This document shows positions 1 through 53,431 of a stretch of 53,431 bases of DNA, one piece after another. The DNA is taken from IMG/VR virus record IMGVR_UViG_3300037518_000174, positions 1 to 53,431 of that record, one strand, 5' to 3'. The DNA is from a virus (taxonomy: Duplodnaviria > Caudoviricetes). The notes under the pieces are model-generated. The model worked only from the letters and a program-made list of their open reading frames with translations. It did no database searches and was not told the DNA's origin. Position numbers and translations under genes: made by a program. Positions within the stretch are counted from its first letter, which is position 1; each line of letters starts with the position of its first letter.

Positions 1-127
1 GCGTCGCGGAGCGTGACGCTGATCGCGTCGAGAGTGAATGTATTTCCGCTAGTAACCCCCTGAGGGCTGCTTAATGGGCCAGTCGCTATCAACGTATCCG
101 AGCCGTTCGTCAAAGCCCAATGAGTTG
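1..127. repeat. 127-bp exact terminal direct repeat (copy 1); circular assembly overlap
   Basis: Bases 1-127 are identical to 53305-53431. 127 is a common assembler k-mer size, and an ORF reads through the join. Confidence 0.95.
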
Positions 128-368
128 CTGTATCCGTTCCTGTTACTGACCCATCCGTGATCGCAGGGACAATAACCCTTCTGCCATCAGTCGCTCCGTC
201 CTGGGTGGCACCTGTGTTCAGCCCGGTCTTGTTTCCTAGCGTGAATGTGCTTGTAGCTTCAGTGTAGGTCGTCGCTACCTGGGACGTGATGTCGATCCTC
301 GTCCCATTGGTGTCCGCGTAATCGAGGCCCTGATCGAATACCTCGTCATTGATAAATTCACCAGCCAT
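1..368 (-). CDS. 126-aa putative virion structural protein spanning the circular join (368->1, then 53304->53292)
   Basis: Manual translation from ATG at 368 gives MAGEFINDEVFDQGLDYADTNGTRIDITSQVATTYTEATSTFTLGNK...GNTFTLDAISVTLRDATTT*, with TGA at 53292-53294. It is Thr/Gly-rich and beta-type, and overlaps the upstream stop. Confidence 0.8.
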   Translation of the reverse strand, partial: MAGEFINDEVFDQGLDYADTNGTRIDITSQVATTYTEATSTFTLGNKTGLNTGATQDGATDGRRVIVPAITDGSVTGTDTATHWALTNGSDTLIATGPLSSPQGVTSGNTFTLDAISVTLRD

Positions 369-571
369 CAGACTCTCCTGATAATCCCCTCGGCTTCCAT
401 CACGGCTATGGAGTTCCGATGAAGCTCTGTAATCACATTTTCCGTGTACGTTCTTCCGATCACGTATTCAGACTTGAAAGCTCGGCTCCGATAGTTCTTC
501 AGGCAAAGAAACTTCACAGAATCTTTCCTTGATGGCTCGGATTTGCTTCTCTTGAACCACTTGAACATCAA
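368..571 (-). CDS. hypothetical protein
   Basis: Start and stop overlap both neighbouring genes in the late operon. Confidence 0.6.
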   Translation of the reverse strand: MMFKWFKRSKSEPSRKDSVKFLCLKNYRSRAFKSEYVIGRTYTENVITELHRNSIAVMEAEGIIRRV

Positions 572-987
572 GCCGTCTCCGACCGATACTTCTTCTTGAT
601 CTCAAGAACGACGGTCATCTCAAGGCCAGAGCTATCGAAGTCCGTCGTGCTGATCAGGATCTTGTTATCCGCGTCCTGAACCAGATTCGGATGACCCCCG
701 CCCCATACGGTCTGAGCGTCGTTGTTGATCGTCGAGGTGTAGAACAGCTCGTGATTGCCAGAGATAGATCCGAACTTCAGGTTATAGGTCGCACCCGAAG
801 GACTTGTACCGGAAACACTTCTGACCGCGATGGAATTGGGTGTTTTGTGGTAGTCCTCACCCGTGTAGTCCGACAGATCGAACAGGGGATAGTCCGAGTA
901 ATCCCCCGACCCATCGGCACTGATGTTGTACTGGACTACCACACTCCTTGAGCCGTTGAGCAAGGTTTGTGCAGAGATCGTGTTCAT
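568..987 (-). CDS. putative virion (head decoration-type) beta protein
   Basis: Position in the structural operon, beta-strand/Ser-Thr-rich composition, GAGG RBS. Confidence 0.55.
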   Translation of the reverse strand: MNTISAQTLLNGSRSVVVQYNISADGSGDYSDYPLFDLSDYTGEDYHKTPNSIAVRSVSGTSPSGATYNLKFGSISGNHELFYTSTINNDAQTVWGGGHPNLVQDADNKILISTTDFDSSGLEMTVVLEIKKKYRSETA

Positions 988-996
988 GACTGTCCC

Positions 997-1749
997 TCAA
1001 AGCTCGTAAGCCATCAGCACGTAGTTAACGATCGAGCTTTGCGCTTCCGCCGTAGCAGATTTGAAGTACGAAACAAAGCCCATCGCCGCATCGTCGTTGA
1101 AAACGGTCTTGACCTCGGAAGCCATCTGAACGCCGTCTTTGTAGAGGTAGTACGTCGTTCCGCTGTAGTAGACGCTCCACACATGCCTCGTAGCCGTGGT
1201 TGGATTTGAACCAAAACTAACAACTTGCTGCGCGTCGCTTTGAGTTGCGTAGAAGCTCATGCTCGTCGCCGTATCGAGCTTGCCAACGAGAAAGGCATCA
1301 TCCGCAGCAAGCGATAGGCCATCCGCAGCAACGAACTCAGTGGCCGTCGTGCCCTGATCGGCCGAGAAGCCGGCGAAGAACTCCGTACCTGACATTGTGG
1401 CTGCCGTGATCGTGGCGGAGACTTCCAGATAGAGCTTCTTTGTGCTCGCGGCCGGAATGACGGTTGCGGTTATCGCCTGAACGATAGAACCCTCATTGAT
1501 CGTCGTGGTCGAATTGGCTTGCTTAATACCACCCGTACTTGCAGCCGCAGTACCCGAACCAATAGCGGTGAACTCGTAGGTGGCAGAATCCGCGTTGTAG
1601 CCGAGCTTGTCGTTGAAGTCCTCGCACAGAATTTTCCAACCCTGTTGCGTGGGATGGAAAAACGGAAGCTGTGGAACGCCTGACGTATCTGAAGCGGCAT
1701 TGATGCCGGCCGCGTACCTGTGAAGCGCGTTGTGTTTATTACGTGACAT
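997..1749 (-). CDS. putative virion decoration protein with ConA/LamG-like fold
   Basis: C-terminal RHVWSVYYSGTTYYLYKDGVQMAS resembles the ConA-like 'hhv...y.dG' motif; Ala/Thr-rich; AGGAG RBS. Confidence 0.6.
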   Translation of the reverse strand: MSRNKHNALHRYAAGINAASDTSGVPQLPFFHPTQQGWKILCEDFNDKLGYNADSATYEFTAIGSGTAAASTGGIKQANSTTTINEGSIVQAITATVIPAASTKKLYLEVSATITAATMSGTEFFAGFSADQGTTATEFVAADGLSLAADDAFLVGKLDTATSMSFYATQSDAQQVVSFGSNPTTATRHVWSVYYSGTTYYLYKDGVQMASEVKTVFNDDAAMGFVSYFKSATAEAQSSIVNYVLMAYEL

Positions 1750-1788
1750 GATTGACTCCTCGTCGCCGCTCTAGGCGGTCTGTAAGGG

Positions 1789-2322
1789 TTAAAAGTGCTT
1801 CATCGACCTATCGACTCCCACGGATGCTTTCCACGGATCAATAGGCCAACCGTGCTGAACCAAGGTCTCGAACGCCTTTGACGGATCGCTCAAAACCTCG
1901 TCGTAGTCGAATACGACTAAATCCTCTATCTCGTCTGACTCTGAAAGCTCCTGAATGTCTTTCTCGACCCAATACTCGTATCGGGAATCGACATTCCTGA
2001 GAGAGCTTTTCGATGACTTGTATTGCGATACCGGATCGCGCTGCATGTAGACGCAACGAATGGGAGACAAGCCCTTTCCGAGGGCTGTGATTCCCATCGC
2101 CTTGACACACTTGCCTCTTATCACTTCGGCCGGCCATTCGTCAGACCGGGTAAGCGCCATCTCGTAGTAGTAACAGTTCTGATTCTTCGTCAGGCTCCGA
2201 GCCAACCGTTCTTCGTTGTCGCGATCGTAGTAAAGAACCATGCCGCCCAAACGGAGACAGTGCATCATCATGCTGGTGCCGGTCCTCCTCTGACCGGACA
2301 CCACATAGGTCAGGCGGCCCAT
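1789..2322 (-). CDS. sulfotransferase-family protein
   Basis: 5'-PSB loop VVSGQRRTGTSMMM, 3'-PB motif YMQRDPVSQYKS, and downstream YDEVLSDP. Confidence 0.75.
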   Translation of the reverse strand: MGRLTYVVSGQRRTGTSMMMHCLRLGGMVLYYDRDNEERLARSLTKNQNCYYYEMALTRSDEWPAEVIRGKCVKAMGITALGKGLSPIRCVYMQRDPVSQYKSSKSSLRNVDSRYEYWVEKDIQELSESDEIEDLVVFDYDEVLSDPSKAFETLVQHGWPIDPWKASVGVDRSMKHF

Positions 2323-2918
2323 CGTTTCAGCAACGTGTTGTAGACCGAAGAAAGCACGACGACCGATTCACCTGAAGAACCGTCCATCAGGGATTTCAGT
2401 GTCCTCAAGAGATAGCGGTCCTGCTCGTCTCGAATCATGCTCTGCATCCACGTCACGGCAACCAGGCGAGTCCCTTCCATGATCCGGTTGACCTCGTGGA
2501 CCTTCCAGCATGGGTAGATCACGCAGGTTCCTGCCGCGCCTTTGTAGCCGACCCCGCTCATGCACAGCTCCCCGCCTTCGTACTCGTCGGTCAGGAATAT
2601 CGTGCAGGCGAGATCCGTTCTTAACGGCGGAAGCCCTACGCTTGGCCCTAGAAACGCCGCGTCACAATGGGGGCCGTATCCTTGACCCGCTTCGTACTTG
2701 ACAAACTTCGGCGGCATGATCGCCTGGACAAAGAAGTCATCCACCATCTGCTGACATTCGGTTAACCGATTGTGCAGATAGTCGATCTTCTCGTGTCTCA
2801 AAAGCTCATACGTGTCCTTATCGGTGACTTTCTTCTCGAAGTGCTGCCATTCGGATTCCTTCAATTCCTCGGCTATCTGTAAGGCTTCGTTCTCGTTGAT
2901 TAGCTGGTAGCTTTTCAT
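2310..2918 (-). CDS. 2OG-Fe(II) oxygenase, PKHD-type (YbiX/PiuC-like)
   Basis: HxD (YGPHCD), RTDLACTIFL..EYEGGEL, distal His (HEVN), Arg (GTRL), and PiuC-like C-terminus WMQSMIRD...YNTLLKRWA. Confidence 0.9.
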   Translation of the reverse strand: MKSYQLINENEALQIAEELKESEWQHFEKKVTDKDTYELLRHEKIDYLHNRLTECQQMVDDFFVQAIMPPKFVKYEAGQGYGPHCDAAFLGPSVGLPPLRTDLACTIFLTDEYEGGELCMSGVGYKGAAGTCVIYPCWKVHEVNRIMEGTRLVAVTWMQSMIRDEQDRYLLRTLKSLMDGSSGESVVVLSSVYNTLLKRWAA

Positions 2919-3559
2919 TCCAATCTATCTCTCATCAGTTGCCACGGCTTCTCTATCCTTGGTCTAGTAGGCTCATGCCAACGATTCGGCCACCACGCAT
3001 TGCTGACATGCTCGACCTCGATAGGCCAATACTGTTGAAGCCAGTCTTTCTCGCTCAACATGCCGGTTCTTCCCGCCATGTCGATGTCGTCTACCTTCTG
3101 AATCAGAACGGCGATGTCCCAATCTTCCGTGTACCACTTCGCTTCCTTGCAGTTCCATCCACTAACGACAAGGTGATACATCAGATTCGCAGGGGTCCAC
3201 GTCGATAAATGACCGACATGGAAATACTCTGACGGTCCGGGCGGAACAGCTATCGCCAGCCATCCACCGGGTTTGATCCACCGTCTCATCGTCGATAGAA
3301 ACAAACCGGGATTCTCGACATGCTCAAGCGTATGACTCGACCACACGAGATCCACCGGAACGAGATCGATATTCTCGATACGCTCCTGAACGTGCCGATA
3401 TCTCGGATGACTGATCTTTGCCGGAGAAGTGTCGATCCCGATGACCGACTTGCCTTGAGACAGAAAGGCTATCGCGTGATGCCCGCTCCCGACCGCACAA
3501 TCGGCGACTGTCTCTATCTCAAGGGTCAGAGCTTCTCTAAGCAGCCTGACTGCTCTCAA
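2915..3559 (-). CDS. class I SAM-dependent methyltransferase
   Basis: DCAVGSG motif I, VIGIDTS, DLVWSSHTLEHVENP, IKPGGWLAIAVP. Confidence 0.9.
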   Translation of the reverse strand: MRAVRLLREALTLEIETVADCAVGSGHHAIAFLSQGKSVIGIDTSPAKISHPRYRHVQERIENIDLVPVDLVWSSHTLEHVENPGLFLSTMRRWIKPGGWLAIAVPPGPSEYFHVGHLSTWTPANLMYHLVVSGWNCKEAKWYTEDWDIAVLIQKVDDIDMAGRTGMLSEKDWLQQYWPIEVEHVSNAWWPNRWHEPTRPRIEKPWQLMRDRLE

Positions 3560-4112
3560 CTAAGCTCTCTATCCTCGGTCTTCCAACATACCCGTAGAAT
3601 CCCTGATCCATGCAGATCCCGGTATTGGTCCACCATGTAAAAGCGCTACCTTGCTTGCTCGTCACCCTGATCCCACGACTCATTGCCGCACCTATCCAGA
3701 TCGCTGCGGAACACCTCGCCATATCGAGACCTGGGGCTACGCAGTCAACACCGAACAAATGAATCTCACCGACTCCCTCGTGGATCGCGAGCGCGATCAT
3801 CCAATCGACAGTCGAGTAACACGCGATTGAAAGCGGGATACCGAACGTCCTGACAACATCCATCAGCGGATAGTCTTCAGAAGTCGGCCACTCAGGATAT
3901 GCCTTTGAAGTGATGAGCCTCCCCGAGTAGCCTTTCAGCCACTCGGGGAACTCATTGCCGTCGTAGTAGGGAAGCCTTAGCTTGAGATCATCCATGACAA
4001 ACGCACGATCTAACTCATGCGTTTGAGCGACCTGATTCAGACCCCATACTTCGTCAAACTCCCCGCTGAATTGCGAGAGAGTCGGCCCCTTCGCTAGAAG
4101 GGCTATCTTCAT
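3537..4112 (-). CDS. glycosyltransferase-like protein (GT29/GT42/DUF115 Maf-like Rossmann family)
   Basis: N-terminal IALLAKGPTL...EVWGLN and later STV..MIALAI..G..EIHLFGVDC, which are typical motifs of this superfamily. Confidence 0.55.
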   Translation of the reverse strand: MKIALLAKGPTLSQFSGEFDEVWGLNQVAQTHELDRAFVMDDLKLRLPYYDGNEFPEWLKGYSGRLITSKAYPEWPTSEDYPLMDVVRTFGIPLSIACYSTVDWMIALAIHEGVGEIHLFGVDCVAPGLDMARCSAAIWIGAAMSRGIRVTSKQGSAFTWWTNTGICMDQGFYGYVGRPRIESLVESSQAA

Positions 4113-5086
4113 CAGGTGTACGTCTCTGCCGTGTTGAACGCCGCACCGCCGAGATCGGCCGTGGTCACACCGAGATTCCCGAAAGCGCCGACACCCGTGA
4201 CATCGAAAGCCGATATCAGGTTGGCAGCCGTAGCGGCGGAATCCGGCGTGGTAATCACGTTGTCCTTGGCAACGCCGTTATTGGCCGTGCCAGTCAAAAC
4301 TACACAACCCGGCTCGACCGCAGCGTCCTCCATGACGAAGTTGTTGCGCTCGATACGGATATTGGTAGCCGTAGTCGCCACTTCTATGAGCCCGACCGTG
4401 GCCGTTCTCGAAGTCAACTGAGCGAAGTGGTTGTCGATGATGACGACGTTCTCATGGGTTCCGGCGAACTCCAGAAGATGATCGTTCCCAACATCGTTGC
4501 CGATGTAGGTGCAACCCTCCATCCAGAGACCGTCGCAACCGTCCGCGATGTTGGCAACGATGATGTAGTTCTCGTCGGAACCATCCTCGTCGAATAAGCA
4601 GTTCTGAAGCGTCAGGTTGTGAGCCGCAGCACCAATATCCAGGGCTCCCGGCGTGATGTCCGATACACCAGCCTTAAAGTTGATGTTGTAGAACGTCACA
4701 TCAGCCGCAGTGATGTCGATATCTGAAGCCGCATCAGTCGTGAAGTGAAGTTGAGGCTGTAAAGACCCAATACCCAACCCGACTATTGCAATGCCCTGAA
4801 CGTCACAGGTAATCGCAGCAGCAGCCGTGACTTCCTCGACGTGCCCAGGCATAAGAACGATGATGTCTCCACGGGCAGCAGTGCAACGTCCTATCGCATA
4901 GTCCAGCGTAAGGAAAGGCTTCTTGTACGTTCCGGAGTTTCCATCCGACCCGCCAATACCGCCCCTCGCCAAGACACCGGAATTGTTGACGAAGAAAACT
5001 TCTCCCGGATGCGTCTGCAAGAGAGGCATCCCCCTAATCGTGATCCCATTGGCAAAGCCGTTGGGATATTCAGTAACACCAGGCAT
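4112..5086 (-). CDS. beta-helix (pectin-lyase-like) head fibre/decoration protein
   Basis: FFV...GSDGNSGTYKKPFLTLDYAI...GDIIVLMPG cap motif followed by Asn-ladder repeats (QNCLF, IIDNHF, IERNNF); directly downstream of the capsid gene. Confidence 0.75.
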   Translation of the reverse strand: MPGVTEYPNGFANGITIRGMPLLQTHPGEVFFVNNSGVLARGGIGGSDGNSGTYKKPFLTLDYAIGRCTAARGDIIVLMPGHVEEVTAAAAITCDVQGIAIVGLGIGSLQPQLHFTTDAASDIDITAADVTFYNINFKAGVSDITPGALDIGAAAHNLTLQNCLFDEDGSDENYIIVANIADGCDGLWMEGCTYIGNDVGNDHLLEFAGTHENVVIIDNHFAQLTSRTATVGLIEVATTATNIRIERNNFVMEDAAVEPGCVVLTGTANNGVAKDNVITTPDSAATAANLISAFDVTGVGAFGNLGVTTADLGGAAFNTAETYT

Positions 5087-5141
5087 AACAAATCCCTCCT
5101 GTGAACCGAATTTCGGTCACATAGAAAAACTCACAGTTTGG

Positions 5142-5168
5142 AAAAGAGAACGGCCCCGAAGGGCCGTC
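5142..5168 (-). terminator. intrinsic terminator after capsid/endonuclease genes
   Basis: Minus strand GACGGCCC-TTCG-GGGCCGTT followed by CTCTTTTC. Confidence 0.8.
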
Positions 5169-5186
5169 ACCAGAATTGATCTATCT

Positions 5187-5996
5187 CTATCTTTCTAAGT
5201 AATCGACTGCTTTGCGCAATCGATCAATGTCGTCTTTGAAGCTGCCAAGTCCGCTATTGCAGGAAAAACACAACAAGGCACGAACTTTGCCAGTATTGTG
5301 GCAATGGTCAACAGAGAGTTCGGTTACTTTGCCGCGAACCTTTCTCTGCTCAGCATTACCACAAATAGCGCACTTGTTCTTTTGCTTCTTTCTAAGCGCT
5401 ACGTATTCTTCACGAGAAATGCCATATCTGGCCTTTCTACCATACTCTTTGTACTTTCCCGGCCTGAGCTGACGATATGCTCTTTGAAATCTCGCTCTGT
5501 ATGTTTTCTCGTCCTCTCCATCTACCTTGCAGACCATTGATTCCTTCCATACGAAGTTTCCTGGCCCTATCGGCTTTGATTCATCAGCAACAAATAGTTT
5601 GTGCTTGTCACTCGGGCGCTTGCCAATATCGGCAACAAATTGAAGAAAGTCATTCCGCCACTCGTCGCAAATCATTCCGTTCGGGCGGCTCCGCTTCATC
5701 CACATCCAAGAGTTGTATAGTGGGTGCCTTTCCTTCCTGCCCCATCCTTTTGCGCCCCAATCGTCCGGCCTAACTGACTCCGTATGCCCATTCCGCTTAA
5801 ATCTACGGTAATGCTTGTCGCACAAACCGCGAGCTAAAGATAACGAGGCACAGTCTGGAATACGGCACGGATGCCTTTCTCTTTTGGCATATTCAGTCGT
5901 ACCTCGATTGCACCACCGTCGATAGCAAGCGGAACAAAGCCCGCGAGCCACTATCTTGAGATCTCGAAGACAAGCCTTGCACGCCAAAGGAATCAC
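5187..5996 (-). CDS. endonuclease VII-family (His-Me) putative free-standing homing endonuclease with N-terminal Zn-finger repeats
   Basis: CAICG...LSVDHCHNTGKVRALLCFSCNSGLGSFKDD; two Cys-rich ARGLC repeats; HPLYNSW..MK.R motif; visibly more AT-rich than its neighbours. Confidence 0.85.
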   Translation of the reverse strand: MIPLACKACLRDLKIVARGLCSACYRRWCNRGTTEYAKRERHPCRIPDCASLSLARGLCDKHYRRFKRNGHTESVRPDDWGAKGWGRKERHPLYNSWMWMKRSRPNGMICDEWRNDFLQFVADIGKRPSDKHKLFVADESKPIGPGNFVWKESMVCKVDGEDEKTYRARFQRAYRQLRPGKYKEYGRKARYGISREEYVALRKKQKNKCAICGNAEQRKVRGKVTELSVDHCHNTGKVRALLCFSCNSGLGSFKDDIDRLRKAVDYLER

Positions 5997-6073
5997 CTCT
6001 ACCCCATTACTGAGGTAGAGGTTATCCCATTTATGGACTGATTACGAGGCTAAAAACTCGTTATAAATCAGTA

Positions 6074-6982
6074 TCATGCTCCGCCATTGTTGCTGTAGCA
6101 TCCGCGCGGATCAGTCCAACCGACCGAGAAGCGCCTGTAGCACTTGGCCTTGTTGTTGTCCGTATCGAAGTCTGAGTCAGCACTGAACTCAGCGCCAACG
6201 CGGTCATACCAGCAAAGACCACGGGGAGCGCTCGTCTTGATGAAGAACGCATCCGAGTCCGTCAGGTAATGATTCACCGCAACTTCAGGGACAGTGCCCA
6301 TCACTCGCAGCGCGTTGATCGCGTTGTTCGCGGTATCGTTCTGAAGCAACGACTTCAAGACCCTCGTTGACTCGAACGACAAAGCAGTCGGAATAATCAA
6401 CCGCTTCGGCATCAAAGAAATCTTGAGTCCACGCGGATTCAGCGCGTCCATGATCTGGATAGCCAGGCTCTCGATGGATGCTTCCGAAAGATCGGCACCC
6501 GAGCTAAGCGTATTCGACCATGTACCGTGAAAATCCGAGTGAGTCGTCACGCAGAGAATCGACCCATCACCCCCGGTATACCCGGAAGTGTGAGCACGAT
6601 TCAGCACGTTTGCTCCGACGTTTTCCTCCGTTTGACGCAACGAGTACGCAAGATCCCCGGTACGATCGAAGGCTTTGCCCTCGTAGAGATTGTCATCCCG
6701 CTCTGCGCGAGTGACTATCCACCCCATGCCGAACTCCGTATGCACGTAACGTGACACGTAACCCTGCGTATGGGAATCGTACTGAGTAGCCCCGCCTTCC
6801 GTCTTGGTCGGAACAAGGCCGAACCCTGAAGTCTGCACGTCCTCCTCGTAGTTCTGAGAAGAACTCTTGACATCGAAGATTTGCGTGTATTCCACAGAAT
6901 GCTCGGCGTACTTCTCGCCCCACCATGCTGCAACTCCCGGCCAGAGGGCCTTGGGATGATTGCCTGTACTTATTACAGCCAT
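6074..6982 (-). CDS. major capsid protein (HK97 fold, Mu gpT-like family)
   Basis: KALWPG...YTQIFD..SS...YEE....SGFG, PKRLIIP, NHYLTDSDAFFIKT, RFSVGWTDPRG; located after the scaffold gene. Confidence 0.9.
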   Translation of the reverse strand: MAVISTGNHPKALWPGVAAWWGEKYAEHSVEYTQIFDVKSSSQNYEEDVQTSGFGLVPTKTEGGATQYDSHTQGYVSRYVHTEFGMGWIVTRAERDDNLYEGKAFDRTGDLAYSLRQTEENVGANVLNRAHTSGYTGGDGSILCVTTHSDFHGTWSNTLSSGADLSEASIESLAIQIMDALNPRGLKISLMPKRLIIPTALSFESTRVLKSLLQNDTANNAINALRVMGTVPEVAVNHYLTDSDAFFIKTSAPRGLCWYDRVGAEFSADSDFDTDNNKAKCYRRFSVGWTDPRGCYSNNGGA

Positions 6983-6994
6983 CTCTCAGCCCTC

Positions 6995-7582
6995 CTAAGT
7001 GTCGTCATCCACACCAGTGCCGTCACCGCCGAACGGATGCTCGTTGACACGAACAATCACGTCTGCGTTCGTCCCGATAGAGTTATCCGGTCGATTGACG
7101 ATACCGATGATCTGTAGACCCACTTTCGTTGTGGCGATGCTGGAGCTATCCAGCTCGACACCCGAAAGACCCGTTGTGGTGTTACCCGAGCCGACTGTGA
7201 TATCGGCCGTATTGCCGAAGTCTTCGTCTGCAAAAGCGCCCGAGCACTGAATGGCGAACAACTGGCCCTGAACCGCCGGCACCACATACGCATAACGCGT
7301 CGTGGATGCCAGACGATGCTTGGTTTCCAAGTTAGTCCTGTCAGGCTCGAAACTCGTGATAACCCCGAAAATCTCCTCAGAAGCAGCGGCCTGACGAACG
7401 ATCGGATACGAATATCCATCGTTGTCCGTCAAGGACAAGCCACGCAGGACGACCGGATCACCGAGAAACGTCGCTGTCGAGTTCTCATCCTCTAACGCAA
7501 CCTTCACAGTCGCTCCGTTGTACGAAGAACCGTTCAGATTGTTGATAGGCCACAAGCCCCTTGGAGTATCTGCATTAGCCAT
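6995..7582 (-). CDS. capsid cement/decoration protein
   Basis: MANADTPRGL.P N-terminus and GDPV, GNTTTGLSG motifs typical of the gene preceding this capsid family; strong GGAGG RBS. Confidence 0.65.
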   Translation of the reverse strand: MANADTPRGLWPINNLNGSSYNGATVKVALEDENSTATFLGDPVVLRGLSLTDNDGYSYPIVRQAAASEEIFGVITSFEPDRTNLETKHRLASTTRYAYVVPAVQGQLFAIQCSGAFADEDFGNTADITVGSGNTTTGLSGVELDSSSIATTKVGLQIIGIVNRPDNSIGTNADVIVRVNEHPFGGDGTGVDDDT

Positions 7583-7611
7583 CTAATGAACCTCCAATCA
7601 AGGAGCGAACA

Positions 7612-8106
7612 TCATGGCTCTCGTGAAATTGTTTGAGAGACATTGCCGTAATTGACACCTTCGCGAATGTTCGCTCCGCCAGCTTTACCCGCGTTAATGG
7701 CTTCATCCACCAACCGATTGCGTTCTTCCTTGAGTGCCATGTCTTCCTCGCGGTAGTCCATCGGCAGCTTCATCAGAATGGCGCGGATCGGCTGATTGCC
7801 ATCAGCGCGGCCCACGACCCGGCTAACCTTGTCTCCAAGATCGGTATTCCCCTCCATCAGAGGACCGTCTCCGAAGCCGTGAACTTCCTCGCGCGAGACG
7901 AACTGATAACCAGCCGCCTGCGCTCGGTCGATACGGTCTCCATCGACGTTGAACCAGTGTCCATACCATTTCTTGTGAAAGTCCGGGTCTTTGTATCTAA
8001 CTTCCAGCTTGTTTCTGTTGCTCGCGAAAGGAACGCGGTTGGGATCTTTCAATCCGGGTCTCGCATTCTTAGGCGGCCTACCTCGTCTTTTGGGTGTGTT
8101 ATCCAC
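7612..8106 (-). CDS. conserved head-module protein
   Basis: Lies between scaffold and cement genes; GHWFN...AGYQFV...LMKLP pattern. Confidence 0.6.
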   Translation of the reverse strand: MDNTPKRRGRPPKNARPGLKDPNRVPFASNRNKLEVRYKDPDFHKKWYGHWFNVDGDRIDRAQAAGYQFVSREEVHGFGDGPLMEGNTDLGDKVSRVVGRADGNQPIRAILMKLPMDYREEDMALKEERNRLVDEAINAGKAGGANIREGVNYGNVSQTISREP

Positions 8107-8109
8107 GGC

Positions 8110-8910
8110 TTACTCCCATTCGTATGACTTGACGTATTCTTCCCGGCTCTCGAAAAGGCCTTGCTTCACGAACTTGTCGCAAGCTGCCTTCGCATCGGCC
8201 GGAAGGGCGTCGTATGTCTTTTTCGATGACGACCGCGAACGGTTGCCACCGGCTTCTACCTTGGACGTTCCTGAACCTTCCTTGAAAAGCTCGGGAAACA
8301 TTTCTTCTGCTCTCTTATGCGCGGCCTCGAACAACTTGACGCCCGAACCTTGAAGATCCGGCTTTTCCCTGACCACATCGTTGGCCGCTCCATTCAATGC
8401 AGCGGTCTTCGTATAGTCGGTTTCGTACCAGTCGTTATCGGCCTTCCACTTGTCTACGCTTTTCTGGATGTCGCGAATACGCTCCTGATCGGACCCGTTC
8501 GCTTTCGCCGCTTCCTTCTGAGAACGCAACGATTCCAGTTTCTCGTCTGCCTCCGCAAAGGCTTTCGGATCTCCGTCTCCGACAGCCTTTGCGCGAGCGC
8601 TTCTGAGTTCCTTTTCCTGCTGTTCGATCCTTTCTTTCAGTCTTTCTCTTTCAGCCTTCGTAAACTCCTTCCAGTCGTTAGTGGCCGACTTGATATCGGT
8701 CAATTCGGACTTCAAAGATTCAAGCTCGGCCTGGAGCTTCTTGTTCTTCGAGTTGACGATCGGAAGAATCTTCTCGCCGTTCTCGACGAACGTCTTTGCA
8801 TCGGACCATCCCTTCGCGTGACCGTGGGCCTCGCGATAGGCGTCCTCATCCATCCAGCCCTGCTCCTTGGCCTCGGACATGAAATCTCTTTCTACGGTTT
8901 CCTCGCTCAT
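8110..8910 (-). CDS. capsid scaffolding protein
   Basis: Highly charged coiled coil with W...N.WY motif and C-terminal helix ending EEYVKSY, upstream of the capsid gene. Confidence 0.75.
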   Translation of the reverse strand: MSEETVERDFMSEAKEQGWMDEDAYREAHGHAKGWSDAKTFVENGEKILPIVNSKNKKLQAELESLKSELTDIKSATNDWKEFTKAERERLKERIEQQEKELRSARAKAVGDGDPKAFAEADEKLESLRSQKEAAKANGSDQERIRDIQKSVDKWKADNDWYETDYTKTAALNGAANDVVREKPDLQGSGVKLFEAAHKRAEEMFPELFKEGSGTSKVEAGGNRSRSSSKKTYDALPADAKAACDKFVKQGLFESREEYVKSYEWE

Positions 8911-8912
8911 GG

Positions 8913-9311
8913 CTATTCCTTGTGTACTGGCTTTCTTGCATGAAGGTCAGTGAAGTCCACGCCTTCCTCGACGACGGCGGAAATGCCTTCAGCCCGAATG
9001 AGACGGTATTGATTCCCGTCCAATCCCGGCATCTGAATACCGCCGTACTTCTCGAACGCGACGCGATCACCGAGTTGAGGTGTTCTTCCCTTGGAATCGC
9101 CGTAGCGGACGATCTGGCCCTGGGAGTCTCTTTCAACGTAGTCAACCCATGCGTCCGGGCCTTTATCGACCAGAACACCGATCGACTGCGCTAAAGCGTG
9201 CGTGTCGCCTATCGTGTCCGGTATGACGATTCCACCTGCTGTGACCTTCTCTACCTCGTCTGGCCTAATCAGTACCCGGTTCCCTATCGGGCGAATCCCC
9301 GATTGATTCAT
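8913..9311 (-). CDS. groES: co-chaperonin GroES (Cpn10)
   Basis: IRPIGNRVLIRP...TAGGIVIPD mobile loop; GDRVAFEKYGG...YRLI. Confidence 0.9.
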   Translation of the reverse strand: MNQSGIRPIGNRVLIRPDEVEKVTAGGIVIPDTIGDTHALAQSIGVLVDKGPDAWVDYVERDSQGQIVRYGDSKGRTPQLGDRVAFEKYGGIQMPGLDGNQYRLIRAEGISAVVEEGVDFTDLHARKPVHKE

Positions 9312-9564
9312 CGATGTCTCCTACTGGCTCTAATGACTTGCTCTTGAATACGTCTTCCAAGTTCTCGTAAGCAGCCAGAAGACCGAACCTGTTCGCCCGA
9401 TCCGCCATCAAGGCTTCGGCGTTCTCGAAAACGTAGGGTTGGTCTCTCAGGCCGTCATCGGCCTGTTGCTTAAGGCTTGCTATGAGGTAGAAGAAATACT
9501 CCGTAACCTGGGACTCGAACCACTCGTCAATCCGATTCTGATCCGGCCTCGGCATCTTTTTCAT
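9265..9564 (-). CDS. hypothetical protein (typical post-portal small helical protein)
   Basis: W...VT..F pattern and position between portal and groES. Confidence 0.6.
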   Translation of the reverse strand: MKKMPRPDQNRIDEWFESQVTEYFFYLIASLKQQADDGLRDQPYVFENAEALMADRANRFGLLAAYENLEDVFKSKSLEPVGDIDESIGDSPDREPGTD

Positions 9565-11734
9565 GGATCACCTTCAATCTATCTGTCAGGGCTTCAAAGC
9601 GTTTGGTAATCGAGTCGAACTGCTCTTTGGTCGCGTCCGCATCGAGCTTTCCGGCTTTGTACTGGTTGAGGATTGTTTGTGATCGATCAACCTGAACCTT
9701 GCTCTCCGCAAGCACCGCGTTCGTTTCCTGACGAGCCTTCGATTCAATGGTCTTCCTCGCCTGATCTTCGGCCTTGAGTTGAATCTCTGGATTCGGCGGC
9801 GCGGGAATCAATGGTTGTCCCTTCTCGTCGATCGGGTAGATTTCCTGCCGGCTCGGAATGTCCATCGCCTCCAACAACAGCAACTCACCCTTCACCGTGT
9901 TGTAGTGCGGGACGGTTGACATTCTTTCCGCGACGAAATGCGCCTTGCTCAGCTTCTCCATGTTGGAGAAAGCATTCGGATCGGCAGCGGGCATCAAGTC
10001 CTTCGGGTCTCCCGAGTAATCTGACTTGCCGATCTGCATCGGGCCGTCCAGGGTTTCGAAATACTTGACCGGACTCACATACTGCCGATTCAGCATGTAG
10101 AGCTTTCTCGCTTCCTTTCTGAAGGAACGGTAGATCCGCTTGAAGATCCCGTTGAATAGCTGAAGTCCCTGCTCCAGCATCGCGTGATAGTTGTATGCCG
10201 GTGTGTTTTGTCCGGGGTTTGACCCTGACATCGCATCGTTGACGCTCGACACTCTCTCGGCATAACTGATAAGCAACGACAGAAGGTTGAACAGGACAGG
10301 TGAAGGCATATTAACCGGAAGGGGAACGAGCGAGTCTTTCAGAGTTTGCCCTGCTACGTTCACCCGCTTCCATTCGTAGGGTGTATTGAATCGGATGACT
10401 CCGCCCTCGATTCTCGCGCCCCTCCCGATAAAACCGTGATTGCCGTTGTTCAAGGTTCCGGAGTCGATTAGCTGATTGATTAAGGTATTGACCGAATCGT
10501 TCAGCGGCCCCAAAAGAGCCCCCATCCCCAGATCGTAGAAACCACCATCCGGGGACGGGATGAAACCGTACTTCGTGTAGTACTCCTCGACTTCGATATT
10601 CAGGACTTTAGGATTAACTTCGTTGTCCTGCTGTAAGGCTCTGGCCTGCTCCGTCAAGGTCTGCTGTTGAGCCTTGAGCTGCATGACCATCTGTTCGGCT
10701 TCCCGAAGGGCCTGCACGTTCTGGGGGCCTTCCTTGCCTGTCGGTGCTTGGAGTTGGGTAACAATCTGCTGGACCTGAGCGTCGATCGTCTTGATCTGCT
10801 CGACGATCTGCTCGATCTTCAAGGATTGCTCGGTCTCGACTTTCGAGAATCGGTTGACGATCCTGAGACACTTCTTCGACGACTTATCGACAACGATCAC
10901 GTAGGGCTCTGGAAGTCCGTCGTCGTCCAGATCCCAGTAGCAATGTTGTTCCAGCAATGGGCGGGGCTTCTTCTTATCCTCCGTTGGCTCTCTGACTCCC
11001 TGACGTTTGTCGGAGATTTTCTTATCGCCCCTCGGCTGAATATTCCCTAGCTCTTTATCGGAATAGACGCCTCGTAACTGTCTGGCCCTGATCTCTCTAT
11101 CGTAGAGCTCAAATTCCTCGGTCTTGCGCTCGCAGTCCTCGATGGAGTTGGCGTAGTAGGAGACAACAAGGTTTTGAGGAAGGACCAGCTTGGAAATGTT
11201 GTGTCGTTTAACAGGATCGTAAAAAGACTTCTTGAACACCGTCCCGAGTATCGGAAGGGCGATCAGAGCCTTGTCGAAGTCCTCCTCCCAGTTCTCGTCC
11301 TCCTCCAACAGCTGGTAGGACATATGGTGTGAGATTCTTTGGGCTCGCGCGGCTTTCTCGCCGTTCGGGTCTTCACCGACAACCCGGTACTTGACGACCT
11401 CGGGAGGCTTGACCAACACAGGATAGGAGCGGGCAGAGAATTGAAGTGCCCCTATGGTGACGAGCGGGAACTTGACGTTGCTCGCGTTAGGCCAAGGCAC
11501 CGACTTCTTCTCGACGATCTGGAGCGCCAACTTAATGGCGTTCTCCATCCGCTCTTCCCAATCGGATCGGGATTGCTTGTCGATCTCATAGGACTCGTAG
11601 ACAGCACGGCCGATCTCGTCGGACAGTTCTTCGCCAAGCAAAGGTTCGATGTTGTCTGACTTTTGAAGCTCCCAAATAGAAAGGCCCCTTTCCGGGGCCT
11701 CTTCTTCGGTTGTCTTCGTTGCGTAGTCTGCCAT
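9527..11734 (-). CDS. portal protein (P22-like podovirus type)
   Basis: D..SR..W, PWPNASNV..P, G..FKK..YD, YGFIPS.DGGFY..G, NQLIDSGTL.N; follows terL. Confidence 0.9.
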   Translation of the reverse strand: MADYATKTTEEEAPERGLSIWELQKSDNIEPLLGEELSDEIGRAVYESYEIDKQSRSDWEERMENAIKLALQIVEKKSVPWPNASNVKFPLVTIGALQFSARSYPVLVKPPEVVKYRVVGEDPNGEKAARAQRISHHMSYQLLEEDENWEEDFDKALIALPILGTVFKKSFYDPVKRHNISKLVLPQNLVVSYYANSIEDCERKTEEFELYDREIRARQLRGVYSDKELGNIQPRGDKKISDKRQGVREPTEDKKKPRPLLEQHCYWDLDDDGLPEPYVIVVDKSSKKCLRIVNRFSKVETEQSLKIEQIVEQIKTIDAQVQQIVTQLQAPTGKEGPQNVQALREAEQMVMQLKAQQQTLTEQARALQQDNEVNPKVLNIEVEEYYTKYGFIPSPDGGFYDLGMGALLGPLNDSVNTLINQLIDSGTLNNGNHGFIGRGARIEGGVIRFNTPYEWKRVNVAGQTLKDSLVPLPVNMPSPVLFNLLSLLISYAERVSSVNDAMSGSNPGQNTPAYNYHAMLEQGLQLFNGIFKRIYRSFRKEARKLYMLNRQYVSPVKYFETLDGPMQIGKSDYSGDPKDLMPAADPNAFSNMEKLSKAHFVAERMSTVPHYNTVKGELLLLEAMDIPSRQEIYPIDEKGQPLIPAPPNPEIQLKAEDQARKTIESKARQETNAVLAESKVQVDRSQTILNQYKAGKLDADATKEQFDSITKRFEALTDRLKVIHEKDAEAGSESD

Positions 11735-13254
11735 TAGTATCCTGTGGTCATGTTCCTACCCAAATCCATGTGCTTCTCGAAAGCCTCCTGATACTCCCAC
11801 TCCTCCGCTTCCTCGGATGTGGGAGGTTCGATCATCTCGTCTACAATCAGCCCCAACCAGGCAAAGGCGTCGAACTGATCCTTGTAGGCGTACTTCGGAA
11901 ACTTCGTGATTTCTTCCTCAAAGTCCGGGTACCAATCGGCGTCCTTGTCGAACCTAACCCTTCTCGCTCGGGTTCTTGCCTGCATTCCCCGGGCACGTTT
12001 GTCCTTGTCCTTCGTGGGCGGAGCGTCGTCGATGTTGATGAACGGATTCCCGTTCTTGCCCATCTCGTTGTAGAGAACGGGTCCAATAGACTTAGCGATG
12101 TTCTCCGACTCCACTCGGAAGAAAGAGGGCTCATACGCCTTCTGGACCGCGAAGAACTCCTCGAGAATTTCAAGCGCGTCCCACCGGCCCTTTCGCACGT
12201 CAACGATGTGGAGGATTCCGTCGGAATCGACACCGCCTATCACAAAGGCGGTGTAAGCACTTCTATCCGTTTCGCCGATCGCAAGGTCTACTCCGACGTA
12301 GTACTCCTTCGTTCGACTTCGATCTTCGTCCGTCATTGGAACCAGATCGGAGACTCGGAAGTAACCCGTCGTCTCGTCAATCGGGTTGTTCAAATACTCC
12401 TGGCCGTAGATATCCAATATTCCACGGTCAGCGAAGTCCCTTCGCTCCTGTAGCCACCACTCCAATGTGTGAAGCTCGGGCCAAAGAAACTCCGTCATAT
12501 CGTGATCGTGAGCCCTGTATTTGACGGACATCCACGGATGAATGCCTGTCGAATACACCCTCAACGGTTCGATAACAGTGTCTTTCAACTTCTCGTTCGG
12601 CATCGTGCCTTCGAGGAAAGAGCCAAAACCAATGATCGTTCCTACTGCACGGATTCTGCCGTTGTTCCTGACGATCGGCTTGATGGCGCCGTACATATTC
12701 TTCAGGAACTTGTCCCTCCGGGCTTCGTTGAGCACCATTTCCTCGTCTTCGCAATCATCCATCAGGATCTCGTCGGGACGTTTTCGCTCCCACTTCAATC
12801 CCCGGATCTTCTGATCTGTTCCCCTCCCGATGACTCTCGACTTCGAGCCGTCCTTGAACTCGAAGATCAACTCAGTCTCAGTCTCCTTCTTGAACTTGTG
12901 GAACTCCATGTACTGGCGGAGTCTTTCGTTCTCCGCCAGCTCCACCTTGATCTCGTTGATGAACTGAGCCGCGTTGGTCTCGTTCGAGCTTAGAATCAGA
13001 AGATGTCTACAGGATCGAAAGCAGACCCGAAACAGCACATACGCGAACGTGATAGCCGTCGATTTCGCGTGACCCCTGGGGGCGGCGGCGGAACACTGCC
13101 TGTGCTCGGACAGAAACAGCGCCCACAATTCTCTATGGAAAGCCGGAGTCGGACGCGGCTCGTCGTATCGATCCAGTAGAAATTCGTTGGTGAAACCTTC
13201 TAGCGCCTCTGCAAACTCCCAATCCTGTTGTGTTAGGTTGGGTATGCGCTCCAT
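11734..13254 (-). CDS. terL: terminase large subunit
   Basis: Walker A APRGHAKST, Walker B RPDEILMDDCE, QEYLNNP, RNase H-like GVDLA, and FP...KDQFDA. Confidence 0.95.
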   Translation of the reverse strand: MERIPNLTQQDWEFAEALEGFTNEFLLDRYDEPRPTPAFHRELWALFLSEHRQCSAAAPRGHAKSTAITFAYVLFRVCFRSCRHLLILSSNETNAAQFINEIKVELAENERLRQYMEFHKFKKETETELIFEFKDGSKSRVIGRGTDQKIRGLKWERKRPDEILMDDCEDEEMVLNEARRDKFLKNMYGAIKPIVRNNGRIRAVGTIIGFGSFLEGTMPNEKLKDTVIEPLRVYSTGIHPWMSVKYRAHDHDMTEFLWPELHTLEWWLQERRDFADRGILDIYGQEYLNNPIDETTGYFRVSDLVPMTDEDRSRTKEYYVGVDLAIGETDRSAYTAFVIGGVDSDGILHIVDVRKGRWDALEILEEFFAVQKAYEPSFFRVESENIAKSIGPVLYNEMGKNGNPFINIDDAPPTKDKDKRARGMQARTRARRVRFDKDADWYPDFEEEITKFPKYAYKDQFDAFAWLGLIVDEMIEPPTSEEAEEWEYQEAFEKHMDLGRNMTTGY

Positions 13255-13439
13255 CAGGTTTGTCGTTTCAGCTCTTTACGTGCCTTACCCAGCTCTTTGG
13301 CAAGATCCCCGCAAAGCTCCAACAGCTCCGCACGGTCCTTGTGGGCCTGGCTCTTGAGCTCGTTCATCAGCTTTACGCTCTGAGTGGACTTCATTTCCTC
13401 AAGTTCGCGGTGCCTTGAGCGGATTAGGTCTAGGCTCAT
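13254..13439 (-). CDS. hypothetical coiled-coil protein
   Basis: Start and stop overlap neighbouring genes. Confidence 0.55.
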   Translation of the reverse strand: MSLDLIRSRHRELEEMKSTQSVKLMNELKSQAHKDRAELLELCGDLAKELGKARKELKRQT

Positions 13440-13645
13440 TTCACACCGTAGCTGTTGACGGGGAAGATAGGACGGGACGTAAGCGATACGTTGTCCACCA
13501 CCTGATTCATCAACCGATTCAATCCTTCCTGTGCTTCAGCTACGGACATCCAATCAGGAGCAATCGGCTCGATAATCTCGCCATCCTGCTCCATCGGCAT
13601 GAAGGGAGCGACGAAGGCGGTGCCGAGTAACTGTCTACGATTCAA
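13436..13645 (-). CDS. hypothetical protein with twin-Arg-like N-terminus (MNRRQLL)
   Basis: Coupled to neighbours; the RR motif lacks a full hydrophobic h-region. Confidence 0.45.
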   Translation of the reverse strand: MNRRQLLGTAFVAPFMPMEQDGEIIEPIAPDWMSVAEAQEGLNRLMNQVVDNVSLTSRPIFPVNSYGVK

Positions 13646-13910
13646 GGGGCTCCCTCCAATGCTCTAAGGCCCGTAACTGACTGTCCGCCAAGAACGCAAC
13701 CTCGTCCTGACGGTTCAGGCCACAACGATAACGATTCACCGTCCTGAGATTCCCATTGTCGTGACGGTCAATCGCCAGAATGAACAACCCGTCTGCCGGC
13801 GTCTCTCCGGCCTCGATCTGAGCGATAACAAGCTTCAAAAGATCAAGAGGACGCATCTCCTTGTTGTCGGTGATCTTCTCCAGCCGACGAAGCTCGAACT
13901 CACTGACCAT
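13635..13910 (-). CDS. hypothetical protein (probable start MVSEFE at 13910)
   Basis: Strong AGGAGGAAGG RBS before ATG 13910. Confidence 0.6.
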   Translation of the reverse strand: MVSEFELRRLEKITDNKEMRPLDLLKLVIAQIEAGETPADGLFILAIDRHDNGNLRTVNRYRCGLNRQDEVAFLADSQLRALEHWREPLES

Positions 13911-13924
13911 CCTTCCTCCTCGCT

Positions 13925-14488
13925 CTACTCGCTCGCTGGCGACAGGAGAGAGTCGCGTAACATTCCCTCTGGAACCGAAGTGGACCCCCAAACGACGCGA
14001 TACCACGATTGCCTCAACGCCTTCAAATCCATCCTTGCCTGGTAAAGCAAATTGCTTCCTTGAGCCATATCCTTCTCTCGGCTAGAAATTCTGGCATCAA
14101 TCGCATCTAGCCGCTTTCCAAGTCTGTCAATCTCAACCGACTGATCCAGATCTCGAAGCAACGACTCAAGCTCATTTCGATAAGTGCTGAACACATGCTT
14201 CGCCACAAAAAATTGGAAGCTAGCCGGCTCCAGATATACCCGACCATTGCGAGCCCCAATCCGTACACCAGTTAAATCTCCAGAAGAAAACATCCGGCAA
14301 AGATCTGTTCGACTGATGCTCAACCCCAAGTCCCAACAAATGTTACGAGCCTCCGTTGTCGTCAGATACCCTTCCGGCTTTCCTGATACGGTCGGCCTTA
14401 CGCCTTCTCTCTCTTCTACAGGCCTGGCATCGGCTCGGTCTGGGGCCCCTGCGAACAAGCTCCTGAATCTCTCGATTACAGTCCGCAC
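13925..14488 (-). CDS. excisionase/MerR-like (HTH_17-type) DNA-binding protein
   Basis: YLTTTEA...LSISRTDLCRMFSSGDLTGVRIG...GRVYL winged-HTH pattern followed by a coiled coil. Confidence 0.55.
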   Translation of the reverse strand: MRTVIERFRSLFAGAPDRADARPVEEREGVRPTVSGKPEGYLTTTEARNICWDLGLSISRTDLCRMFSSGDLTGVRIGARNGRVYLEPASFQFFVAKHVFSTYRNELESLLRDLDQSVEIDRLGKRLDAIDARISSREKDMAQGSNLLYQARMDLKALRQSWYRVVWGSTSVPEGMLRDSLLSPASE

Positions 14489-14717
14489 AAACGTACTCCC
14501 AATACTTCACAACCTTCATTCCGCATAGTTTACCGCATTATCTGCGCGGAAAAGGCCGTTTTGTTTTTGCTGCCGGATAGCTTGGAGGGGCCTGAGTCGT
14601 CTCGATGAACCGTTTTGCCCCCAGTCTCCTTAACGTCCCTCATGGGACCCATTTCAGAACCGAAAACACTCACGATCCGCGCACCTTCGCATACCTAATG
14701 CGACGCACGTGCTTTGT

Positions 14718-14730
14718 AATCAATAACTTA
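14718..14730 (+). promoter_or_regulatory. IHF-binding consensus in the gap downstream of terS (candidate packaging-initiation region)
   Basis: AATCAATAACTTA matches WATCAANNNNTTR. Confidence 0.5.
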
Positions 14731-14841
14731 CGTGCTTAGAGCGTTGCCTTGCTTAGTCTCGGGCCTCGTTGTAGGCCATGAGTAGGCGCAATGAGAGGGC
14801 GTGTAAGCCCATGTTTTCGGCGTAAGCCATAGTAGCTCGCA

Positions 14842-15369
14842 TTACCCATTCGTCCCGTACGCACTCTCATGTGCAGCCGTCGAGTGATCGAGCCTAATCT
14901 CAATGACTTCACCAGACTCAATAGCCTTCTGTTTGGCTGACTCTCTGAGCTTCGAGAGTCTGTCTTCTGTCGTAACTTCCTTGGCTGTAATGCTGGTCGG
15001 CTGGCCGAGGGAGATCCTGAGCTTGTCTGTGAATAATCCGGCAATCCATGCAGCGTCCTTGCCTGAGACTTGAACCCTGACCTTCTCACCATTCGTAAGG
15101 ACTCGCTCATCCCCGTTGTCTAGCCGGTCTTCGGTGGCGTCAAGGCTCTTGGTAATGATCTTGGTCAGCTTGGCTCGGTGCTCCTCCTGATACTCGGTCC
15201 TGATCTTTTCTGCTACCCGCTCGAATTGATCGGGGAAATGGTCACGCCAGTATCGGATGGTGCACTCGTCTATCCCAGTCAGCTCCTCGGCTTTCTTGAA
15301 TGAGCCCTCGATCACGTAGGCGGCTATGCCTAGCTCTCGCTCATGATCGCTGTACTTTCGGCCTGGCAT
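14842..15369 (-). CDS. terS: terminase small subunit
   Basis: N-terminal HTH (KYSD...GSFKKAEELTGIDECTIRYWR), helical oligomerisation region, and DK.....GQPTSIT tail; upstream of terL. Confidence 0.7.
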   Translation of the reverse strand: MPGRKYSDHERELGIAAYVIEGSFKKAEELTGIDECTIRYWRDHFPDQFERVAEKIRTEYQEEHRAKLTKIITKSLDATEDRLDNGDERVLTNGEKVRVQVSGKDAAWIAGLFTDKLRISLGQPTSITAKEVTTEDRLSKLRESAKQKAIESGEVIEIRLDHSTAAHESAYGTNG

Positions 15370-15373
15370 CTAT

Positions 15374-16141
15374 CTAACTCCCTGTTCTTGGTAAGTTTTG
15401 CTCAAACTCATCAAGCCATTCAATTAAAGAGATAACAATTGGCCTTACCTTGCGAGCTTCATCTGTGGTCAGCTCCGCTGCAACAACGGGTGACTTCCTG
15501 TGCAGAATATTATTCACAGACTTTAAGGTCGGGCCTGACGAATCACTAATCAGCCACACATAAGCGTCTGACGATCTCCTTTTCGTTGCAAGCGCAGCTA
15601 ATTGTCGCTTTGAAACCCCTCGATCGACGAGCTTATCGAATTTCTTTTTCTCGATTCTAGCGAACCTCACCGCATGAGCCGCATCATTCGCCGTTAACCC
15701 GGTCTGCCTCAATCTGCCACTGACTCCAAGAGGCTTACCCTTGCCTTTAGAGTCATCTATCACGCCAGATGCCGAGCCACCACGATGCGCATTGGCATAA
15801 TGCGTGTTGCACACTCCCCTAGAATAAACAGCATTAAGACACCCAGAAATCTTGCAAGCCTCAATCGATTTCTTTTTCGTAGGCCAAAGTAGCTCCGCTA
15901 ACTCAGCCATCTTGCGCAGAGAAACCTGATCAAGTTTATTGGCCTTGCGAAGATGCTCTTTATCCTTGTGAATCTTCGACCAGAATGCGTATCTATCAGC
16001 GTAGTCCTTCCAATATCTCGCGTCGTCAAGAGTAATGCAGGCATCCAAATACTTAATCGCTCGCTCGTATTCGACTATCTCGAACGGCTTGCGTCCGCCA
16101 GTAATCTGTCGTGCCTGCTGTTCAGTAATGACTGCTTTCAT
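15374..16141 (-). CDS. basic putative DNA-binding protein with a CxxxxC..CxxHY Zn finger
   Basis: CKISGCLNAVYSRGVCNTHY motif; basic composition; more AT-rich than flanks. Confidence 0.55.
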   Translation of the reverse strand: MKAVITEQQARQITGGRKPFEIVEYERAIKYLDACITLDDARYWKDYADRYAFWSKIHKDKEHLRKANKLDQVSLRKMAELAELLWPTKKKSIEACKISGCLNAVYSRGVCNTHYANAHRGGSASGVIDDSKGKGKPLGVSGRLRQTGLTANDAAHAVRFARIEKKKFDKLVDRGVSKRQLAALATKRRSSDAYVWLISDSSGPTLKSVNNILHRKSPVVAAELTTDEARKVRPIVISLIEWLDEFEQNLPRTGS

Positions 16142-16145
16142 CTCT

Positions 16146-16436
16146 CTACAAATCCTCGGTGCTGACTTGGTTGGTGCTCAAAAACTCGTCTTCGGGCTCA
16201 GGGCTCAACTGCGCTGTGTGCCGCTCGCCCCGTGCCCTGAGTAGATCCTGGGGGTGCCGGGATTCGATGAACTCAGGCAATACCCAGAGTCCGTCCCATT
16301 GCTCTACCAGCTCGCCCCGCTTGGCCCTGAAGCCTGACCTATCGCAGATGTCGTATGTGCTCGGATGCTCTTGGGCATCGGGGTTGGTCTCGGAGTAGTC
16401 CGAGAATGTGCCTGCGGGCTTCTCAGAGTCGCTCAC
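16146..16436 (-). CDS. small virion-associated protein, paralog of 43098..43463 (probable GTG start at 16436)
   Basis: SDSEKPAGTFSDYSETN...ICDRSGFR...GLWVLPEF..SRHPQ; GTG overlaps the upstream TGA. Confidence 0.75.
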   Translation of the reverse strand: MSDSEKPAGTFSDYSETNPDAQEHPSTYDICDRSGFRAKRGELVEQWDGLWVLPEFIESRHPQDLLRARGERHTAQLSPEPEDEFLSTNQVSTEDL

Positions 16437-16780
16437 GCGCAATCGCTGTCACAGACGGAAATGATATGACCCGACTCCACACCTAGGATTTTCTCGGCAT
16501 CGGCCGGTATCCAGTGTGAGCCCGTGGTCGCATTCGTCCCGCCAGGGCTGATGTTGTAGAAGGTCTTTCCGTCACAGATGATCCCTATGAACCGCGTGGT
16601 CTGCGCAAAAGGGGCAGAATCAACAGCGGTCGAGAAATCATCAAGATGCTGCTCTGGCCTGTCACCGTCATCGTGTGCGGCCGGAATATTGACGTTCGCA
16701 ACATCGGTGTACTCGATAATGTGGCAGTCGGTCGCCCATGCACTGACAGGAAATAGGAAAATCAGTAGAAATCGCTTCAT
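16433..16780 (-). CDS. signal-peptide-bearing paralog of 51660..51959 (putative spike-base protein)
   Basis: Sec-type signal MKRFLLIFLFPVSAWA; the mature part aligns with 51660 (S.PF...T, ATT...W.PAD, V..GH.ISV). Confidence 0.8.
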   Translation of the reverse strand: MKRFLLIFLFPVSAWATDCHIIEYTDVANVNIPAAHDDGDRPEQHLDDFSTAVDSAPFAQTTRFIGIICDGKTFYNISPGGTNATTGSHWIPADAEKILGVESGHIISVCDSDCA

Positions 16781-16783
16781 GGT

Positions 16784-18814
16784 CTATATCCCAAGATTGA
16801 TGAATCCACCACTGACCCCGCCCGCATCCTGACACACCCCACCTACGGCGAGCTGGATGGTGCTCACGAAGTCAGTCGCCAGAATCGTTTGGCTATCGAC
16901 GTTTCCAGTGCCCTGATCCGAGCCACAGGCCCGCGTGGTCGTTACCGTGAAGCCCTGCCCTTCGAGGGTAGAGGTTGCGGTTGCTTCCGCATTCCCAACC
17001 TGGCTAGCCACGGTATCGACAGTGACCGAAAGCCTCCCGGTAGAATCCGTCGTCAAAGTCCCGTCAGACGCCCGGAAAACGATCAGGTCGTCCGTTTCGT
17101 CCATGTCCGGTGTCCCCTGGAACTCGGTCATCGAGATGCTGAGACCCGATGTGGTGGCGTTTCCTATCGTCCCTATGTCCACATCGTCCAGGTCGGTGCA
17201 GGAAGCGGAAGAATCGAGGTGCAGCCTTGAGTTGAAAGGATCGATCCACAGGACCCGATGCCACTTGTCATTGTCGGCGTCGATCTGGATATGATCGCCA
17301 GCGGTGTAACCGGATTCGTCGGTGACTACTAGCGAGGAGCCTGATTGCGTCCCGTCACAGGTGGACTCTGCTGTTGGGGCCGAGCGTTGCTGATAGCTGT
17401 AACTCGTCGCGCCTGAGAAATACCCATCGGATAAATCAATGGCCGCCATCGCCTCGTCTTTGGCGAGCACGAAGTTCTGTAGCGTTGCGGCTGTACCGTA
17501 TTCAGGGGGAGGATCGACTAGCTCAAGTGTCGCCTCGGACCCCGAATAAGCTGAACTCGACGAGTAATCGCAGTCAACAGCCGTCACGTCCTCTGGAGCA
17601 ATAAACGACCCATCAGCATTGAGCGTAATATCGTCTATGTCAGACGTATCGGCCATGACGTTGCCGATAGCCATTTGATCGCCGTCAGTCAGATCGGTAG
17701 GAAAGCCCCAACACCTACCGGGATTGCCTTCCTCGTCGAATGGTGTATCGGTCGGACCCCAGACGCCTGAAAGAAAGGCTGTTCCGATGTTGACGAAATC
17801 GACACCTGTCTGAGCCGTGGCCGTGATCTCTAACGATCCGTCAGCCGCCGAGTTGTTCGTGACCGTCAGATTGCAGGTGCCGTACTTCAGGCCGCTGGTA
17901 ACACCGAACCCGACGATATCCTCGTCGAATTGAATCGAGGTATCAGCCCACGAATCAATGCTTGTCAGTTCTGCCGTCTGCCCTGCACACGTCAACTCTA
18001 CCGTTCCGGCCCCTTGAGTCGCACCGAACCCAGTCCCGGTAACGACGACGTTTAGCTGCCCTGCGGTAATCGATTCGTCGGTGTCTACATCGGTGACTGT
18101 TACAGTAGAGGCAACAGCCTGATTGAATACGGCCGCACAAAGAACCTGATCCCCTAAGCCGCTATCCGAGTCTCCTACAACGCTGACAGTAAGACCGGCT
18201 GTTCCGGTCGTTAGCGCATCCGCCCCAGAATAAGCATGGGCTGACGGATGAGCATCGAACGCTTCAGTTAAGTTTGTCCATGCTGCTGTGTAATCTCCGC
18301 CTGGGTCGCTTCGGCTCAAAACACCAACAGCAAAACCACCGTCGACGCTTGTCAGGCTTGCCGATAAAGAGATAAGCGAATTTGTGTTGTTATCTTCGTC
18401 AGCGTCCGAATTGGCAACAACGCTTGAAGTCGCTAAATCAGTTACCGTATAGGCGTAATAGATATCATTGCCATTGCCCGTTGCCGCTGGAACGATGACG
18501 GCCGTCGTATCGTTAGGGTTTGCCAGATACCAGATAGAGCAACTGGCCTCGTCACTTGTACCAGTGTAATCGCCATCCATGACCGCCAGCGTGAGACCGA
18601 CAGAATCATGCGTGATACTGCTCGGTGGCTCCGCTGTATCTGAGGCTCGCCTGTGCGCCCCGACGACAATCAAGCCCTCGCCGGCAGCAACCGCAGGCCC
18701 GGTAACGGTCGGGTCCGAATACTCGTTGGAGACCGCGATATCGGCCTGCCCGATTATGGGAAATAGGGCACAGAAAAGGACCGGAATCAGGCTATACTTG
18801 AGCCGCCTAATCAT
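16784..18814 (-). CDS. secreted multidomain beta-rich protein (IPT/TIG-like, Ig-like, C-terminal PASTA-like); probable start at ATG 18814
   Basis: Signal MIRRLKYSLIPVLFCALFPIIGQA; TIG-like VVVTGTGFGATQG.GTV...SW.DTSI; PASTA-like VGNAEATATSTLEGQGFTV...GNVDSQ. The 120 aa before this ATG overlap other genes and look non-coding. Confidence 0.8.
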   Translation of the reverse strand: MIRRLKYSLIPVLFCALFPIIGQADIAVSNEYSDPTVTGPAVAAGEGLIVVGAHRRASDTAEPPSSITHDSVGLTLAVMDGDYTGTSDEASCSIWYLANPNDTTAVIVPAATGNGNDIYYAYTVTDLATSSVVANSDADEDNNTNSLISLSASLTSVDGGFAVGVLSRSDPGGDYTAAWTNLTEAFDAHPSAHAYSGADALTTGTAGLTVSVVGDSDSGLGDQVLCAAVFNQAVASTVTVTDVDTDESITAGQLNVVVTGTGFGATQGAGTVELTCAGQTAELTSIDSWADTSIQFDEDIVGFGVTSGLKYGTCNLTVTNNSAADGSLEITATAQTGVDFVNIGTAFLSGVWGPTDTPFDEEGNPGRCWGFPTDLTDGDQMAIGNVMADTSDIDDITLNADGSFIAPEDVTAVDCDYSSSSAYSGSEATLELVDPPPEYGTAATLQNFVLAKDEAMAAIDLSDGYFSGATSYSYQQRSAPTAESTCDGTQSGSSLVVTDESGYTAGDHIQIDADNDKWHRVLWIDPFNSRLHLDSSASCTDLDDVDIGTIGNATTSGLSISMTEFQGTPDMDETDDLIVFRASDGTLTTDSTGRLSVTVDTVASQVGNAEATATSTLEGQGFTVTTTRACGSDQGTGNVDSQTILATDFVSTIQLAVGGVCQDAGGVSGGFINLGI

Positions 18815-18972
18815 CGGAGAGAACCATGCTGAAGAAAATCCGAGACTGGCTGTTTCCAACACGCCGGACGTACACCGAAAAAACCGATCACGTCTGCGGC
18901 CAGCACTACGCTCTCGACGCGAAAACTGGCGATCCCTACTGCGCCGTATGCAATAACGATCTCGCCTGACAT
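18811..18972 (-). CDS. 53-aa hydrophobic peptide (MSGEIVIAYG...)
   Basis: Fills the gap exactly, with a TGATG overlap upstream and an ATGA overlap downstream. Confidence 0.5.
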   Translation of the reverse strand: MSGEIVIAYGAVGIASFRVESVVLAADVIGFFGVRPACWKQPVSDFLQHGSLR

Positions 18973-20951
18973 CACCACCCCAAGCTCGAGAAGTTTTCGA
19001 GCTGCAAGGTGTTGTACAGCTTGCCAAGGAGCGTAGAGAGATCGTCTCCCTGCGCGTCCGACCAGATGATGTTGTCGTAACGGTGCTCGACGGAATCCAG
19101 AGTAGAGATACCGTTGTTCTGCCACGGGTCCTGATACGCGCCCATTGAGTGGGCCTGAATGTGTGGGCCTGCATTGGGACTGGCGTTCTCGAACTGGTAG
19201 ACGCCCGGATGAATCGTCGATCCGTTCCAAATGAATTTCGCCTCCGTCGGTTCTACACCTGCTAGCTCAGCGTAGAAGTGGAACTCCCCATTACCCCCTT
19301 CGGCGTCCGTCCTCGAATCGGGACGGAATATCAGGTAGATATCAAGTACCAGCCCTTCCATGCTGGCCTCGCCGAAATCGGATGCCGTTGCCATCGTGGA
19401 TGTGACGCCACCACCGCCGCTACAAGTGCCGCCACTGAAAAACCCTGCCGACTTGTTGCGCCGTGACAGAGTGTCGATTTCGTCCTCGGAGATACCGATA
19501 GACCAGTTGGGATTGACCTGGTTATGCCACGGACATCCAATCTCCGTCTGCCAGCTCGTGAAATGCGGTCGTAGGTTTTGCCACTGGTGCATTCCGCCGC
19601 CGTCGTCCCGAACTTTGGTGATTGTGGTCGAGTAGGCGATTCCGAGAAGATCGGGATTACAACCTGCTCCGGTACAAGTCGCAGCTTGCTCGGACGTGTA
19701 GACGTAGTTGTGGGTGTACTCGGAAGTGTCTCTGGTTGGAACAGGAGCACTCCCGACATACGTTGCCGCGAAAAACAACGTATCTTTCGGCAGCCGAATC
19801 TCGGCGCGTCCGCAGGTTCCAGAGTCTTCTAGGAACGCACGAAAGGCGTTACCGCTCTTGGGACCGCCGCTCGCTATGATTTCCGTGATGCTGCAAGCCT
19901 GACCCGCACCTGCACCGACGCGGGTCCAGACATTGTTGAAGTCTGCCGAAGTCGTCTTTACACCGGCTGAATAGCCCTCCCAATCCTCCATGAACAGGAT
20001 TTGACTCGACGAAAGCAAATCACCGCCACCGCCGCCGCCAGCCAAGTCGGTCGTTCCCGAAGCGCAAGAACTCCAATCAGACTCATTGGCCGCAGGAGAA
20101 GAATCAACGGCAAAGACTTTGAACCAGTAGGTTGTCGAAGCAGTTTTGCCGCCAGAAGTCCTAGACGTGTCAGGCGGTATCGTGGCAGAGCCGAAACTCT
20201 CGTTGCTTTCACATGCGCTCAGGCTCGTGCTTGAGCTTGAAACGTAGTAGGCCGCTATTCCAGAAGCGTCCGTGGAAGCATCCCACGAAATTTCCAGACA
20301 GGTGTCGCCGTTGGTCGAGCAGGGCAGGACCGTTACGTTACTTGGAACTGTAGGTGCAGTCGTATCGGAAGGGTCGGCAACGTCGAAAGTAAAAGTCTCG
20401 TCGGTCGGTGTATTCGTGCCAGTAGGGGATTGAGGCGTACACGTCAGGGTGATATCGACAGATTCCTCAGTGTCCGGTGTTACCGTGAGAACGCCTGAGG
20501 TAAAATCGAACTCGGCGCCCATTTCACCGGAGATTTCATCGGTCTCGCCGGCAGCAATCGTGACAGCAACCGTTACGCCCTCGCCGGCCTGGCACCAATC
20601 GGTGAAGTTGAACTCGTATGGAGTCCCTATTTGTAGGGCTTGAGTCGTATCGACAGGAGTCCCTTCCTCGTTCTCCCACCGGGCTGTAAAGACGAAAGCG
20701 AACTCGGGATTGGTCGAGCGATTACCGCCGATCACAGCTATCGTGACTGAGTTCTGCCCTTCTCGGGCTTGTGGCTGTGCATTCGCAACTCCAATCAGGG
20801 ATCGCAGATACACGATGGCCGCACTGACGCACGTATCGACAGTCGCCTCGCAGCTCCAAGTGTCCTCTCGTGTGAGCGTGACTTGTGCAAGCACGGGCGC
20901 GAGCATGACGAATGCGAACACGCCGGCTAGGCGGGGGATGAATCGGTTCAC
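18972..20951 (-). CDS. secreted protein with Ig-like, fibronectin type III and polysaccharide-lyase/ConA-like domains
   Basis: Signal MNRFIPRLAGVFAFVMLAPVLA; FN3 DTTAPTVPSNV...ISWDASTD...Y...YWFKVFAVD...NESDWS; Gly linker; C-domain LFMEDWE...RAEIRL...YDNI. Confidence 0.8.
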   Translation of the reverse strand: MNRFIPRLAGVFAFVMLAPVLAQVTLTREDTWSCEATVDTCVSAAIVYLRSLIGVANAQPQAREGQNSVTIAVIGGNRSTNPEFAFVFTARWENEEGTPVDTTQALQIGTPYEFNFTDWCQAGEGVTVAVTIAAGETDEISGEMGAEFDFTSGVLTVTPDTEESVDITLTCTPQSPTGTNTPTDETFTFDVADPSDTTAPTVPSNVTVLPCSTNGDTCLEISWDASTDASGIAAYYVSSSSTSLSACESNESFGSATIPPDTSRTSGGKTASTTYWFKVFAVDSSPAANESDWSSCASGTTDLAGGGGGGDLLSSSQILFMEDWEGYSAGVKTTSADFNNVWTRVGAGAGQACSITEIIASGGPKSGNAFRAFLEDSGTCGRAEIRLPKDTLFFAATYVGSAPVPTRDTSEYTHNYVYTSEQAATCTGAGCNPDLLGIAYSTTITKVRDDGGGMHQWQNLRPHFTSWQTEIGCPWHNQVNPNWSIGISEDEIDTLSRRNKSAGFFSGGTCSGGGGVTSTMATASDFGEASMEGLVLDIYLIFRPDSRTDAEGGNGEFHFYAELAGVEPTEAKFIWNGSTIHPGVYQFENASPNAGPHIQAHSMGAYQDPWQNNGISTLDSVEHRYDNIIWSDAQGDDLSTLLGKLYNTLQLENFSSLGW

Positions 20952-20960
20952 GGTGTCTCC

Positions 20961-20991
20961 AAAAGAGAGAGGCCCGAACTAGCAGGCCTCT
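20961..20991 (-). terminator. tR'-like intrinsic terminator in the late leader
   Basis: Minus strand AGAGGCCTG-CTAGTT-CGGGCCTCT followed by CTCTTTT, just before the RBS of 20951. Confidence 0.65.
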
Positions 20992-21081
20992 GTGGGTGCC
21001 GTCGAGGGGGGGGGAGTGACGGCTTTTTAGTGGGACTAGGGTGCGGCTTTTTCGGGGCGAGCGAAGCCGCTGAGATGGCCT

Positions 21082-21109
21082 AGTGTGCCATAACAGACTA
21101 GAGAATCAA
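21082..21109 (-). promoter_or_regulatory. candidate pR'-like late promoter
   Basis: TTGATT at the Q stop, 16-bp spacer, extended -10 TGG-CACACT; canonical position directly after Q. Confidence 0.4.
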
Positions 21110-21474
21110 GAGTTTTCCAGCCTGAAGATGTAGTGCCCGACTAAGAATCTGGCCTGCCTCAACATAGCCGTCACGCGCTCTGTCGGGTAATTGTGCTGCC
21201 TCGCAATCTCGTACTCCGAAGGCTCGCCAGGATTCAGGTAGAAGTCTGCGAAGACACGCCAGTAATCTTTTCGCTTCACCCGCATCTGGGCCACGGCCTT
21301 GTCCGTCACGGCGATTTCCTCGGTGGGCTGCGTGTCGTGCGCGTGGTCTAGCCGCTCCCTGAGATACCCTATCGCAGTACCCTCGGCACCGGGCATCGGA
21401 CATCGGGCCCATGCGGCCCATCTGCTCAGCCTGGCGTGAAGCCAGCCGTCTTCCTGCTCTGGTACTGCCGCCAT
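21106..21474 (-). CDS. late antitermination protein Q-like
   Basis: RLSRWAAWAR N-terminus, D.AVAQM...VF..FY, C-terminal HTH EIARQ...L.QA; last early gene before the late genes. Confidence 0.75.
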   Translation of the reverse strand: MAAVPEQEDGWLHARLSRWAAWARCPMPGAEGTAIGYLRERLDHAHDTQPTEEIAVTDKAVAQMRVKRKDYWRVFADFYLNPGEPSEYEIARQHNYPTERVTAMLRQARFLVGHYIFRLENS

Positions 21475-21693
21475 CGGCTAATCCCCTACCTGAGTTCTTC
21501 AAACCGCGTGTAGTAGAGTCGTCCGCGCCAGTAATAGGCTTCGATATAGCACCACTCGTTGCACTCTACGATGCGCTGCCCGAATCGCTTGGCTAAAAAC
21601 TTCATCATGCCCAACTACCCTCAAATGGCGACCGCCACGCCTCACAGGCAACCCAATCGCGTTCGGCGCTTTCGAGAGAAGTAAGGCGGGCGG

Positions 21694-21882
21694 TCATACT
21701 GGAAGTCTCAAGGCATACTCGTCGAGATCGTCGACACGACATTCGAGCTTCGACATTGCCGTGGCGTACTTGTCCTGCCAGTTGTCGAGCTCAAGTTCTA
21801 GGCGGCGGATCTTCTCGTCTCGGTCGCGGATCATTTGCTCCATGGTGTCTTCAGAGAGGAAAGCGCCTCGGTGGTCTTTCAT
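21694..21882 (-). CDS. hypothetical coiled-coil protein
   Basis: ATGA overlap with the upstream gene. Confidence 0.55.
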   Translation of the reverse strand: MKDHRGAFLSEDTMEQMIRDRDEKIRRLELELDNWQDKYATAMSKLECRVDDLDEYALRLPV

Positions 21883-22262
21883 GGGCGCTCACTCCAGTCG
21901 CTGGTAATGCATGTCGTTGTCGTTACCGTCGTCGCAGTGTCATCTACCGGGCAATCTGTCGCCCTGACTCGGAACCAGTAAATGTCTCCCGGCTCTTTTG
22001 AATCAGATCTGAAGTAATAGCTATAAGCGGCCTCATCAACGTCGGCATCGAACGTGCCGATGTTGACCATGTGAACGCCGATAACACCGACGATGAAAGC
22101 AGTCAGCGCAACATTGAGGGGACTCACCACTCTCGGGCGCTCGAACGCGGGTTCTTCATAGGCGAAGAAATACTCGAACTCCTGCCAGTCAGGATCACTC
22201 TTGTTCGGTGGAATCTCGACGAAAGTCCCAGTGCCATCCCAAGGGTATTGGTCGTCGCTCAT
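21879..22262 (-). CDS. single-pass membrane protein (probable start 22262)
   Basis: TM segment VALTAFIVGVIGVHMV; FN3-like C-terminal strands YWFRVRATD...SDWS. Confidence 0.55.
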   Translation of the reverse strand: MSDDQYPWDGTGTFVEIPPNKSDPDWQEFEYFFAYEEPAFERPRVVSPLNVALTAFIVGVIGVHMVNIGTFDADVDEAAYSYYFRSDSKEPGDIYWFRVRATDCPVDDTATTVTTTTCITSDWSERP

Positions 22263-22270
22263 GCTGCCCC

Positions 22271-22467
22271 CTAGTAACCTCGGTGATCTTTCATACATCC
22301 AGCTCCACAATCTTCACGAGCCGATACTTGTACGCAGGCTGCCGTCTCGACTTCCAGCGCTTTGCCTTCAGTGACTTTCTCGCCGCAGACAACAGGCGGT
22401 GTCTCGACGCTGTTACCCAATCCCAGGTATAGAGCTTGAATTGGACTTGGTATTCGGGAAGGGTCAT
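22271..22467 (-). CDS. probable small nin-region ORF region (frame uncertain; best candidate MTLPEYQVQFKLYTWDW... from 22467)
   Basis: ATGA overlap at 22464-22467; competing overlapping frames exist. Confidence 0.35.
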
Positions 22468-22928
22468 GCGACATTCCTCAACGAAGTCCGCCCGATACCC
22501 TTCGACCTCAATTCGTCGGCCTCGTACACGACAGAGGAACACGGGCTCTCTATCTCGTCAGCCATGAATAGAACGGCATTGTTGAATACGGTGGTGAACT
22601 CCGTCTGATCGACAATATCGAACCGGATAGTCCTCGGGACCGGGACACGGATCGGGCCCACGTCGTAGTAGTCGCACCATTCGATACAGATTTCGACGTA
22701 GGCGCGTAGAGCCTCTGGATCATGAAACCGATGACCGTGCAGTACGCATCCGTGCTTGATCTGCTCGCGGAATAGCGCGAAGAACAGCCGGTGGTGTTTG
22801 AGATTGCGAGCCTTCTTGACATCGACACTGACGATTTCGCCGACACCATAGGCGGCTCGCAATACCTCCAAGTCCTGCTCGTCTAGCGGGGCCAGGTGGT
22901 GTCCGGTGAATGTGAGGCCGACTTTCAC
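22464..22928 (-). CDS. DUF1367/NinB-like protein (probable GTG start 22928)
   Basis: KKARNLKHHRLFFAL...VPRTIRFD.VDQTEF..VFN. Confidence 0.7.
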   Translation of the reverse strand: MKVGLTFTGHHLAPLDEQDLEVLRAAYGVGEIVSVDVKKARNLKHHRLFFALFREQIKHGCVLHGHRFHDPEALRAYVEICIEWCDYYDVGPIRVPVPRTIRFDIVDQTEFTTVFNNAVLFMADEIESPCSSVVYEADELRSKGIGRTSLRNVA

Positions 22929-23119
22929 ACCAGCCCCGACTTTTCCAGCAACCAGACCGGAAGCTCGACGCGAGTCTCGACCCCTTTGCGCAACGGTTCT
23001 TCCTCGTCGACGATTTGAGAACGAGGAATCCATGCCTCGTCCTTCCCGTTGTTTAGGAGCACGGCCTTGTCAGTCTCGGCCGTTACCGATACGTCGATCC
23101 ATTCGGTGTTGTCGCTCAC
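22925..23119 (-). CDS. conserved small phage protein
   Basis: ETDKAVLL...WIPRSQI...LPVWL pattern, common in phage early regions. Confidence 0.7.
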   Translation of the reverse strand: MSDNTEWIDVSVTAETDKAVLLNNGKDEAWIPRSQIVDEEEPLRKGVETRVELPVWLLEKSGLV

Positions 23120-23409
23120 AGATTCTCAAGCCGCTCCAAATGCCGCCAGCACGACTGCATGGCCGTCTCCATCGCCTTCACGGTTGCGGTCATCTCCTGA
23201 GTCACGGACATGACGGGACGCGGCGCTTGCTTATCCTCAGAACTAGACGCGTTCTCCGGCTCCGAGCCGACAATCCGGTCGGCCAGAACATGGAGTCTGT
23301 CGGCCAGTTTGCGGGCGCCGTTCACGCACTCACCGAAACGAGCATCAATCTGCTTCAGTTCGCCTACCTGCTCAGTTTGGGAAATCACGCCAATCATCGA
23401 ACCTTCCAT
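23116..23409 (-). CDS. hypothetical protein
   Basis: AAGGAG RBS; coupled to the downstream gene. Confidence 0.6.
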   Translation of the reverse strand: MEGSMIGVISQTEQVGELKQIDARFGECVNGARKLADRLHVLADRIVGSEPENASSSEDKQAPRPVMSVTQEMTATVKAMETAMQSCWRHLERLENL

Positions 23410-23468
23410 CTCACTTCTCCTTTGCGGCCCTATGCCGCGATTGAAAATCTAGTTATCCGGCCAGTCGC

Positions 23469-23681
23469 TTATCCGCCCGTAACCGATCTCGACTTCGGAA
23501 CAAGCTGTCCAAGCGAGTTTTTGATCCAAGCCCAGTTCTCCCGTTGCTGTCCGTCAGGCCCGTACTCGCGATGGCATTCGCAACAGAAATGCATAGGCGA
23601 ATTCGGCGGGCTTCTCCATGAGCCGCCCTTGTAAAAAATCGGCTTGCGCCCGCAACACCGTCCGTTTTCGTCAAGAGTCAC
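23469..23681 (-). CDS. small Cys-rich (Zn-ribbon) protein
   Basis: RCCGRKP..Y...FCCECHREY. Confidence 0.55.
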   Translation of the reverse strand: MTLDENGRCCGRKPIFYKGGSWRSPPNSPMHFCCECHREYGPDGQQRENWAWIKNSLGQLVPKSRSVTGG

Positions 23682-24003
23682 TGACCTCTCCCATGTCTAT
23701 CTCTCTGCATACCCAGCGATTCTTTGAATTCTTGCGCCACCCATGTATTGCCAAAGACCAATTCGCCGCACAGACGGCAGCGAGATTCTCGTGCTGCCTG
23801 ATCTTCTGCATACGCGCCGACACATTCGATCCGCTCGTCGTCTGAACTGCTAACGTCTCGCCCGTAACCGGATGAACAGCTAAAATGTCGATGAACCCGA
23901 AAAGATCTCGCTTGATGAAAGTCTTGGGAATCGTCTGCTCTACGACGCCGACAAGGTAGCCTCGGGCGCGGAGAAGTTTCATGCTTCTGGCGGTTGGGCT
24001 CAC
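23671..24003 (-). CDS. PD-(D/E)XK nuclease, Holliday-junction-resolvase-like
   Basis: LRARGYLV...DLFGFIDILAV...LAVQTTS. Confidence 0.7.
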   Translation of the reverse strand: MSPTARSMKLLRARGYLVGVVEQTIPKTFIKRDLFGFIDILAVHPVTGETLAVQTTSGSNVSARMQKIRQHENLAAVCAANWSLAIHGWRKNSKNRWVCREIDMGEVSDS

Positions 24004-24278
24004 ATCATCCCTTCGGTAATCCAGATTTGCTGAGTCCTGACAACACCGTCGAGAAGAAACAGCCGCCGCTCGTCTCTCGTGAATCCGTGCGGCTCGACGC
24101 CATCCACGCAGCGGTGACAGTCAGAACAGCCGATAGCCGCCTGCCGGTCGTCGCTCTTGCGAGCCATACCGGCTCCGGATAGGTGACAGAGAACGGAAGT
24201 CTCCGGGTTGCGATTGCACACGCCGGGAATCCTGATCGTGCAGTCACGGCCTTTAGCCTCCTTTCGTAGATTCGTCAC
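24000..24278 (-). CDS. DUF1364 (YbcO-like) nuclease-fold protein
   Basis: LRKEAKGRDCTIRIPGVCN.NPETSVLCH...GM..K.DD..A...CS.CH...D. Confidence 0.85.
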   Translation of the reverse strand: MTNLRKEAKGRDCTIRIPGVCNRNPETSVLCHLSGAGMARKSDDRQAAIGCSDCHRCVDGVEPHGFTRDERRLFLLDGVVRTQQIWITEGMM

Positions 24279-24489
24279 CCAGCGTCTCCAATACCTCGTC
24301 GTCCAGCGATTCCAGCTCGTCAGGCGTCATGTCGGTTGAGTGCAGGCGCTTCAAAAGCTCGACGATGTTGGGCTTGCGCTTCTTGTTGGGTAGCCTGAGG
24401 ACGTGACGCTTCGCCCGAGCTTTGTTGATTTCGTCGGACACTTTGTCGATTGCCCTACGCTGCCTGACTGTCAACTTGCGATGTTCCAC
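24253..24489 (-). CDS. hypothetical basic protein
   Basis: Overlaps neighbours in operon orientation. Confidence 0.5.
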   Translation of the reverse strand: MEHRKLTVRQRRAIDKVSDEINKARAKRHVLRLPNKKRKPNIVELLKRLHSTDMTPDELESLDDEVLETLGDESTKGG

Positions 24490-25012
24490 GTTTCAACTCG
24501 TCCGAAATTGTCTTTAAAATCACTGACATGAAATCCTCGTCTGTCCACTCGTCGCTCTCTGCCTGTAGGACAACCGAGTTTTTCGCCTTCACGATCCTCG
24601 CCAGCTTCACGTCGTCTTCTATCCCTCCACAGGCCATGATTCGATTTAAGAGCACTCGATTGGCGTAGCGAGCAAATCGGGAGCAGTCCGGGCCGGAGTT
24701 GAAGGTTTGAGGCTGCGATGTCTTGCCCCTCGGTTTCTTCTGATCCCGAGCGTCTGCAAAGGGAACGCGCCAATTTTCTTGATTTAAATACGGGTGCGGG
24801 CCTTGCATGAACTGGCCTTTGTTCTCGAGCCACTGAGCGTCATATAGGGCTCGCTGCTGAACGTCTCGGATAATCTCGTCGGCATGCTGATCCAGTTTCT
24901 TTACGTTCCAGACCTTCTCGCAGCCTTTCGGGTTCGTCTTACGCCGATAGTTGTCGAACGGTGGCTTGCCGTTCGGAGGCCATGCTTTCCAGAACGCTTC
25001 AAAACGGGACAT
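24455..25012 (-). CDS. replication-initiator-related protein (C-terminal replisome-organiser-type domain only)
   Basis: FEAFWKAWP...RK...K.....W and F...P..YLNQENW motifs, usually found at the C-terminus of phage initiators. Confidence 0.6.
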   Translation of the reverse strand: MSRFEAFWKAWPPNGKPPFDNYRRKTNPKGCEKVWNVKKLDQHADEIIRDVQQRALYDAQWLENKGQFMQGPHPYLNQENWRVPFADARDQKKPRGKTSQPQTFNSGPDCSRFARYANRVLLNRIMACGGIEDDVKLARIVKAKNSVVLQAESDEWTDEDFMSVILKTISDELKRGTSQVDSQAA

Positions 25013-25181
25013 TGGTCACGTTCTCTCTGGCTTTCCGAATCGCAAGCGACAGTTCCCGCTCCCTTGAAATCTGCTCTGACCTTCGCTGCTCTGCCTCACG
25101 GACCTTCCTTTCTCCCCGTGCGATTGCCGATCTAACCTCTCTGTCGGGCTTCCATAAGTCGCTCACTAAACCGCGTCCCAA
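24999..25181 (-). CDS. hypothetical protein
   Basis: Overlaps both neighbours in operon orientation. Confidence 0.45.
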   Translation of the reverse strand: MGRGLVSDLWKPDREVRSAIARGERKVREAEQRRSEQISRERELSLAIRKARENVTNVPF

Positions 25182-25516
25182 ACGAGCCGATAGCCAGTCT
25201 TCTTGGATTTGTCCTCGATCCTCGACTGCGAGCGAATAGACAAATCACGGTGCTGTTCGAGCCTTTGACAGAGAACGAGATAGTCTTCGGCAAATGTCGG
25301 TGCGTCGTACTTCTCGCTGAGCTGTACAACACGGGTGCTAGCCATCGTTTTCTCGGTCTCGACATTAACGTCGGCAAGCCATTCGTCCTGGCTGAGACGC
25401 CTTGTTTCCCCGTCGATCTTCCGAACCGTCTTGACTCGCTTCTTGGCGTCAGCAAATGCCTTGGTGCGCGTCATCCCAAATACTGCGTAGGTGCTCACTC
25501 CATTTCCTCCAGACAA
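25166..25516 (-). CDS. hypothetical protein (start may be the GTG of VSTYAVF)
   Basis: GGAGGAAATGGA RBS precedes the internal GTG. Confidence 0.55.
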   Translation of the reverse strand: MSGGNGVSTYAVFGMTRTKAFADAKKRVKTVRKIDGETRRLSQDEWLADVNVETEKTMASTRVVQLSEKYDAPTFAEDYLVLCQRLEQHRDLSIRSQSRIEDKSKKTGYRLVWDAV

Positions 25517-26041
25517 ACTCTGCTCAAAGAGGGGGCGTATACGATCTCCCCCCGGCTGGTTCCTCCTCGCTCGAAAGCAAGGGCCTGGTACTCCTCTCTG
25601 GCAACGACTCTGCCCGTCCTCCCTTCAGGGTGTCGGTGGGCCATTCCGTTGGCGTTTAGCGAGATCGCGTGGAGTCTTCAGTCCCCCTCGTGACTGGCCA
25701 GAGTTGAGTGCAGGAAAATTGGCCCCAGCCCTTGCATACTGTCCGCCGTTGGTTTACCTTTATGCGCATATTCGGAACGCATTGAAGGCTCGCCTCGGTG
25801 GGCCTTTTCTTTGTCAGCTACTCGTGGATTACCCGCCACGGCTATGCACTACCTCCGGGTTGAGCGTCGCCAATTTGGCGACTTTCTGATCGTTCAGCCT
25901 TGCCCTTATCGGCATTCGGCAAATAAGGATTACTCGCCGCAGCTTTGAGCTGGGCGGATATGAGATCGGGGTCGGCCGGAAACTCGGCCTTTGTCGATAG
26001 TCGGGTTATGGACTCTCGGGGCCAGAGGAATGAGAGGCCGA

Positions 26042-26272
26042 TCATGCTGCGCTTCTCTTTTGCGGCTTCGGCTTGCCGCTTCGGCCTTTGCGAATGAACG
26101 AGTTCTTGACAGCCGCTCGCTCTGCTGCCCGATCCGGCTTTGCCATGCGAGAGGCATGGTCAGCCGCGCGAGCCTGTCGAAGTATTCCGGCGTAGCCTTG
26201 CAGCGCGTCCCAATCGGCCGGATACGAAAGTGGCTTGCGCGGCGTGTACTGGTTCTGAACTCTCTTAGCCAT
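26042..26272 (-). CDS. basic hypothetical protein downstream of cro
   Basis: Occupies the cII position; Arg/Lys-rich. Confidence 0.55.
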   Translation of the reverse strand: MAKRVQNQYTPRKPLSYPADWDALQGYAGILRQARAADHASRMAKPDRAAERAAVKNSFIRKGRSGKPKPQKRSAA

Positions 26273-26361
26273 TGCAAAGCCTTATGTTCAGCGGCATCGT
26301 CTTATGCAAAATCTCCCCCAAAAACTCGGCCCGGCGCTGTAGGCTCGGGCGCAAATAAAAG

Positions 26362-26571
26362 CTAACTAGCGATTGGTTGAGAGGCTTTATTCCAGCTCTC
26401 GTAGAAATCTGAATCGAATTTGAGCTTGCCTTTCGAGTGCTTGGCGAGCCGCATCGCGCTCAGAGGCGGGACGTATTCTTCCCACTGACATACGGCGGAT
26501 AGCGAGATGTCCAAAACTTCGGCAATGGCCGTCTTCGTTTTGTAGACCCGCACAGCTTCGGAGGTAAGCAT
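26362..26571 (-). CDS. cro: Cro-like repressor (DicC/P22-Cro type)
   Basis: KTAIAEVLDISLSAVCQWEEYVP..SAMRL....GKLK; divergent from an XRE repressor. Confidence 0.85.
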   Translation of the reverse strand: MLTSEAVRVYKTKTAIAEVLDISLSAVCQWEEYVPPLSAMRLAKHSKGKLKFDSDFYESWNKASQPIAS

Positions 26572-26581
26572 AGTGAGGCCA

Positions 26582-26618
26582 AATATAAGCTTGCTTCAGT
26601 CGAAGGTCAAGCTTGCTT
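26582..26618 (-). promoter_or_regulatory. pR-like promoter with two operators
   Basis: Minus strand TTGACC (26610-26605), 17 bp, TATATT (26587-26582); AAGCTTGCTT at 26587-26596 and 26609-26618. Confidence 0.8.
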
Positions 26619-26647
26619 CATGGCGTCTTGATTTACGCTATTCGCCT

Positions 26648-26926
26648 ATGGAAACCCCAGGCGACAGAATCAAGATGTTGCGGCAGGCTCGTGGGCTGAC
26701 ACAGGAACAGTTGGCGCAGCGAATGTCCGATCTAGGCGCCGATATAACCGCTGAAGCTCTTTCGCAATGGGAAAGGGGCGAAACGAAAAATTACCGGCCA
26801 GCGAACCTGATCGCCGCTTGCGAAATTCTCGAGACAACCCCAAACTACGTCTGGTATGGGCCGTCAAACGAGTCCGGCAGGAGCAAGGGGCGCGTTCAGC
26901 GCGCGGACAAAGCTCGACAAAAATAA
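26648..26926 (+). CDS. cI: CI-like XRE-family repressor, HTH only (probable start ATG 26648)
   Basis: GDRIKMLRQARGLTQEQLA...ALSQWERG...LIAACEILETTPNYV.YG; no S24 peptidase domain. Confidence 0.85.
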   Translation: METPGDRIKMLRQARGLTQEQLAQRMSDLGADITAEALSQWERGETKNYRPANLIAACEILETTPNYVWYGPSNESGRSKGRVQRADKARQK

Positions 26927-27067
26927 CGTTCTCCAAAACGAAATGGCGCACCGTTTTCGCTGAAGCCACGATCTCCCCCTTCTGATTCTTAGTTAGGCTA
27001 ACGACCCGCCAGCCAGAATGCCACGATCCGGCATCCCGGCGAAAGCCCTAGTTTTGCGGCCAAACTG

Positions 27068-27104
27068 AAGCTTGCTTGACACCGACTTAAGCAAGCTTCA
27101 TAAT
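27068..27104 (+). promoter_or_regulatory. pL-like promoter with two operators
   Basis: TTGACA (27076-27081), 17 bp, CATAAT (27099-27104); AAGCTTGCTT at 27068-27077 and its reverse complement AAGCAAGCTT at 27089-27098. Confidence 0.85.
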
Positions 27105-27164
27105 CCTCCCCACGCTATCAGAAACACCGCCCACGGGCACTGACTGAGTAGAGCAGGAGCAACG

Positions 27165-27485
27165 ATGACATTCACGAGAATCAAGCCTTACGGTGATGAC
27201 GCCTACACCTACTGGATCAGCGGCATCTACAAGATCGTGTCGTATCGGGCTGGTGAGTTCCTTGCTTTCTACATTCGCGACGACCACCAGAACTGGGGCG
27301 ATTACGTATCACCTCCACCGGACAACGGCAAGCACGGTAAGTGCTGGTCAACTCTCAAGGCTGCTAAATCCGCCTGCGCTGAACACGCCAAGACTCATAG
27401 CGCCACGGCCAAAACTGTGAAACGAGCGGCCGAGATTAAGGCGGCGTTGATTGAGCAGGCTGCGCAGTACGCAGAAGCGGCCTGA
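27165..27485 (+). CDS. hypothetical protein, first gene of the pL operon
   Basis: AGGAG RBS; W.TLKAAK.AC..H motif. Confidence 0.7.
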   Translation: MTFTRIKPYGDDAYTYWISGIYKIVSYRAGEFLAFYIRDDHQNWGDYVSPPPDNGKHGKCWSTLKAAKSACAEHAKTHSATAKTVKRAAEIKAALIEQAAQYAEAA

Positions 27486-27511
27486 GTCCACCCAAAGAAC
27501 GGGCGAATGAC

Positions 27512-27715
27512 ATGAACCCCTCAGAAGCCTGGACCCTGAATACCGAAAGGGCCGAGCTAATCAAGCGCGTGACCTACGAGCCGACCTATGGCCCGGCAAG
27601 CGAGCGATGGTCAGCTATCGACCCTTCGATGTACACGGGTCCGACTGATCCTGTCGGGACCGGAAAAACGAAAGAGGACGCTCTGGCGGATCTGCTAGAG
27701 CAGTTGGATTGGTGA
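27512..27715 (+). CDS. hypothetical protein
   Basis: G.GKTKEDALADL motif common in small phage proteins. Confidence 0.6.
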   Translation: MNPSEAWTLNTERAELIKRVTYEPTYGPASERWSAIDPSMYTGPTDPVGTGKTKEDALADLLEQLDW

Positions 27716-27991
27716 TTGGGCGATGAACTGGAAAGACTTGGCAGGCCATGCCTGTATGGACGAGAGAGCGACCGTAGTCAATGGCCGGTGGATCTGTAAT
27801 TGCTCGTGGCAAGCGCCACGACAGGAGAGTCGAAATGTGGCCGAAGAACGAGTACGTGCCGGAAACGCCGGGACAGTACCTGGAGCGAAGGAAGCGCGAG
27901 CTTCGACGGGAAATGGCGCGTAGACGCGCACAGTTCAGAGCGGCGGCGCAACAGTATCGGAAGTTGGCCGCTGCCTAGGCAGTAAACGGGC

Positions 27992-28168
27992 ATGAGCATC
28001 TACACAGACAACGGCTACAAGGATCGGGAAGATTATCTCATCTGCATCGCCTACGACTACGGGATTGAACATTCCGTTGTCGACCAACTTGCCGCCATGC
28101 TCGGCCCTTCCGAGGACTTCGATGGGCTGGTTATCGCGTTGCAAGATGCGGAAGCCGACCGGGTTTAA
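27992..28168 (+). CDS. 58-aa conserved acidic phage protein (below the ORF-track cutoff)
   Basis: Manual translation: MSIYTDNGYKDREDYLICIAYDYGIEHSVVDQLAAMLGPSEDFDGLVIALQDAEADRV*. Confidence 0.7.
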   Translation: MSIYTDNGYKDREDYLICIAYDYGIEHSVVDQLAAMLGPSEDFDGLVIALQDAEADRV

Positions 28169-28173
28169 GCACC

Positions 28174-28407
28174 ATGAACTCTTGCCTCAACTGCAAACAC
28201 GCTAAATGGGCTCGTACCAAGAACGGGCGAATCAATCCGCACCAGCACGGCAACTGTACGTGGTCGAAATCGCTTCAGGTTCCGATGTCATACAACAGTT
28301 TCGCGGCTCAGCGCAAAGACGGTGAGCCACTAGTGTTCAAGGGCGGCGCTATTTGGCGCAAGGGGCCATACGAGAAGTGCCCGACGTTTCAACCGGAAAG
28401 TTCCTAA
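28174..28407 (+). CDS. Cys-rich hypothetical protein
   Basis: CLNCKH...GNC.W...CP.F. Confidence 0.6.
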   Translation: MNSCLNCKHAKWARTKNGRINPHQHGNCTWSKSLQVPMSYNSFAAQRKDGEPLVFKGGAIWRKGPYEKCPTFQPESS

Positions 28408-28570
28408 TCAACACACAGGCCATGAACGCAAAGCTCCGTAAGACCGCAAAGACCTACTGGCGCATCGTCCGGTCAAAGGACTTCGACTTTCGCAAGGCAT
28501 CGAAGTGGCTGCACGAAGCAATACATGAGTTCGGGTATCCGGCTTTGCGGAAAGAGATTCAGAGGCAGAA

Positions 28571-28765
28571 ATGAAAGACGATCTGACAGTCAAACCGATT
28601 CGATCCACGGTGAACTTGGAAGCCGCTCAAAGAATGTCGGCTCAGTATCACCGGGAAAAGAGTCACGAGCTTGAGCTGAAAAATCTCCTGGCCGACAAGA
28701 ACGAAATCTACCGCGAGATTTTCATGCGCGGCTACACGATCGGATTCAGTCATGGGCTTGAATGA
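28571..28765 (+). CDS. hypothetical protein
   Basis: ATGA overlap and GAGG RBS. Confidence 0.5.
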   Translation: MKDDLTVKPIRSTVNLEAAQRMSAQYHREKSHELELKNLLADKNEIYREIFMRGYTIGFSHGLE

Positions 28766-28862
28766 GGTTCAAGACTACGACCACGGCACTTGGCATCAAT
28801 CAGAAGTCGAGCGACGTGAACATGAAGAATGGATTAATGGTTACGACAAGGGAGAAAAGAAG

Positions 28863-29225
28863 GTGGTAGACGCAACCCGTTTCGCTTCGAGCGAATCCAA
28901 AGATCTGAAAGCCAAGGACTTCATCGGTAAGAATCTGAGAGTCTGCATCGAAAGCGTGTCAGAGATTCATTTCGACGCCAGCGAAGGCCAGCCAGTTCAA
29001 GATCGTTTACGCCTGAGCTTCAAGGGCAAGGAAAAGGGCCTCGTCCTGAATCCGAGCAACACGCAAAAGCTGATCGGCGCTTACGGTCCAGATACCGATA
29101 AGTGGGTCGGTCACGATATCGGTTTGGCCACGGCCGACTATACCAGCAAGGGCTTTGGTCATGGCTGGGTCGTTACGCCGCTGGATGTTGATCCGCCAGA
29201 GTTCGACGACGAGATAACTTTCTGA
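28863..29225 (+). CDS. putative ssDNA-binding/recombination accessory protein (probable GTG start 28863)
   Basis: SKDLKAKDF...L.F.GKEKGLVLN.SN...L...YG.DT..W.G family pattern; acidic SSB-like tail EFDDEITF. Confidence 0.65.
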   Translation: MVDATRFASSESKDLKAKDFIGKNLRVCIESVSEIHFDASEGQPVQDRLRLSFKGKEKGLVLNPSNTQKLIGAYGPDTDKWVGHDIGLATADYTSKGFGHGWVVTPLDVDPPEFDDEITF

Positions 29226-29226
29226 A

Positions 29227-30051
29227 ATGGACGCTACGCGCTTCACATTGCCGCAGGTACGTACCGGGGCCGGATCGGAGGGGGGGCATTGGTATATCCC
29301 TTCCGATCCGCCTCAGTGCGCCTACGAGATCTTGGGGGCTAATGGAAAATGGCGCTCTGCCAATATGCGTGACGCTCGGAAGCATGGATGGTTTCCGGGC
29401 GTCACCACGATTACCCGACTGGAAGCCTCACCGGGGCTCGAACGCTGGAAGGTCCGGCAGGGAATCATGGCGGCGCTCACCCATCCGAAAGCTCACGAGA
29501 TAGCCGACATCAACGAGCTGATGCGGGTACTTGAGGAAGACTCCAAAGCAGAAGCTCGACAAGCCGCAGAACGTGGCACCGCGATACACAAGGCTATCGA
29601 AGACTACTACGCCACCGGACGAGTCGATAACGATTACGAGCCCTACATCACCGGAGTCCGCAAGCAAATCGAAATCCTTGTCGGCACGGATAAACGCGAA
29701 GCCTGGAGAACCGAAGAAACTCGCGTACACACTTTAGGCTTCGGGACTCGTGTCGATCTCTACAGCCAGGAATTCGATTGCGTCATCGATTTCAAAGGCA
29801 AGGAATTCAACGCTGACGACAAAATCACCGCATACCCGGAACAGTGTCGTCAGTTAGCCGCGTGTCGAGCAATGGTTTCCCCATCTGCCCGGTGCGTGAA
29901 TCTGTTTGTTTCTCGGAACAATCCCGGTCTTGCCAAAGCTTTTGAGTGGACGAACGACGATCTCCAAAAGGGCTGGCAAGAGTTCATTACCTTGCTGGCC
30001 TTCTGGCAAGTGAAGAATGGATTTCCGATCAAATGCACGGTGGCAGCATGA
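29227..30051 (+). CDS. PD-(D/E)XK exonuclease (RecB/Cas4-like phage exonuclease)
   Basis: PGVTTI, AAERGTAIHKAIE, GTRVDL, VIDFK, QLAA. Confidence 0.85.
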   Translation: MDATRFTLPQVRTGAGSEGGHWYIPSDPPQCAYEILGANGKWRSANMRDARKHGWFPGVTTITRLEASPGLERWKVRQGIMAALTHPKAHEIADINELMRVLEEDSKAEARQAAERGTAIHKAIEDYYATGRVDNDYEPYITGVRKQIEILVGTDKREAWRTEETRVHTLGFGTRVDLYSQEFDCVIDFKGKEFNADDKITAYPEQCRQLAACRAMVSPSARCVNLFVSRNNPGLAKAFEWTNDDLQKGWQEFITLLAFWQVKNGFPIKCTVAA

Positions 30052-30246
30052 TCCATAACAAGCGACAGGATCGAGTGAAGTCCCGGCTCTGGCTCATCGT
30101 CTGGATCGTGATTTGCTTCGCCTGCTTCTACGTGGCGACGGATCAGCTATGAAACCAAGGCCTATCTGGTTCGATCTTTTCCTTTTGGGAGCCGGCTGCG
30201 CGATGTTGGGTATCACCGTGTTTCTGACAGTTGTGGAGGTTTTGAT

Positions 30247-30471
30247 GTGAGCGCGCCCGGTAACTCGACAGGCAATGGATTGGACACCTACGCCAGGCAG
30301 GCATTCGGAAATGCGAGCGCAGAGCTGGCGATGGCGCTTGACGAGTGGAAGAACGCGGGAGCTGATGCGCTGACCGTGGTTGAAGCTCTGTTGCGGTTCA
30401 TACAGGCATCCGACGTTATCAACTACAACGATGTCGAATACGCGGAGTACATCGAGGGGATGCGCCAGTGA
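30247..30471 (+). CDS. hypothetical protein
   Basis: GGAGG RBS before GTG. Confidence 0.55.
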   Translation: MSAPGNSTGNGLDTYARQAFGNASAELAMALDEWKNAGADALTVVEALLRFIQASDVINYNDVEYAEYIEGMRQ

Positions 30472-30792
30472 CGAAGCACGGCAGTGGATTTGAGGAATGG
30501 CTTGGAGGCGAAGCGGTAGCAAACAAGATGCGAGGGAAACAAAGGGAGTCGCGATTATCCCTGATCGCCACCTCGATAGTCCAAGTCATTCACTCAAGTC
30601 CATTTCCGGCACTAGTCAAATGACCACTGACGAAGCAATCAAGCAGGCCCAATCCGAGCTTAGTTCGGTACGGGAGATGCAGGCCGAAAATATCGCATGG
30701 TGCCTCGTGCAACAGCTCCGACCGGAGATGACACGAGACGAAATCCAACGGATGGTCGAACCTCTGATGCTGGAAATTGAGAGAGTTCTTAG

Positions 30793-31005
30793 ATGACGAA
30801 AGACAATGGCTGGCAACCAATCGCAACCGCACCACGCGACGGAACGCCGGTCGATCTTCTGCACAAGTGCGGAGAACGCTTCACGGACGAATGGTGGGTC
30901 GAGGATGACGGGGACGCATTCTGGTGCGGGTCACTACTGCCTGACTCCGAGTTCACTCATTGGATGCCGATCCCGCCGCCGCCTGGAATGGAGCAAGTGA
31001 AGTGA
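30793..31005 (+). CDS. DUF551-family protein
   Basis: WQPIATAPRDGT.VDL...THWMPIPPPP. Confidence 0.85.
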   Translation: MTKDNGWQPIATAPRDGTPVDLLHKCGERFTDEWWVEDDGDAFWCGSLLPDSEFTHWMPIPPPPGMEQVK

Positions 31006-31023
31006 CCGGATATACACCACACC

Positions 31024-31152
31024 CTTTCCGAACGGGCTGCTATAAAAATGCCGATGGTGTGCGCACACCGGAAGCAGCGCAGAGGGCGCCCGTGGTTAGC
31101 GCGCTAAGGCTGCGGGAACAGGCTGGAGTTGCGACCAGCCCCGTTCGGAAAG
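31024..31152 (+). ncRNA. candidate cloverleaf-structured ncRNA
   Basis: 12-bp perfect closing stem CTTTCCGAACGG/CCGTTCGGAAAG enclosing three arms; intergenic. Confidence 0.6.
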
Positions 31153-31363
31153 AGTAGGGGTAGGAAACGGGCAGTGATTACACGAATTGACGCTCATGGA
31201 AGGTCCGCTCACCAAACCCTGATGGATGCTGTCAATGACAACCCGGATCAGGCAATGGTCTTATGGGTAAAGGATGGGGTCGTCAAAGTGAGTGCAGGCG
31301 GAAACGACGACAGATTGTGGCGAATGGGGGCGTTGTCAGCGGCTCTGATCGAGGAATGGACAC

Positions 31364-31621
31364 ATGACTCATAGATTCCGCAAGAAGCCGGTTGTGATCG
31401 ACGCCCACCAATGGGATGGAGATCGAAATGCCTTGTGGCGATTCATTGGACACACGCCAGAGCGACCCATGATGGTCAACGGCGATTACGTTGCGATCGA
31501 CACGCTGGAGGGAACCATGAGAGCCAATCTCGGTGACTGGATCATCAAAGGCGTGAAGGGCGAATTCTACCCATGCAAGCCCGACATCTTCGAGCAAACC
31601 TACGAGCCCGTGTTGGATTGA
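31364..31621 (+). CDS. conserved phage protein (PGDYG-like family)
   Basis: FRKKPVVIDA.QW.G...TLEG.M.A..GDWIIKGVKGEFYPCKPDIF..TYE. Confidence 0.85.
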   Translation: MTHRFRKKPVVIDAHQWDGDRNALWRFIGHTPERPMMVNGDYVAIDTLEGTMRANLGDWIIKGVKGEFYPCKPDIFEQTYEPVLD

Positions 31622-31887
31622 AGCAATGGACTCCGAACTTTTTTGCATCTCTAACCCACTGAAGGAAAAGGGTAGAGCATTGCCTAAACTGGACAGTGCT
31701 GTAGATTTCGGCGCGGATATGCGTAAATTGAAGTGCTCCTATTCAACGGAGCATTCCCATGAAAATCGTATTCGTTCGCAAGCAGCCGGACAACGACCTC
31801 TATTGCGTTCACTGCATGGAGAGAGCCAAACGCGACGACAAGGGCCGACTGATACCGTGCAATCACGGCAAGTCGGAGAAGAAGTAG

Positions 31888-32184
31888 ATGACACCGGCCG
31901 AGGAAAGATTCGTCCAATGGGCGAAGCGCAAGGGCTGGTACGTGATGAAGCCGGGCTGGCCGGACTTTCTGTGTCTCGACCGCAAAGACAATCTGTTCTC
32001 GGTCGAAGTCAAGATGAATTACAAGCCGCCATCGCAACGACAAGCCAGGTGCTTCGACTGGCTCGAACGATTCTCCACACTTCCAATCCACGTATGGGAT
32101 CGGGAATCGCCAAACCATATGTGGAAGTGGTATCTCGCGAGGGCTATCTATGAGAAACGCGGGATCGACTTCGACAGCGGGTAG
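31888..32184 (+). CDS. VRR-NUC-like PD-(D/E)XK nuclease
   Basis: E..F...GW...GWPDFL...SVEVK...S.RQ. Confidence 0.7.
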   Translation: MTPAEERFVQWAKRKGWYVMKPGWPDFLCLDRKDNLFSVEVKMNYKPPSQRQARCFDWLERFSTLPIHVWDRESPNHMWKWYLARAIYEKRGIDFDSG

Positions 32185-33259
32185 CCCGTATCTGACAGTC
32201 GCGCAAGCCCGCGCTGAGCTTGGCGTCTCGGCCTATATCTTCAAGGAGAACTTCCGCCCGCAACTGACGGAATTTCCTAGGGGCAAACGCACCGTCCTGT
32301 TCGACCGTCTTGAGGTCGAAAGGCTCAAGGGCGAATCTGACCCCATGTGGAATAAGAAAAAGGTCAGTGACGCCTTAGATCACGCATGGCGGGCAAAATG
32401 GTCTCAAGCCAAGGGCGCTCGAAAGAAAGGCCAGCTTAAGAACATTGTTGAGCGCGAGATAGGAGGCATCAGTCTCCCAATGTCATACGAGCAAGTCGAG
32501 CAGTGGGTTTTCGAGCTGCAAGATAAGGATCTCGCTGCTGCCACGATCAAAAGCCGCCTCTCGATGTTGCGATTCGCCCTTGACCTATCCTGCAAGCGCG
32601 GCTGGATCAAGTCGGTTCCGCCGATGCCTACCATTGAGCCTTCTCATCGGAAGCTGCGGTGGATGAAAGATTCCGAAGTGAAGCGACTCCTAATTGCTTG
32701 CGATAATCAACGCTACCAAGTAGCGGACATCATGCGGGATGTCATTACCTTTTTCCTCGACACCGGAGCGCGAGTCAGCGAGCTATTGAAGGTCCGTGAA
32801 GACTCTCTCACAGTGCGAGGACGGAAAACGTATGTCGAGTTTCTAGACCGAAAGGCTGGAGACAACCTAAAGATTCCATTAACGAACGCGGCCGAGGAAG
32901 CGATATACCGGCTCATTGCGAGCGAATACTGGAAGTCCAGAATTCGCGGTACGCGTGAAAGTGCTAAGCGTCTCGAGAGTGCTCAGAATTGGGTCACGCA
33001 TCGATTCACAGAGATTCGCAACGACGCCAAGTTGCCGGATGTCACAGCCCATACGCTTAGACACACCTTCGCTTCAAGGCTTGTTCAACGAGGCGTCAGC
33101 ATCTACAAAGTGGGTAAACTGCTAGGGCACTCAGACATTCGTATGACGGAGCGCTATAGCCACCTTGCGCCATCATCGCTCGATGACGCGATCCAGGTTC
33201 TTGAGCCGACTCCGCCAGATCAGGTTGCCAATATGGACGATTACAGGACGAAGGAATGA
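32150..33259 (+). CDS. int: tyrosine integrase with N-terminal excisionase-like segment
   Basis: Catalytic R (DTGARVSEL), K (DRKAG), HxxR (HTLRHTFAS), H (LLGHS) and Y (TERYSH); AAATI core-binding motif; close to a tRNA-derived attP. Confidence 0.95.
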   Translation: MRNAGSTSTAGSPYLTVAQARAELGVSAYIFKENFRPQLTEFPRGKRTVLFDRLEVERLKGESDPMWNKKKVSDALDHAWRAKWSQAKGARKKGQLKNIVEREIGGISLPMSYEQVEQWVFELQDKDLAAATIKSRLSMLRFALDLSCKRGWIKSVPPMPTIEPSHRKLRWMKDSEVKRLLIACDNQRYQVADIMRDVITFFLDTGARVSELLKVREDSLTVRGRKTYVEFLDRKAGDNLKIPLTNAAEEAIYRLIASEYWKSRIRGTRESAKRLESAQNWVTHRFTEIRNDAKLPDVTAHTLRHTFASRLVQRGVSIYKVGKLLGHSDIRMTERYSHLAPSSLDDAIQVLEPTPPDQVANMDDYRTKE

Positions 33260-33825
33260 AACTCTATTTCGCCGGAAGCACTCTCGGTGGCGTGTTGAAA
33301 ATCGGGGTATCCAAAGATCCAGAGAGGCGCATTGACGCACTGACCCAAGGATGTCCGTTCGACATCTCCTTGTTCGCAATTCTGAGCCCCGTGAACGCGG
33401 CTAGGACCGAAAACCATCTGCATGTCCTATTGGCAGATCATCGCGCTCGCGGGGAGTGGTTCTATCTGTCCCGGCCGACAGCAGCAGTGGTAAGGGTCGC
33501 CCAAGCCTCCGGTTCCGTTGAGGCGGTCATCGAAGAAGCCGAGAAGCAATCGCGCAGCCAGTATTCAGCCAAGTACGAACTTGGCCGGCTTGATATTGGC
33601 ACGGTTCAGCTTTGCTCCTTTTGCGGGAAGGGACTGATTCTGGTTCCATCGATGGTTATTGGGGAGTTCGCCAAAATCTGCTCGGAATGCGTTGATCGCT
33701 GCTGCCGGATGCTTGCGAACCGCGACGCTGACAAGCCGGCATATTTCGCCGAACACCTGAGCGATTCTCGTCAGGATGACGCCATTAGCGTATTGGAAGC
33801 CCGCAATGGCAGTCGCGATTTCTGA
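33256..33825 (+). CDS. GIY-YIG (T5orf172/MUG113-like) domain fused to a ClpX-type C4 zinc finger
   Basis: LYF...LKIGVSKDPERRI..L..G.P...E..LH......RGEWF, then CSFCGK...ICSECV..C. Confidence 0.8.
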   Translation: MKLYFAGSTLGGVLKIGVSKDPERRIDALTQGCPFDISLFAILSPVNAARTENHLHVLLADHRARGEWFYLSRPTAAVVRVAQASGSVEAVIEEAEKQSRSQYSAKYELGRLDIGTVQLCSFCGKGLILVPSMVIGEFAKICSECVDRCCRMLANRDADKPAYFAEHLSDSRQDDAISVLEARNGSRDF

Positions 33826-33874
33826 ATCGCATTGCATGCGGCAGGAAAAAATGAACGCTGAAAGCATTGAAAAT

Positions 33875-33920
33875 TGGTGGAGCCGATGGGGATCGAACCC
33901 ACGACCTTCGCATTGCGAAT
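33875..33920 (-). other. attP: attP core: 3' half of tRNA-Ala(CGC) from the anticodon loop to CCA
   Basis: Reverse complement ATTCGCAATGCGAAGGTCGTGGGTTCGATCCCCATCGGCTCCACCA contains the anticodon loop TT-CGC-AA, T-arm GGTTCGA and Ala acceptor end CTCCACCA. The 5' half is absent. Confidence 0.9.
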
Positions 33921-33939
33921 CCGAAGCCGATTCTAGGCT

Positions 33940-34010
33940 AATCAGTCACTTGGCGTTTTCGAGCCAAGGTCAAATAGGCGAAATAGGCCCAAATAGGGCG
34001 AATAGGGGAA
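33940..34010 (+). promoter_or_regulatory. attP arm: IHF-like site plus four phased AATAGG repeats
   Basis: AATCAGTCACTTG at 33940-33952; AATAGG at 33973, 33982, 33992 and 34001. Confidence 0.6.
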
Positions 34011-34295
34011 TTGCCTGACATGGACGAATACCTTGCATCGCTTGAGCTTCGGATGGCACGCACAGCCGCCAAGAGCCGCCGCCGCAAATCGGCGCTCAAG
34101 CAGCTTCAGAAAGCCTTTGACATCGAGCGCAAGGTCGGCGAGTTGCATGCTCACCGAATCAGTGATCTCAGCGAGGAAAACGCTCGACTGCGCCGCGAGC
34201 TTCAAAAGACCAAGAGTGACCATTTCAACGAGTTCGAGAAATGGTGGCGCAGTAATCCTTGGTGGTATCGGCTATTCGGAGGCGCCCGAGTCTAG
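34011..34295 (+). CDS. coiled-coil hypothetical protein with W-rich amphipathic C-terminus
   Basis: Coiled coil followed by WWRSNPWWYRLFG. Confidence 0.6.
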   Translation: MPDMDEYLASLELRMARTAAKSRRRKSALKQLQKAFDIERKVGELHAHRISDLSEENARLRRELQKTKSDHFNEFEKWWRSNPWWYRLFGGARV

Positions 34296-34505
34296 CGCAG
34301 GGAATGGACATGGATTACAAGAAACGCAAGCTGTGGCTACGTGCCGAGACTCTGGCTCGCAAGGCGAAGATGCTCGAACAGGACATTGCCGAGTACGTCG
34401 GAGACGCCTACGGAAGCACAACGCTTTGGTGTCTGGCGAGCGACACGGCAGACCGAACCGAACAGCTCGCGGCTGAACTAGAGCGGAAAGGGTTGAGGTA
34501 AGCCT

Positions 34506-34688
34506 ATGGCATTCGCAGCACCACAACCAGAGCGGATCACGCTGAAGCGGATCAGGGAAAAGCAAGAGCGGTATTTCGAGCTATTGGATGCGGCCGAGAA
34601 CGATTGCGACTACGACGAGATGTCTGATCTTGAGTACTGGTTCTCACAAGATGTAATCCCTTGGCTGCTGCGGAAATTGGAGAGGTAG
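34506..34688 (+). CDS. hypothetical protein
   Basis: GAGG RBS; operon orientation. Confidence 0.55.
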   Translation: MAFAAPQPERITLKRIREKQERYFELLDAAENDCDYDEMSDLEYWFSQDVIPWLLRKLER

Positions 34689-34733
34689 AGGCATGAAGCT
34701 GAAGCACACACAACGGCCGTGGCATGACTATCC

Positions 34734-35099
34734 GTGGCAACGGTACTCAAAGGGAAAGGGACAATGAGCAATAGCTGTATCGGCTGCAAATTCCTCTTTG
34801 GCAATGGTAATGGGTATTCAGACTACACATGGATGGATACCGAAGTCACCTGTGCGCTCAATCTCAATCCGAAGCTCCCGCAGTCTGAACCGTTCGACTG
34901 GAATCAAGACCCAGTAAACGACAACTGGGAGCCTACCAAGGACGGGCGATGCCCTTCCTTCTCGGAAGGTCCGTACATCACTGTTTCACCAGATGGCGAA
35001 CCAGATAACGAGCCTGTGGACGCTGCTCAGGCTCGGGCCATTATGGACGCCAGATGGATTCCAGAGGGAACGTGGAAAGAGTATTCGGAGGACCCTTAG
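34734..35099 (+). CDS. Cys-containing hypothetical protein
   Basis: CIGCKFL...GYSDYT...C...C. Confidence 0.6.
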   Translation: MATVLKGKGTMSNSCIGCKFLFGNGNGYSDYTWMDTEVTCALNLNPKLPQSEPFDWNQDPVNDNWEPTKDGRCPSFSEGPYITVSPDGEPDNEPVDAAQARAIMDARWIPEGTWKEYSEDP

Positions 35100-35101
35100 C
35101 T

Positions 35102-35455
35102 ATGGAAACATGGATCGAAATCGAGGACACGTTCCTCACTAATCAGCCGGTCATCATCGAGGGTCGGGGGAAGAATCGACGCCGCGTTCCTGATCCTGAT
35201 GTCGAGCCGACCGAAATGTATCTGTCGCTCTACGATTGCCGAAGGACGAAAAAAGGCGTGAGCCGTAAGCGTCGCCTTCAAACCTTCAAGGGAGAGAATG
35301 CGGCCGATCTGGATCAGCAGCTCATGGACTTCACCGTGCGCGACGGTGTGATGCTTGTGCAGGTGGACGACCCGCTCAAGTACACAGCATCGCGGGCTGA
35401 GCCGGACCCGATCATGATCGGTGGCGATCCCCTGCCTAAAGAGAGCACTGGCTGA
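35102..35455 (+). CDS. hypothetical protein (probable start METWIE at 35102)
   Basis: GGAGG RBS; follows the upstream stop by 2 nt. Confidence 0.55.
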   Translation: METWIEIEDTFLTNQPVIIEGRGKNRRRVPDPDVEPTEMYLSLYDCRRTKKGVSRKRRLQTFKGENAADLDQQLMDFTVRDGVMLVQVDDPLKYTASRAEPDPIMIGGDPLPKESTG

Positions 35456-36618
35456 TGGATTTCAGCAATACCAAGCTGGCCGAGAGGGATTGCCTATGGT
35501 GCAGCGCGGGGAAGGATCAAGACGTGCATTCTGCCGCCTGCCCTATCGGAGAGAGGTACTGGCATGTGCAAAAATTCCGATTATCGCAGGGACCTGCTAT
35601 TCCGACGCGACGCAAGGTTTGCGCGCAATCATCCAAGGGTCAGCCGAGGAAATCACCGTCTCATTCGTCCGCGACGTGTGCCATGGCCGATGTGGCAGTT
35701 CTGGGGAGGAAATAGGTTTTGATAACCAAGCAGCCCTGCAAGTGTGGTAACCCCAAAGAGCCGAAATACGGCACCTGCGGGCAACTGGCCTGCCGCATCG
35801 GCACTGTCCGATATAGCTGCGGGAACTGCATCCAAGAACGTCCGTGCGCCGCCTGTCGAAAATCAACCGCGCGGGCGAACGGATGGCCAGAGTCTCGGGA
35901 AGACTCCGGCTCGACCGGGTAGGAGAAAGGCAGTGGCTGAGTTCACTCCGGTAGACAGCCTGGCCTGCAAGATGGCTCAGAACCTCGATGATGCGCTGAA
36001 CATCTATCGGAAGCATGTTTGCAATGCTTTCGGTGACGCCGAGGCCCAACGCAGGGCCGGCGAGATACTACAAACCGATCTCAGAGGGCTTGCTGACGAA
36101 ATAGACCAGTGGCCCGTGTGCGAGGGAGACTCTTAGCTGTGAAAATTTCAACCGCATTCATCGTCGCCCTGCTGCTCGTATCGGTTTGGGGTTGGGCTCG
36201 GGTAGGCCAGCACATGGGATGTATCGACGCGATCAAACGGGTGCATGACTATGATTTCGTCGTCAACACGCAGCCCGACTATCCTGGCTACGATCAAATT
36301 AGGGCTCGCTTGGGGCAGGTTCGGGTCGAAGCCCGAGAAGCCTGCGCACGAGTTGGATTTGAAGATTACAGCGGGTGGCAGCGTGTCCAGCGGTTCTTCC
36401 GCGGCGAGCCCGTGACTACCGGATACCCGGAGAAAACCGATGACTGACTGCTACACAGAAGCCCAACGACTGGCGAGCCAGCTCCGGCACAATCCCTTAG
36501 AGCGCAGAAGCCAAGACGAGGAATTTCGGCTCCGTGCTGACGCTGCCGATATGCTCGAAAAGCAGGAGCGGGAGATATTCGCTCTATATCGGCGCCTGCC
36601 GAGTGGGGGAACGGGGAA

Positions 36619-36954
36619 ATGAAACAGGACTTGATCGTCAATGGCTTCGGTGCTGAGCCTGGTGACTTCGTGTCGGTCCGGCCGTGCGCCGACGAGCACA
36701 AGGACAAGACGTTCCTTGGCATCTACGTCGGCGATGTCCGTGTACGAGCTGGCTTTCTCGGCCACAACCCCTGCATGTGGGTGCCGGAGCTGAAAGAGTT
36801 CATCTTCGGTTTCGAGTCGTGGTGGGGGAAGATCGAGAGCCCAGAGCAGCTACGCGAGATCACGGACGCCGATATCGAGAGTCAGCCCTACGTTCGGGCG
36901 CTCAGGGCATTTGTGGTGGAAGGGCAGTGCCCAGAAGGAGAGAGCAATGGGTGA
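36619..36954 (+). CDS. conserved phage hypothetical protein
   Basis: V.VRPC......KT.LG.Y.G...NP...VPELK..I.G.ESWW..I; ATGA-coupled. Confidence 0.7.
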   Translation: MKQDLIVNGFGAEPGDFVSVRPCADEHKDKTFLGIYVGDVRVRAGFLGHNPCMWVPELKEFIFGFESWWGKIESPEQLREITDADIESQPYVRALRAFVVEGQCPEGESNG

Positions 36955-37471
36955 GGCTGCATACAACGAGGCAAAAGTGAAAGGTGAACTGCTCGAACAA
37001 CGGCTTCGAGAGGATGCGAGGGAAAGCGCAGAATGCTCACTAGGCCGCGCCACGCCACAGGATTTCTTAGCATGGGAAGCAGCTCAAATGATCGATTGGC
37101 TCAGCAAAGAACGTGACAGCCTGATCGAGAGGGTCGAATGGCTGCGCGGACAGGTGCAATATCACGTCGATGACAAGTGCCGAATGAACATGGAGAAAAC
37201 CGCCGACGTCGTTGAGCTGTCGTCGAGGTTAGGCGCTTTCCGTGATGCCCTGAAAACAGTCGTCATGGCCGTTGAGAGAACGAACGATTGCCCAATCTGG
37301 GACTACATGGGGCTCGGTGAGATTCAGGAAACCCGCGATCTGATACATGAAGCCACAGGGCCGGACCCGGATGAGTACCGGCGCAACCTTGAGGCTCTAT
37401 GGCCGAAACCGAGTGAGAAGTGCAGCGGACCAGCGCGAGCCCGACTTCGAAAGATCCGAGACCGAAAATGA
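36911..37471 (+). CDS. hypothetical coiled-coil protein (probable start MGEAAY)
   Basis: AAGGAG RBS before the internal ATG. Confidence 0.55.
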   Translation: MWWKGSAQKERAMGEAAYNEAKVKGELLEQRLREDARESAECSLGRATPQDFLAWEAAQMIDWLSKERDSLIERVEWLRGQVQYHVDDKCRMNMEKTADVVELSSRLGAFRDALKTVVMAVERTNDCPIWDYMGLGEIQETRDLIHEATGPDPDEYRRNLEALWPKPSEKCSGPARARLRKIRDRK

Positions 37472-37929
37472 CTGACCGGCCAAAGGAATACACCGTTTCC
37501 GACAAGCTGATGAATCGGATCTACAACACGCTCATGGGATACGCGAACCAGTCAACCTACGAAGCTCCCAGAACTGGCGGTGTCCTTGCTGGCTGTCCGA
37601 GGGGGCCTAAGCCCACACCGGAGAACCTAACGATGGCTGCTCGCTGGCTGCTGCGGGAGATCGACCGCGACCTTCTCGGCCGGAAGGAATCCGAACACTG
37701 GCCGTCCTACCCGAGGGAGCGCAATGAGTTCGAAGCTACGCTGGCCAAACTTAACGATGCCCTCGACGGCTGGACGGTATGCGTCGAGTGTGGCTGGCTC
37801 CAAAAGCCGCCGGATGAAGTGCGAGCCCTTGCTGTAGAGAGTCAGTGCCCGCATGATTCGACGTCAGTTGACGCAAATGGCGTGTGGGGCTGCCACGATT
37901 GCGGGCTTACGCGAGATACAATTTCCTGA
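37420..37929 (+). CDS. hypothetical protein with C-terminal Zn ribbons (probable start MTDRPK)
   Basis: CVECG and CPH...CHDCG. Confidence 0.55.
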   Translation: MQRTSASPTSKDPRPKMTDRPKEYTVSDKLMNRIYNTLMGYANQSTYEAPRTGGVLAGCPRGPKPTPENLTMAARWLLREIDRDLLGRKESEHWPSYPRERNEFEATLAKLNDALDGWTVCVECGWLQKPPDEVRALAVESQCPHDSTSVDANGVWGCHDCGLTRDTIS

Positions 37930-38143
37930 ACAGAATGCGCGAGGCGACGACGCGAATTAAGGCCATGATAAGCCGGATACAAGATGCTGGACTCGGCTCG
38001 GTAGTGGGACAGCGGTTTGTCTCTGCCCATAGTGCGAGCCTAAAGATGGTGGCTCGGGCCGCGCGAATAGCCACGTTGGAGCCATCCAGCCCCACCGGGT
38101 CTGGCCCGGACCCGAATCCGTCGCAGGGCACTGCTTCTGAGGA
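37924..38143 (+). ncRNA. candidate multibranch structured RNA
   Basis: Nested inverted repeats GCGACG/CGTCGC, GGCTCG/CGAGCC, GATGG/CCATC, GTGGCT/AGCCAC and CGGGTCTG/CGGACCCG in an intergenic gap. Confidence 0.45.
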
Positions 38144-38166
38144 TCAGTTAACTACAGGAGAAAACG

Positions 38167-38670
38167 ATGGGACGAACAGTTAGACGAGTGCCGCCGAACT
38201 GGCAGCATCCGCGATATACCGAGGGCAACGCCAAGAGGCGCGATTGGGTAGGCAACTATATGCCGATGTACGATCAGGAGTACGAGTCGGCCGCTGAGGA
38301 ATGGCTCGATTCGTGCCTGAAATGGTCGAACGTCGAGCATCCAGACCAGCAGGAGTACGAAAGCGCCTCGCAGTACAAATACTTCTGGGAGTGGGAAGGC
38401 GGACCACCGGATGCTGATTACTACCGGCCCAAATTCACCGAGGAACCGACGTGGTATCAATGCTACGAGAATGTGTCCGAGGGCACGCCGGTTTCACCGC
38501 CGTTCGCTACGCAAGCAGAGCTAGTTGATTGGCTGGTCGCGAACGGAGACCCCGTATTCGGCGCGATCAGCAAGGAGGCGGCCGAAAGGTTCGTGCAGAG
38601 CCAGTATGCGCCCTCGATGGTCGTTACTGACGGGCAGATTCAGGGCGGGATTCAGGCGTTGAGCCGCTGA
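38167..38670 (+). CDS. conserved phage hypothetical protein
   Basis: MGR.VRRVP..W.HP...WYQ.YE.VSEGTP.SP.F; strong AGGAG RBS. Confidence 0.75.
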   Translation: MGRTVRRVPPNWQHPRYTEGNAKRRDWVGNYMPMYDQEYESAAEEWLDSCLKWSNVEHPDQQEYESASQYKYFWEWEGGPPDADYYRPKFTEEPTWYQCYENVSEGTPVSPPFATQAELVDWLVANGDPVFGAISKEAAERFVQSQYAPSMVVTDGQIQGGIQALSR

Positions 38671-38697
38671 CTCAGATAGACACGGGGAAAAATAGCA

Positions 38698-39087
38698 ATG
38701 GACCTTGACCAGATCATCACGCACCTGAACCTCCACGCGAAAAGAGATTTGATACTCAATATGCTAGGGATGTTCTCGGTTGGGGCGATGACCGGAATAT
38801 GTGTTTTTGTACTGATCTACTGGCATCCTGATCCGGTCCTTCCTCCGTATGCCTTCGAGAACGAAGGAGAGGGCATCAGTCTTGAGTTCTTCGGGCCAGG
38901 GCCAGACTATTCCAGTCCCACATGGACATCGTTTCCAGAGCCGCCTGAGCATGTCGGAACGCTCTGTACAGTCAACTCTGCATGGTCCGAGGAAACATGG
39001 GACCATCCGATTTTCATTGCCTTATGGGAAGGCAAGGACGGCGAGTGCGACTTCTCCGAGTTTATGAATGGAATCGTTGCGCCCTAG
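38698..39087 (+). CDS. single-pass membrane protein, last gene of the + arm
   Basis: TM segment MLGMFSVGAMTGICVFVLIYW followed by an acidic domain. Confidence 0.6.
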   Translation: MDLDQIITHLNLHAKRDLILNMLGMFSVGAMTGICVFVLIYWHPDPVLPPYAFENEGEGISLEFFGPGPDYSSPTWTSFPEPPEHVGTLCTVNSAWSEETWDHPIFIALWEGKDGECDFSEFMNGIVAP

Positions 39088-39098
39088 TCTGAGTGAGA

Positions 39099-39404
39099 CT
39101 ATGCCGCCCTCGTCAGATCCAGCAACCGAGCCTCGATAATCACCCGTCTTTGCTTGAGGTATTCCTGACGGTCCAATTCCTCGGCTGTCAGGGGTCGATT
39201 CTCCGACAGACCGCGTAGCTGCTTCAGCTCCAACTCAAGGAGCCTCAGTTCCGTCTCTAACCGCCCTATTTCGCTCTCTGCGGCGAGATACTGGTGCTCC
39301 TGACTCGCGGCGTCGGCTTTCTGATATCGTGTCTCTACGGTGATCGTAGCGCCTGCTATGAACGCTAGAGCTACGAGCCCTTTGTATACGTCTGCGCTGA
39401 TCAT
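39099..39404 (-). CDS. membrane-anchored coiled-coil protein (lysis region)
   Basis: N-terminal TM GLVALAFIAGATITV plus coiled coil. Confidence 0.6.
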   Translation of the reverse strand: MISADVYKGLVALAFIAGATITVETRYQKADAASQEHQYLAAESEIGRLETELRLLELELKQLRGLSENRPLTAEELDRQEYLKQRRVIIEARLLDLTRAA

Positions 39405-39405
39405 T

Positions 39406-39831
39406 TTAGTAATCCAGATGAATCTCGGTTCCGGTGACCTTGAACACATCGAGATATGTCTTGTACCGCTCGATGATGAGAGCAACGTCCAAGGTGCTGG
39501 CAACAGCATGGGTCACGGCTTCGGATCGGAACCACTGAACCATGAAGTAATCGGAACCGTAATAGGTCTCTAAGGTCTGGTAGCCGTCGATCTCCCCGAC
39601 ACCGATGGAACAGTAGCCGTGAAGCTGAGTCATCGGCTGAACCTCGCCGCCTAGAGCGTCGGATATCATACCGGCCATCTTTCGGGCGCGCTTCTCGACC
39701 TTCTTTTCGAGATGATCGTCGTCTACGTTGAGACGCCAGAGAACGACACCCTTCGACCATGTCGGATATTCGAGCGGGCCGGTCTCGATCTTGTCTCCCA
39801 AAATCCCGCAGTGGTAATAGACGTGTGGCAT
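39406..39831 (-). CDS. hypothetical protein (lysis region)
   Basis: Abuts neighbours at 1-nt spacing. Confidence 0.55.
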   Translation of the reverse strand: MPHVYYHCGILGDKIETGPLEYPTWSKGVVLWRLNVDDDHLEKKVEKRARKMAGMISDALGGEVQPMTQLHGYCSIGVGEIDGYQTLETYYGSDYFMVQWFRSEAVTHAVASTLDVALIIERYKTYLDVFKVTGTEIHLDY

Positions 39832-39832
39832 G

Positions 39833-40120
39833 TCAGTGTCCCGTTGGTTCGTAAAAGCCTTTATCGATCAGTTGCGCACGGATCTGCGCAAGGTCGTACT
39901 GAAGCACATTCACATGTGCCGATGTCTGGTTGTACGCGTGATACGCTACGAATAGTCCGATCAGCGCAGCAGAGCATATGACTGCGCAAAACCACAGAAT
40001 GATGACCGCACTCTTACCGAATCCGAGTTCCACATGAAGCTGCTGAGTCCCGCCCCCGGAATCAGCATGAAAGGACCGGGACGATGCACGGTCGGCTTCT
40101 AGGTTATCGGCCACGTTCAA
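39833..40120 (-). CDS. single-pass membrane protein (lysis region)
   Basis: TM segment AVIILWFCAVICSAALIGLFVAY. Confidence 0.6.
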   Translation of the reverse strand: MNVADNLEADRASSRSFHADSGGGTQQLHVELGFGKSAVIILWFCAVICSAALIGLFVAYHAYNQTSAHVNVLQYDLAQIRAQLIDKGFYEPTGH

Positions 40121-40301
40121 TCTCCAACTGCTGTTGAATCAGGGCGATGTCGACCTTGATCTGGTTAACAGCAGTCTCTATGCCGTCCGTTTTGGCAACC
40201 TGGTAGGCTAGAAAAGCTCCAAGCATCATAATGATAAGGCCCATAGCTCCAATAGCCAGCGCCCTCCAAAACCCGTTGGGCTCCCCGGCTACCCTAGCCA
40301 T
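40104..40301 (-). CDS. small membrane protein with coiled-coil tail (lysis region)
   Basis: TM segment ALAIGAMGLIIMMLGAFLAY; probable start MARVAG. Confidence 0.55.
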   Translation of the reverse strand: MARVAGEPNGFWRALAIGAMGLIIMMLGAFLAYQVAKTDGIETAVNQIKVDIALIQQQLEIERGR

Positions 40302-40473
40302 GACAGTTTGAAGTCGCCTAAGATTAGTCCCAACATGCAGCCTCATCCTTTTTGCTAGGCTGTGTGCCAGAAGTGGGCGGTGGGGCTTGATCCCGCCGTC
40401 CGCTTCGCCCATCTTAGTAAAGTTCATGGTCGGTTAGTAGTGCTAAGCACATGATTTCTGCCAATCTTCTCGC

Positions 40474-40821
40474 TCAATTCCAGATCGCCAAAGCTATCGC
40501 CACACCAACGCCTAAGCTCATCAGCACGAGCACCCAGCTTTGATGGGCGGCGGTACGGGTTTTAGTCACGCCGGTCGTGCCTCCCTTAAGCTCGGCGAAC
40601 TGAGCGTCTACGCTCCGCTGCCATGCCCGTATTTCCTTTACAAAGCCTTGGAAAGCATCGTCGCTGACGTAAGTAGACTGATCCGACACTTGCTTCTCGT
40701 GCGCATGGTTAAGGTCTACCAGTCGGCGCTCGTACTCCCTTGCCTGAAGCTCGAGCGCCGCCGCAATGGCCCGCATCCTTTCATCGATACGGGCAAGGCG
40801 AACGTCAACGGTCTCGTCCAC
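40474..40821 (-). CDS. coiled-coil protein with C-terminal TM (holin/antiholin-like)
   Basis: RLARIDER coiled coil; C-terminal WVLVLMSLGVGVAIALAIW. Confidence 0.6.
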   Translation of the reverse strand: MDETVDVRLARIDERMRAIAAALELQAREYERRLVDLNHAHEKQVSDQSTYVSDDAFQGFVKEIRAWQRSVDAQFAELKGGTTGVTKTRTAAHQSWVLVLMSLGVGVAIALAIWN

Positions 40822-40836
40822 ACCGGGCTACCCCAC

Positions 40837-41172
40837 TCAGACAATTCCGGGATCTTTCGGCGTCTTCCAGAGGCGAGCAATCGCCCACATCACGACAGTC
40901 GTGAGTCCCGCGGCGAACTCCGGCGACGAAGCCAGTTCCGCCGTGAACGAAAACGCCTGCAAGATTTGCAGAATGATGTTGATCGCGATACCGGCCAGTC
41001 CGGCGCCTGTCGAAGTTCTCAGCATGTCAGTCTCCTCGTTGATCTCAAGTAATGGTTTCCCCTTCCGGGCTCGCCGCTTGTTCAGCTTTCGTTTGATGCG
41101 GGTAATGGGTTTAGCAGCCCGCCAGATGCGCTCGCCCGTCTTGATGACGCTTACGGCGTCGGCTATTGTCAT
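40837..41172 (-). CDS. putative holin (two TM segments)
   Basis: Two hydrophobic helices; directly downstream of the endolysin. Confidence 0.55.
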   Translation of the reverse strand: MTIADAVSVIKTGERIWRAAKPITRIKRKLNKRRARKGKPLLEINEETDMLRTSTGAGLAGIAINIILQILQAFSFTAELASSPEFAAGLTTVVMWAIARLWKTPKDPGIV

Positions 41173-41588
41173 GGCTCGACAATCCTGACCGCCTCGGCCC
41201 GGTTATTCCGGCAGTCCACATGAATCCAGTTCCCGTCACGCGTCGCCTCGATGTTCTCGATCGTGGTGATCCCGTCGTACAGTCCGTCCCGGATCGCCTC
41301 GTAGACCGTCTCTAAGGGCGTATCCAGGGGCGTGAGGTCAATTGCCCGCCCGTATCGGTGTTGGCTGAAAGCGGCGCCTACGGGGCAGCCCTGCGGCCTG
41401 AAGCCCCTATACTTGAGGTCGCCCCCGGTGTGCCAGTTGTTGACTAGAATCCGGCCGTAATCGTCGCGGATCGAGTCGATAGACCGGAGAATTTCCGGGT
41501 CGAAAAGCTCTAGCGAGGCTTGGCCGCGAATGTCCCAGACTTCGGGCGGGACTAATTCTCGAATGTCAAACCAACGTGGCGTATACAT
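41169..41588 (-). CDS. endolysin, peptidase M15 (Zn, Hedgehog/DD-peptidase fold)
   Basis: RGFR...GA..SQHRYGRAIDL...WIHVD.R. Confidence 0.9.
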   Translation of the reverse strand: MYTPRWFDIRELVPPEVWDIRGQASLELFDPEILRSIDSIRDDYGRILVNNWHTGGDLKYRGFRPQGCPVGAAFSQHRYGRAIDLTPLDTPLETVYEAIRDGLYDGITTIENIEATRDGNWIHVDCRNNRAEAVRIVEP

Positions 41589-41597
41589 TTATTCGCC

Positions 41598-43097
41598 TCA
41601 CAGCTCATACTCAAAATTGATAAACAGACGGTCGCCATCGGCCCATGTGAACGGGGTCGTTTTAGTCACTGAATTAGCCGTTGTCGGAATAGCCAGACGG
41701 ACCGTTGTCGCTGATGCAGAACCCTCTACAGCGCATTGGTAGAAGTTTCCTGTTGCGTCGATTAGCTGTGCATTTCCTACTTGCTTGCCGAGAGCAGAAG
41801 TCATGGCTTTTGGTAAGCTGAAGTTCCACTGCCCACCAGTGCCGAATGTCGTGCTCGATCCTATTTGCAGATGAATCTGCACCGACATCTTTCTACCGCG
41901 TTGGGTGTAGAAGGATTGCAGGGTTCCATCGCCGATGACATTGGTTCCGCCGCTGGCATCGGTCCATGCCACCGAGTAAGAGGCTCTGCCATCGTAAATG
42001 TCGTTTACGTCAGTCGTGTTGTCGGTGATCGTGACGCCGTTGTTTCGAAGATGCCCAAATCCGTGGAACTCGCAGTCGATAAGCCCGTCCGTAAGCGTCA
42101 GCTCTGCCCCGGAGGTCAGCGTATTTCCCGGCCCCCACACGATGCCGGAGAAGGCTGTCGTGCCGTCGCCAATCGTGACATCGGCAGCCGATGCGAGCGC
42201 ATTTCCGTCGATGTGCAACTGCTGTTTTTCGAGAGTGGTCAAGCCTCCAACGCGATTACCGTGAACATAGTTCCCGGCATTACCACCCACCATCTTGAGC
42301 TTGCCGAACTGATTGCCGAAGATAGCGTGCCCGCCAGCAGAGCCGGTCTGATTGAAATAGAATCCTCCCGTGGCCTGCGCAGTTGTAATACCTATAATCC
42401 GACTGTATAAGCCCTCTCCCTCGACTACGATGTCCCATCCGTCCGCCGACGTGTCGAGCGTTTCGTACCTTGAATTGGTGCTGATAATTCTGAGGCCGTT
42501 ACCGTCCGAATCATAAACAGGGCGGCCTTCGACATTCCGCGATGAGCAATGATCGAGCACCAGACTCGGGACGGTCTTGACGATGTTGTCGCCGGTAAAT
42601 GTCGTTCCGTCTCCGTCGAAACGTCCGTTAAAAACAGCATTCTGCTGCCCGCTGAAAGTGATTAAAGGACCATTGGCGTTCTTCTTGATGACCGCATTGC
42701 CGAAGAAATGAAACGTCTGAGTCGTATTGTCGGCAGTCAGGTTGTTCGCCAGGTATAGCCCGTCAGGGAACAGAACGGGTTTAGCTGTATCTATCGCTGA
42801 CTGAATAGCGGCAGATACATCCAACAGTCCTGCCCGTGTCACGACATCCGTAACTTGAGCGGTAGTCATAAACCTGAACACACTGGCAGCGAGAGTAACG
42901 TCGCTTAGATGCTGAAAACTGATCGGCGTGACTTCGGCATCGTCCTCTGCTTGGGTTTGTTCAGTCCCAAGTAGTTGCGCGATAGTCGCCTTCTGGGTCG
43001 GAATCGCACCACCCTTCCACAAGGCAACCGTGTTGGTCCCGTGACTGACGGAACTCGCCGCCGTCAGATCGTTGATGGTTTTGTTCAGATCAACCAT
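41598..43097 (-). CDS. tailspike / receptor-binding protein (beta-helix depolymerase-like)
   Basis: D.SAAIQSAID...VLFPDGLY cap, GN-rich beta-helix, and C-terminal domain Y...W...IG.GTL...Y.Q.GR...W.FSLP. Confidence 0.8.
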   Translation of the reverse strand: MVDLNKTINDLTAASSVSHGTNTVALWKGGAIPTQKATIAQLLGTEQTQAEDDAEVTPISFQHLSDVTLAASVFRFMTTAQVTDVVTRAGLLDVSAAIQSAIDTAKPVLFPDGLYLANNLTADNTTQTFHFFGNAVIKKNANGPLITFSGQQNAVFNGRFDGDGTTFTGDNIVKTVPSLVLDHCSSRNVEGRPVYDSDGNGLRIISTNSRYETLDTSADGWDIVVEGEGLYSRIIGITTAQATGGFYFNQTGSAGGHAIFGNQFGKLKMVGGNAGNYVHGNRVGGLTTLEKQQLHIDGNALASAADVTIGDGTTAFSGIVWGPGNTLTSGAELTLTDGLIDCEFHGFGHLRNNGVTITDNTTDVNDIYDGRASYSVAWTDASGGTNVIGDGTLQSFYTQRGRKMSVQIHLQIGSSTTFGTGGQWNFSLPKAMTSALGKQVGNAQLIDATGNFYQCAVEGSASATTVRLAIPTTANSVTKTTPFTWADGDRLFINFEYEL

Positions 43098-43463
43098 TTA
43101 CAAATCTTCCGCCCTGACCTCACGCACTGAGCCGGTCAAGATGTTGCCTCCCGTTCCTGTCGAGATGTAGAAGCCGTCACCCGTAATCAGGATGTTTCCT
43201 GTTCCAATGAATACGTCTGGCCCTTCCGGCCGTCTCGCCATACCGCCACGCTCCTTCGCCGGAGAAGGTCTTTCCTGTGGGTGTCTTGAATCTCTAAACT
43301 TGGGTAGAACCTTGAGTCCGTACCTGTCCGTCACGAGATCGCGAGGATCTACCCGGAAACCTGACCGCTGGCAGATTTCGTCTCGTCGGGTATTGGTGAA
43401 GGTGTTGGAGTTTGTTTCGGAGTAGTCTGAGAAGGTGCCGGAGGGCTTTTCGGAATCACTCAT
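43098..43463 (-). CDS. small virion-associated protein, paralog of 16146..16436
   Basis: MSDSEKPSGTFSDYSETN...ICQRSGFR...GLKVLPKF.DSRHPQ; extra ILITGDG..I.T..GGNILT tail. Confidence 0.75.
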   Translation of the reverse strand: MSDSEKPSGTFSDYSETNSNTFTNTRRDEICQRSGFRVDPRDLVTDRYGLKVLPKFRDSRHPQERPSPAKERGGMARRPEGPDVFIGTGNILITGDGFYISTGTGGNILTGSVREVRAEDL

Positions 43464-46315
43464 TCGACCGCTTCTTCGACCATCTCTCTGATTGCGTCTC
43501 TAGCGGGACGATAGGTATTCGCAACGGGAATAGCGTTAGCAAGTTCCAGTGAAAGTTTGCTGCTGTTCCCTTCGAGCGCCATCGCTACGCCTTCTCTAAG
43601 TTCCTCAATCTGGGATATCTGCGGACCCAACGCCTGTTGCAGTCCGCTCGATCCAAACCGATGCGCGAACAGCACATCAGCAGCAATCTGGCCGGCACCT
43701 GTAAATCCTGCCCGGTCAATCGCGCGAGTTAGTTTCTCGGCCTCGGTCTCGTTCGCCCTGTTCGGGTTTCCGTCTGGACCGTATTTGATAACTTCCCTCA
43801 GCTCGTTCGCCCAATACGCCGTCACCGTCATCAATACTCCGGTTGCGCTGATCTTCGGGACGTAGTGAACCGGGTCTTCCACAATCTTCTTAAACCACCG
43901 CTTCATCACGGTATTTCCGAATGTGGTCTGGAAGCCTCGAAGTTGCGAGATCAAATGAAAGTGTGGATTCGCGTGCCACATCGGTCTGACCGTAGCCCTC
44001 GGGTTCATCACAACTTCATTCGTGAACCTCAGGGCAGCAGCATCCAGCACGCGCTTGAAATCGCCCTCGTCCTTAGCGCCCGACTGAACCCACCGAATCC
44101 CCTCATCGGCCGATACACCCAACTCGGCAAGCTCCTGACGCAATCGGTTCCCGGTTCTTCCGCCCTTGCCTTTCGCCAGATCCTTGAGATGGTCCACCAC
44201 CATCAATCGCCCGGAATGGAATCCCCACACTCGGTTCATCCGGGTCCACTGGTGAAGTAATGTGGCTTTGAAGAAAGCGTTGGTCGCCCTGGTGACTTCT
44301 CCGCCGAACGAAGCCATGAGCCTTTCCGTCACCGCGATATCGAGACCGATCCCGACGCGCTCCAACGCTTTAGTCGCTTCACTTTGCGGGAACCGCTTGA
44401 ACACAGTCCCGATAGCGCCATGAATCGCATGATCGATCATCTTGGGAACGGCCTTCAAAGCCGACTTCCAGCGTCCGCGAGAAAGGATAACAAGTGGCTC
44501 CGACAGGCTCGAAATTGTCGCCAGAGACAGCGTTCTCAATAACTGATAAGCACCAAACCCCTTGTTGATCCCACGCATGACACTCGACTGAATCGGCTTG
44601 TAGGACAACTGCAACGCATCAGCCAATTCGTAGACTCGCTGAATCTCCTTGGGCCGAATCGGCCGGCCAGATAAATGACCTTCTTCGATCGCCGATCTCA
44701 CCAGTTGATTCAGTTTTTCCTCGCCGGCTCCGAACTCCCGCGCATACTCCGATCTTCGGGTAATGCCTGAGACATACTTTCTCAGCACGTCATAGGCATT
44801 GCCTTCCAGAAACGGAGCCAGTTCTTCCTCAGGTATATCCGTTAACTTCCGCGACATCTCGGCGTTTCTGTTTCGTTTGACACCGCCCTGCAACACACGG
44901 CCAGGCATATAAACACCAGCATCGTCAACCGCTCGATCCGTGATTGTTCTTGATGCCAGCAATATGCCGTCGTTGTTGACGATACGACGTTGAACCTCAG
45001 TCGCGTCCTCGATCGGCATGTGCTTGGATAGCGTCTTTACAAACTCGTCAGAACCCGCAGCATCGTTATAGACTCTGGGAAAGTAGTTCTCGACGTATCC
45101 AGTCTCGAGCCCAGCGTCTTTCGCGTACTGCTGAATATCGTCCAGCATCCCGCGAATTACCTTTCCAGCTTCCGCAACCTTTCCCGACCCTTCCGTAATA
45201 CCCCTCAAGTGCTTGACCAGATCGTCATTCTCTGTCTTCGTCAATCCGCGTCTAAACGTCTTGGTGAAGGTGCCCATCGCGTCTTGCAACTGACTGAGGT
45301 ACTGGCCGTTCGCAAGGCTCAGCCGTTCATAGAAACTGGGGGCTATCGGTGTATCGGAGAACTCCTGGTACTCCATGATGTTCCGAATGGTTTTCATCGA
45401 CGGTGAAACTTTGGAAGCATCGTCGAGATAGGTGACAGCCTTGTAGCCAATCACGTCTCCGATCTCGCGCGAGAAACGCTTGGGAGTCTCCAGAATCGAC
45501 TGTATCGCTTCCTCCAGCGTAGAACTGGGACTGACGGTCTCAGCCGCACCTACTGAAGTTATCGGTCTAGGACGTGTGACGCGCGCCCTCACGGGAGGCA
45601 AGGTTGCACCACCGAATATCCCACCGATCGGCGCGGATATCATCGCTGTCATCGCGGCATCGTTGTATACCTTGCCCCAATCAACACTCCCTTCGTTTGC
45701 GGCCTGATCGGCTACAGAAATAGGAATGGCAACGGCAGCACCAGTACCGGCAGCACCCAACGATCCCCCGGCAACTCGGGCCATGACTTGAGCCGTTCGC
45801 CCCATGCTGGCGACTCTCTCGCCCAACTGGACTGCAAGTTTCTTCGATCCGAAGGGAACAGCCAGCAATTCCGGGTCTGCCGCTATTGCGTTGACGAACT
45901 CAGCAGCAACGGCCCCAGCATCGTCCTGAACAGCAGAGACAAGATCCCCCAGGTTGAACTCGGAAACCTCGCTCTGTTCTTCCTGATTCGACAACCTATC
46001 GAACCTTTCAGAAAGCTTCTGGTACCTTTCGCTACTCGTGTCTCCCGCCTGCTCGTGCTCCCACATCAGGTTGGATACCTGAACTCTTTGAGACTCAGCG
46101 TGCTCATCGATAGTCGGCCGTGACTCGTCTTTGAATGCGGATACCGCGTTATCTAGCGCGCTGTTTCGCCTTCTCGCTCCACCCATGAAAGCGTCCCATG
46201 ACGGGAACGGAAGCTTCAGGTTGTTCCAGAAACCACGAGTCGCCTGGTGTTTTGGCTCTTGGAGTCTACTGATAGGAACTGGGCCAGATTGAATCTGACT
46301 GATCGGGATCGGCAT
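43460..46315 (-). CDS. large internal virion/DNA ejection protein
   Basis: 951 aa, largely helical, with ENYFPRVY motif; follows gp7/gp20-like genes as in P22-like podoviruses. Confidence 0.7.
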   Translation of the reverse strand: MPIPISQIQSGPVPISRLQEPKHQATRGFWNNLKLPFPSWDAFMGGARRRNSALDNAVSAFKDESRPTIDEHAESQRVQVSNLMWEHEQAGDTSSERYQKLSERFDRLSNQEEQSEVSEFNLGDLVSAVQDDAGAVAAEFVNAIAADPELLAVPFGSKKLAVQLGERVASMGRTAQVMARVAGGSLGAAGTGAAVAIPISVADQAANEGSVDWGKVYNDAAMTAMISAPIGGIFGGATLPPVRARVTRPRPITSVGAAETVSPSSTLEEAIQSILETPKRFSREIGDVIGYKAVTYLDDASKVSPSMKTIRNIMEYQEFSDTPIAPSFYERLSLANGQYLSQLQDAMGTFTKTFRRGLTKTENDDLVKHLRGITEGSGKVAEAGKVIRGMLDDIQQYAKDAGLETGYVENYFPRVYNDAAGSDEFVKTLSKHMPIEDATEVQRRIVNNDGILLASRTITDRAVDDAGVYMPGRVLQGGVKRNRNAEMSRKLTDIPEEELAPFLEGNAYDVLRKYVSGITRRSEYAREFGAGEEKLNQLVRSAIEEGHLSGRPIRPKEIQRVYELADALQLSYKPIQSSVMRGINKGFGAYQLLRTLSLATISSLSEPLVILSRGRWKSALKAVPKMIDHAIHGAIGTVFKRFPQSEATKALERVGIGLDIAVTERLMASFGGEVTRATNAFFKATLLHQWTRMNRVWGFHSGRLMVVDHLKDLAKGKGGRTGNRLRQELAELGVSADEGIRWVQSGAKDEGDFKRVLDAAALRFTNEVVMNPRATVRPMWHANPHFHLISQLRGFQTTFGNTVMKRWFKKIVEDPVHYVPKISATGVLMTVTAYWANELREVIKYGPDGNPNRANETEAEKLTRAIDRAGFTGAGQIAADVLFAHRFGSSGLQQALGPQISQIEELREGVAMALEGNSSKLSLELANAIPVANTYRPARDAIREMVEEAVE

Positions 46316-47322
46316 TACTCGACCAGAGGCTCGCCGCTTTCGTCAAATCCGACAACCGTATATTCCTTGCCATTCAGGGTGACGGTTTGGCCGACCTTGT
46401 AGCTTTCTCCGTTCCACTCGACGGTCTGGCTAGGGTCAAACACGGTATCGTCTGGATTCAGCCAGTCCACTCCGAATAATTTGTCTTTGCGAGATCTCTG
46501 AAGACTCTCGGCTTCGTCGGTGGCCGAACCAATGGCATCGTTGAAATTCACTCCGGTATCGCGCTGAACCTCTTTGGCTCTGTTGACTATCCAGTTCACG
46601 GCCTTGTCGCGATTGGAGCCATCCAGTTCGCCAAAACGCTCATCGTCCTTTACCAGCGTTTCGACCTGATCCCTTTCCATTGCTGTCGGCCTGGTGGGCT
46701 CCCTGACAGTCTCCGGATCATCTTCAGGCTGTCGCTCCTGGGACGGCCTGCCAGCTTCGACACCCGGAATCCCCCCGGCAGTCAAAAACTGCTGATATCG
46801 ATCGGTGTTTTCAAGCGCAACGCCAAGAATGTTTCCTTCCGTATCGCGAAACACCTGAGCCTTTCCGGCTTGTTCGGTCAATGGCTCCAGTTGAGCTAGC
46901 ATCGTGCGTGCAGAATCGGGAGACCACTCGAACCCAAGCGTATCCGCTACTTCGTCACCATAGACATTCTGAAGCGCGGATTCCCAACGATCCCATGCGG
47001 CTTGCCCCGCCTTGACCGCCGTTCCCTCGTCAGTGTCCTCAAGTGCAGCTTCGTAGGCCGACAGGGATTCGACTGCGGCTCTTTCTCCATAGTTGAGAAT
47101 TTCGGCAAGGCGCTCCCGTTTGAGCTGTTCCTCCTTGATCGAGTTTTCTCTTGCCTGCTGAATCTCAGCCTTCTTCGCCTCGCTCTCTGCAAGGGACGTT
47201 CTGCGTTCCGCAATATCCTCGTCCTGTCGCATGAGACGAAGTTCCTGCCGTTCGAGATCCGCACGTCTCCCGCTCGTGACCGGAGTCGCCAACTGCTGAA
47301 GCGAAGGGATGTTCAGTGCCAT
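46315..47322 (-). CDS. ejection (DNA transfer) protein, P22 gp20 position (probable start 47322)
   Basis: Charged helical protein between the gp7-like and large ejection genes. Confidence 0.6.
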   Translation of the reverse strand: MALNIPSLQQLATPVTSGRRADLERQELRLMRQDEDIAERRTSLAESEAKKAEIQQARENSIKEEQLKRERLAEILNYGERAAVESLSAYEAALEDTDEGTAVKAGQAAWDRWESALQNVYGDEVADTLGFEWSPDSARTMLAQLEPLTEQAGKAQVFRDTEGNILGVALENTDRYQQFLTAGGIPGVEAGRPSQERQPEDDPETVREPTRPTAMERDQVETLVKDDERFGELDGSNRDKAVNWIVNRAKEVQRDTGVNFNDAIGSATDEAESLQRSRKDKLFGVDWLNPDDTVFDPSQTVEWNGESYKVGQTVTLNGKEYTVVGFDESGEPLVE

Positions 47323-47324
47323 TA

Positions 47325-48635
47325 CTATCGCCTCAACGAAGACCAGTCGATTTGAGACAGTTGATCGATGGAGTTCTGCCACGCATTGCTACGCGCGATA
47401 TACCCGGTCCCTCTCGCTTCTCCGGCGTTCAACGCGAGATTCGCGGCCGACTCACCGAAGTTCTGGATGATCCCCGATCCACTGGATTGCTGACCGTAGC
47501 CGGCAAGGGTCAAGAGTCGTCTGTAGCTCGCGTCGTATTCGGTCGAGGCGTAGTCTTGTGCGTATCTCAAAAGCCCCTCGGTCATGCCTCCCGTGATTCC
47601 GCCTGTTGCGAAAGCTGAGTTTTCGTACGCCTCTATCCCTTCGCCTAGACGAAACTGGTAGCTCGGGTCTTGAGTGATGTCGTAGGGCTCATCGGAAAGG
47701 CCGGACATGCTCTCTAGTCCCGCCAAAGCCTCTATACCCGCCTGATAGAACGGCTCCTCTCTCTCAAGCGCCATATCGCGGCTTTCACGGAGAAAGTCGT
47801 ACCCTTCACGAGTAGCGGCCAACTGAGCGTCTACGGCGTCTGAGGCGGCCCTATTGGCCATCAGGCCACCGAATACGGATAAGCCTCCCTGTATGGCCGG
47901 TGTGACCCAGCCGGGCATTGACGAGGCTGCTGCTGCTCCTGCTGCTCCAGCTCCAGCTCCCGCTGCCGTTCCCGCTGCCGTAGAGCCGGCGGATACAGCC
48001 CCTCCGCCAGCGACAGCGGCACCACCCGCCGCAGTCGCGCCTCCAGCAGTCAGCGGCGTGAATGCCCCGCCCGCCTGAGTCGATGGCACGGCATACGTGG
48101 TTGCGCCACCGGAACCGGCAGCAGCGCCACCTCCACTGATCGCCCCACCAGCAGCGGCGGCGCCCATCGTAAGACCTGCCAATCTCGCGGCTGAATTGGC
48201 CCAACCCTTGATACCGTCGCCCTCGCCCCATTGGATTGCGTCAGTCACGCCCCTGACCGCGCTACCAATCGGCCCGCCGCCGTTTCGGCTCGCTATCCCC
48301 ACTTGGTTTGCGCGCTCAATCTCGGACTGATACGCCTCCGGCGATATCCCGGCCTGTGAAGCGATTTGCCGTCCAAACTCGCTGTCGTCCGTGAACCCGA
48401 GTTGGGTCAGCAACGGCATCAGCGGAGCGCCGACCTGAATCTGATCCATAAACTGAGACAGATCCGATTGCGAGCCGGTCATGCCGGCCTGCTGTATCCG
48501 CTCTTGCAGCATCGACGCAATCTCTGGCGTGATGACCATCTCGCCAGACTGATCGACAGTCACGCCACCTGTGGGTGGTCGGTAGTACCCTACATTAGAG
48601 TTGGGATACGCAAGTTGATTGATAGGTTTAACCAT
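47325..48635 (-). CDS. DNA transfer protein, P22 gp7-like
   Basis: Long Gly/Ala-rich segment; PFYQAG..AL..L and DPSYQFRL.EG....ENSA.A.GG...G......L.RYAQDYAS.EY. Confidence 0.8.
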   Translation of the reverse strand: MVKPINQLAYPNSNVGYYRPPTGGVTVDQSGEMVITPEIASMLQERIQQAGMTGSQSDLSQFMDQIQVGAPLMPLLTQLGFTDDSEFGRQIASQAGISPEAYQSEIERANQVGIASRNGGGPIGSAVRGVTDAIQWGEGDGIKGWANSAARLAGLTMGAAAAGGAISGGGAAAGSGGATTYAVPSTQAGGAFTPLTAGGATAAGGAAVAGGGAVSAGSTAAGTAAGAGAGAAGAAAASSMPGWVTPAIQGGLSVFGGLMANRAASDAVDAQLAATREGYDFLRESRDMALEREEPFYQAGIEALAGLESMSGLSDEPYDITQDPSYQFRLGEGIEAYENSAFATGGITGGMTEGLLRYAQDYASTEYDASYRRLLTLAGYGQQSSGSGIIQNFGESAANLALNAGEARGTGYIARSNAWQNSIDQLSQIDWSSLRR

Positions 48636-49171
48636 TACGTTATTTGAGCCAGATCCAATCTAGCCATGACCTCGATGTCCCTGATGTCAGTTTCAGAAAT
48701 GTTCGCAGCCCCGTCATTCAATGACCTGCCCTCTATAGTCCATGTCTCTCCGGCATCCGATACCGTTTCCTCTCCAGAAAAATACTCAGCGTATGTCGTG
48801 CTGCTCAAATCCTGCGTGTGAACTACGGACCCGACTTCGTTCTTAAGCCGCCACCCCGTGTCAGAAGTAGCCCCGGAAACCTCGTTCTTCTGAGCTTCGA
48901 CCATCACCCTGAATGAACCCGCGAACTCAGTAATGAATGTCCTCAGAACCTGCCACTCATCACCCGGCCCAGAAGTAGAAGTCGAAGCCACTGAACTCAA
49001 CAGTTGTCCTACGACATCGTTAGTATCGCTGTCTCCCTTTAGAATGATATTTGCGCCGGTCAATGACTGGTTGTTCAGTTCCTCGATCCACTCATCCCAC
49101 ATTCGATGGTCATCCGGCCTACGTCTCAAGATCGGATTGACAACCAAAGCATCATTCTTGAATAACGGCAT
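48635..49171 (-). CDS. putative tail accessory protein
   Basis: Directly after the gp10-like gene; W..W N-terminal motif then a beta domain. Confidence 0.55.
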   Translation of the reverse strand: MPLFKNDALVVNPILRRRPDDHRMWDEWIEELNNQSLTGANIILKGDSDTNDVVGQLLSSVASTSTSGPGDEWQVLRTFITEFAGSFRVMVEAQKNEVSGATSDTGWRLKNEVGSVVHTQDLSSTTYAEYFSGEETVSDAGETWTIEGRSLNDGAANISETDIRDIEVMARLDLAQIT

Positions 49172-50659
49172 TTATGCAGCCCTGTTCTGTTCGTCAGCCC
49201 AGGCCAGACGACCCCAAGCACCCTTCACCACGAGCTTTCTTTTCGAGTCGCTGTAGACCCTGAATATCCAGTTACGTCCGCTTCCCAGGCGTCTCCGAAT
49301 GAGTCGGTGGTAGTACTCGTCTACAGCCGCTTCTCCGATATCTAGAGAAACGCCTGAACTGAATGTGTGACCTCCGTCCTTGCTCCAGTAAACAGTCAAC
49401 TGGCGGTCGTTCCCTGTATCTCCTGAATCAATTACGCCTTCTTCACAGTCAATTTGTATCCGTGCGAACCTGAGACGATCCTCGTTCTCAGCCGCAATGC
49501 CTGGGCCGGTCAACTGTCTTTCCATATTGGCACTGGCCCATGTGTATACGGTCTCGCTCAAGGCAAACAGTTTTCCGGTCTCAGCATGATCGCCAACGAT
49601 ATGCGTCCCGCCACTCCAGCCTGAACAGAAGGCGTGAACGCCACCGTAGTACCGGATCGGTGCATCGTTGCTGAAAGCGCCGCTCCACTGCGCCCATTCA
49701 AAACCAGACCCCTGAACGGAAGCGTCATACGCAAACGTCGCGTTACCTGTCGGGAAGGAAAGGACGTAGAACGGATGTCCGTCTATCGTCATTGCAAACC
49801 CTTCTGCATCTGAAACCGTCGAATACTGTTCCCACTTTCGGCTAAGCTCTGGGGTCGATATGACTTGCGGAGCGTAACCATCGCCTACACGGACAACCTC
49901 AAGCTGCCCTCGTTTGCTGGAAGACAACAAGACGACTGTGTTGTCGTAGATACAAGCACTACCCGGGGCAGAAATTCCGGTCTCGAACTGAGTGTACTTG
50001 TCAAAGACTTGGGTTGAAGTTCCTTTGTTGTACCAGACTTCGCTTTGTTCCTTCCCGAACAGAAATATTCTGTCTCTTTCAACGAGAATCTTCTGGATCG
50101 TGCTTGTCAAAGAAAGTCCAACGCCAAAACTTGCGGTATCCCACGAGGTCCCGTTTCCGAGATCCGACCACCAGAACTTACCTACCGTAGTCGGATCGTT
50201 GACGAGAAACCGATTGTTGATATGAGCCACGGTTGTAGCCGCATCGGGAAATTCGGTATCGGTAATATCCGATCCCGTCGTGGTCGCGATGTCGTAGTGA
50301 AGGCCCGTATTCCCATCTACCGTGACAATCGCTTGCTCTGTAGGATTAAGCGCCATCTCGACACGGCCGGAAGTCGTCGCCAATACGTCTCTCGCGGTCT
50401 CGACCGCTCCCGAGGTGACGCTGTACAAGTCGTTATCGGAAACGACGTAGAGAAGGCTTCCCTTCGGCTCGTAGAGCATGGCCCGGATATCCCCCGTATT
50501 TACGAGGGTGTCGAACAGAGTCGCCCCATGAACGGGAAGCATCGCCCCCTGATGACTTTCACCCGGAGCCGGATGCTCGTAGTAGTAGTTGATGCACTGC
50601 TGGGACGAGGTATTGGTCGAGATGCCTTCATAGGCACCGCCGAACAAGGGGATTCGCAT
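49172..50659 (-). CDS. tail hub / packaged-DNA stabilisation protein, P22 gp10-like
   Basis: MRIPL.GGAY...Q.CIN.Y, SEVWYN.G, GHPFYVL.FP, WSKDGGHTF...G....Y..R...RRLG..R. Confidence 0.9.
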   Translation of the reverse strand: MRIPLFGGAYEGISTNTSSQQCINYYYEHPAPGESHQGAMLPVHGATLFDTLVNTGDIRAMLYEPKGSLLYVVSDNDLYSVTSGAVETARDVLATTSGRVEMALNPTEQAIVTVDGNTGLHYDIATTTGSDITDTEFPDAATTVAHINNRFLVNDPTTVGKFWWSDLGNGTSWDTASFGVGLSLTSTIQKILVERDRIFLFGKEQSEVWYNKGTSTQVFDKYTQFETGISAPGSACIYDNTVVLLSSSKRGQLEVVRVGDGYAPQVISTPELSRKWEQYSTVSDAEGFAMTIDGHPFYVLSFPTGNATFAYDASVQGSGFEWAQWSGAFSNDAPIRYYGGVHAFCSGWSGGTHIVGDHAETGKLFALSETVYTWASANMERQLTGPGIAAENEDRLRFARIQIDCEEGVIDSGDTGNDRQLTVYWSKDGGHTFSSGVSLDIGEAAVDEYYHRLIRRRLGSGRNWIFRVYSDSKRKLVVKGAWGRLAWADEQNRAA

Positions 50660-51657
50660 CAGTTGTAACCCAACTCGAAAGCAACATCTGCGTTCTCGAC
50701 AAGGAAGTCGAAGAACTCCTCCGACGATTCCTTGGCGAACTTCTCTAGTCGCCTCATCTGTACTTCAGGGATTCCGTACTCCGGTCCCAGCTCATAGGCG
50801 AGCCACCACGCCAGCGGGTTAACACCATCAGCAGGAATATCGAGATTGTTCGATGTCGCGTCGAGATCCTGCATGTGCGTCGTGTAGTCGAGGACAAGAG
50901 AATGAACGCTGCCCTCACCACCCGTAGGCCATAGATGCAACTCTGGATTTGTCGTCGCCTGACGGAGATAGACACTCACCGGAACGCCTGTCTGTAGCTT
51001 GGTCGGATACGTCAAGTATTCCTGCTCACCGATGATGCTCAACGGTGTGTCTATACCCTCCATCAATCCCGCATCGGTCGCCGCATTGTCGAGATCCGTG
51101 ATCCGTCGTTGAGCAAACTTGAGCTTGACCAGCTTGTGAGAGAGATCGGCGGAAGTCGGCCAGGTATAGACCGCGTTACCAGAAGAAGCGGAATCGTCCA
51201 GCCCTGCCGTCAAGGTCACGGCATTGGCCGACGGAGCTCCGTTGATCGTGGTATCGGTCAAAGTACCGTCGTCGTTCTCGACGAGAATCCTGTCGGCGTT
51301 CGACATATTCGTGTCGTCAGTGACGGTAATCGCCGTGTCACTCTCTGAAGCAGCCGACGCAAGTGTGGTCGTGTAGTACTGCGAGGTGAAAAGTGCAGTT
51401 CCCGAAGTGCCGAACGTGTACTTGGAAACCGTGCCTGGATCGGGAAGGAACAAATGCCCCGTCTTCCTCAGCCAGATCCCGGCCCCTTTCTTGTTCCAGC
51501 CCTTGACGATCAGATTGAGAACGACAAGCGCATCGGTCTGCTCGTCAGTATCTATCGTCTCATTGGCGTCGAACTCGCTGAGACGCTTTAAGGAACGCTC
51601 GATGATATTGGCTGCCGTATACGACTCGGTGTAATTCCAACTTGCGCTGAAAGCCAT
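50659..51657 (-). CDS. head-tail adaptor, P22 gp4-like, with an inserted beta domain
   Basis: A..II.RSL..L...DAL..LN.....W...G; G.P..VY...LWP; L.W.LA.EL.PEYG. Confidence 0.8.
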   Translation of the reverse strand: MAFSASWNYTESYTAANIIERSLKRLSEFDANETIDTDEQTDALVVLNLIVKGWNKKGAGIWLRKTGHLFLPDPGTVSKYTFGTSGTALFTSQYYTTTLASAASESDTAITVTDDTNMSNADRILVENDDGTLTDTTINGAPSANAVTLTAGLDDSASSGNAVYTWPTSADLSHKLVKLKFAQRRITDLDNAATDAGLMEGIDTPLSIIGEQEYLTYPTKLQTGVPVSVYLRQATTNPELHLWPTGGEGSVHSLVLDYTTHMQDLDATSNNLDIPADGVNPLAWWLAYELGPEYGIPEVQMRRLEKFAKESSEEFFDFLVENADVAFELGYN

Positions 51658-51659
51658 AA

Positions 51660-51959
51660 CTATGCACTCACCACTACGCTAATCACATGACCCGCACGCA
51701 CCAGAAAGTACTCCCAATTGTCAGCGGGCACCCACGGATCGCTCGTAGTAGCCGTTGGGTTCACACCGAATGAATAATGAAACTGGCTGTCTGATTGAAT
51801 GCGGACACACTTGGTGTCCAAACTGAAAGGGATGCTTTTCGTCTCAGTCGAATAGCTAACCGTCTGTACGTTAAGACTCGGCTGTTTTGCGATAAGGATG
51901 ACCTGCCCCGACTTATAGGTGCCGGGGTAAGAAAATTCCTCTACAACAAGCGTTGCCAT
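51660..51959 (-). CDS. small virion beta protein (putative spike base); cytoplasmic paralog of 16433..16780
   Basis: Located in the structural operon; aligns with the mature part of 16433; no signal peptide. Confidence 0.75.
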   Translation of the reverse strand: MATLVVEEFSYPGTYKSGQVILIAKQPSLNVQTVSYSTETKSIPFSLDTKCVRIQSDSQFHYSFGVNPTATTSDPWVPADNWEYFLVRAGHVISVVVSA

Positions 51960-53015
51960 CTACATCCCCATTCCCATTCGAGACATAACCATTCGATGCT
52001 TTTTCCTGAAAAACCCTTGGCCTTGGTTTGGTTCACCCAAACTCGGAAACGATACTTGACTATCCGCCTCTACGTTTTCTGCTGACAGTACGTGCACCTG
52101 ACCTACTGACGGATACGTAACCTCAGACGCCGACTCGATATCCTCAGCCGATAGCTCGTCCGTACCGCTGCTCTCGCTTAGGGCCGGAGCCGTTAACTCG
52201 GAATCGCTCTCTACATCGTCCGCTAGAAGTCCATGCTCTTGGCCTAGAGCCGGAGTCGATACTTCCGACACAGATTCAGTATCAGCAGCCAGAATCACAT
52301 GGACCTGGCCTAACGAGGGTGAAGTTATCTCGCTTAACGACTCAACATCCTCGGCGAGAAGGATGTTGCTTTCGCTCGCCGTAGGAGCCGATACTTCGGT
52401 ATCGCTCTCTACGTCATCCGCGAGTAGCGCGTGGGTCTGACCTAAGGCCGGAGCGGAGACTTCAGACGCACTCTCAACGTCGCTCGCAAGTAATGCGTGC
52501 TCTTGTCCTATGGCTGGAGAAGTGACCTCAGAAGATGACTCGACATCTTCAGCCAATAGGTCATCTGTAGGAACACCTGGCGTATAAGTAACACGTACCG
52601 TGAAGGCCGACCAAGAACACGTCTCGGCATCGTCCTTCATATTCGCGGAATAGTTCGCGGAATACGCGATCTCATCCCAATCGGCAGATACTGCCGTGCC
52701 AGGCGCCGGGGAAGGCGAGGAGCCATCGGCTATCGTGTCGCTACCGACACTAGCGCCTAGAGATGCAGAGCAGGCCGCTGCTGCATCGCTGCCGAAATCA
52801 CCCCAAACGGCGGTACCGCCCGTGGTTTGAATCCGCCAGCGTATGCCTATCGTGTCGTCTGTCGCGCCGTCCGAGTTGAGTGACGGCGTTCCAACAACAG
52901 ATACGTCATCAATCGTCGCGCCGTCGAAATCTCCGGGCGGTGTGATTCCGTTGCTTGCAGACCCAGCGGCACCTACTCCACTACCAGCCGGAGCTGTGAT
53001 ATCCCAGGTAGCCAC
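51960..53015 (-). CDS. acidic fibre-like virion protein with eight ~22-aa repeats and C-terminal MGMGM tail
   Basis: N-terminal globular domain, then L(L/S)AxDVESxSEVxxPx(L/I)GQxH repeats and a basic/hydrophobic tail. Confidence 0.75.
   Translation of the reverse strand: MATWDITAPAGSGVGAAGSASNGITPPGDFDGATIDDVSVVGTPSLNSDGATDDTIGIRWRIQTTGGTAVWGDFGSDAAAACSASLGASVGSDTIADGSSPSPAPGTAVSADWDEIAYSANYSANMKDDAETCSWSAFTVRVTYTPGVPTDDLLAEDVESSSEVTSPAIGQEHALLASDVESASEVSAPALGQTHALLADDVESDTEVSAPTASESNILLAEDVESLSEITSPSLGQVHVILAADTESVSEVSTPALGQEHGLLADDVESDSELTAPALSESSGTDELSAEDIESASEVTYPSVGQVHVLSAENVEADSQVSFPSLGEPNQGQGFFRKKHRMVMSRMGMGM
52030..52562 (-). repeat. eight degenerate ~66-bp (22-aa) tandem coding repeats
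   Basis: e.g. ALLASDVESASEVSAPALGQTH / ALLADDVESDTEVSAPTASESN / ILLAEDVESLSEITSPSLGQVH. Confidence 0.9.
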
Positions 53016-53290
53016 TAGCAGTTAATCCCGCATTCCTTACAAACACCGCGATTCGGCCCTTCTCCGTCAGGCCAGTCTCTACAGTTGAGCCCACTGACCC
53101 ATGCAGTCTTTGTGGCTTCCTTGTATCTGGGATCGGCTATAACGGCATCCCAATTACCAAGCTCAGCCCTTAATGCGCAGGCCCACTTGCGGAAGTAGCC
53201 GGTCTCGTCGGTATAGTCTCGTATTAAGAACGGACACTCTTTGCCGTTGACGTAACAGCAATGATCGCTTCCGTTGCCGGTGCATGGCAT
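53015..53290 (-). CDS. Cys-cluster protein, YkgJ-like
   Basis: C......CC...CPFL...C...CRDWP...CKEC pattern resembles the YkgJ CxxCxxCC family. Confidence 0.5.
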   Translation of the reverse strand: MPCTGNGSDHCCYVNGKECPFLIRDYTDETGYFRKWACALRAELGNWDAVIADPRYKEATKTAWVSGLNCRDWPDGEGPNRGVCKECGINC

Positions 53291-53304
53291 ATCATGTAGT
53301 CGTG

Positions 53305-53431
53305 GCGTCGCGGAGCGTGACGCTGATCGCGTCGAGAGTGAATGTATTTCCGCTAGTAACCCCCTGAGGGCTGCTTAATGGGCCAGTCGCTATCAACGTA
53401 TCCGAGCCGTTCGTCAAAGCCCAATGAGTTG
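53305..53431. repeat. 127-bp exact terminal direct repeat (copy 2)
   Basis: Identical to bases 1-127. Confidence 0.95.

What the first reader, a model, noticed from the sequence alone, without database searches (positions are those of the whole stretch)
16146..20951. Exported 'second spike module': signal-peptide, Cys-rich late proteins that mirror the virion fibre/base genes
Seen in sequence: three genes in this cassette (18972..20951, 16784..18814, 16433..16780) begin with Sec-type signal peptides and carry many Cys residues. They are tightly coupled and lie directly behind Q and a pR'/tR'-like leader, before terS. 16433 is a clear paralog of the cytoplasmic structural-operon gene 51660, and 16146 is a paralog of 43098. 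The order 'long fibre-like gene ending in a hydrophobic-Gly tail, then the ~100-aa paralog' occurs in both places (51960->51660 and 16784->16433). Established: tailed-phage virion proteins normally fold in the cytoplasm without signal peptides. Inference: the phage exports a duplicate spike module during late infection so it can fold oxidatively in the periplasm. It would then dock on virions at or after lysis, or act as a released decoy/adhesin or a host-surface structure. I know of no described system like this.
Basis: partly seen in the sequence, partly recalled or inferred. Interest (0 to 1): 0.92.

Follow-up and report, generated by a model that had tools for sequence, protein, structure and literature searches.

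The report
Phage fibre module carrying export signals
A temperate short-tailed phage encodes, at the start of its late genes, three fibre-like proteins that carry bacterial export signals and paired cysteines, so they probably fold outside the cytoplasm where phage particles are built.

Summary
The window is a complete 53,431-base phage record with terminal repeats. Three coupled late genes (18972-20951, 16784-18814, 16433-16780, minus strand) have Sec-type N-termini. They lie behind a weak Q-like gene and a terminator-like hairpin. Both paralogies are real (E 1e-10 and 2e-25).

New here: the 115-aa protein belongs to a large unnamed all-beta family, with 1026 representatives at E<=1e-3. The family has two forms. 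Leaderless ~100-aa proteins sit in phage head/neck operons. ~120-aa forms carry a signal peptide plus a cysteine pair: 53 of 61 against 2 of 90. Leader forms sit next to other leader-bearing fibre or depolymerase-like proteins in late operons of unrelated phages, including a Bradyrhizobium prophage. The partner often ends in a conserved glycine-rich tail.

Export and oxidative folding are well supported. Docking on virions after lysis is inference. It is helped by a cultured Cellulophaga phage whose three leader-bearing proteins are annotated as MS/MS-detected virion proteins. This scan has noted leader-bearing phage fibres before on other DNA. My paper searches found no description.

The parts
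21106..21474 (-). Q-like late antiterminator candidate (122 aa)
   Evidence: phrog_79 'anti-termination protein Q-like' E 1e-4 over residues 16-119. Pfam Phage_antitermQ E 0.0073, 16.7 bits, below the cut-off of 26. A weak call.
20952..21105 (-). Leader between the Q-like gene and the first cassette gene. It holds a terminator-like hairpin at 20991-20968 followed by a T-run, then GGAGA and the GTG start.
   Evidence: Terminator-like site listed; sequence read. No sigma-70-like promoter was found here by the scan.
18972..20951 (-). P0001, 659 aa: leader, Ig/FN3-like region, Gly linker, and a C-terminal domain of unknown fold. 14 Cys.
   Evidence: Translation. Leader heuristic. fn3 E 0.015, below cut-off. 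No PHROG. PDB sequence search found only FN3-like matches at E 0.05. Residues 524-635 are 29% identical to an ORF fragment at the upstream end of locus L024, which also holds a leader-bearing module.
18811..18972 (-). Unannotated 53-aa hydrophobic ORF that bridges P0001 and P0002
   Evidence: TGATG and ATGA overlaps. KD12 of 2.15. No Pfam hit. It may not be a real gene.
16784..18814 (-). P0002, 676 aa: leader, N-terminal domain shared with leaderless relatives, a confident beta-sandwich at 235-345, a two-Cys C-terminal domain, and a glycine-rich C-terminal tail. 10 Cys in the mature part.
   Evidence: The AF2 model is confident only for about residues 235-345 (mean pLDDT 47.7).
16433..16780 (-). 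P0003, 115 aa: leader-bearing member of the small all-beta family, with the conserved Cys pair (C19, C69) plus a C-terminal CDSDC
16146..16436 (-). P0004, 96 aa, no leader: paralog of 43098
   Evidence: E 2e-25. 16 of 17 N-terminal residues are identical, with 8 synonymous codon differences. One other relative, P0020, was found.
51660..51959 (-). P0005, 99 aa: leaderless member of the same small family, in the structural operon
   Evidence: AF2 model with 104 sequences: pLDDT 94.1, eight strands.
51960..53015 (-). P0007, 351 aa: repeat-rich fibre-like protein just upstream of P0005. Not homologous to P0002.
   Evidence: 65% identity over the repeats to L020 2383-3657.
43098..43463 (-). P0006, 121 aa: paralog of P0004. 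It lies between a 951-aa virion protein and a 499-aa leaderless fibre-position protein.
41598..43097 (-). 499-aa leaderless protein at the tail-fibre position, just before the endolysin gene
   Evidence: phrog_13144 and phrog_12488, both of unknown function, match its C-terminus. The endolysin phrog_894 is next. No leader by the heuristic.

Best explanation
The cassette is a late-expressed, Sec-exported appendage module of a temperate podophage.

Step 1, inferred from anatomy: transcription enters from the late promoter region through a Q-dependent terminator, and the genes are translated as one coupled block together with the packaging genes.

Step 2, well supported: P0001, P0002 and P0003 are sent across the inner membrane, lose their leaders, and fold with disulfide bonds in the periplasm.

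Step 3, inferred from conservation only: the glycine-rich C-terminal tail of P0002 pairs with the small beta-sandwich P0003. The same pairing is seen in many other phages.

Step 4, inference: when holin and endolysin break the envelope, the exported complex meets the cytoplasm-built particles. It attaches to them through P0004, the non-exported paralog of P0006. This gives the virion a second, oxidatively folded fibre set beside its ordinary 499-aa fibre.

I put steps 1-2 at about 0.85 and the whole chain, including virion attachment, at about 0.4.
For: Export:
- 3 of 3 cassette genes have canonical n/h/c regions, against about 1-2 of the 66 other ORFs.
- The only close relative of P0003 (P0008, 50% identity) keeps the leader and the cysteines.
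- Among 151 family representatives, 61 carry a leader. Of these, 53 have both conserved Cys, against 2 of 90 leaderless members (Fisher p 1.7e-29, not corrected for phylogeny).
- Mature Cys counts are even: 14, 10 and 4.

Module character:
- In 11 of 12 loci where the N-terminus of the upstream neighbour is on the contig, that neighbour also has a leader. The exception (L028) has its leader-bearing partner downstream.
- In the 3 rows with a leaderless small gene, 3 of 3 upstream neighbours lack a leader. Two of those rows (L022 and L023) are near-identical loci.
- Partner C-termini share a two-Cys domain and a tail ending R-I-G-L/M or similar, and P0002 fits this pattern.

Structural-operon residence:
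- L020: the module lies between the major head protein and the tail proteins phrog_394 and phrog_376.
- Bradyrhizobium sp. YR681 prophage L028: it lies between the head-tail adaptor and head closure genes.
- G001 and L004/L015: it lies just before the packaging genes, as it does here.
- The leaderless member in Pelagibacter phage HTVC106P lies two genes after the head protein.

Link to the virion:
- In G001 the gene after the module is a Pfam Gp77 fibre-tail adaptor (E 5.8e-14). The RBP-type domains I found in G001 (Pect-lyase_RHGA_epim and Beta_helix in one protein, a weak below-cut-off Beta_helix match in another, Laminin_G_3 in a third) are all on leader-bearing proteins. I scanned 7 G001 proteins in Pfam, not all of them.
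- G001 and every other locus hold only one member of the small family. In G001 it is the leader form.
- The N-terminal 17 residues of P0004 and P0006 are conserved against 8 synonymous changes, which suggests a shared docking partner.

Precedent: Cellulophaga phage phi18:3 gp085-087 all start with leader-like N-termini. Its record annotates them as virion, structural or tail proteins 'based on experimental MS/MS proteomics'.
Against: - No experiment and no trained signal-peptide predictor was used. The leader calls rest on my own heuristic.
- The leader of P0001 depends on the choice of the GTG start.
- Virion assembly is cytoplasmic in all textbook tailed phages, so export separates these proteins from the particle until lysis.
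- This phage already has a leaderless fibre-position gene (41598-43097) with its own P0006, so the cassette is not needed to explain infectivity.
- P0004 shows no similarity to Gp77 (hhalign probability 0.3%) or to any solved chain. Its adaptor role is a guess from position and paralogy.
- P0002 and P0007 are unrelated.
- The position directly behind Q is also the classic place for non-structural late cargo.
- MS/MS detection in phi18:3 may reflect co-purifying proteins, and that phage is unrelated.
- A later check of a similar claim on other DNA in this scan put the bold reading at 9 in 100.
- The Fisher test treats relatives as independent.
Confidence: 0.4

Rival explanations
1. The proteins are exported but never become part of the particle. 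They act in the periplasm, or as free proteins released at lysis. Possible roles are masking or destroying receptors on the dying cell and its debris, loosening capsule or exopolysaccharide, or binding neighbouring cells as a decoy or adhesin.
For: - This reading is the simplest one given the topology, because export separates the proteins from cytoplasmic assembly.
- The module in G001 includes a leader-bearing pectate-lyase-like beta-helix protein and a ConA-like lectin domain. L035 has a neighbour with a Tat-like twin-arginine N-terminus. These are typical of enzymes that act outside the cytoplasm.
- The window phage has an ordinary leaderless fibre-position gene.
- Phage late proteins that use Sec are known (signal-peptide endolysins, spanins; recalled).
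Against: - In L020 and L028 the module sits inside the head/neck/tail operon.
- In G001 I saw no leaderless protein with a receptor-binding-type domain, and a virion fibre-tail adaptor gene follows the module.
- Leaderless relatives of both P0003 and the N-terminal domain of P0002 exist in phage contexts.
- No enzyme domain was found in P0001-P0003 themselves.
Confidence: 0.33
2. The cassette is a lysogenic-conversion moron. It is expressed from the prophage to change the envelope of the lysogen, for example for superinfection exclusion or an adhesin, as with lambda Lom/Bor, HK97 gp15 or T5 Llp.
For: - The phage is temperate: integrase Pfam E 2.3e-24.
- Leader-bearing single genes inside structural operons are the classic moron pattern (recalled).
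- One family member lies in a resident prophage of a cultured Bradyrhizobium.
Against: - No promoter-like site lies between the Q-like gene and the cassette, and a terminator-like hairpin sits directly upstream.
- The genes are translationally coupled to each other and run on into the packaging genes.
- GC content is like the rest of the genome: 0.55-0.57 against 0.49-0.59.
- The module has several genes, and its relatives also occur in a complete 39-kb phage record and in metagenome contigs with phage structural genes. A pattern scan of 185,579 species genomes with one subgroup found none, and a second subgroup found one.
Confidence: 0.1
3. The hydrophobic N-termini are not cleaved export signals. 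They would be membrane anchors, assembly helices or start-codon artefacts, and the proteins would stay cytoplasmic.
For: The start of P0001 is ambiguous. No predictor or experiment was available.
Against: - Three independent genes show the full n/h/c pattern with small residues at positions -3 and -1.
- The leader is conserved in 61 family representatives and tracks a Cys pair. That would make little sense in a reducing cytoplasm.
Confidence: 0.05

Closest known systems
Late cargo behind Q in lambdoid phages (Shiga-toxin phages: toxin genes between Q/tR' and the lysis genes; recalled knowledge)
   Same: Genes with Sec leaders sit directly downstream of a Q-like gene and a terminator. They are therefore made only late, accumulate in the periplasm and are freed by phage lysis.
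   Different: There is no similarity to any toxin or to any named Pfam or PHROG family. The genes are relatives of phage structural-operon genes. In other phages the same module lies inside head/neck/tail operons, not behind Q.
Leader-bearing virion proteins of Cellulophaga phage phi18:3 (gp085, gp086, gp087; record NC_021794.1)
   Same: Three consecutive large proteins have Sec-type N-termini and are encoded upstream of the lysis and packaging genes. The record annotates them as virion, structural or tail proteins from MS/MS.
   Different: It is an unrelated phage of a Bacteroidota host, with cleavage before Gln. I did not search it for the small beta-sandwich family. I found no paper that discusses the leaders.
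Envelope morons in structural operons (lambda Lom and Bor, HK97 gp15, T5 Llp, phi80 Cor; recalled)
   Same: Exported or membrane proteins encoded among or next to tail genes.
   Different: Those are single small genes with their own promoters and are expressed from the prophage. Here there is a coupled block of several genes without a detectable promoter, and its parts are homologous to leaderless phage proteins.
Podophage GP4 fibre-tail adaptor gp77 (Pfam PF23148; PDB 8JOU as cited in PMC13730344, passages read)
   Same: In the related record G001, the leaderless ~100-aa gene that follows the exported module is a member (E 5.8e-14). P0004 holds the same position here.
   Different: P0004 and P0006 show no detectable similarity to it.
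Signal-peptide and SAR endolysins, and spanins (recalled)
   Same: Late proteins of tailed phages that use the host Sec system.
   Different: Those are lysis functions. No lysis domain was found in the cassette. The endolysin lies elsewhere, at 41169-41588.
Head-spike base and fibre of the Rhodobacter gene transfer agent
   Same: A small protein encoded next to a fibre that carries a Gly-rich terminal peptide.
   Different: A confident model of P0005 (pLDDT 94.1) has no PDB match at E<=0.001, and no gene-transfer-agent chain appears among the 50 rows listed.

Membership tests
Sec / signal peptidase I signal peptide (P0001, P0002, P0003) | Positively charged n-region without acidic residues | tested here: met
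   2-3 K/R and 0 D/E before the hydrophobic core in all three.
Sec / signal peptidase I signal peptide (P0001, P0002, P0003) | Hydrophobic h-region of about 10-15 residues | tested here: met
   Best 12-residue Kyte-Doolittle means are 2.62, 2.67 and 2.25. Most other ORFs score below 1.6.
Sec / signal peptidase I signal peptide (P0001, P0002, P0003) | Small residues at positions -3 and -1 of a cleavage site | tested here: met
   Read: V-L-A|Q, G-Q-A|D, A-W-A|T. The rule itself is recalled.
Sec / signal peptidase I signal peptide (P0001, P0002, P0003) | Call by a trained predictor (SignalP, DeepSig), or experimental cleavage | not testable with these tools
Unnamed small all-beta phage family (P0003, P0005) | Significant match to the family profile over the whole mature length | tested here: met
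   Against the A5 profile, P0003 scores E 1.2e-25 and P0005 E 4.3e-35. The family has 1026 representatives at E<=1e-3. It has no Pfam or useful PHROG entry: the best PHROG family matched only 2 of 104 members scanned.
Leader-bearing sub-lineage of that family (P0003) | Signal peptide plus Cys just after the cleavage site and Cys in the central I-C-D motif | tested here: met
   P0003 has C19 and C69. C69 is invariant and C19 nearly invariant in 53 leader forms. 53 of 61 leader forms have both, against 2 of 90 leaderless forms.
Leader-bearing sub-lineage of that family (P0003) | Adjacent leader-bearing partner with a two-Cys C-terminal domain and a glycine-rich tail | tested here: met
   P0002 aligns with 11 partner C-termini. 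11 of 12 assessable upstream neighbours have leaders. Physical binding was not shown.
Lambdoid Q-dependent late cargo (Stx-type) | Location between Q/terminator and the rest of the late operon | tested here: met
   The Q call is weak.
Lambdoid Q-dependent late cargo (Stx-type) | Homology to a known toxin or virulence family | tested here: not met
   No family at E<=0.1 other than a weak fn3 match and a chance-level 12.9-bit match (eIF3m_C_helix, E 0.09) in P0001.
Podophage GP4 fibre-tail adaptor Gp77 (PF23148), for P0004/P0006 | Match to the Pfam model or to a member | tested here: not met
   No Pfam hit. hhalign probability 0.3% against the G001 member.
Gene-transfer-agent head-spike base, for P0005/P0003 | Fold similarity to the solved chain | tested here: not met
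   Foldseek of the pLDDT-94 model against the PDB: 0 of 715 matches at E<=0.001. Profile against PDB sequences: best E 0.41, a cytochrome oxidase subunit.

The most novel reading that the evidence does not exclude
Part of a tailed-phage particle is built outside the cytoplasm. A widespread lineage of fibre-plus-cap modules is exported by Sec, locked by disulfides in the periplasm, and joined to DNA-filled particles only when lysis mixes the compartments. Joining would go through a small cytoplasmic adaptor. The window phage would then carry both a cytoplasmic and a periplasm-matured appendage set.
Probability: 0.35. Interest if true: 0.9.

Novelty: new variant of a known kind. Interest (0 to 1): 0.72.

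Why it matters
Tailed-phage particles are taught as purely cytoplasmic assemblies. If a common class of fibre or decoration modules matures in the periplasm, three things follow.
- Receptor-binding parts could use disulfides, and perhaps periplasmic modification.
- Assembly would have a post-lysis step.
- Gene callers and phage annotation pipelines would be mislabelling such genes as host-like secreted proteins or morons.

Even under the rival reading (free exported proteins), this is a conserved, undescribed late function found in several unrelated phage types.

The family-level signature found here, a leader tracking a cysteine pair in a roughly 100-residue domain, gives a clean, testable handle. 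The members in a cultured Bradyrhizobium prophage and the Cellulophaga phage precedent make the question experimentally approachable.

Tried and rejected
Searches and models that led nowhere:
- Known families. Pfam and PHROGs gave nothing for P0001-P0007 beyond a weak fn3 match and a chance-level match in P0001. Scanning 104 small-family members against PHROGs gave at most 2 members for any one family.
- Solved structures by sequence. Nothing useful for P0001, P0002, the small family or the P0004 family.
- Cultured phages. No DNA match for 14000-22000. No tblastn match for P0006, P0002 or the leader form P0029.
- Atlas look-ups gave only weak leads.
- AF2 model of P0002 with 12 sequences: mean pLDDT 47.7, so I did not send it to a fold search.
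- Complex prediction of mature P0003 with the last 70 residues of P0002: no verdict, score 0.00. This is evidence neither way.
- Sequencing runs: one DNA run, possibly the source, and no RNA holder listed. I did not lay reads.
- Pattern scans that found no relative: P0006 and P0002 in viral contigs, alignment A12 in viral contigs, alignment A4 in species genomes.

Ideas rejected:
- P0002 and P0007 as paralogs.
- P0004 as a Gp77 member.
- A fold match to the gene-transfer-agent head-spike base.
- A lipoprotein signal in P0002. The residue before its Cys is Phe; this was judged by eye and the lipobox rule is recalled.

Listings and abstracts only were seen, except passages of PMC10367356 and PMC13730344. 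None described it.

Full report
WHAT THE WINDOW IS. The window is a whole virus record of 53,431 bases with direct terminal repeats. It carries a tyrosine integrase (Pfam E 2.3e-24), so the phage is temperate. All late genes are on the minus strand and wrap around the record end. Their order is:
- a Q-like gene (21106-21474), a leader, then P0001, a 53-aa ORF, P0002, P0003 and P0004;
- a 255-aa gene and an HTH protein that may be the small terminase;
- the terminase large subunit (11734-13254), portal and head genes;
- after the wrap, P0007, P0005 and head closure Hc3;
- ejection proteins, a 951-aa virion protein, P0006, a 499-aa protein and the endolysin.
This is a P22-like podophage layout. 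Nothing close exists among cultured phages (no DNA match; best terminase identity 46.6%).

THE OBSERVATION. By a hydrophobicity and charge heuristic, the three cassette proteins have textbook export leaders, and almost no other ORF of the phage does. Their cysteine content is moderately raised, and the mature counts are even (14, 10 and 4). The genes are joined by overlapping or nearly abutting stops and starts. The correct start of 16146 is probably GTG 16436. A terminator-like hairpin with a T-run lies 17 nt before the GTG start of P0001, and no promoter-like site lies in the leader. The Q assignment is weak but is supported by two libraries. Both claimed paralogies are significant. The leader of P0001 depends on the GTG start, which has a good ribosome-binding site. 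One public gene call starts it 15 residues later.

THE SMALL PROTEIN BELONGS TO A LARGE, TWO-FORM FAMILY. A word-based search found only one relative of P0003. That relative keeps the leader and the cysteines. A profile of P0003, that relative and P0005 was then run against 1.84 billion representatives. It found 1026 proteins at E<=1e-3 and 74 at E<=1e-10.

The 150 best fall into two length classes. Proteins of about 96-106 residues start directly with the first strand. Proteins of about 114-127 residues match from profile position 1-9 and begin with a leader that ends in a small-x-small site followed by x-Cys.

In a MAFFT alignment of 151 of them, 61 carry a leader by my rule. Of those, 53 have both the post-cleavage Cys and a central Cys. 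Only 2 of the 90 leaderless proteins have both, and one of those two looks like a truncated leader form. The Fisher p of 1.7e-29 ignores relatedness, but the pattern is what export into an oxidising compartment predicts.

An AF2 model of P0005 with 104 sequences is confident (pLDDT 94.1): eight strands and no helices. It matches nothing solved (0 of 715 PDB matches at E<=0.001). It does match nine uncharacterised viral proteins of about 100 residues at E<=0.001. The family has no Pfam or PHROG name.

These returned 2 and 4 viral loci, 20 metagenome loci and 1 species-genome locus. One of the 4 viral loci (L034) repeats the Bradyrhizobium prophage, and one (L036) carries a leaderless form. Every locus holds exactly one family member. 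Only the window holds two, one of each form.

Of 21 rows with a leader form, the N-terminus of the upstream neighbour is on the contig in 12. In 11 of those 12, the neighbour also has a leader. L009 and L010 are near-identical, as are L004 and L015.

The partner usually ends in a roughly 45-residue two-Cys domain and a tail such as G-I/V-K/R-G-P-R-I-G-L, L-R-I-G-M or V-S-I-G-M/P. P0002 aligns with these and P0007 does not.

The module's position in each phage:
- G001, a complete 39,003-base podophage record. Six consecutive leader-bearing ORFs precede the packaging genes. Among them are a pectate-lyase-like beta-helix protein and a ConA-like domain. A leaderless Gp77 fibre-tail adaptor follows (E 5.8e-14). 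The gene at the tail-fibre position after the ejection proteins also has a leader-like start.
- L004/L015. The pair sits just before the terminase, portal and head genes.
- L020, with T7-like gene order. The module lies between the major head protein and the tail proteins phrog_394 and phrog_376, next to a glycosyltransferase.
- The Bradyrhizobium sp. YR681 prophage, a siphophage layout. The small gene and a 498-aa leader-bearing partner lie between the head-tail adaptor and head closure genes.
- L033 and L035. The small gene is followed by two or three Cys-rich exported proteins, one with a Tat-like N-terminus.
- Leaderless members lie two genes after the head protein in Pelagibacter phage HTVC106P and before a portal-like gene in L036.

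So this is a structural-operon module that exists in a cytoplasmic form and an exported form. The exported form is not peculiar to the Q-proximal cargo slot.

THE OTHER PARTS. P0002 has 11 partial relatives. They share the confident beta-sandwich at about 235-345. Six share its N-terminal domain but start without a leader, and one (P0009) has a leader. The C-terminal region of P0001 has one weak relative, an ORF fragment at the upstream end of locus L024, which also holds a leader-bearing module.

P0004 and P0006 form a tiny family with one further member. They share a conserved core and a terminal E/S-D-L. Their first 17 residues are 16/17 identical although 8 codons differ synonymously. This points to selection for one shared binding partner. 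They match neither Gp77 nor any solved chain.

HOW IT MOST LIKELY WORKS. Two things are shown or strongly indicated: late, coupled expression, and export with disulfide formation. Two further steps are inferred: the tail of P0002 pairs with P0003, and after lysis the complex joins particles through P0004. Four points support the last step.
- The module lives in structural operons in other phages.
- G001 has an adaptor gene but no leaderless receptor-binding candidate that I could see.
- Several phages carry only the leader form of the small family.
- The record of cultured Cellulophaga phage phi18:3 lists gp085-087 as virion, structural or tail proteins from MS/MS, and all three have leader-like N-termini cleaved before Gln.

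Four points count against it.
- The topological barrier holds until lysis.
- This phage has an ordinary fibre-position gene.
- The Q-proximal position is also classic for cargo.
- No experiment has been done.

I give the full chain 0.4 and an exported but free function 0.33. A lysogen-expressed moron gets 0.1 and non-export 0.05.

COMPARISON WITH WHAT IS KNOWN. Sec use by late phage proteins is known for endolysins, spanins, Shiga toxin and envelope morons (recalled). Signal peptides on unknown Porphyromonas phage genes were noted by Matrishin and others, who suggested outer-membrane modification (PMC10367356, passages read). I found no paper that describes exported fibre or decoration modules of tailed phages. 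The A1002 podophage paper notes that its fibre protein gp41 lacks about 30 N-terminal residues in the map and suggests proteolysis (PMC13730344, passages read). I did not follow that lead.

This scan has repeatedly noted 'phage tail fibres carrying export signals' on other DNA. One such claim was later priced at 9 in 100 for the bold reading, and another partly fell. What this window adds:
- a defined small family whose leader state tracks a cysteine pair;
- a conserved partner tail;
- a phage that carries both forms;
- a leaderless adaptor-like paralog pair.

VERDICT. I class the finding as a new variant of a known kind: Sec-exported late phage proteins, here a structural-type module. The bold reading is not excluded, at about 0.35.

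Noticed in passing
window 18811-18972 (-): A 53-aa hydrophobic ORF whose start overlaps the stop of P0001 (TGATG) and whose stop overlaps the start of P0002 (ATGA). No family hit. It could be a small membrane protein or only a coupling artefact.
   Followed up: partly
G001 (L006 14299-15471): In the related 39-kb podophage record, the 390-aa gene at the tail-fibre position, after the ejection proteins and before the lysis genes, also starts with a leader-like segment. I saw no leaderless receptor-binding candidate in that genome.
   Followed up: partly
L035 4442-7729: A 1095-aa neighbour of a leader-form small gene starts with a twin-arginine (S-R-R-D-F-I) Tat-like N-terminus. This was judged by eye, and the consensus is recalled.
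   Followed up: no
L020 11381-12052; L021 4362-5006; also L016, L018, L024: Glycosyltransferase-like genes follow the exported module in L020 (phrog_1962, E 1.3e-29) and L021 (Pfam GT2-like, E 8e-6). Downstream genes in L016, L018 and L024 share the N-terminal motif of the L021 protein by eye. This raises the question of whether these proteins are glycosylated.
   Followed up: partly
window 2310-3559 (-): A 2OG-Fe(II) oxygenase (E 1.2e-10) and a SAM methyltransferase (E 3e-13) lie among the head-accessory genes. This confirms part of another first-reader note. The two flanking genes gave no Pfam hit.
   Followed up: partly
window 53015-53290 (-) and 5187-5996 (-): A 91-aa protein with 9 Cys (9.9%) lies just upstream of P0007. 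A 269-aa protein with 15 Cys carries an endonuclease VII domain (E 2.7e-24) and sits right after the major head gene.
   Followed up: partly
L031 (NC_021794.1 32891-38583): Cellulophaga phage phi18:3 gp085-087 are three consecutive proteins with leader-like N-termini cleaved before Gln. Its record annotates them as MS/MS-detected virion, structural or tail proteins.
   Followed up: yes
PMC13730344 (Pseudomonas podophage A1002): The authors report that fibre protein gp41 lacks its first ~30 residues in the map and suggest proteolytic removal. Whether that stretch is a signal peptide was not checked.
   Followed up: no
window 51960-53015 vs L020 2383-3657: The acidic ~22-residue repeats of P0007 are 65% identical to a 424-aa protein encoded before the scaffold gene of an otherwise unrelated T7-like contig.
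   Followed up: partly

Follow-up and report, generated by a model that had tools for sequence, protein, structure and literature searches.

A small all-beta phage protein in a predicted Sec-exported, cysteine-paired version, encoded next to a fibre-like partner in a temperate podophage

In the stretch of 53,431 nucleotides analysed here (referred to as the window), the ORF of 115 amino acids at 16433-16780 on the minus strand probably encodes, at a probability of about 0.6 in our judgment, a Sec-exported and disulfide-stabilised version of a small all-beta phage protein that is the partner of the protein encoded upstream of it. The window is a complete 53-kb temperate podophage, in which an integrase was matched (PF00589, 2e-24). 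According to this proposal, both the 115-aa protein and the upstream-encoded P0004 would be exported late in infection, the cysteine pairs C19-C69 and C110-C114 would form disulfides in the periplasm, and the small protein would bind or cap the C-terminal tail of its partner. The least certain part of this explanation is the end use of the exported proteins.

Two members of an unnamed all-beta family

Two ORFs had been named in the initial annotation, and both exist with the quoted strings present in their translations: the signal-bearing gene of 115 codons at 16433-16780(-) (ORF call and DNA; family HMM E 1e-32) and a signal-less gene for 99 amino acids at 51660-51959(-) (family HMM E 4e-37). 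The HMM scores of both proteins are partly circular, because both are rows of that model. The 99-aa gene is located in the head-to-tail part of the virion module, where it is flanked by a gene for a 351-aa repeat-rich protein (51960-53015(-); C-terminus ...SRMGMGM), whose stop abuts the start of the 99-aa gene with a gap of 0 nt, and by 332-aa and 495-aa (Hc3 / P22 gp10-like) connector genes. By synteny, given its position in the virion module, this copy, which had been called a virion protein, is a putative one.

The proposed paralogy of the two proteins is real. BLASTP aligned residues 48-112 of the 115-aa protein with residues 35-98 of the 99-aa protein (24/65 identical, 37%, E 1e-10 as a single comparison), and the pair was found with E 3e-8 in an all-against-all BLAST of the window ORFs, which at E<=1e-3 yielded only one other paralog pair (16146-16442 and 43098-43463). 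Identity across the whole alignment is 29%. The earlier description of this alignment as end to end applies at the level of the family profile, of which positions 5-122 are covered by the 115-aa protein and positions 22-118 by the 99-aa protein, but not to the BLAST alignment, which omits the first ~45 and ~34 residues, respectively. By genome search, exactly two family copies are present in the phage. A candidate third copy at 997-1749 (genome search E 0.003; BLASTP E 8e-5) was rejected as sharing a short motif; the family HMM aligns just 20 residues of it with 7 bits, and the 115-aa protein gives no match.

Both proteins belong to a large unnamed family of all-beta phage proteins of ~100 aa, for which the library search gave 1137 matches at E<=1e-3; the best 150 of these form the family alignment A2, to which the row counts given below refer. 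Neither window protein had a match in Pfam or PHROGs, and among the 150 members at most 4 were matched by Pfam, weakly, and 0/150 by PHROGs. PF23891 (DUF7243) was considered as a possible family: neither window protein matched it at E<=0.01, four of the 150 members matched weakly (best E 0.0014), and a DUF7243 structure row of the ESM Atlas gave a TM of 0.66 by query and 0.36 by target, which makes DUF7243 at most a distant lead.

The AF2 model of the 115-aa protein (pLDDT 92.2) contains nine strands; an earlier model built from a 4-row alignment (pLDDT 58.4) was set aside. Foldseek against BFVD returned nine matches at E<=1e-3, all of them uncharacterised phage proteins of 91-109 aa (TMq 0.50-0.74). 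Structure rows of the ESM Atlas reached TM values of 0.77-0.89, and the closest Atlas clusters with members of 115-120 aa have a viral share of 77-100%. In the PDB, Foldseek gave 0 matches at E<=0.001 (best E 0.16), and the best hit of the sequence-profile search was cytochrome bo3 subunit 2 (E 0.67). No phage match was obtained by tblastn of the 115-aa protein or by megablast of 41000-53431. Viral-contig scans with the 99-aa protein and with patterns A3 and A7 gave no confirmed relative, scans of genome contigs with patterns A5 and A7 gave 0 confirmed relatives for these two patterns in one genome each of 185,579 species, and a metagenome scan with pattern A4 gave 0.

Named phages also carry family members of ~90-105 aa annotated as 'hypothetical protein', for example gp60 of Pelagibacter phage HTVC106P (QGZ18103.1) and MM2_13 of Synechococcus phage MinM2 (WEV89200.1), which were matched by tblastn with the family members P0067 and P0012 (E 1e-8 to 2e-4) and by the family HMM (E 8e-25 and 1e-23). 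As with the 99-aa copy, their genes follow that of the capsid and precede those of the connector. Both lack a signal peptide and have 0-2 Cys, whereas the 115-aa copy adds a predicted signal peptide and two Cys pairs and is found in another neighbourhood.

Predicted signal peptide and cysteine pairs

All signal peptides reported here were assigned by eye and by a hydropathy/charge rule of our own. The N-terminus of the 115-aa protein has the classical n/h/c layout of a signal peptidase I substrate, consisting of MKR, ten hydrophobic residues (FLLIFLFPVS) and AWA before TDC. The predicted signal peptide comprises codons 1-16 (16733-16780(-)), with the cut after A-W-A, and leaves a mature domain of residues 17-115. 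A positive n-region, an h-region within 7-15 residues, small residues at -3/-1 and the presence of signal-less homologs are all found, as for Sec substrates processed by signal peptidase I. A lipobox for signal peptidase II ([LVI][ASTVI][GAS]C) is absent: A-T-D precedes C19, homologs have G-A-T, A-A-T or A-A-D, and in none of them is position -1 to the cysteine G, A or S.

By the hydropathy rule, a signal-peptide-like N-terminus is present in 58/150 family rows and absent in 92/150. Despite their divergence, the 58 rows share a positive n-region, an h-region of ~10 residues and small residues at -3/-1 (AWA, AFA, AFG, ALA), and the segment always ends 2-3 residues ahead of the conserved Cys and strand 1. 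Rows without a signal (92) begin exactly at strand 1, directly before which the others have the signal peptide, and residues 1-16 of the AF2 model have no secondary structure. Thus, the case named beforehand as refuting, a hydrophobic N-terminus that is part of the fold, did not hold.

The counts of four cysteines in the 115-aa protein and one in the 99-aa protein were confirmed in the translations. The former are C19 (16724-16726), C69 (16574-16576), C110 (16451-16453) and C114 (16439-16441), all on the minus strand, and the single Cys of the 99-aa protein is at none of these positions. The family as a whole agrees with the suggested adaptation to an oxidising compartment: of the 58 signal-bearing rows, 55 have 2 or 4 mature Cys, three have an odd number and none has zero, whereas the 92 signal-less rows comprise 26 with no Cys, 43 with one, 20 with two, one with three and two with four (at least two Cys, signal-bearing vs signal-less, Fisher 4e-21, 150 rows). 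Columns C19 and C69 are both occupied by Cys in 52 rows, C19 only in 4, C69 only in 18 and neither in 76 (Fisher 8.5e-20, 150 rows). C110 and C114 occur in the same 10 of the 150 rows and never singly, and seven signal-bearing rows without C19 have C69 and C73 instead. The association of signal and cysteines may largely be shared ancestry, as the independent-pairs test had only 4 contrasts on supported branches (sign test p 0.25) and is underpowered.

Proteins encoded next to the 115-aa gene are also rich in cysteines, with 10 mature Cys in P0004 and 14 in P0005, the first protein of the cassette described below, vs 0 in the 951-aa protein, 3 in the 499-aa protein, 2 in the 351-aa protein and 3 in the portal protein of the window. 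A crude screen of Cys parity in 15 sources counted 36 even, 13 odd and 9 zero among signal-flagged ORFs and 174, 155 and 71 among unflagged ORFs (Fisher 0.008).

The proposed upstream partner and its cassette

Upstream of the 115-aa gene lies P0004 (676 aa; 16784-18814(-)), which ends in a stop codon 3 nt ahead of the ATG start of that gene. Its N-terminus is signal-peptide-like (MIRRLK, a hydrophobic run and GQA), and its C-terminus reads ...GGFINLGI; a longer call of 796 aa (to 19174) would run into the preceding gene, so that its start is probably not the real one. This arrangement recurs in the family. An x-G-[LMIP] end was found in 17 of the 22 rows with an upstream ORF, P0004 included (14/18 with identical rows merged), against a background of 4 of about 1368 other frames of at least 60 aa. 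Partner and small gene are separated by a gap of -4 (ATGA overlap) in 9 rows. Complete partner ORFs, several of them 640-730 aa long, usually have a signal-peptide-like N-terminus, their last ~180 aa are homologous across loci, and one partner carries He_PIG (1.7e-10) and a weak PASTA match. The five upstream ORFs without the motif include that of L041, the sole fetched locus whose family member has the window-like C-terminal CDxDC. Most of the extra contexts are 20 metagenome loci from one search seeded with one subgroup, and these are not independent samples of the subfamily because they are 49-62% identical to the single seed.

Judged from its sequence and gene order, the phage appears to carry two pairs of the same design, a cytoplasmic pair (351 + 99 aa) and a predicted exported pair (676 + 115 aa), and the 351-aa repeat protein would then be the cytoplasmic counterpart of P0004. 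BLASTP showed no likeness of P0004 to the 332-aa adaptor (best E 1.8) or to the 351-aa protein (best E 0.73), and P0004 and P0005 have no useful sequence relative in the PDB. A complex prediction for the mature 115-aa protein (residues 17-115) and the C-terminal part of P0004 (residues 577-676), run without controls, scored 0.00 and has no bearing either way.

The cassette of the window begins with P0005 (659 aa; 18972-20951(-)), which has a signal-peptide-like N-terminus and a weakly FN3-like region at residues 186-301. Just upstream of it is a terminator-like hairpin at 20968-20991(-) (9-bp stem, 6 GC pairs, T-rich tail; a consensus match only), near which the late transcript may begin. At the other end, the cassette is closed by a 98-aa gene without signal peptide (16146-16442(-)), which overlaps the end of the 115-aa gene; an alternative GTG start at 16436 would make a GTGA overlap. 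The 98-aa protein is a paralog (47% identity over 91 aa, E 2e-25) of a 121-aa tail-module protein (43098-43463(-)), whose gene has those of the 951-aa virion protein and the 499-aa protein on either side. For the 121-aa protein, a search of 5.8 billion proteins gave a single distant homolog, and searches of phages and the PDB gave no match.

Cassettes of signal-bearing fibre- or depolymerase-like proteins closed by the two-gene unit were found at other loci as well. In five phages, a terminase gene is located within ~3 kb downstream; the flanks of L103, L105, L106 and L111 contain no terminase recognisable by BLAST against four reference terminases. The phage record G002 has a run of seven signal-flagged ORFs, with matches to Pect-lyase_RHGA_epim (3e-17) and LamG (4e-12) among them, and next to it a gene for a signal-less protein matching PF23148, 'GP4 fiber-tail adaptor gp77' (5.8e-14), and the L041 cassette resembles this one. 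No similarity was found between the gp77-like protein and the 98-aa protein of the window. The signal-bearing members make up a widespread subfamily, in which a neighbourhood of its own recurs.

It is possible, although we consider it rather unlikely, that the exported pair never touches the virion and instead serves a late accessory function directed at the envelope, such as masking or destruction of the receptor or surface glycans, blocking superinfection or re-adsorption, or loosening of capsule or matrix for release. Sec signals direct proteins out of the cytoplasm, which is the site of tailed-phage assembly, and the domains of the cassette proteins (pectate-lyase-like beta-helix, LamG, PASTA-like and Ig) would suit such a role. 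Also, family members were found in 0/61 loci around related terminases; the cassette is absent from all of these and therefore accessory. HNH genes flank it in the window and in L105, and the phage is temperate. Against this, none of the 10 virion-module ORFs scanned in G002 is annotated primarily as a spike or fibre, and the beta-helix proteins of G002 are found only in the signal-bearing cassette, beside the signal-less fibre-tail adaptor homolog. The last gene of the window cassette is likewise signal-less, and its paralog belongs to the tail module. With regard to features that morons often have, consensus scans found the hairpin before the cassette, no promoter-like site at its start and no strong terminator at its end, and its GC content of 0.556-0.571 lies within that of the genome (0.506-0.578) and is not foreign.

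For the Sec-exported, disulfide-stabilised partner protein that we favour, we tentatively propose as end use a set of accessory fibres or spikes that would mature in the periplasm and meet the particles when lysis mixes the compartments. An exported complex acting on envelope glycans or the receptor of the infected cell itself is conceivable but somewhat doubtful.

Origin of the signal-bearing copy and comparison with known systems

Taken literally, the initial annotation has the signal peptide gained in this phage, which would mean that the phage duplicated its own virion gene and that the copy then acquired the signal peptide and three extra Cys in this lineage. We regard such an origin as improbable. 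Exactly these two family copies are present in the phage, and the adjacent 98-aa gene likewise has a paralog in the virion module. In addition, an AU test on a 34-row subset of the 150-row alignment under a simpler model did not reject one clade of both copies with their near relatives P0001 and P0003 (p-AU 0.596), and on the same subset the constrained tree was 9 log-likelihood units above a quick free search. However, the 115-aa protein shares more residues with signal-bearing members (52% identity with P0003, 41% with P0012) than with its own paralog (29%). Its closest neighbours in the trees all carry the signal. Next to the 99-aa copy, the 150-row tree has signal-less rows only, and in the 34-row tree four of its five neighbours lack the signal. 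The 150-row tree is poorly resolved, with 12/147 inner branches starred; on the tree, the signal label needs 18 changes vs 45 when shuffled (0/500 shuffles as low). Signal-bearing forms with C19/C69 and the same neighbourhood occur with different terminases, the phage records G001 and G002 carry only the signal-bearing form, and none of the 61 related-terminase loci holds a member of either kind. The signal peptide thus appears not to be a one-off gain, and a gain in this phage is not supported, even if the AU test does not reject one clade of the window copies; signal-bearing forms are a widespread subfamily.

An uncleaved membrane anchor in place of the signal peptide, or an ORF not expressed as called, is very improbable: residues 1-10 of the AF2 model have a mean pLDDT of 75, which is not very low, and the assignment is a reading of the sequence, but the n/h/c layout with small -3/-1 residues is kept across 58 divergent rows and in a 50%-identical homolog, a lipobox is lacking, and the ORF is packed tightly between coupled neighbours.

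The favoured pairing of an exported small protein with P0004 can be compared with several known systems. The head spike of RcGTA consists of a small base, Rcc01079, and a fibre, Rcc01080, whose docking is by a Gly/hydrophobic peptide. The likeness lies in the pairing of a small base with a fibre; in the present case the Gly/hydrophobic motif is at the C-terminus of the partner. The link to Rcc01079 raised in the initial annotation was not borne out, as no RcGTA entry was found among the PDB Foldseek matches listed or among the profile matches up to E 10. Tail-fibre assembly chaperones such as lambda Tfa and T4 gp38 are encoded directly after fibre genes, and similarly the gene studied here is small, comes right after a fibre-like gene with tight coupling between the two, and varies with the C-terminal end of the fibre-like protein. 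No Pfam or PHROG chaperone family was found for the window proteins or the 150 members, only gene position fits, and the family differs in being a ~100-aa all-beta sandwich with a predicted exported form; we hold it improbable that the small protein is only an assembly chaperone following its client.

The podophages GP4, VP1 and A1002 have chain-like fibres with small subunits docked on a 'rope' protein, and GP4 gp77 is described as a fibre-tail adaptor, according to the available part of PMC13730344. There it is also reported that the map of A1002 does not show the first ~30 residues of gp41, which may be removed by cleavage. Common to both systems are small beta-rich subunits encoded beside a larger docking protein, there attached by beta-sheet augmentation (PMC13730344, available part), and the G002 cassette ends in a PF23148 gp77 homolog. 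The GP4, VP1 and A1002 subunits are larger (140-171 aa), with no signal peptide described in that part of PMC13730344, whereas the ~100-aa family is without sequence or fold match to any PDB chain, and its docking is putative. Fibres displayed outside the cytoplasm are exemplified by the mosaic adhesive trimer (MAT) fibres of Bdellovibrio bacteriovorus, which are phage-fibre-like, exported and bind glycans (PMC10769870, available part). They are bacterial and not phage-encoded, and the available part of PMC10769870 describes no small partner of the ~100-aa family. Sec-signal-bearing paralogs of phage structural or fibre proteins were not described in a full-text literature search of articles without supplementary files, nor in the available part of PMC3556154.

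The two-gene unit with its predicted secreted, fibre-like partner hints at phages that fold host-binding parts outside the cytoplasm. A more far-reaching reading, which we consider unlikely, would have a class of P22-like and other tailed phages send fibres or spikes through Sec, form their disulfides in the periplasm and arm otherwise complete particles at lysis; the ~100-aa family would then be a docking or capping subunit in a cytoplasmic and a periplasmic edition, both of which this phage would carry.

With more than 1000 members in phage structural modules, the family is still unnamed, lacks a model in Pfam and PHROGs and is without a solved relative. It offers a natural experiment in compartment adaptation, with a cytoplasmic edition and a predicted Sec-exported edition with paired cysteines, the latter travelling with predicted exported fibre- and depolymerase-like proteins. 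If the exported proteins reach virions, the textbook view of all-cytoplasmic tailed-phage assembly would need an exception, and pipelines that drop signal-bearing proteins as non-structural would miss receptor-binding proteins. If they act on the envelope instead, they would represent a late accessory function of a new kind, which masks receptors or clears matrix. In either case, the C-terminal x-G-[LMIP] tail with its small partner would be a simple, testable module.

Two paralogs in a temperate podophage

The record is complete (53,431 bp, direct terminal repeats) and carries genes for a terminase large subunit (11734-13254), portal (9527-11734), capsid-like protein (6074-6982), P22 gp10-like head-closure protein (49172-50659), ejection protein (47325-48635), endolysin (41169-41588) and tyrosine integrase (32150-33259; PF00589, 2e-24); these genes mark the phage, which comes from a metagenome, as a temperate P22-like podophage. 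It also encodes a 951-aa virion protein (43460-46315), and no close relative was found in the phage collection searched.

Both small ORFs, encoding proteins of 115 aa (16433-16780, minus strand) and 99 aa (51660-51959, minus strand), are present as called. Residues 48-112 of the former align with residues 35-98 of the latter in BLASTP (24/65 identical, E 1e-10), which bears out the paralogy proposed in the initial annotation. The translations likewise agree with the hydrophobic N-terminus and the four cysteines versus one described there: the 115-aa protein starts MKR-FLLIFLFPVS-AWA/TDC and has Cys at positions 19, 69, 110 and 114, while the single Cys of the 99-aa protein matches none of these. 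When the ORFs of the phage were compared with one another by BLAST, only two paralog pairs reached E≤1e-3, namely this one and 16146-16442/43098-43463 (47% identity over 91 aa), whose first member adjoins the 115-aa gene. The two closest relatives by terminase carry the domain common to these 98-aa and 121-aa proteins as the C-terminal ~80 aa of proteins of 449 and 359 aa, encoded upstream of the terminase (L113:6750-8099, L114:368-1447). Sixteen further relatives have it 7-11 kb downstream of where the terminase gene starts, either as a small ORF or as the N-terminal part of a larger ORF. The domain has no match in Pfam, PHROG or PDB.

Neither the 115-aa nor the 99-aa protein matched Pfam or PHROGs. 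When a four-row profile was used for an exhaustive search with HMMER, 1137 proteins scored E≤1e-3, of which 79 reached E≤1e-10. In an alignment of 150 family members (the two window proteins, P0001, P0003 and P0006-P0151) no row matched a PHROG and at most four matched Pfam, weakly (DUF7243). The AlphaFold2 model based on this alignment (pLDDT 92.2, pTM 0.80) has nine strands and leaves residues 1-16 of the 115-aa protein without secondary structure. Foldseek found no PDB match at E≤0.001 (best E 0.16) and a profile search of PDB sequences no relative (best E 0.67), so the suggested relation to the RcGTA head-spike base found no support. BFVD gave nine matches at E≤1e-3, every one an uncharacterised phage protein 91-109 aa long. 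In the ESM Atlas the neighbours belong to clusters without a name, in which viruses account for 75-100% of the members that have a taxon record.

Signal peptides and cysteines across the family

A signal-like N-terminus was assigned to 58 of the 150 rows by our own hydropathy rule, which asks for a Kyte-Doolittle mean of at least 2.2 in the best 10-residue stretch among the first 30 residues. The hydrophobic segment lies wholly ahead of the conserved first strand in the alignment and is not part of the folded domain of homologs: signal-less rows start M-A-x-L-Y-I-x-E-Y, signal-bearing rows read ...A-x-A-x-C-x-I-x-E-Y.

Among the signal-bearing rows, 46 have two Cys in the mature domain, nine have four, and one each has one, three or five. 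The other 92 rows contain none (26), one (43), two (20), three (1) or four (2), the last two being N-terminally truncated signal-type sequences. C19 and C69 occur together in 52 rows, C19 only in four, C69 only in 18 and neither in 76; C110 and C114 are found in the same 10 rows, always together, and C69 plus C73 replace the usual pair in seven signal-bearing rows without C19. An even, odd or zero Cys count was recorded for 36, 13 and 9 signal-flagged ORFs and for 174, 155 and 71 unflagged ORFs in a crude screen covering 15 sources. The proposed adaptation to an oxidising compartment is well supported at the family level, where signal-bearing rows have mostly even counts; relatedness can yield much of the association between signal and Cys (only four independent contrasts on supported branches, p 0.25).

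The family tree (150 rows, 90 columns) is poorly resolved. The signal label requires 18 changes on it versus 45 for shuffled labels (0/500 shuffles as low), and supported branches require at least four. The nearest neighbours of the 115-aa protein are all signal-bearing and those of the 99-aa protein all signal-less. A signal peptide gained within this phage, as originally supposed, was not demonstrated. The phylogeny envisaged for dating the gain separates the neighbours of the two copies, but in a 34-row subset the AU test permits one clade of both copies with P0001 and P0003 (p 0.596), and this constrained tree scored above a quick free search. More than one order of events would fit the sequences.

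Genomic neighbourhoods of the two forms

From 79 of 80 viral loci one family ORF each was obtained, 78 of them signal-less. Counted from the table, roughly 50 of the 79 have genes of about 105-113 aa and 198-225 aa behind the family gene; in many of those loci the family gene is also preceded by portal (~715 aa), scaffold (~330 aa), capsid (~314 aa) and a 113-132-aa gene and has a ~488-aa gene after it. The window's 99-aa gene likewise precedes connector genes of 332 and 495 aa. In Pelagibacter phage HTVC106P the family member is gp60, two genes past the 'head protein', and in Synechococcus phage MinM2 it comes after a tail-fibre-domain protein.

Signal-bearing members have other neighbourhoods. 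The minus-strand order in the window is hairpin, P0005 (659 aa, 18972-20951), P0004 (676 aa, 16784-18814) and the 115-aa gene, all three with signal, followed by the 98-aa gene, an HNH-like gene, small ORFs and the terminase. P0004 and P0005 contain 10 and 14 Cys after the signal region. The hairpin (20968-20991, minus strand; 9-bp stem, 6 GC pairs) resembles a strong terminator; with 17 nt between it and the first cassette gene, it is placed where one would expect a terminator of the late operon that antitermination overrides. In locus L041 of phage record G001 (57 kb), several signal-flagged ORFs and a family member lie between terminase ATPase and nuclease halves. The large subunit is apparently split there into an ATPase-domain and a nuclease-domain ORF (L041:4146-4973 and L041:10493-11236), separated by the 5.5-kb cassette of signal-bearing genes; a nuclease half 60-63% identical to that of L041 directly follows the family gene in L099:1150-1896 and L100:2136-2516. 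Terminase genes follow, within about 1 kb, in L087 (identical to L095) and L099 (identical to L100). In the flanks of L103, L105, L106 and L111 no terminase was recognised, and GT2-like and HNH genes follow instead.

Phage record G002 (39 kb, terminal repeats) has seven consecutive signal-flagged ORFs, including a pectate-lyase-like beta-helix (PF12708, 3e-17), a LamG protein (PF13385, 4e-12) and a family member, followed by a signal-less homolog of the 'GP4 fiber-tail adaptor gp77' (PF23148), a ParB-methylase gene and, across the repeat, the terminase. None of ten virion-module ORFs scanned in G002 was primarily a spike or fibre; a 734-aa DNA-transfer-type protein had a secondary 'lytic tail fiber' match (4e-9). 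An acetyltransferase gene (L091:9914-10351; phrog_1249, 1.2e-19) lies inside the connector/ejection-protein block of this module.

Neither G001 nor G002 has a signal-less copy. None of 61 loci surrounding terminases that share 33-56% identity with the window's contained a family member; the signal-bearing cassette is thus accessory and independent of any one phage backbone. HNH-type genes just downstream of the cassette in two unrelated loci (window 15374-16141, weak PHROG matches, 3.5e-4 and 1.5e-3; L105:2788-3267, PF13392, 1.4e-9) may have a role in its movement. In several metagenome loci a conserved gene of ~210-250 aa ending ...GPSxWRH follows the signal-bearing family gene (L103:4362-5006, L105:3252-3908, L097:1174-1806, L109:4945-5709), and two of these have weak glycosyltransferase-family-2 matches below the Pfam cut-off.

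A two-gene unit and its possible role

A uniform table covered 25 family hits from 24 sources, 22 with an upstream same-strand ORF. An x-G-[LMIP] ending is present in 17 of these 22 ORFs (14/18 once identical rows are merged), with the forms GPRIGL, LRIGM, PRLGM, GVSIGL/M/P, GVTIGM, LRMRGL and MRLPGI. Only 21 of 1390 stop-to-stop frames ≥60 aa in the same sources end this way, and 17 of them are the upstream partners. In the window the partners end GFINLGI (exported pair) and SRMGMGM (cytoplasmic pair), with intergenic gaps of 3 and 0 nt, respectively; nine rows have a gap of -4 (ATGA). Five partner ORFs are cut by a contig end. Among the complete ones, a length of 640-730 aa together with a signal-like N-terminus is frequent, and there are also short signal-bearing ORFs (68-112 aa). 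The last ~180 aa of the partners are homologous between loci; He_PIG (1.7e-10) and, weakly, PASTA were matched in one partner. A different ending, ...VTFVIRR, is seen in the genes upstream of signal-less members of the pelagiphage type. The window's 351-aa protein (51960-53015) consists mostly of ~23-aa repeats of the type AEDVES-SEV--P-LGQ-H-LLA and ends RMVMSRMGMGM. In L109, equal to L108 over an identical stretch, a signal-less member (L109:4737-5078) starts MATAIISEY and ends FYDGSS as in the signal-bearing subgroup, with a 48-aa frame that ends in RIGLNIIFLLLG ahead of it; this form may have lost its signal or never had one.

On the simplest account, the small family protein would be a stoichiometric partner of the protein encoded just before it and would recognise that protein's C-terminal tail; where the partner is exported, the small protein would be exported too and stabilised by disulfides. 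We infer export, binding and disulfide bonding here. In podophages GP4, VP1 and A1002, chain-like fibres are described in which small subunits dock on a rope protein by sheet augmentation, and the first ~30 residues of A1002 gp41 are absent from the map (PMC13730344); no homology was found between the family and the subunits described there. Full-text literature searches brought up no publication that describes signal-bearing paralogs of phage structural proteins.

A virion role of the exported set is favoured by its depolymerase-like, lectin-like and Ig-like domain content, its late-operon position and the signal-less adaptor-type genes closing the cassettes (the gp77-like gene in G002 and, in the window, a paralog of a tail-module gene). 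Since tailspikes can be added to P22 particles in vitro, attachment of the exported set to particles after lysis is conceivable. An envelope-directed role, for example in receptor masking or matrix clearing, agrees just as well with the signal peptides. The description that suits the 115-aa gene product best is that of an exported edition of a fibre-partner module that has so far gone undescribed.

Follow-up and report, generated by a model that had tools for sequence, protein, structure and literature searches.

Results

A fibre gene directly followed by a gene for a small beta-sandwich protein

The stretch of viral DNA analysed here, 53,431 nucleotides in length and called the window throughout, is a complete, podovirus-like genome. 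In it, a gene for a fibre-like protein of 351 aa is immediately followed by a gene for a protein of 99 aa, and the pair is located directly upstream of an adaptor-like phrog_12985 gene and a P22 gp10-like gene. The features of this region, all on the minus strand, are as follows.

53015..53290, minus strand: Cys-rich protein of 91 aa with 10 Cys, overlapping the start of the fibre gene (open reading frame)
51960..53015, minus strand: fibre-like protein of 351 aa with a GTG start (open reading frame), consisting from N- to C-terminus of a globular domain, eight 22-residue repeats, a basic linker and a Met/Gly peptide
52566..53015, minus strand: N-terminal domain of the fibre, ~150 aa (MATWDIT...RVTYTP), kept among relatives
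52038..52565, minus strand: presumably the shaft; 22-residue repeat LLAxDVESxSEVSxPxLGQxHx, present eight times in tandem, in one case with 3 residues inserted
51963..52037, minus strand: linker GEPNQGQGFFRKKHR plus terminal peptide; proposed docking peptide
51963-51992, minus strand: terminal peptide MVMSRMGMGM, five Met and two Gly
51660..51959, minus strand: beta-sandwich protein of 99 aa (open reading frame, family, model), the proposed socket, or 'base', for the fibre peptide
50659-51657, minus strand: protein of 332 aa, phrog_12985 (E 8.7e-13), directly downstream of the 99-aa gene
49172-50659, minus strand: P22 gp10-like head-closure protein, phrog_578 'head closure Hc3' (E 8.6e-68)

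An earlier note on this DNA had described a fibre with a Met/Gly tail and an abutting gene for a protein of ~100 aa, and both genes are indeed present on the minus strand, at 51960-53015 and 51660-51959. The fibre ends ...GFFRKKHRMVMSRMGMGM, that is ...RMVMSRMGMGM, and the junction ...GGA ATG GGG ATG TAG ATG GCA... leaves 0 nt between its stop codon and the start of the 99-aa gene. Sequence searches of Pfam, PHROG, NCBIfam and the PDB gave no match for the fibre. A regular expression finds seven starts of the 22-residue repeat (residues 153, 175, 197, 219, 263, 288 and 310), and the eighth, at residue 241, was located by eye; the repeats are common to 171 proteins and were undetected as a tandem repeat at the DNA level. 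Hydrophobic-Gly tails are also present on the repeat fibres P0049, P0051, P0062, P0076, P0080, P0085 and P0112.

In an alignment of 17 fibre relatives, every one of the 25 invariant columns lies inside residues 1-145, and the relatives in loci L036-L038 have only the N-terminal ~150-aa domain in common with the 351-aa fibre. Those of L037 and L038 have neither the tail nor a base gene; the gene after the L037 fibre gave an hhalign probability of 0.1% against the ~100-aa family. Conservation of the tail, which the earlier note had proposed as a check, was thus not found among close fibre relatives, where the conserved part is the 150-aa domain, so the tail is better regarded as a swappable module than as a trait of the fibre lineage. 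The Cys-rich protein is a conserved partner of the N-terminal domain, a homologous ORF (MPC.GN..DHCC...) being present directly upstream of the fibre relative in all three related loci (L036-L038).

The small proteins form a large viral family

A search with a profile of four sequences retrieved 833 representatives at E <= 1e-3 (30 at E <= 1e-10), with lengths of 86-145 aa in almost every case and the consensus MA.L.I.EY...QSAAF...IR...NPTATT...PAD..EYFGV. The 99-aa protein and a second small protein of the window (115 aa, described below) are seeds or matches of this profile. The family is almost all viral, unnamed and wholly unannotated. Neither protein has a match in Pfam, PHROG or NCBIfam, nor a close match in the PDB; PDB searches with the single sequence returned 0 matches, and those with the family profile returned six, all of them to cytochrome bo3 subunit II and none with an E value below 0.39. 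When 150 family members were compared with PHROGs, just two families were matched, by one member each. The sole named family with a signal is the viral domain DUF7243 of Pfam (PF23891), which is weakly matched by 7 of the 150 members (best E 3.5e-4); a DUF7243-bearing Atlas cluster aligns with residues 23-99 of the Atlas model (TM 0.66), whereas the two window proteins do not match DUF7243 at E <= 0.1. A word-indexed search with the 99-aa protein found one protein, 96% identical and encoded on an 864-bp contig, and a metagenome scan gave 216 pattern matches and 0 relatives; a close homolog of the fibre-base pair itself was not among the sequences retrieved. Within the genome, a weak third match inside ORF 997-1749 (E 0.003) is probably due to chance. 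In a tree of 36 base proteins, 16 of the 33 inner branches are open, and the 99-aa protein is placed (87/81) beside a clade of loci that are partner-less or carry the peptide at an N-terminus.

The AlphaFold2 model of the 99-aa protein, built from a 150-sequence alignment, has eight strands, with pLDDT 94.7 and pTM 0.84; it superseded a first model from four sequences (pLDDT 77), which had yielded only noise in Foldseek and VIA-align. Foldseek with the 150-sequence model revealed no convincing relative (best E 0.34), nor did VIA-align among 48,161 representatives, where the best hit (Z 5.8) was iridovirus ORF158L, beside crystallins and PM2 P1. Among the weak structural neighbours are jellyrolls from the vertices and turrets of viruses, namely PM2 P1 (Z 5.6), STIV A223 (Z 4.5), SH1 (Z 4.3) and the HFTV1 turret (8QPG chain, Z 4.0), all with Z scores inside the noise range stated for the tool. 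A modelled complex of four base copies with fibre residues 312-351 gave a score of 0.00 and a mark of 0.32, which by the rule of the tool speaks neither for nor against binding; moreover, a ring of four copies is unable to close in the way of a pentamer.

A second, putatively exported pair

The same arrangement of a fibre and a small protein is found a second time at 16433-18814, preceded by a further gene.

18972..20951, minus strand: context, protein of 659 aa, N-terminus signal-peptide-like, encoded immediately upstream of the second fibre
16784..18814, minus strand: fibre-like protein of the second pair, 676 aa if translated from the likely start MIRRLK..., with a signal-peptide-like N-terminus
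16787-16810, minus strand: GGFINLGI, C-terminal peptide of the second fibre
16433..16780, minus strand: exported socket paralog of 115 aa with a signal peptide, Cys after the cleavage site and the end CDSDC

The full-length ORF, 16784-19174, ends ...GGVSGGFINLGI. The true start of the second fibre is probably 18814, which would give the N-terminus MIRRLKYSLIPVLFCALFPIIGQA/D, signal-peptide-like as judged by eye; that of the 115-aa protein, MKRFLLIFLFPVSAWA/TDC, is of the same type. Between the stop codon of this fibre and the start of the 115-aa gene there are 3 nt (...GGG ATA TAG ACC ATG), and the 115-aa and 99-aa proteins are, by sequence, paralogs (24 of 65 residues identical, 37%; E 1e-10). 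The tail ...GGFINLGI, the short gap and the kinship reported earlier for this pair were all borne out. Together with the 659-aa protein, which has no PHROG or Pfam match, the pair makes three genes for apparently exported proteins in a row.

Signal-peptide-like N-termini occur in 25 of the 149 top family representatives, and an alignment of 14 such members contains two invariant Cys. Upstream neighbours of exported base homologs have ends similar to that of the second fibre (...EGVSIGL in L039, ...IRGVSIGP in L040), as has the upstream neighbour in L009 (...GGFISNFGKLGLRG). When the exported subfamily was sought in one genome per prokaryote species, 14 pattern matches and 0 relatives were obtained. 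It had been suggested that docking through the C-terminus leaves the N-terminus free for a signal peptide. This idea is weakened by L028, in which the protein encoded after an exported base is itself exported and carries its hydrophobic-Gly motif, FGLGGEGANFGRLG, immediately behind its own signal peptide.

Hydrophobic-Gly peptides in the neighbours of base genes

Under a loose rule (terminal 10 residues with at least four of L/I/V/M/F, at least two Gly and none of D/E/P), 5 of the 224 termini of the 112 window ORFs of at least 100 aa pass, and two of the five are the C-termini of the two fibres. The other three are N-termini of ORFs with alternative start codons, which we read as spurious. Both window tails are weak versions of the motif: they pass this rule only, and neither has at least three Gly with hydrophobic neighbours or matches the pattern [FLIMV]G.[FLIMV]G.

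The comparison was extended to 50 base genes in 37 clusters at 80% identity, drawn from IMG/VR and metagenome contigs, two cultured phages and the window. A neighbour passes the rule, here called strict, in 12 of the 37 clusters, at the C-terminus of the upstream gene in four and at the N-terminus of the downstream gene in eight. Inspection by eye, which admits about eight near-misses, raises the count to ~20 of 38 clusters, L059 being the 38th. The near-misses comprise gene ends in L009 (...GGFISNFGKLGLRG) and L039/L040 (...GVSIG[LP]), starts in L011 (MFASTVRFGRLG), L022 (M.G.RMGAMGTVG), L047 (MAFGRLGADFGRMG) and L059 (MLRLGRLGGVLGRLG), and the L028 motif behind its signal peptide. The peptide is C-terminal in the upstream gene in the window, L008-L010, L039 and L040, and N-terminal in the downstream gene in loci with starts such as MFGLGLGKLG... 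and MYGMGMSRMG.... Pairs of this N-terminal type include those of L012 and L027. In L047 it is found at the N-terminus of the upstream gene, so a position at the terminus that faces the base is not an absolute rule. The peptide-bearing partners of the base are otherwise unrelated to each other and fibre- or lectin-like, with BNR_4 in L026 and phrog_5939 'tail protein' or phrog_34853 in L013 and L027.

As background, 16 of 1078 termini (ORFs of at least 100 aa, 29 loci) pass the rule, and six of these 16 face the base gene. Fisher's test of 6/58 against 10/1020 gives an odds ratio of 11.7 and p = 1e-4; the figure of 58 assumes that each locus has at most two facing termini. The pattern [FLIMV]G.[FLIMV]G is matched by 21 of the 1564 termini present in 46 loci, 10 of them in genes that adjoin the base. 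The same short cores recur at both kinds of terminus: FGKLG is C-terminal in L009 and N-terminal in L017/L018, and the MVMSRMG of the window fibre has its counterpart in the GMGMSRMG that begins the gene downstream of the base homolog in L027, a near-identical core (M[GV]MSRMG). Both cores run in the same N-to-C direction wherever they are placed, and this favours a binding peptide over an N-terminal sorting signal.

No neighbour passes the rule in 25 of the 37 clusters, or ~18 of 38 after the additions by eye (with L059). Among these partner-less cases are six near-identical loci (L049-L054), L044/L046 and the cultured phages HTVC106P and MinM2. The socket protein can thus exist without an adjacent peptide-bearing gene.

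Genomic setting of the base genes

The base gene follows a major head protein gene in L012 and L031, a head protein gene in Pelagibacter phage HTVC106P, a portal gene in L011, L017 and L022, and a large terminase gene in L029. It stands alone between ORFs read by eye as terminase and portal in L044 and L046, and is flanked by two small proteins in L049-L054. A position at the distal end of a tail-fibre module was found neither in the window nor in the relatives within head modules; the exception is Synechococcus phage MinM2, whose homolog lies inside a tail-fibre cluster, after a 'tail fiber domain-containing protein'.

Discussion

We propose, with a probability of roughly 55% for the proposal as a whole, that a small ring-forming socket holds the fibre by its terminal peptide, most likely on the capsid. 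The 99-aa protein would probably form the ring, and the last ten residues of the fibre, MVMSRMGMGM, would hold the fibre to it non-covalently, with Met side chains filling hydrophobic pockets of the ring and Gly and Ser permitting turns. Five subunits are suggested by the five hydrophobic side chains of the peptide and by the precedent of the Rhodobacter gene transfer agent (RcGTA). The ring would most likely be seated on the capsid, given that the gene pair is in the head/neck part of the genome, and the 351-aa protein would then be a head fibre that makes the first, reversible contact with the host surface. A capsid seat cannot, however, be the function of the whole family, since members bearing signal peptides could not be mounted on capsids assembled in the cytoplasm.

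Comparison of the loci provides good support for a link between peptide and socket. Two independent pairs of a fibre and a paralog in one genome, with hydrophobic-Gly C-termini and gaps of 0-3 nt, speak for docking. With the same core (FGKLG; GMGMSRMG / MVMSRMG) at both kinds of terminus, the C-terminal peptide appears to be a genuine reversal of RcGTA's N-terminal docking. The earlier suggestion that RcGTA's docking logic is used here from the C-terminus stands in so far as the unit is recurrent and its core is shared between termini; the small protein itself is unrelated by sequence to Rcc01079.

Phage fibres are in most cases anchored to the virion by their conserved end. If the conserved N-terminal domain of the 351-aa protein were such an anchor, the tail and the 99-aa protein would be placed at the distal end, which counts against our proposal. 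On this view the N-terminal domain, perhaps together with the 91-aa protein, would attach the fibre to the virion, and the 99-aa protein would bind the distal C-terminal peptide. It would be either a tip that binds the receptor or a chaperone that stays on the fibre, comparable to T4 gp38 (on gp37) or lambda Tfa (on Stf). Chaperones or adhesins are often encoded by small genes that follow fibre genes directly, and the conservation of the N-terminal domain and the Cys-rich upstream gene (17 aligned proteins; 3/3 loci), the free variation of shaft and C-terminus, the relatives in L037/L038 that have no base and the MinM2 homolog in a tail-fibre cluster are all consistent with a distal role. We nevertheless consider it unlikely. 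In at least eight clusters the peptide begins a downstream fibre that has its variable, lectin-like parts towards the C-terminus, as with BNR_4 at residues 91-273 of 684 in L026, and in these clusters the socket would be at the conserved, anchor-like end. Moreover, the socket gene occurs in head modules (major head protein, portal, terminase) and not at the end of tail modules, and conservation is seen in the socket family but not in its partners, whereas a receptor-binding tip should show the opposite pattern. Pfam, PHROGs and NCBIfam contain no chaperone or adhesin match for the 99-aa and 115-aa proteins, and none of 150 family members scanned against PHROGs and Pfam matches a chaperone family. 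The likeness to gp38 and Tfa consists in a small gene directly after a fibre gene, whose product presumably binds the C-terminal end of the fibre; the window protein differs in having no family match, a head-module context and relatives that pair with downstream N-terminal peptides.

The 99-aa protein might instead have no physical link with the fibre, being an independent head-decoration or neck protein beside genes with low-complexity ends, so that adjacency would reflect shared late expression. About half of the clusters have no peptide-bearing neighbour, with the gene alone in L044/L046 and between two small proteins in L049-L054, and the tails of the window are weak instances of the motif. 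We regard this explanation as improbable in view of the enrichment of the motif at base-facing termini (6 of at most 58 against 10/1020, p = 1e-4), the presence of the peptide in both paralog pairs of one genome, and the shared short cores at the N- and C-termini of unrelated partners. The sequence-unrelated pair of RcGTA and RcapNL, with binding proven in RcGTA, has the same genetic layout. Finally, readthrough of the TAG or a frameshift that would make the 99-aa protein the C-terminal domain of the fibre, for which the abutting stop codon and ATG and a once-proposed rcc01079/rcc01080 frameshift fusion (Hynes et al., PMC5026251) could be cited, is very improbable, because the base gene of most relatives precedes the fibre gene, with gaps of -4 to +41 nt, many stand-alone genes start with the conserved MA.L.I.EY, the exported paralog has its own signal peptide, and the RcGTA proteins turned out to be two.

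To return to docking by the terminal peptide, the coding sequence of the peptide and the socket gene are contiguous and thus make up one cassette, which in relatives is attached either behind an upstream fibre gene, at its 3' end (C-terminal docking, the arrangement of the window), or in front of a downstream fibre gene, at its 5' end (N-terminal docking, the arrangement of RcGTA); the pair at 16433-18814 would be an exported copy of the same arrangement. A tentative and doubtful extension is that this cassette is portable, fusible by recombination to either end of any fibre or lectin gene, and thus a universal plug-and-socket for mounting host-binding proteins, with the exported, disulfide-bonded branch building likewise outside the cytoplasm. 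That branch, about one in six representatives, might form cell-surface fibres on infected cells, or decorations that fold in the periplasm and join the virion only upon mixing of the compartments at lysis. To our knowledge, nothing like a portable exported plug-and-socket has been described for tailed phages.

If our proposal is true, it would provide names and a testable function for a large block of viral 'hypothetical proteins', and a rule for metagenomic phages, namely that a hydrophobic-Gly terminus beside a socket gene marks a head-fibre or host-binding gene. It would also offer a compact (~350 bp) natural tag for the display of proteins on phage particles. The exported branch raises the question of what role phage fibre assemblies have in the periplasm or on the cell surface.

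Among known systems, the closest in layout is the head spike of RcGTA, in which a pentamer of Rcc01079 carries Rcc01080 through the N-terminal peptide IALGLGLGL (PMC7296036). In Rhodobacter phage RcapNL, genes 29/30 consist of a base gene of the NCBIfam family NF048002 and, at once after it, a gene for a protein that starts MGLGLGIGLGL. As in RcGTA, where the base Rcc01079 (GhsA; NF048002) adjoins the fibre Rcc01080 (GhsB), the unit described here combines a small all-beta protein (~85-100 aa) with a fibre- or lectin-like protein of ~150-700 aa, whose terminus facing the small gene alternates hydrophobic residues and Gly with about five hydrophobic residues (MGMGM in the window, LGLGL in RcGTA), and in phages the pair has the character of a mobile accessory unit. 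Both window pairs have this adjacent fibre with a terminal peptide, but the peptide ends an upstream fibre and does not, as in RcGTA, begin a downstream one. Met takes the place of Leu, and the family of the small window proteins is far larger (833 clusters) and has exported members. The pentamer and its seat on the capsid vertices, proven for RcGTA, would apply to the socket of the window by inference. At E <= 0.1, the 99-aa and 115-aa proteins, P0183 and P0126 have no match to NF048002 (the sole match of P0126 is unrelated and weak), whereas the positive control, RcapNL gp29, was recovered at E 7.9e-31; hhalign of the 150-member profile against RcapNL gp29 gave a probability of 0.2%. No RcGTA chain is among the matches listed by Foldseek, by VIA-align with 48,161 representatives or by VIA-align with the Foldseek top 1000. 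With no sequence kinship to Rcc01079, the term 'base' is used here by analogy and not by homology.

In adenovirus, a short N-terminal peptide of the trimeric fibre docks on the pentameric penton base, across a symmetry mismatch; the penton base is, unlike the socket, a large capsid protein, and no sequence or fold links it to the window proteins. In the turret of HFTV1, a hexameric base on the capsomer, gp30, carries the trimeric, glycan-binding head protein gp31 (PMC12494034); this base differs in being a hexamer placed on hexons and not on vertices, and the accessible part of that report describes no terminal hydrophobic-Gly peptide. The sources found in our literature search, which turned up RcGTA, phage 7-7-1 and HFTV1, contain in their accessible parts no description of the ~100-aa family or of C-terminal docking.

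We know of no structure other than that of RcGTA in which a short repetitive peptide anchors a flexible head fibre at a five-fold vertex. Our results suggest that the principle is widespread, given that a sequence-unrelated family of at least 833 clusters appears to use such a peptide at either end of the fibre. Compared with RcGTA, what is new here is an unrelated base family, the reversed polarity of the peptide and an exported subfamily.

The fibre ends and their partner genes

The 351-aa fibre ORF of the window ends in ...GFFRKKHRMVMSRMGMGM, and its TAG stop abuts the ATG of a 99-aa ORF. A second fibre ORF, whose likely start Met at 18814 gives 676 residues with a signal-peptide-like N-terminus (by eye), ends in ...GGVSGGFINLGI, and a 115-aa ORF begins 3 nt past its stop. 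The 99-aa and 115-aa proteins, here called bases, are paralogs (37% identity over 65 residues, E 1e-10). Signal-peptide-like starts were also seen by eye in the 115-aa protein and in a 659-aa protein upstream of the second fibre.

51960-53015, minus strand: 351-aa fibre
51660-51959, minus strand: 99-aa base
16784-18814, minus strand: 676-aa exported fibre
16433-16780, minus strand: 115-aa exported base
53015-53290, minus strand: 91-aa Cys-rich protein (10 Cys, MPCTGNGSDHCCYVNGKEC...), overlapping the fibre start codon

A loose rule for the terminal 10 residues (at least four L/I/V/M/F, at least two Gly, no D/E/P) was passed by 5 of the 224 ORF termini of the window, among them both fibre C-termini, which pass this rule only. 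This confirms the earlier note in its description of hydrophobic-Gly fibre C-termini, each with a paralog of about 100 aa 0-3 nt further on, and the feature is real, beyond chance.

The fibre consists of a globular domain (residues 1-150), eight 22-residue repeats of the form LLAxDVESxSEVSxPxLGQxHx (residues 151-326), a linker, GEPNQGQGFFRKKHR, and the peptide MVMSRMGMGM with its five Met. A word-indexed search with the fibre (8000 candidates scored) found 171 proteins at E <= 1e-3, mainly via the repeats. In the 120 of these that were listed, the ends were very diverse by a crude classifier: 18 closed with LLLLAA-like residues after an acidic stretch, 7 were Arg-rich, 7 were hydrophobic-Gly-like and 88 were other, many with further domains. 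The acidic type is a second recurrent C-terminal tail of the repeat fibres, an acidic run and then five to seven hydrophobic residues at the extreme end (...EQEDDDEVLLLLIA, ...EDEDDIELLLLAA; proteins P0008, P0033, P0055, P0060, P0120 and others); it could serve as a further docking peptide, with a partner of its own. A 95-aa ORF in another locus (L040:861-1148) has the same kind of end, ...EEEEDFAILIMAVLN.

The N-terminal domain is common to 17 proteins, and all 25 invariant columns of their alignment lie within residues 1-145. Three related loci (L036-L038) retain this domain and the upstream Cys-rich gene with shafts of different length (504, 1145 and >908 aa), and L037 and L038 have no base gene downstream of the fibre relative. 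In this fibre lineage the tail is therefore a module that can be swapped and is not conserved. The 91-aa Cys-rich protein, which has no family match, has a homolog at the same position in all three loci, and looks like a fixed partner of the N-terminal domain.

Neighbours of base genes in other loci

From IMG/VR and metagenome contigs and from two cultured phages, we gathered 48 base genes for comparison with the two of the window; the 50 form 37 clusters at 80% identity, a later locus (L059) being counted apart. The base-facing terminus of a neighbour is hydrophobic-Gly by the loose rule in 12 of the 37 clusters, and 25 fail it. The peptide is C-terminal in the upstream gene in four of these 12 (the window's two, L008 ...RFISGMGQLGLR and L010 ...SGMFGIGKAGLR) and N-terminal in the downstream gene in eight: L012 (MFGLGLGKLG), L013 (MFGLRIGAMGRVG), L026 (MFGVGQIGALG), L027 (MYGMGMSRMGCLSG), L045 (MFGRLGLNFGRLG), L015, L017/18 and L030. 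With the following near-misses, all recognised by eye, about 20 of 38 clusters (L059 added) have a candidate peptide.

L009: ...GGFISNFGKLGLRG
L011: MFASTVRFGRLG
L022: near-miss
L028: motif after a signal peptide
L039 and L040: ...EGVSIGL and ...IRGVSIGP, in each case in the gene upstream of an exported base
L047: upstream gene with the motif at its N-terminus, which departs from the facing-terminus rule
L059: MLRLGRLGGVLGRLG

Roughly 18 of the 38 clusters have no candidate peptide neighbour, including L044/L046, L049-L054 (six near-identical loci) and the phages HTVC106P and MinM2. The background is low: 16 of 1078 termini in 29 loci pass the loose rule, six of them base-facing (Fisher's test, 6/58 vs 10/1020, p = 1e-4, where 58 is an assumed upper bound), and the pattern [FLIMV]G.[FLIMV]G occurs in 21 of 1564 termini in 46 loci, 10 of the 21 in base-adjacent genes. 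The core FGKLG, read in the same chain direction, is C-terminal in L009 and N-terminal in L017/L018; likewise, MVMSRMG is C-terminal in the window and the related GMGMSRMG is N-terminal in L027. Outside the peptide, the partners are unrelated to one another (L026 has a BNR_4 sialidase-like domain; L013 and L027 match phrog_5939/34853).

Partner fibres of the N-terminal type (L011-L013, L022, L027) share a second short motif, ...G.WYDPSDLSTL..., some 20-35 residues past the peptide, which may be a conserved neck linking the docking peptide to a variable body. In a subfamily beginning MATLWIREY... (L044:4001-4315, L046:1690-2004, L047:4001-4312), the base gene lies between large terminase and portal ORFs identified by eye, where an accessory structural gene would not normally be expected; a candidate partner is found in L047 only, where the upstream 254-aa gene starts MAFGRLGADFGRMG.

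The small-protein family

The 99-aa and 115-aa proteins match nothing in Pfam, PHROGs, NCBIfam or PDB sequences. In an exhaustive profile search the family comprised 833 representative clusters (E <= 1e-3), 30 of which also reached E <= 1e-10; almost all measure 86-145 aa, and the consensus is MA.L.I.EY...EP...Q.VTFTT..QSAAF...T.FIR...DA..H..FG.NPTATT...PAD..EYFGV.PG.KIA. Among 150 members scanned, seven weakly matched Pfam DUF7243 and two gave single-member PHROGs matches; the family profile retrieved nothing relevant from PDB sequences, and the ESM Atlas lists viral 'hypothetical protein' clusters only, plus one DUF7243 cluster at TM 0.66. The accessible text of the literature retrieved contains no description of the family. 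Homologs occur in three distinct cultured phage genomes (four records): Pelagibacter phage HTVC106P, with the homolog two genes past the head protein; Synechococcus phage MinM2; and Planktothrix relatives nearly identical to MinM2 (two records of the same length and match scores as MinM2). Within the window, residues 53-90 of the 99-aa protein weakly match a 250-aa ORF (997-1749, minus strand; 42% identity, E 0.003 within the genome); this may reflect chance or a beta-sandwich domain that has diverged.

AlphaFold2 confidently predicts the 99-aa protein to be an eight-strand beta-sandwich (pLDDT 94.7, pTM 0.84; 150-sequence alignment) with no close solved structural relative (Foldseek best E 0.34; VIA-align best Z 5.8). 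VIA-align places it near PM2 spike P1 (Z 5.6), STIV A223 (4.5), an SH1 chain (4.3) and an HFTV1 turret-entry chain (4.0), a range that the tool calls 'middling', and the vertex-protein character of these weak neighbours of a predicted fold is suggestive only.

Location of the pairs

With its 53,431 bp and a direct terminal repeat of 127 bp, the window is a complete viral record, and its minus strand carries most late genes, in this order:

11734-13254, minus strand: large terminase (by eye from translation)
9527-11734, minus strand: portal (by eye from translation)
8913-9311, minus strand: Cpn10-like GroES-type co-chaperonin gene (PF00166, E 2.3e-12)
6074-6982, minus strand: major head protein (weak PHROG head-protein matches)
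1789-5996, minus strand: inserted modification-type block
5187-5996, minus strand, in the block: HNH-like gene (by eye)
4112-5086, minus strand, in the block: 324-aa protein without match
2915-3559, minus strand, in the block: methyltransferase (PF08241, E 3e-13)
2310-2918, minus strand, in the block: 2OG-Fe(II) oxygenase (PF13640, E 1e-10)
across the record ends: several small genes, then the 91-aa Cys-rich, 351-aa and 99-aa genes
after the 99-aa gene, minus strand: 332-aa gene (phrog_12985)
after the 332-aa gene, minus strand: P22 gp10-like head-closure gene (phrog_578, E 8.6e-68)
last, after head closure: ejection-type proteins

This late gene content and order make the genome podovirus-like, and the fibre and its 99-aa partner lie between head and neck genes. 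The phage-encoded Cpn10-like gene sits between portal and scaffold/head genes. The block at 1789-5996, non-structural-looking and also holding two genes without match, separates the major head protein gene from the fibre region, and could be a protein- or glycan-modification cassette targeting virion proteins.

Elsewhere, base genes come after the major head protein (L012, L031), portal (L011, L017, L022), large terminase (L029), protease-like proteins (L019, L024) or a virion structural protein (L021), a head-module context that matches the place of the window pair just before the neck genes. This context and the precedent of the Rhodobacter gene transfer agent (RcGTA) tentatively favour a capsid seat of the small protein, which may be at a vertex; we put the vertex seat at rather less than even odds. 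Against it stand the fibre's conserved end, which is the N-terminal domain, and the export of part of the family, with signal-peptide-like N-termini in 25 of the 149 top representatives. Both conserved Cys are present in 17 of these 25, and an alignment of 14 such members has two invariant Cys. In the window, L028, L039 and L040, the partner of an exported base gene is itself exported and carries the peptide; a search of one genome per prokaryote species gave no relative of the exported subfamily. L028, whose motif follows the signal peptide, weakens the idea that C-terminal docking is what leaves the N-terminus free to carry such a signal.

The exported module of the window (16433-20951, minus strand) comprises three consecutive Cys-rich genes (659, 676 and 115 aa), all with signal-peptide-like starts, and lies upstream of the terminase gene at a distance of about 3 kb. 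In L039, the exported base homolog likewise comes after a series of exported genes, and the exported pair of L040 is located just upstream of terminase and portal (ORFs by eye).

A model for fibre attachment

We propose that the terminal peptide of the fibre would be held in hydrophobic pockets of a ring built from the small protein. The peptides often have five hydrophobic residues (five Met in the window; F, L, I, M, V in L013; F, I, M, L, L in L008), a count made by eye that would fit a pentamer. Since the peptide-coding stretch and the base gene are contiguous, they may act as one cassette that can be placed at the 5' or the 3' end of a fibre gene; this would account for the usual coupling of gene order and peptide polarity. 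We give the whole statement, that a head fibre is attached by a peptide in a ring, a probability of about 0.55; peptide binding by the small protein, taken alone, is likely. The main rival, in which the fibre would be anchored through its N-terminal domain and carry the small protein at its far end, draws on the conservation of that same domain, and we consider it unlikely.

Comparison with known systems

In RcGTA, according to the accessible text of PMC7296036, the head spike is a pentamer of the jellyroll protein Rcc01079 with one Rcc01080, whose residues 2-10 (IALGLGLGL) form a five-point star within hydrophobic pockets. A homolog of Rcc01079 is reported in phage RcapNL in the available part of PMC5026251; gene 29 of this phage hits NCBIfam NF048002, 'spike base protein', at E 7.9e-31, and the next gene encodes a protein with the N-terminus MGLGLGIGLGL. 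The small proteins of the window do not match NF048002, and the 150-member family profile does not align with RcapNL gp29 (hhalign probability 0.2%); by sequence, the two families are distinct. The docking logic that the earlier note took from RcGTA is largely right, but its 'base' is by sequence no relative of Rcc01079. The docking principle is known from one structure, that of RcGTA, with an N-terminal peptide. What appears to be new here is a docking-like layout in a family that is unrelated by sequence, much larger and unannotated, with the polarity reversed and one branch exported.
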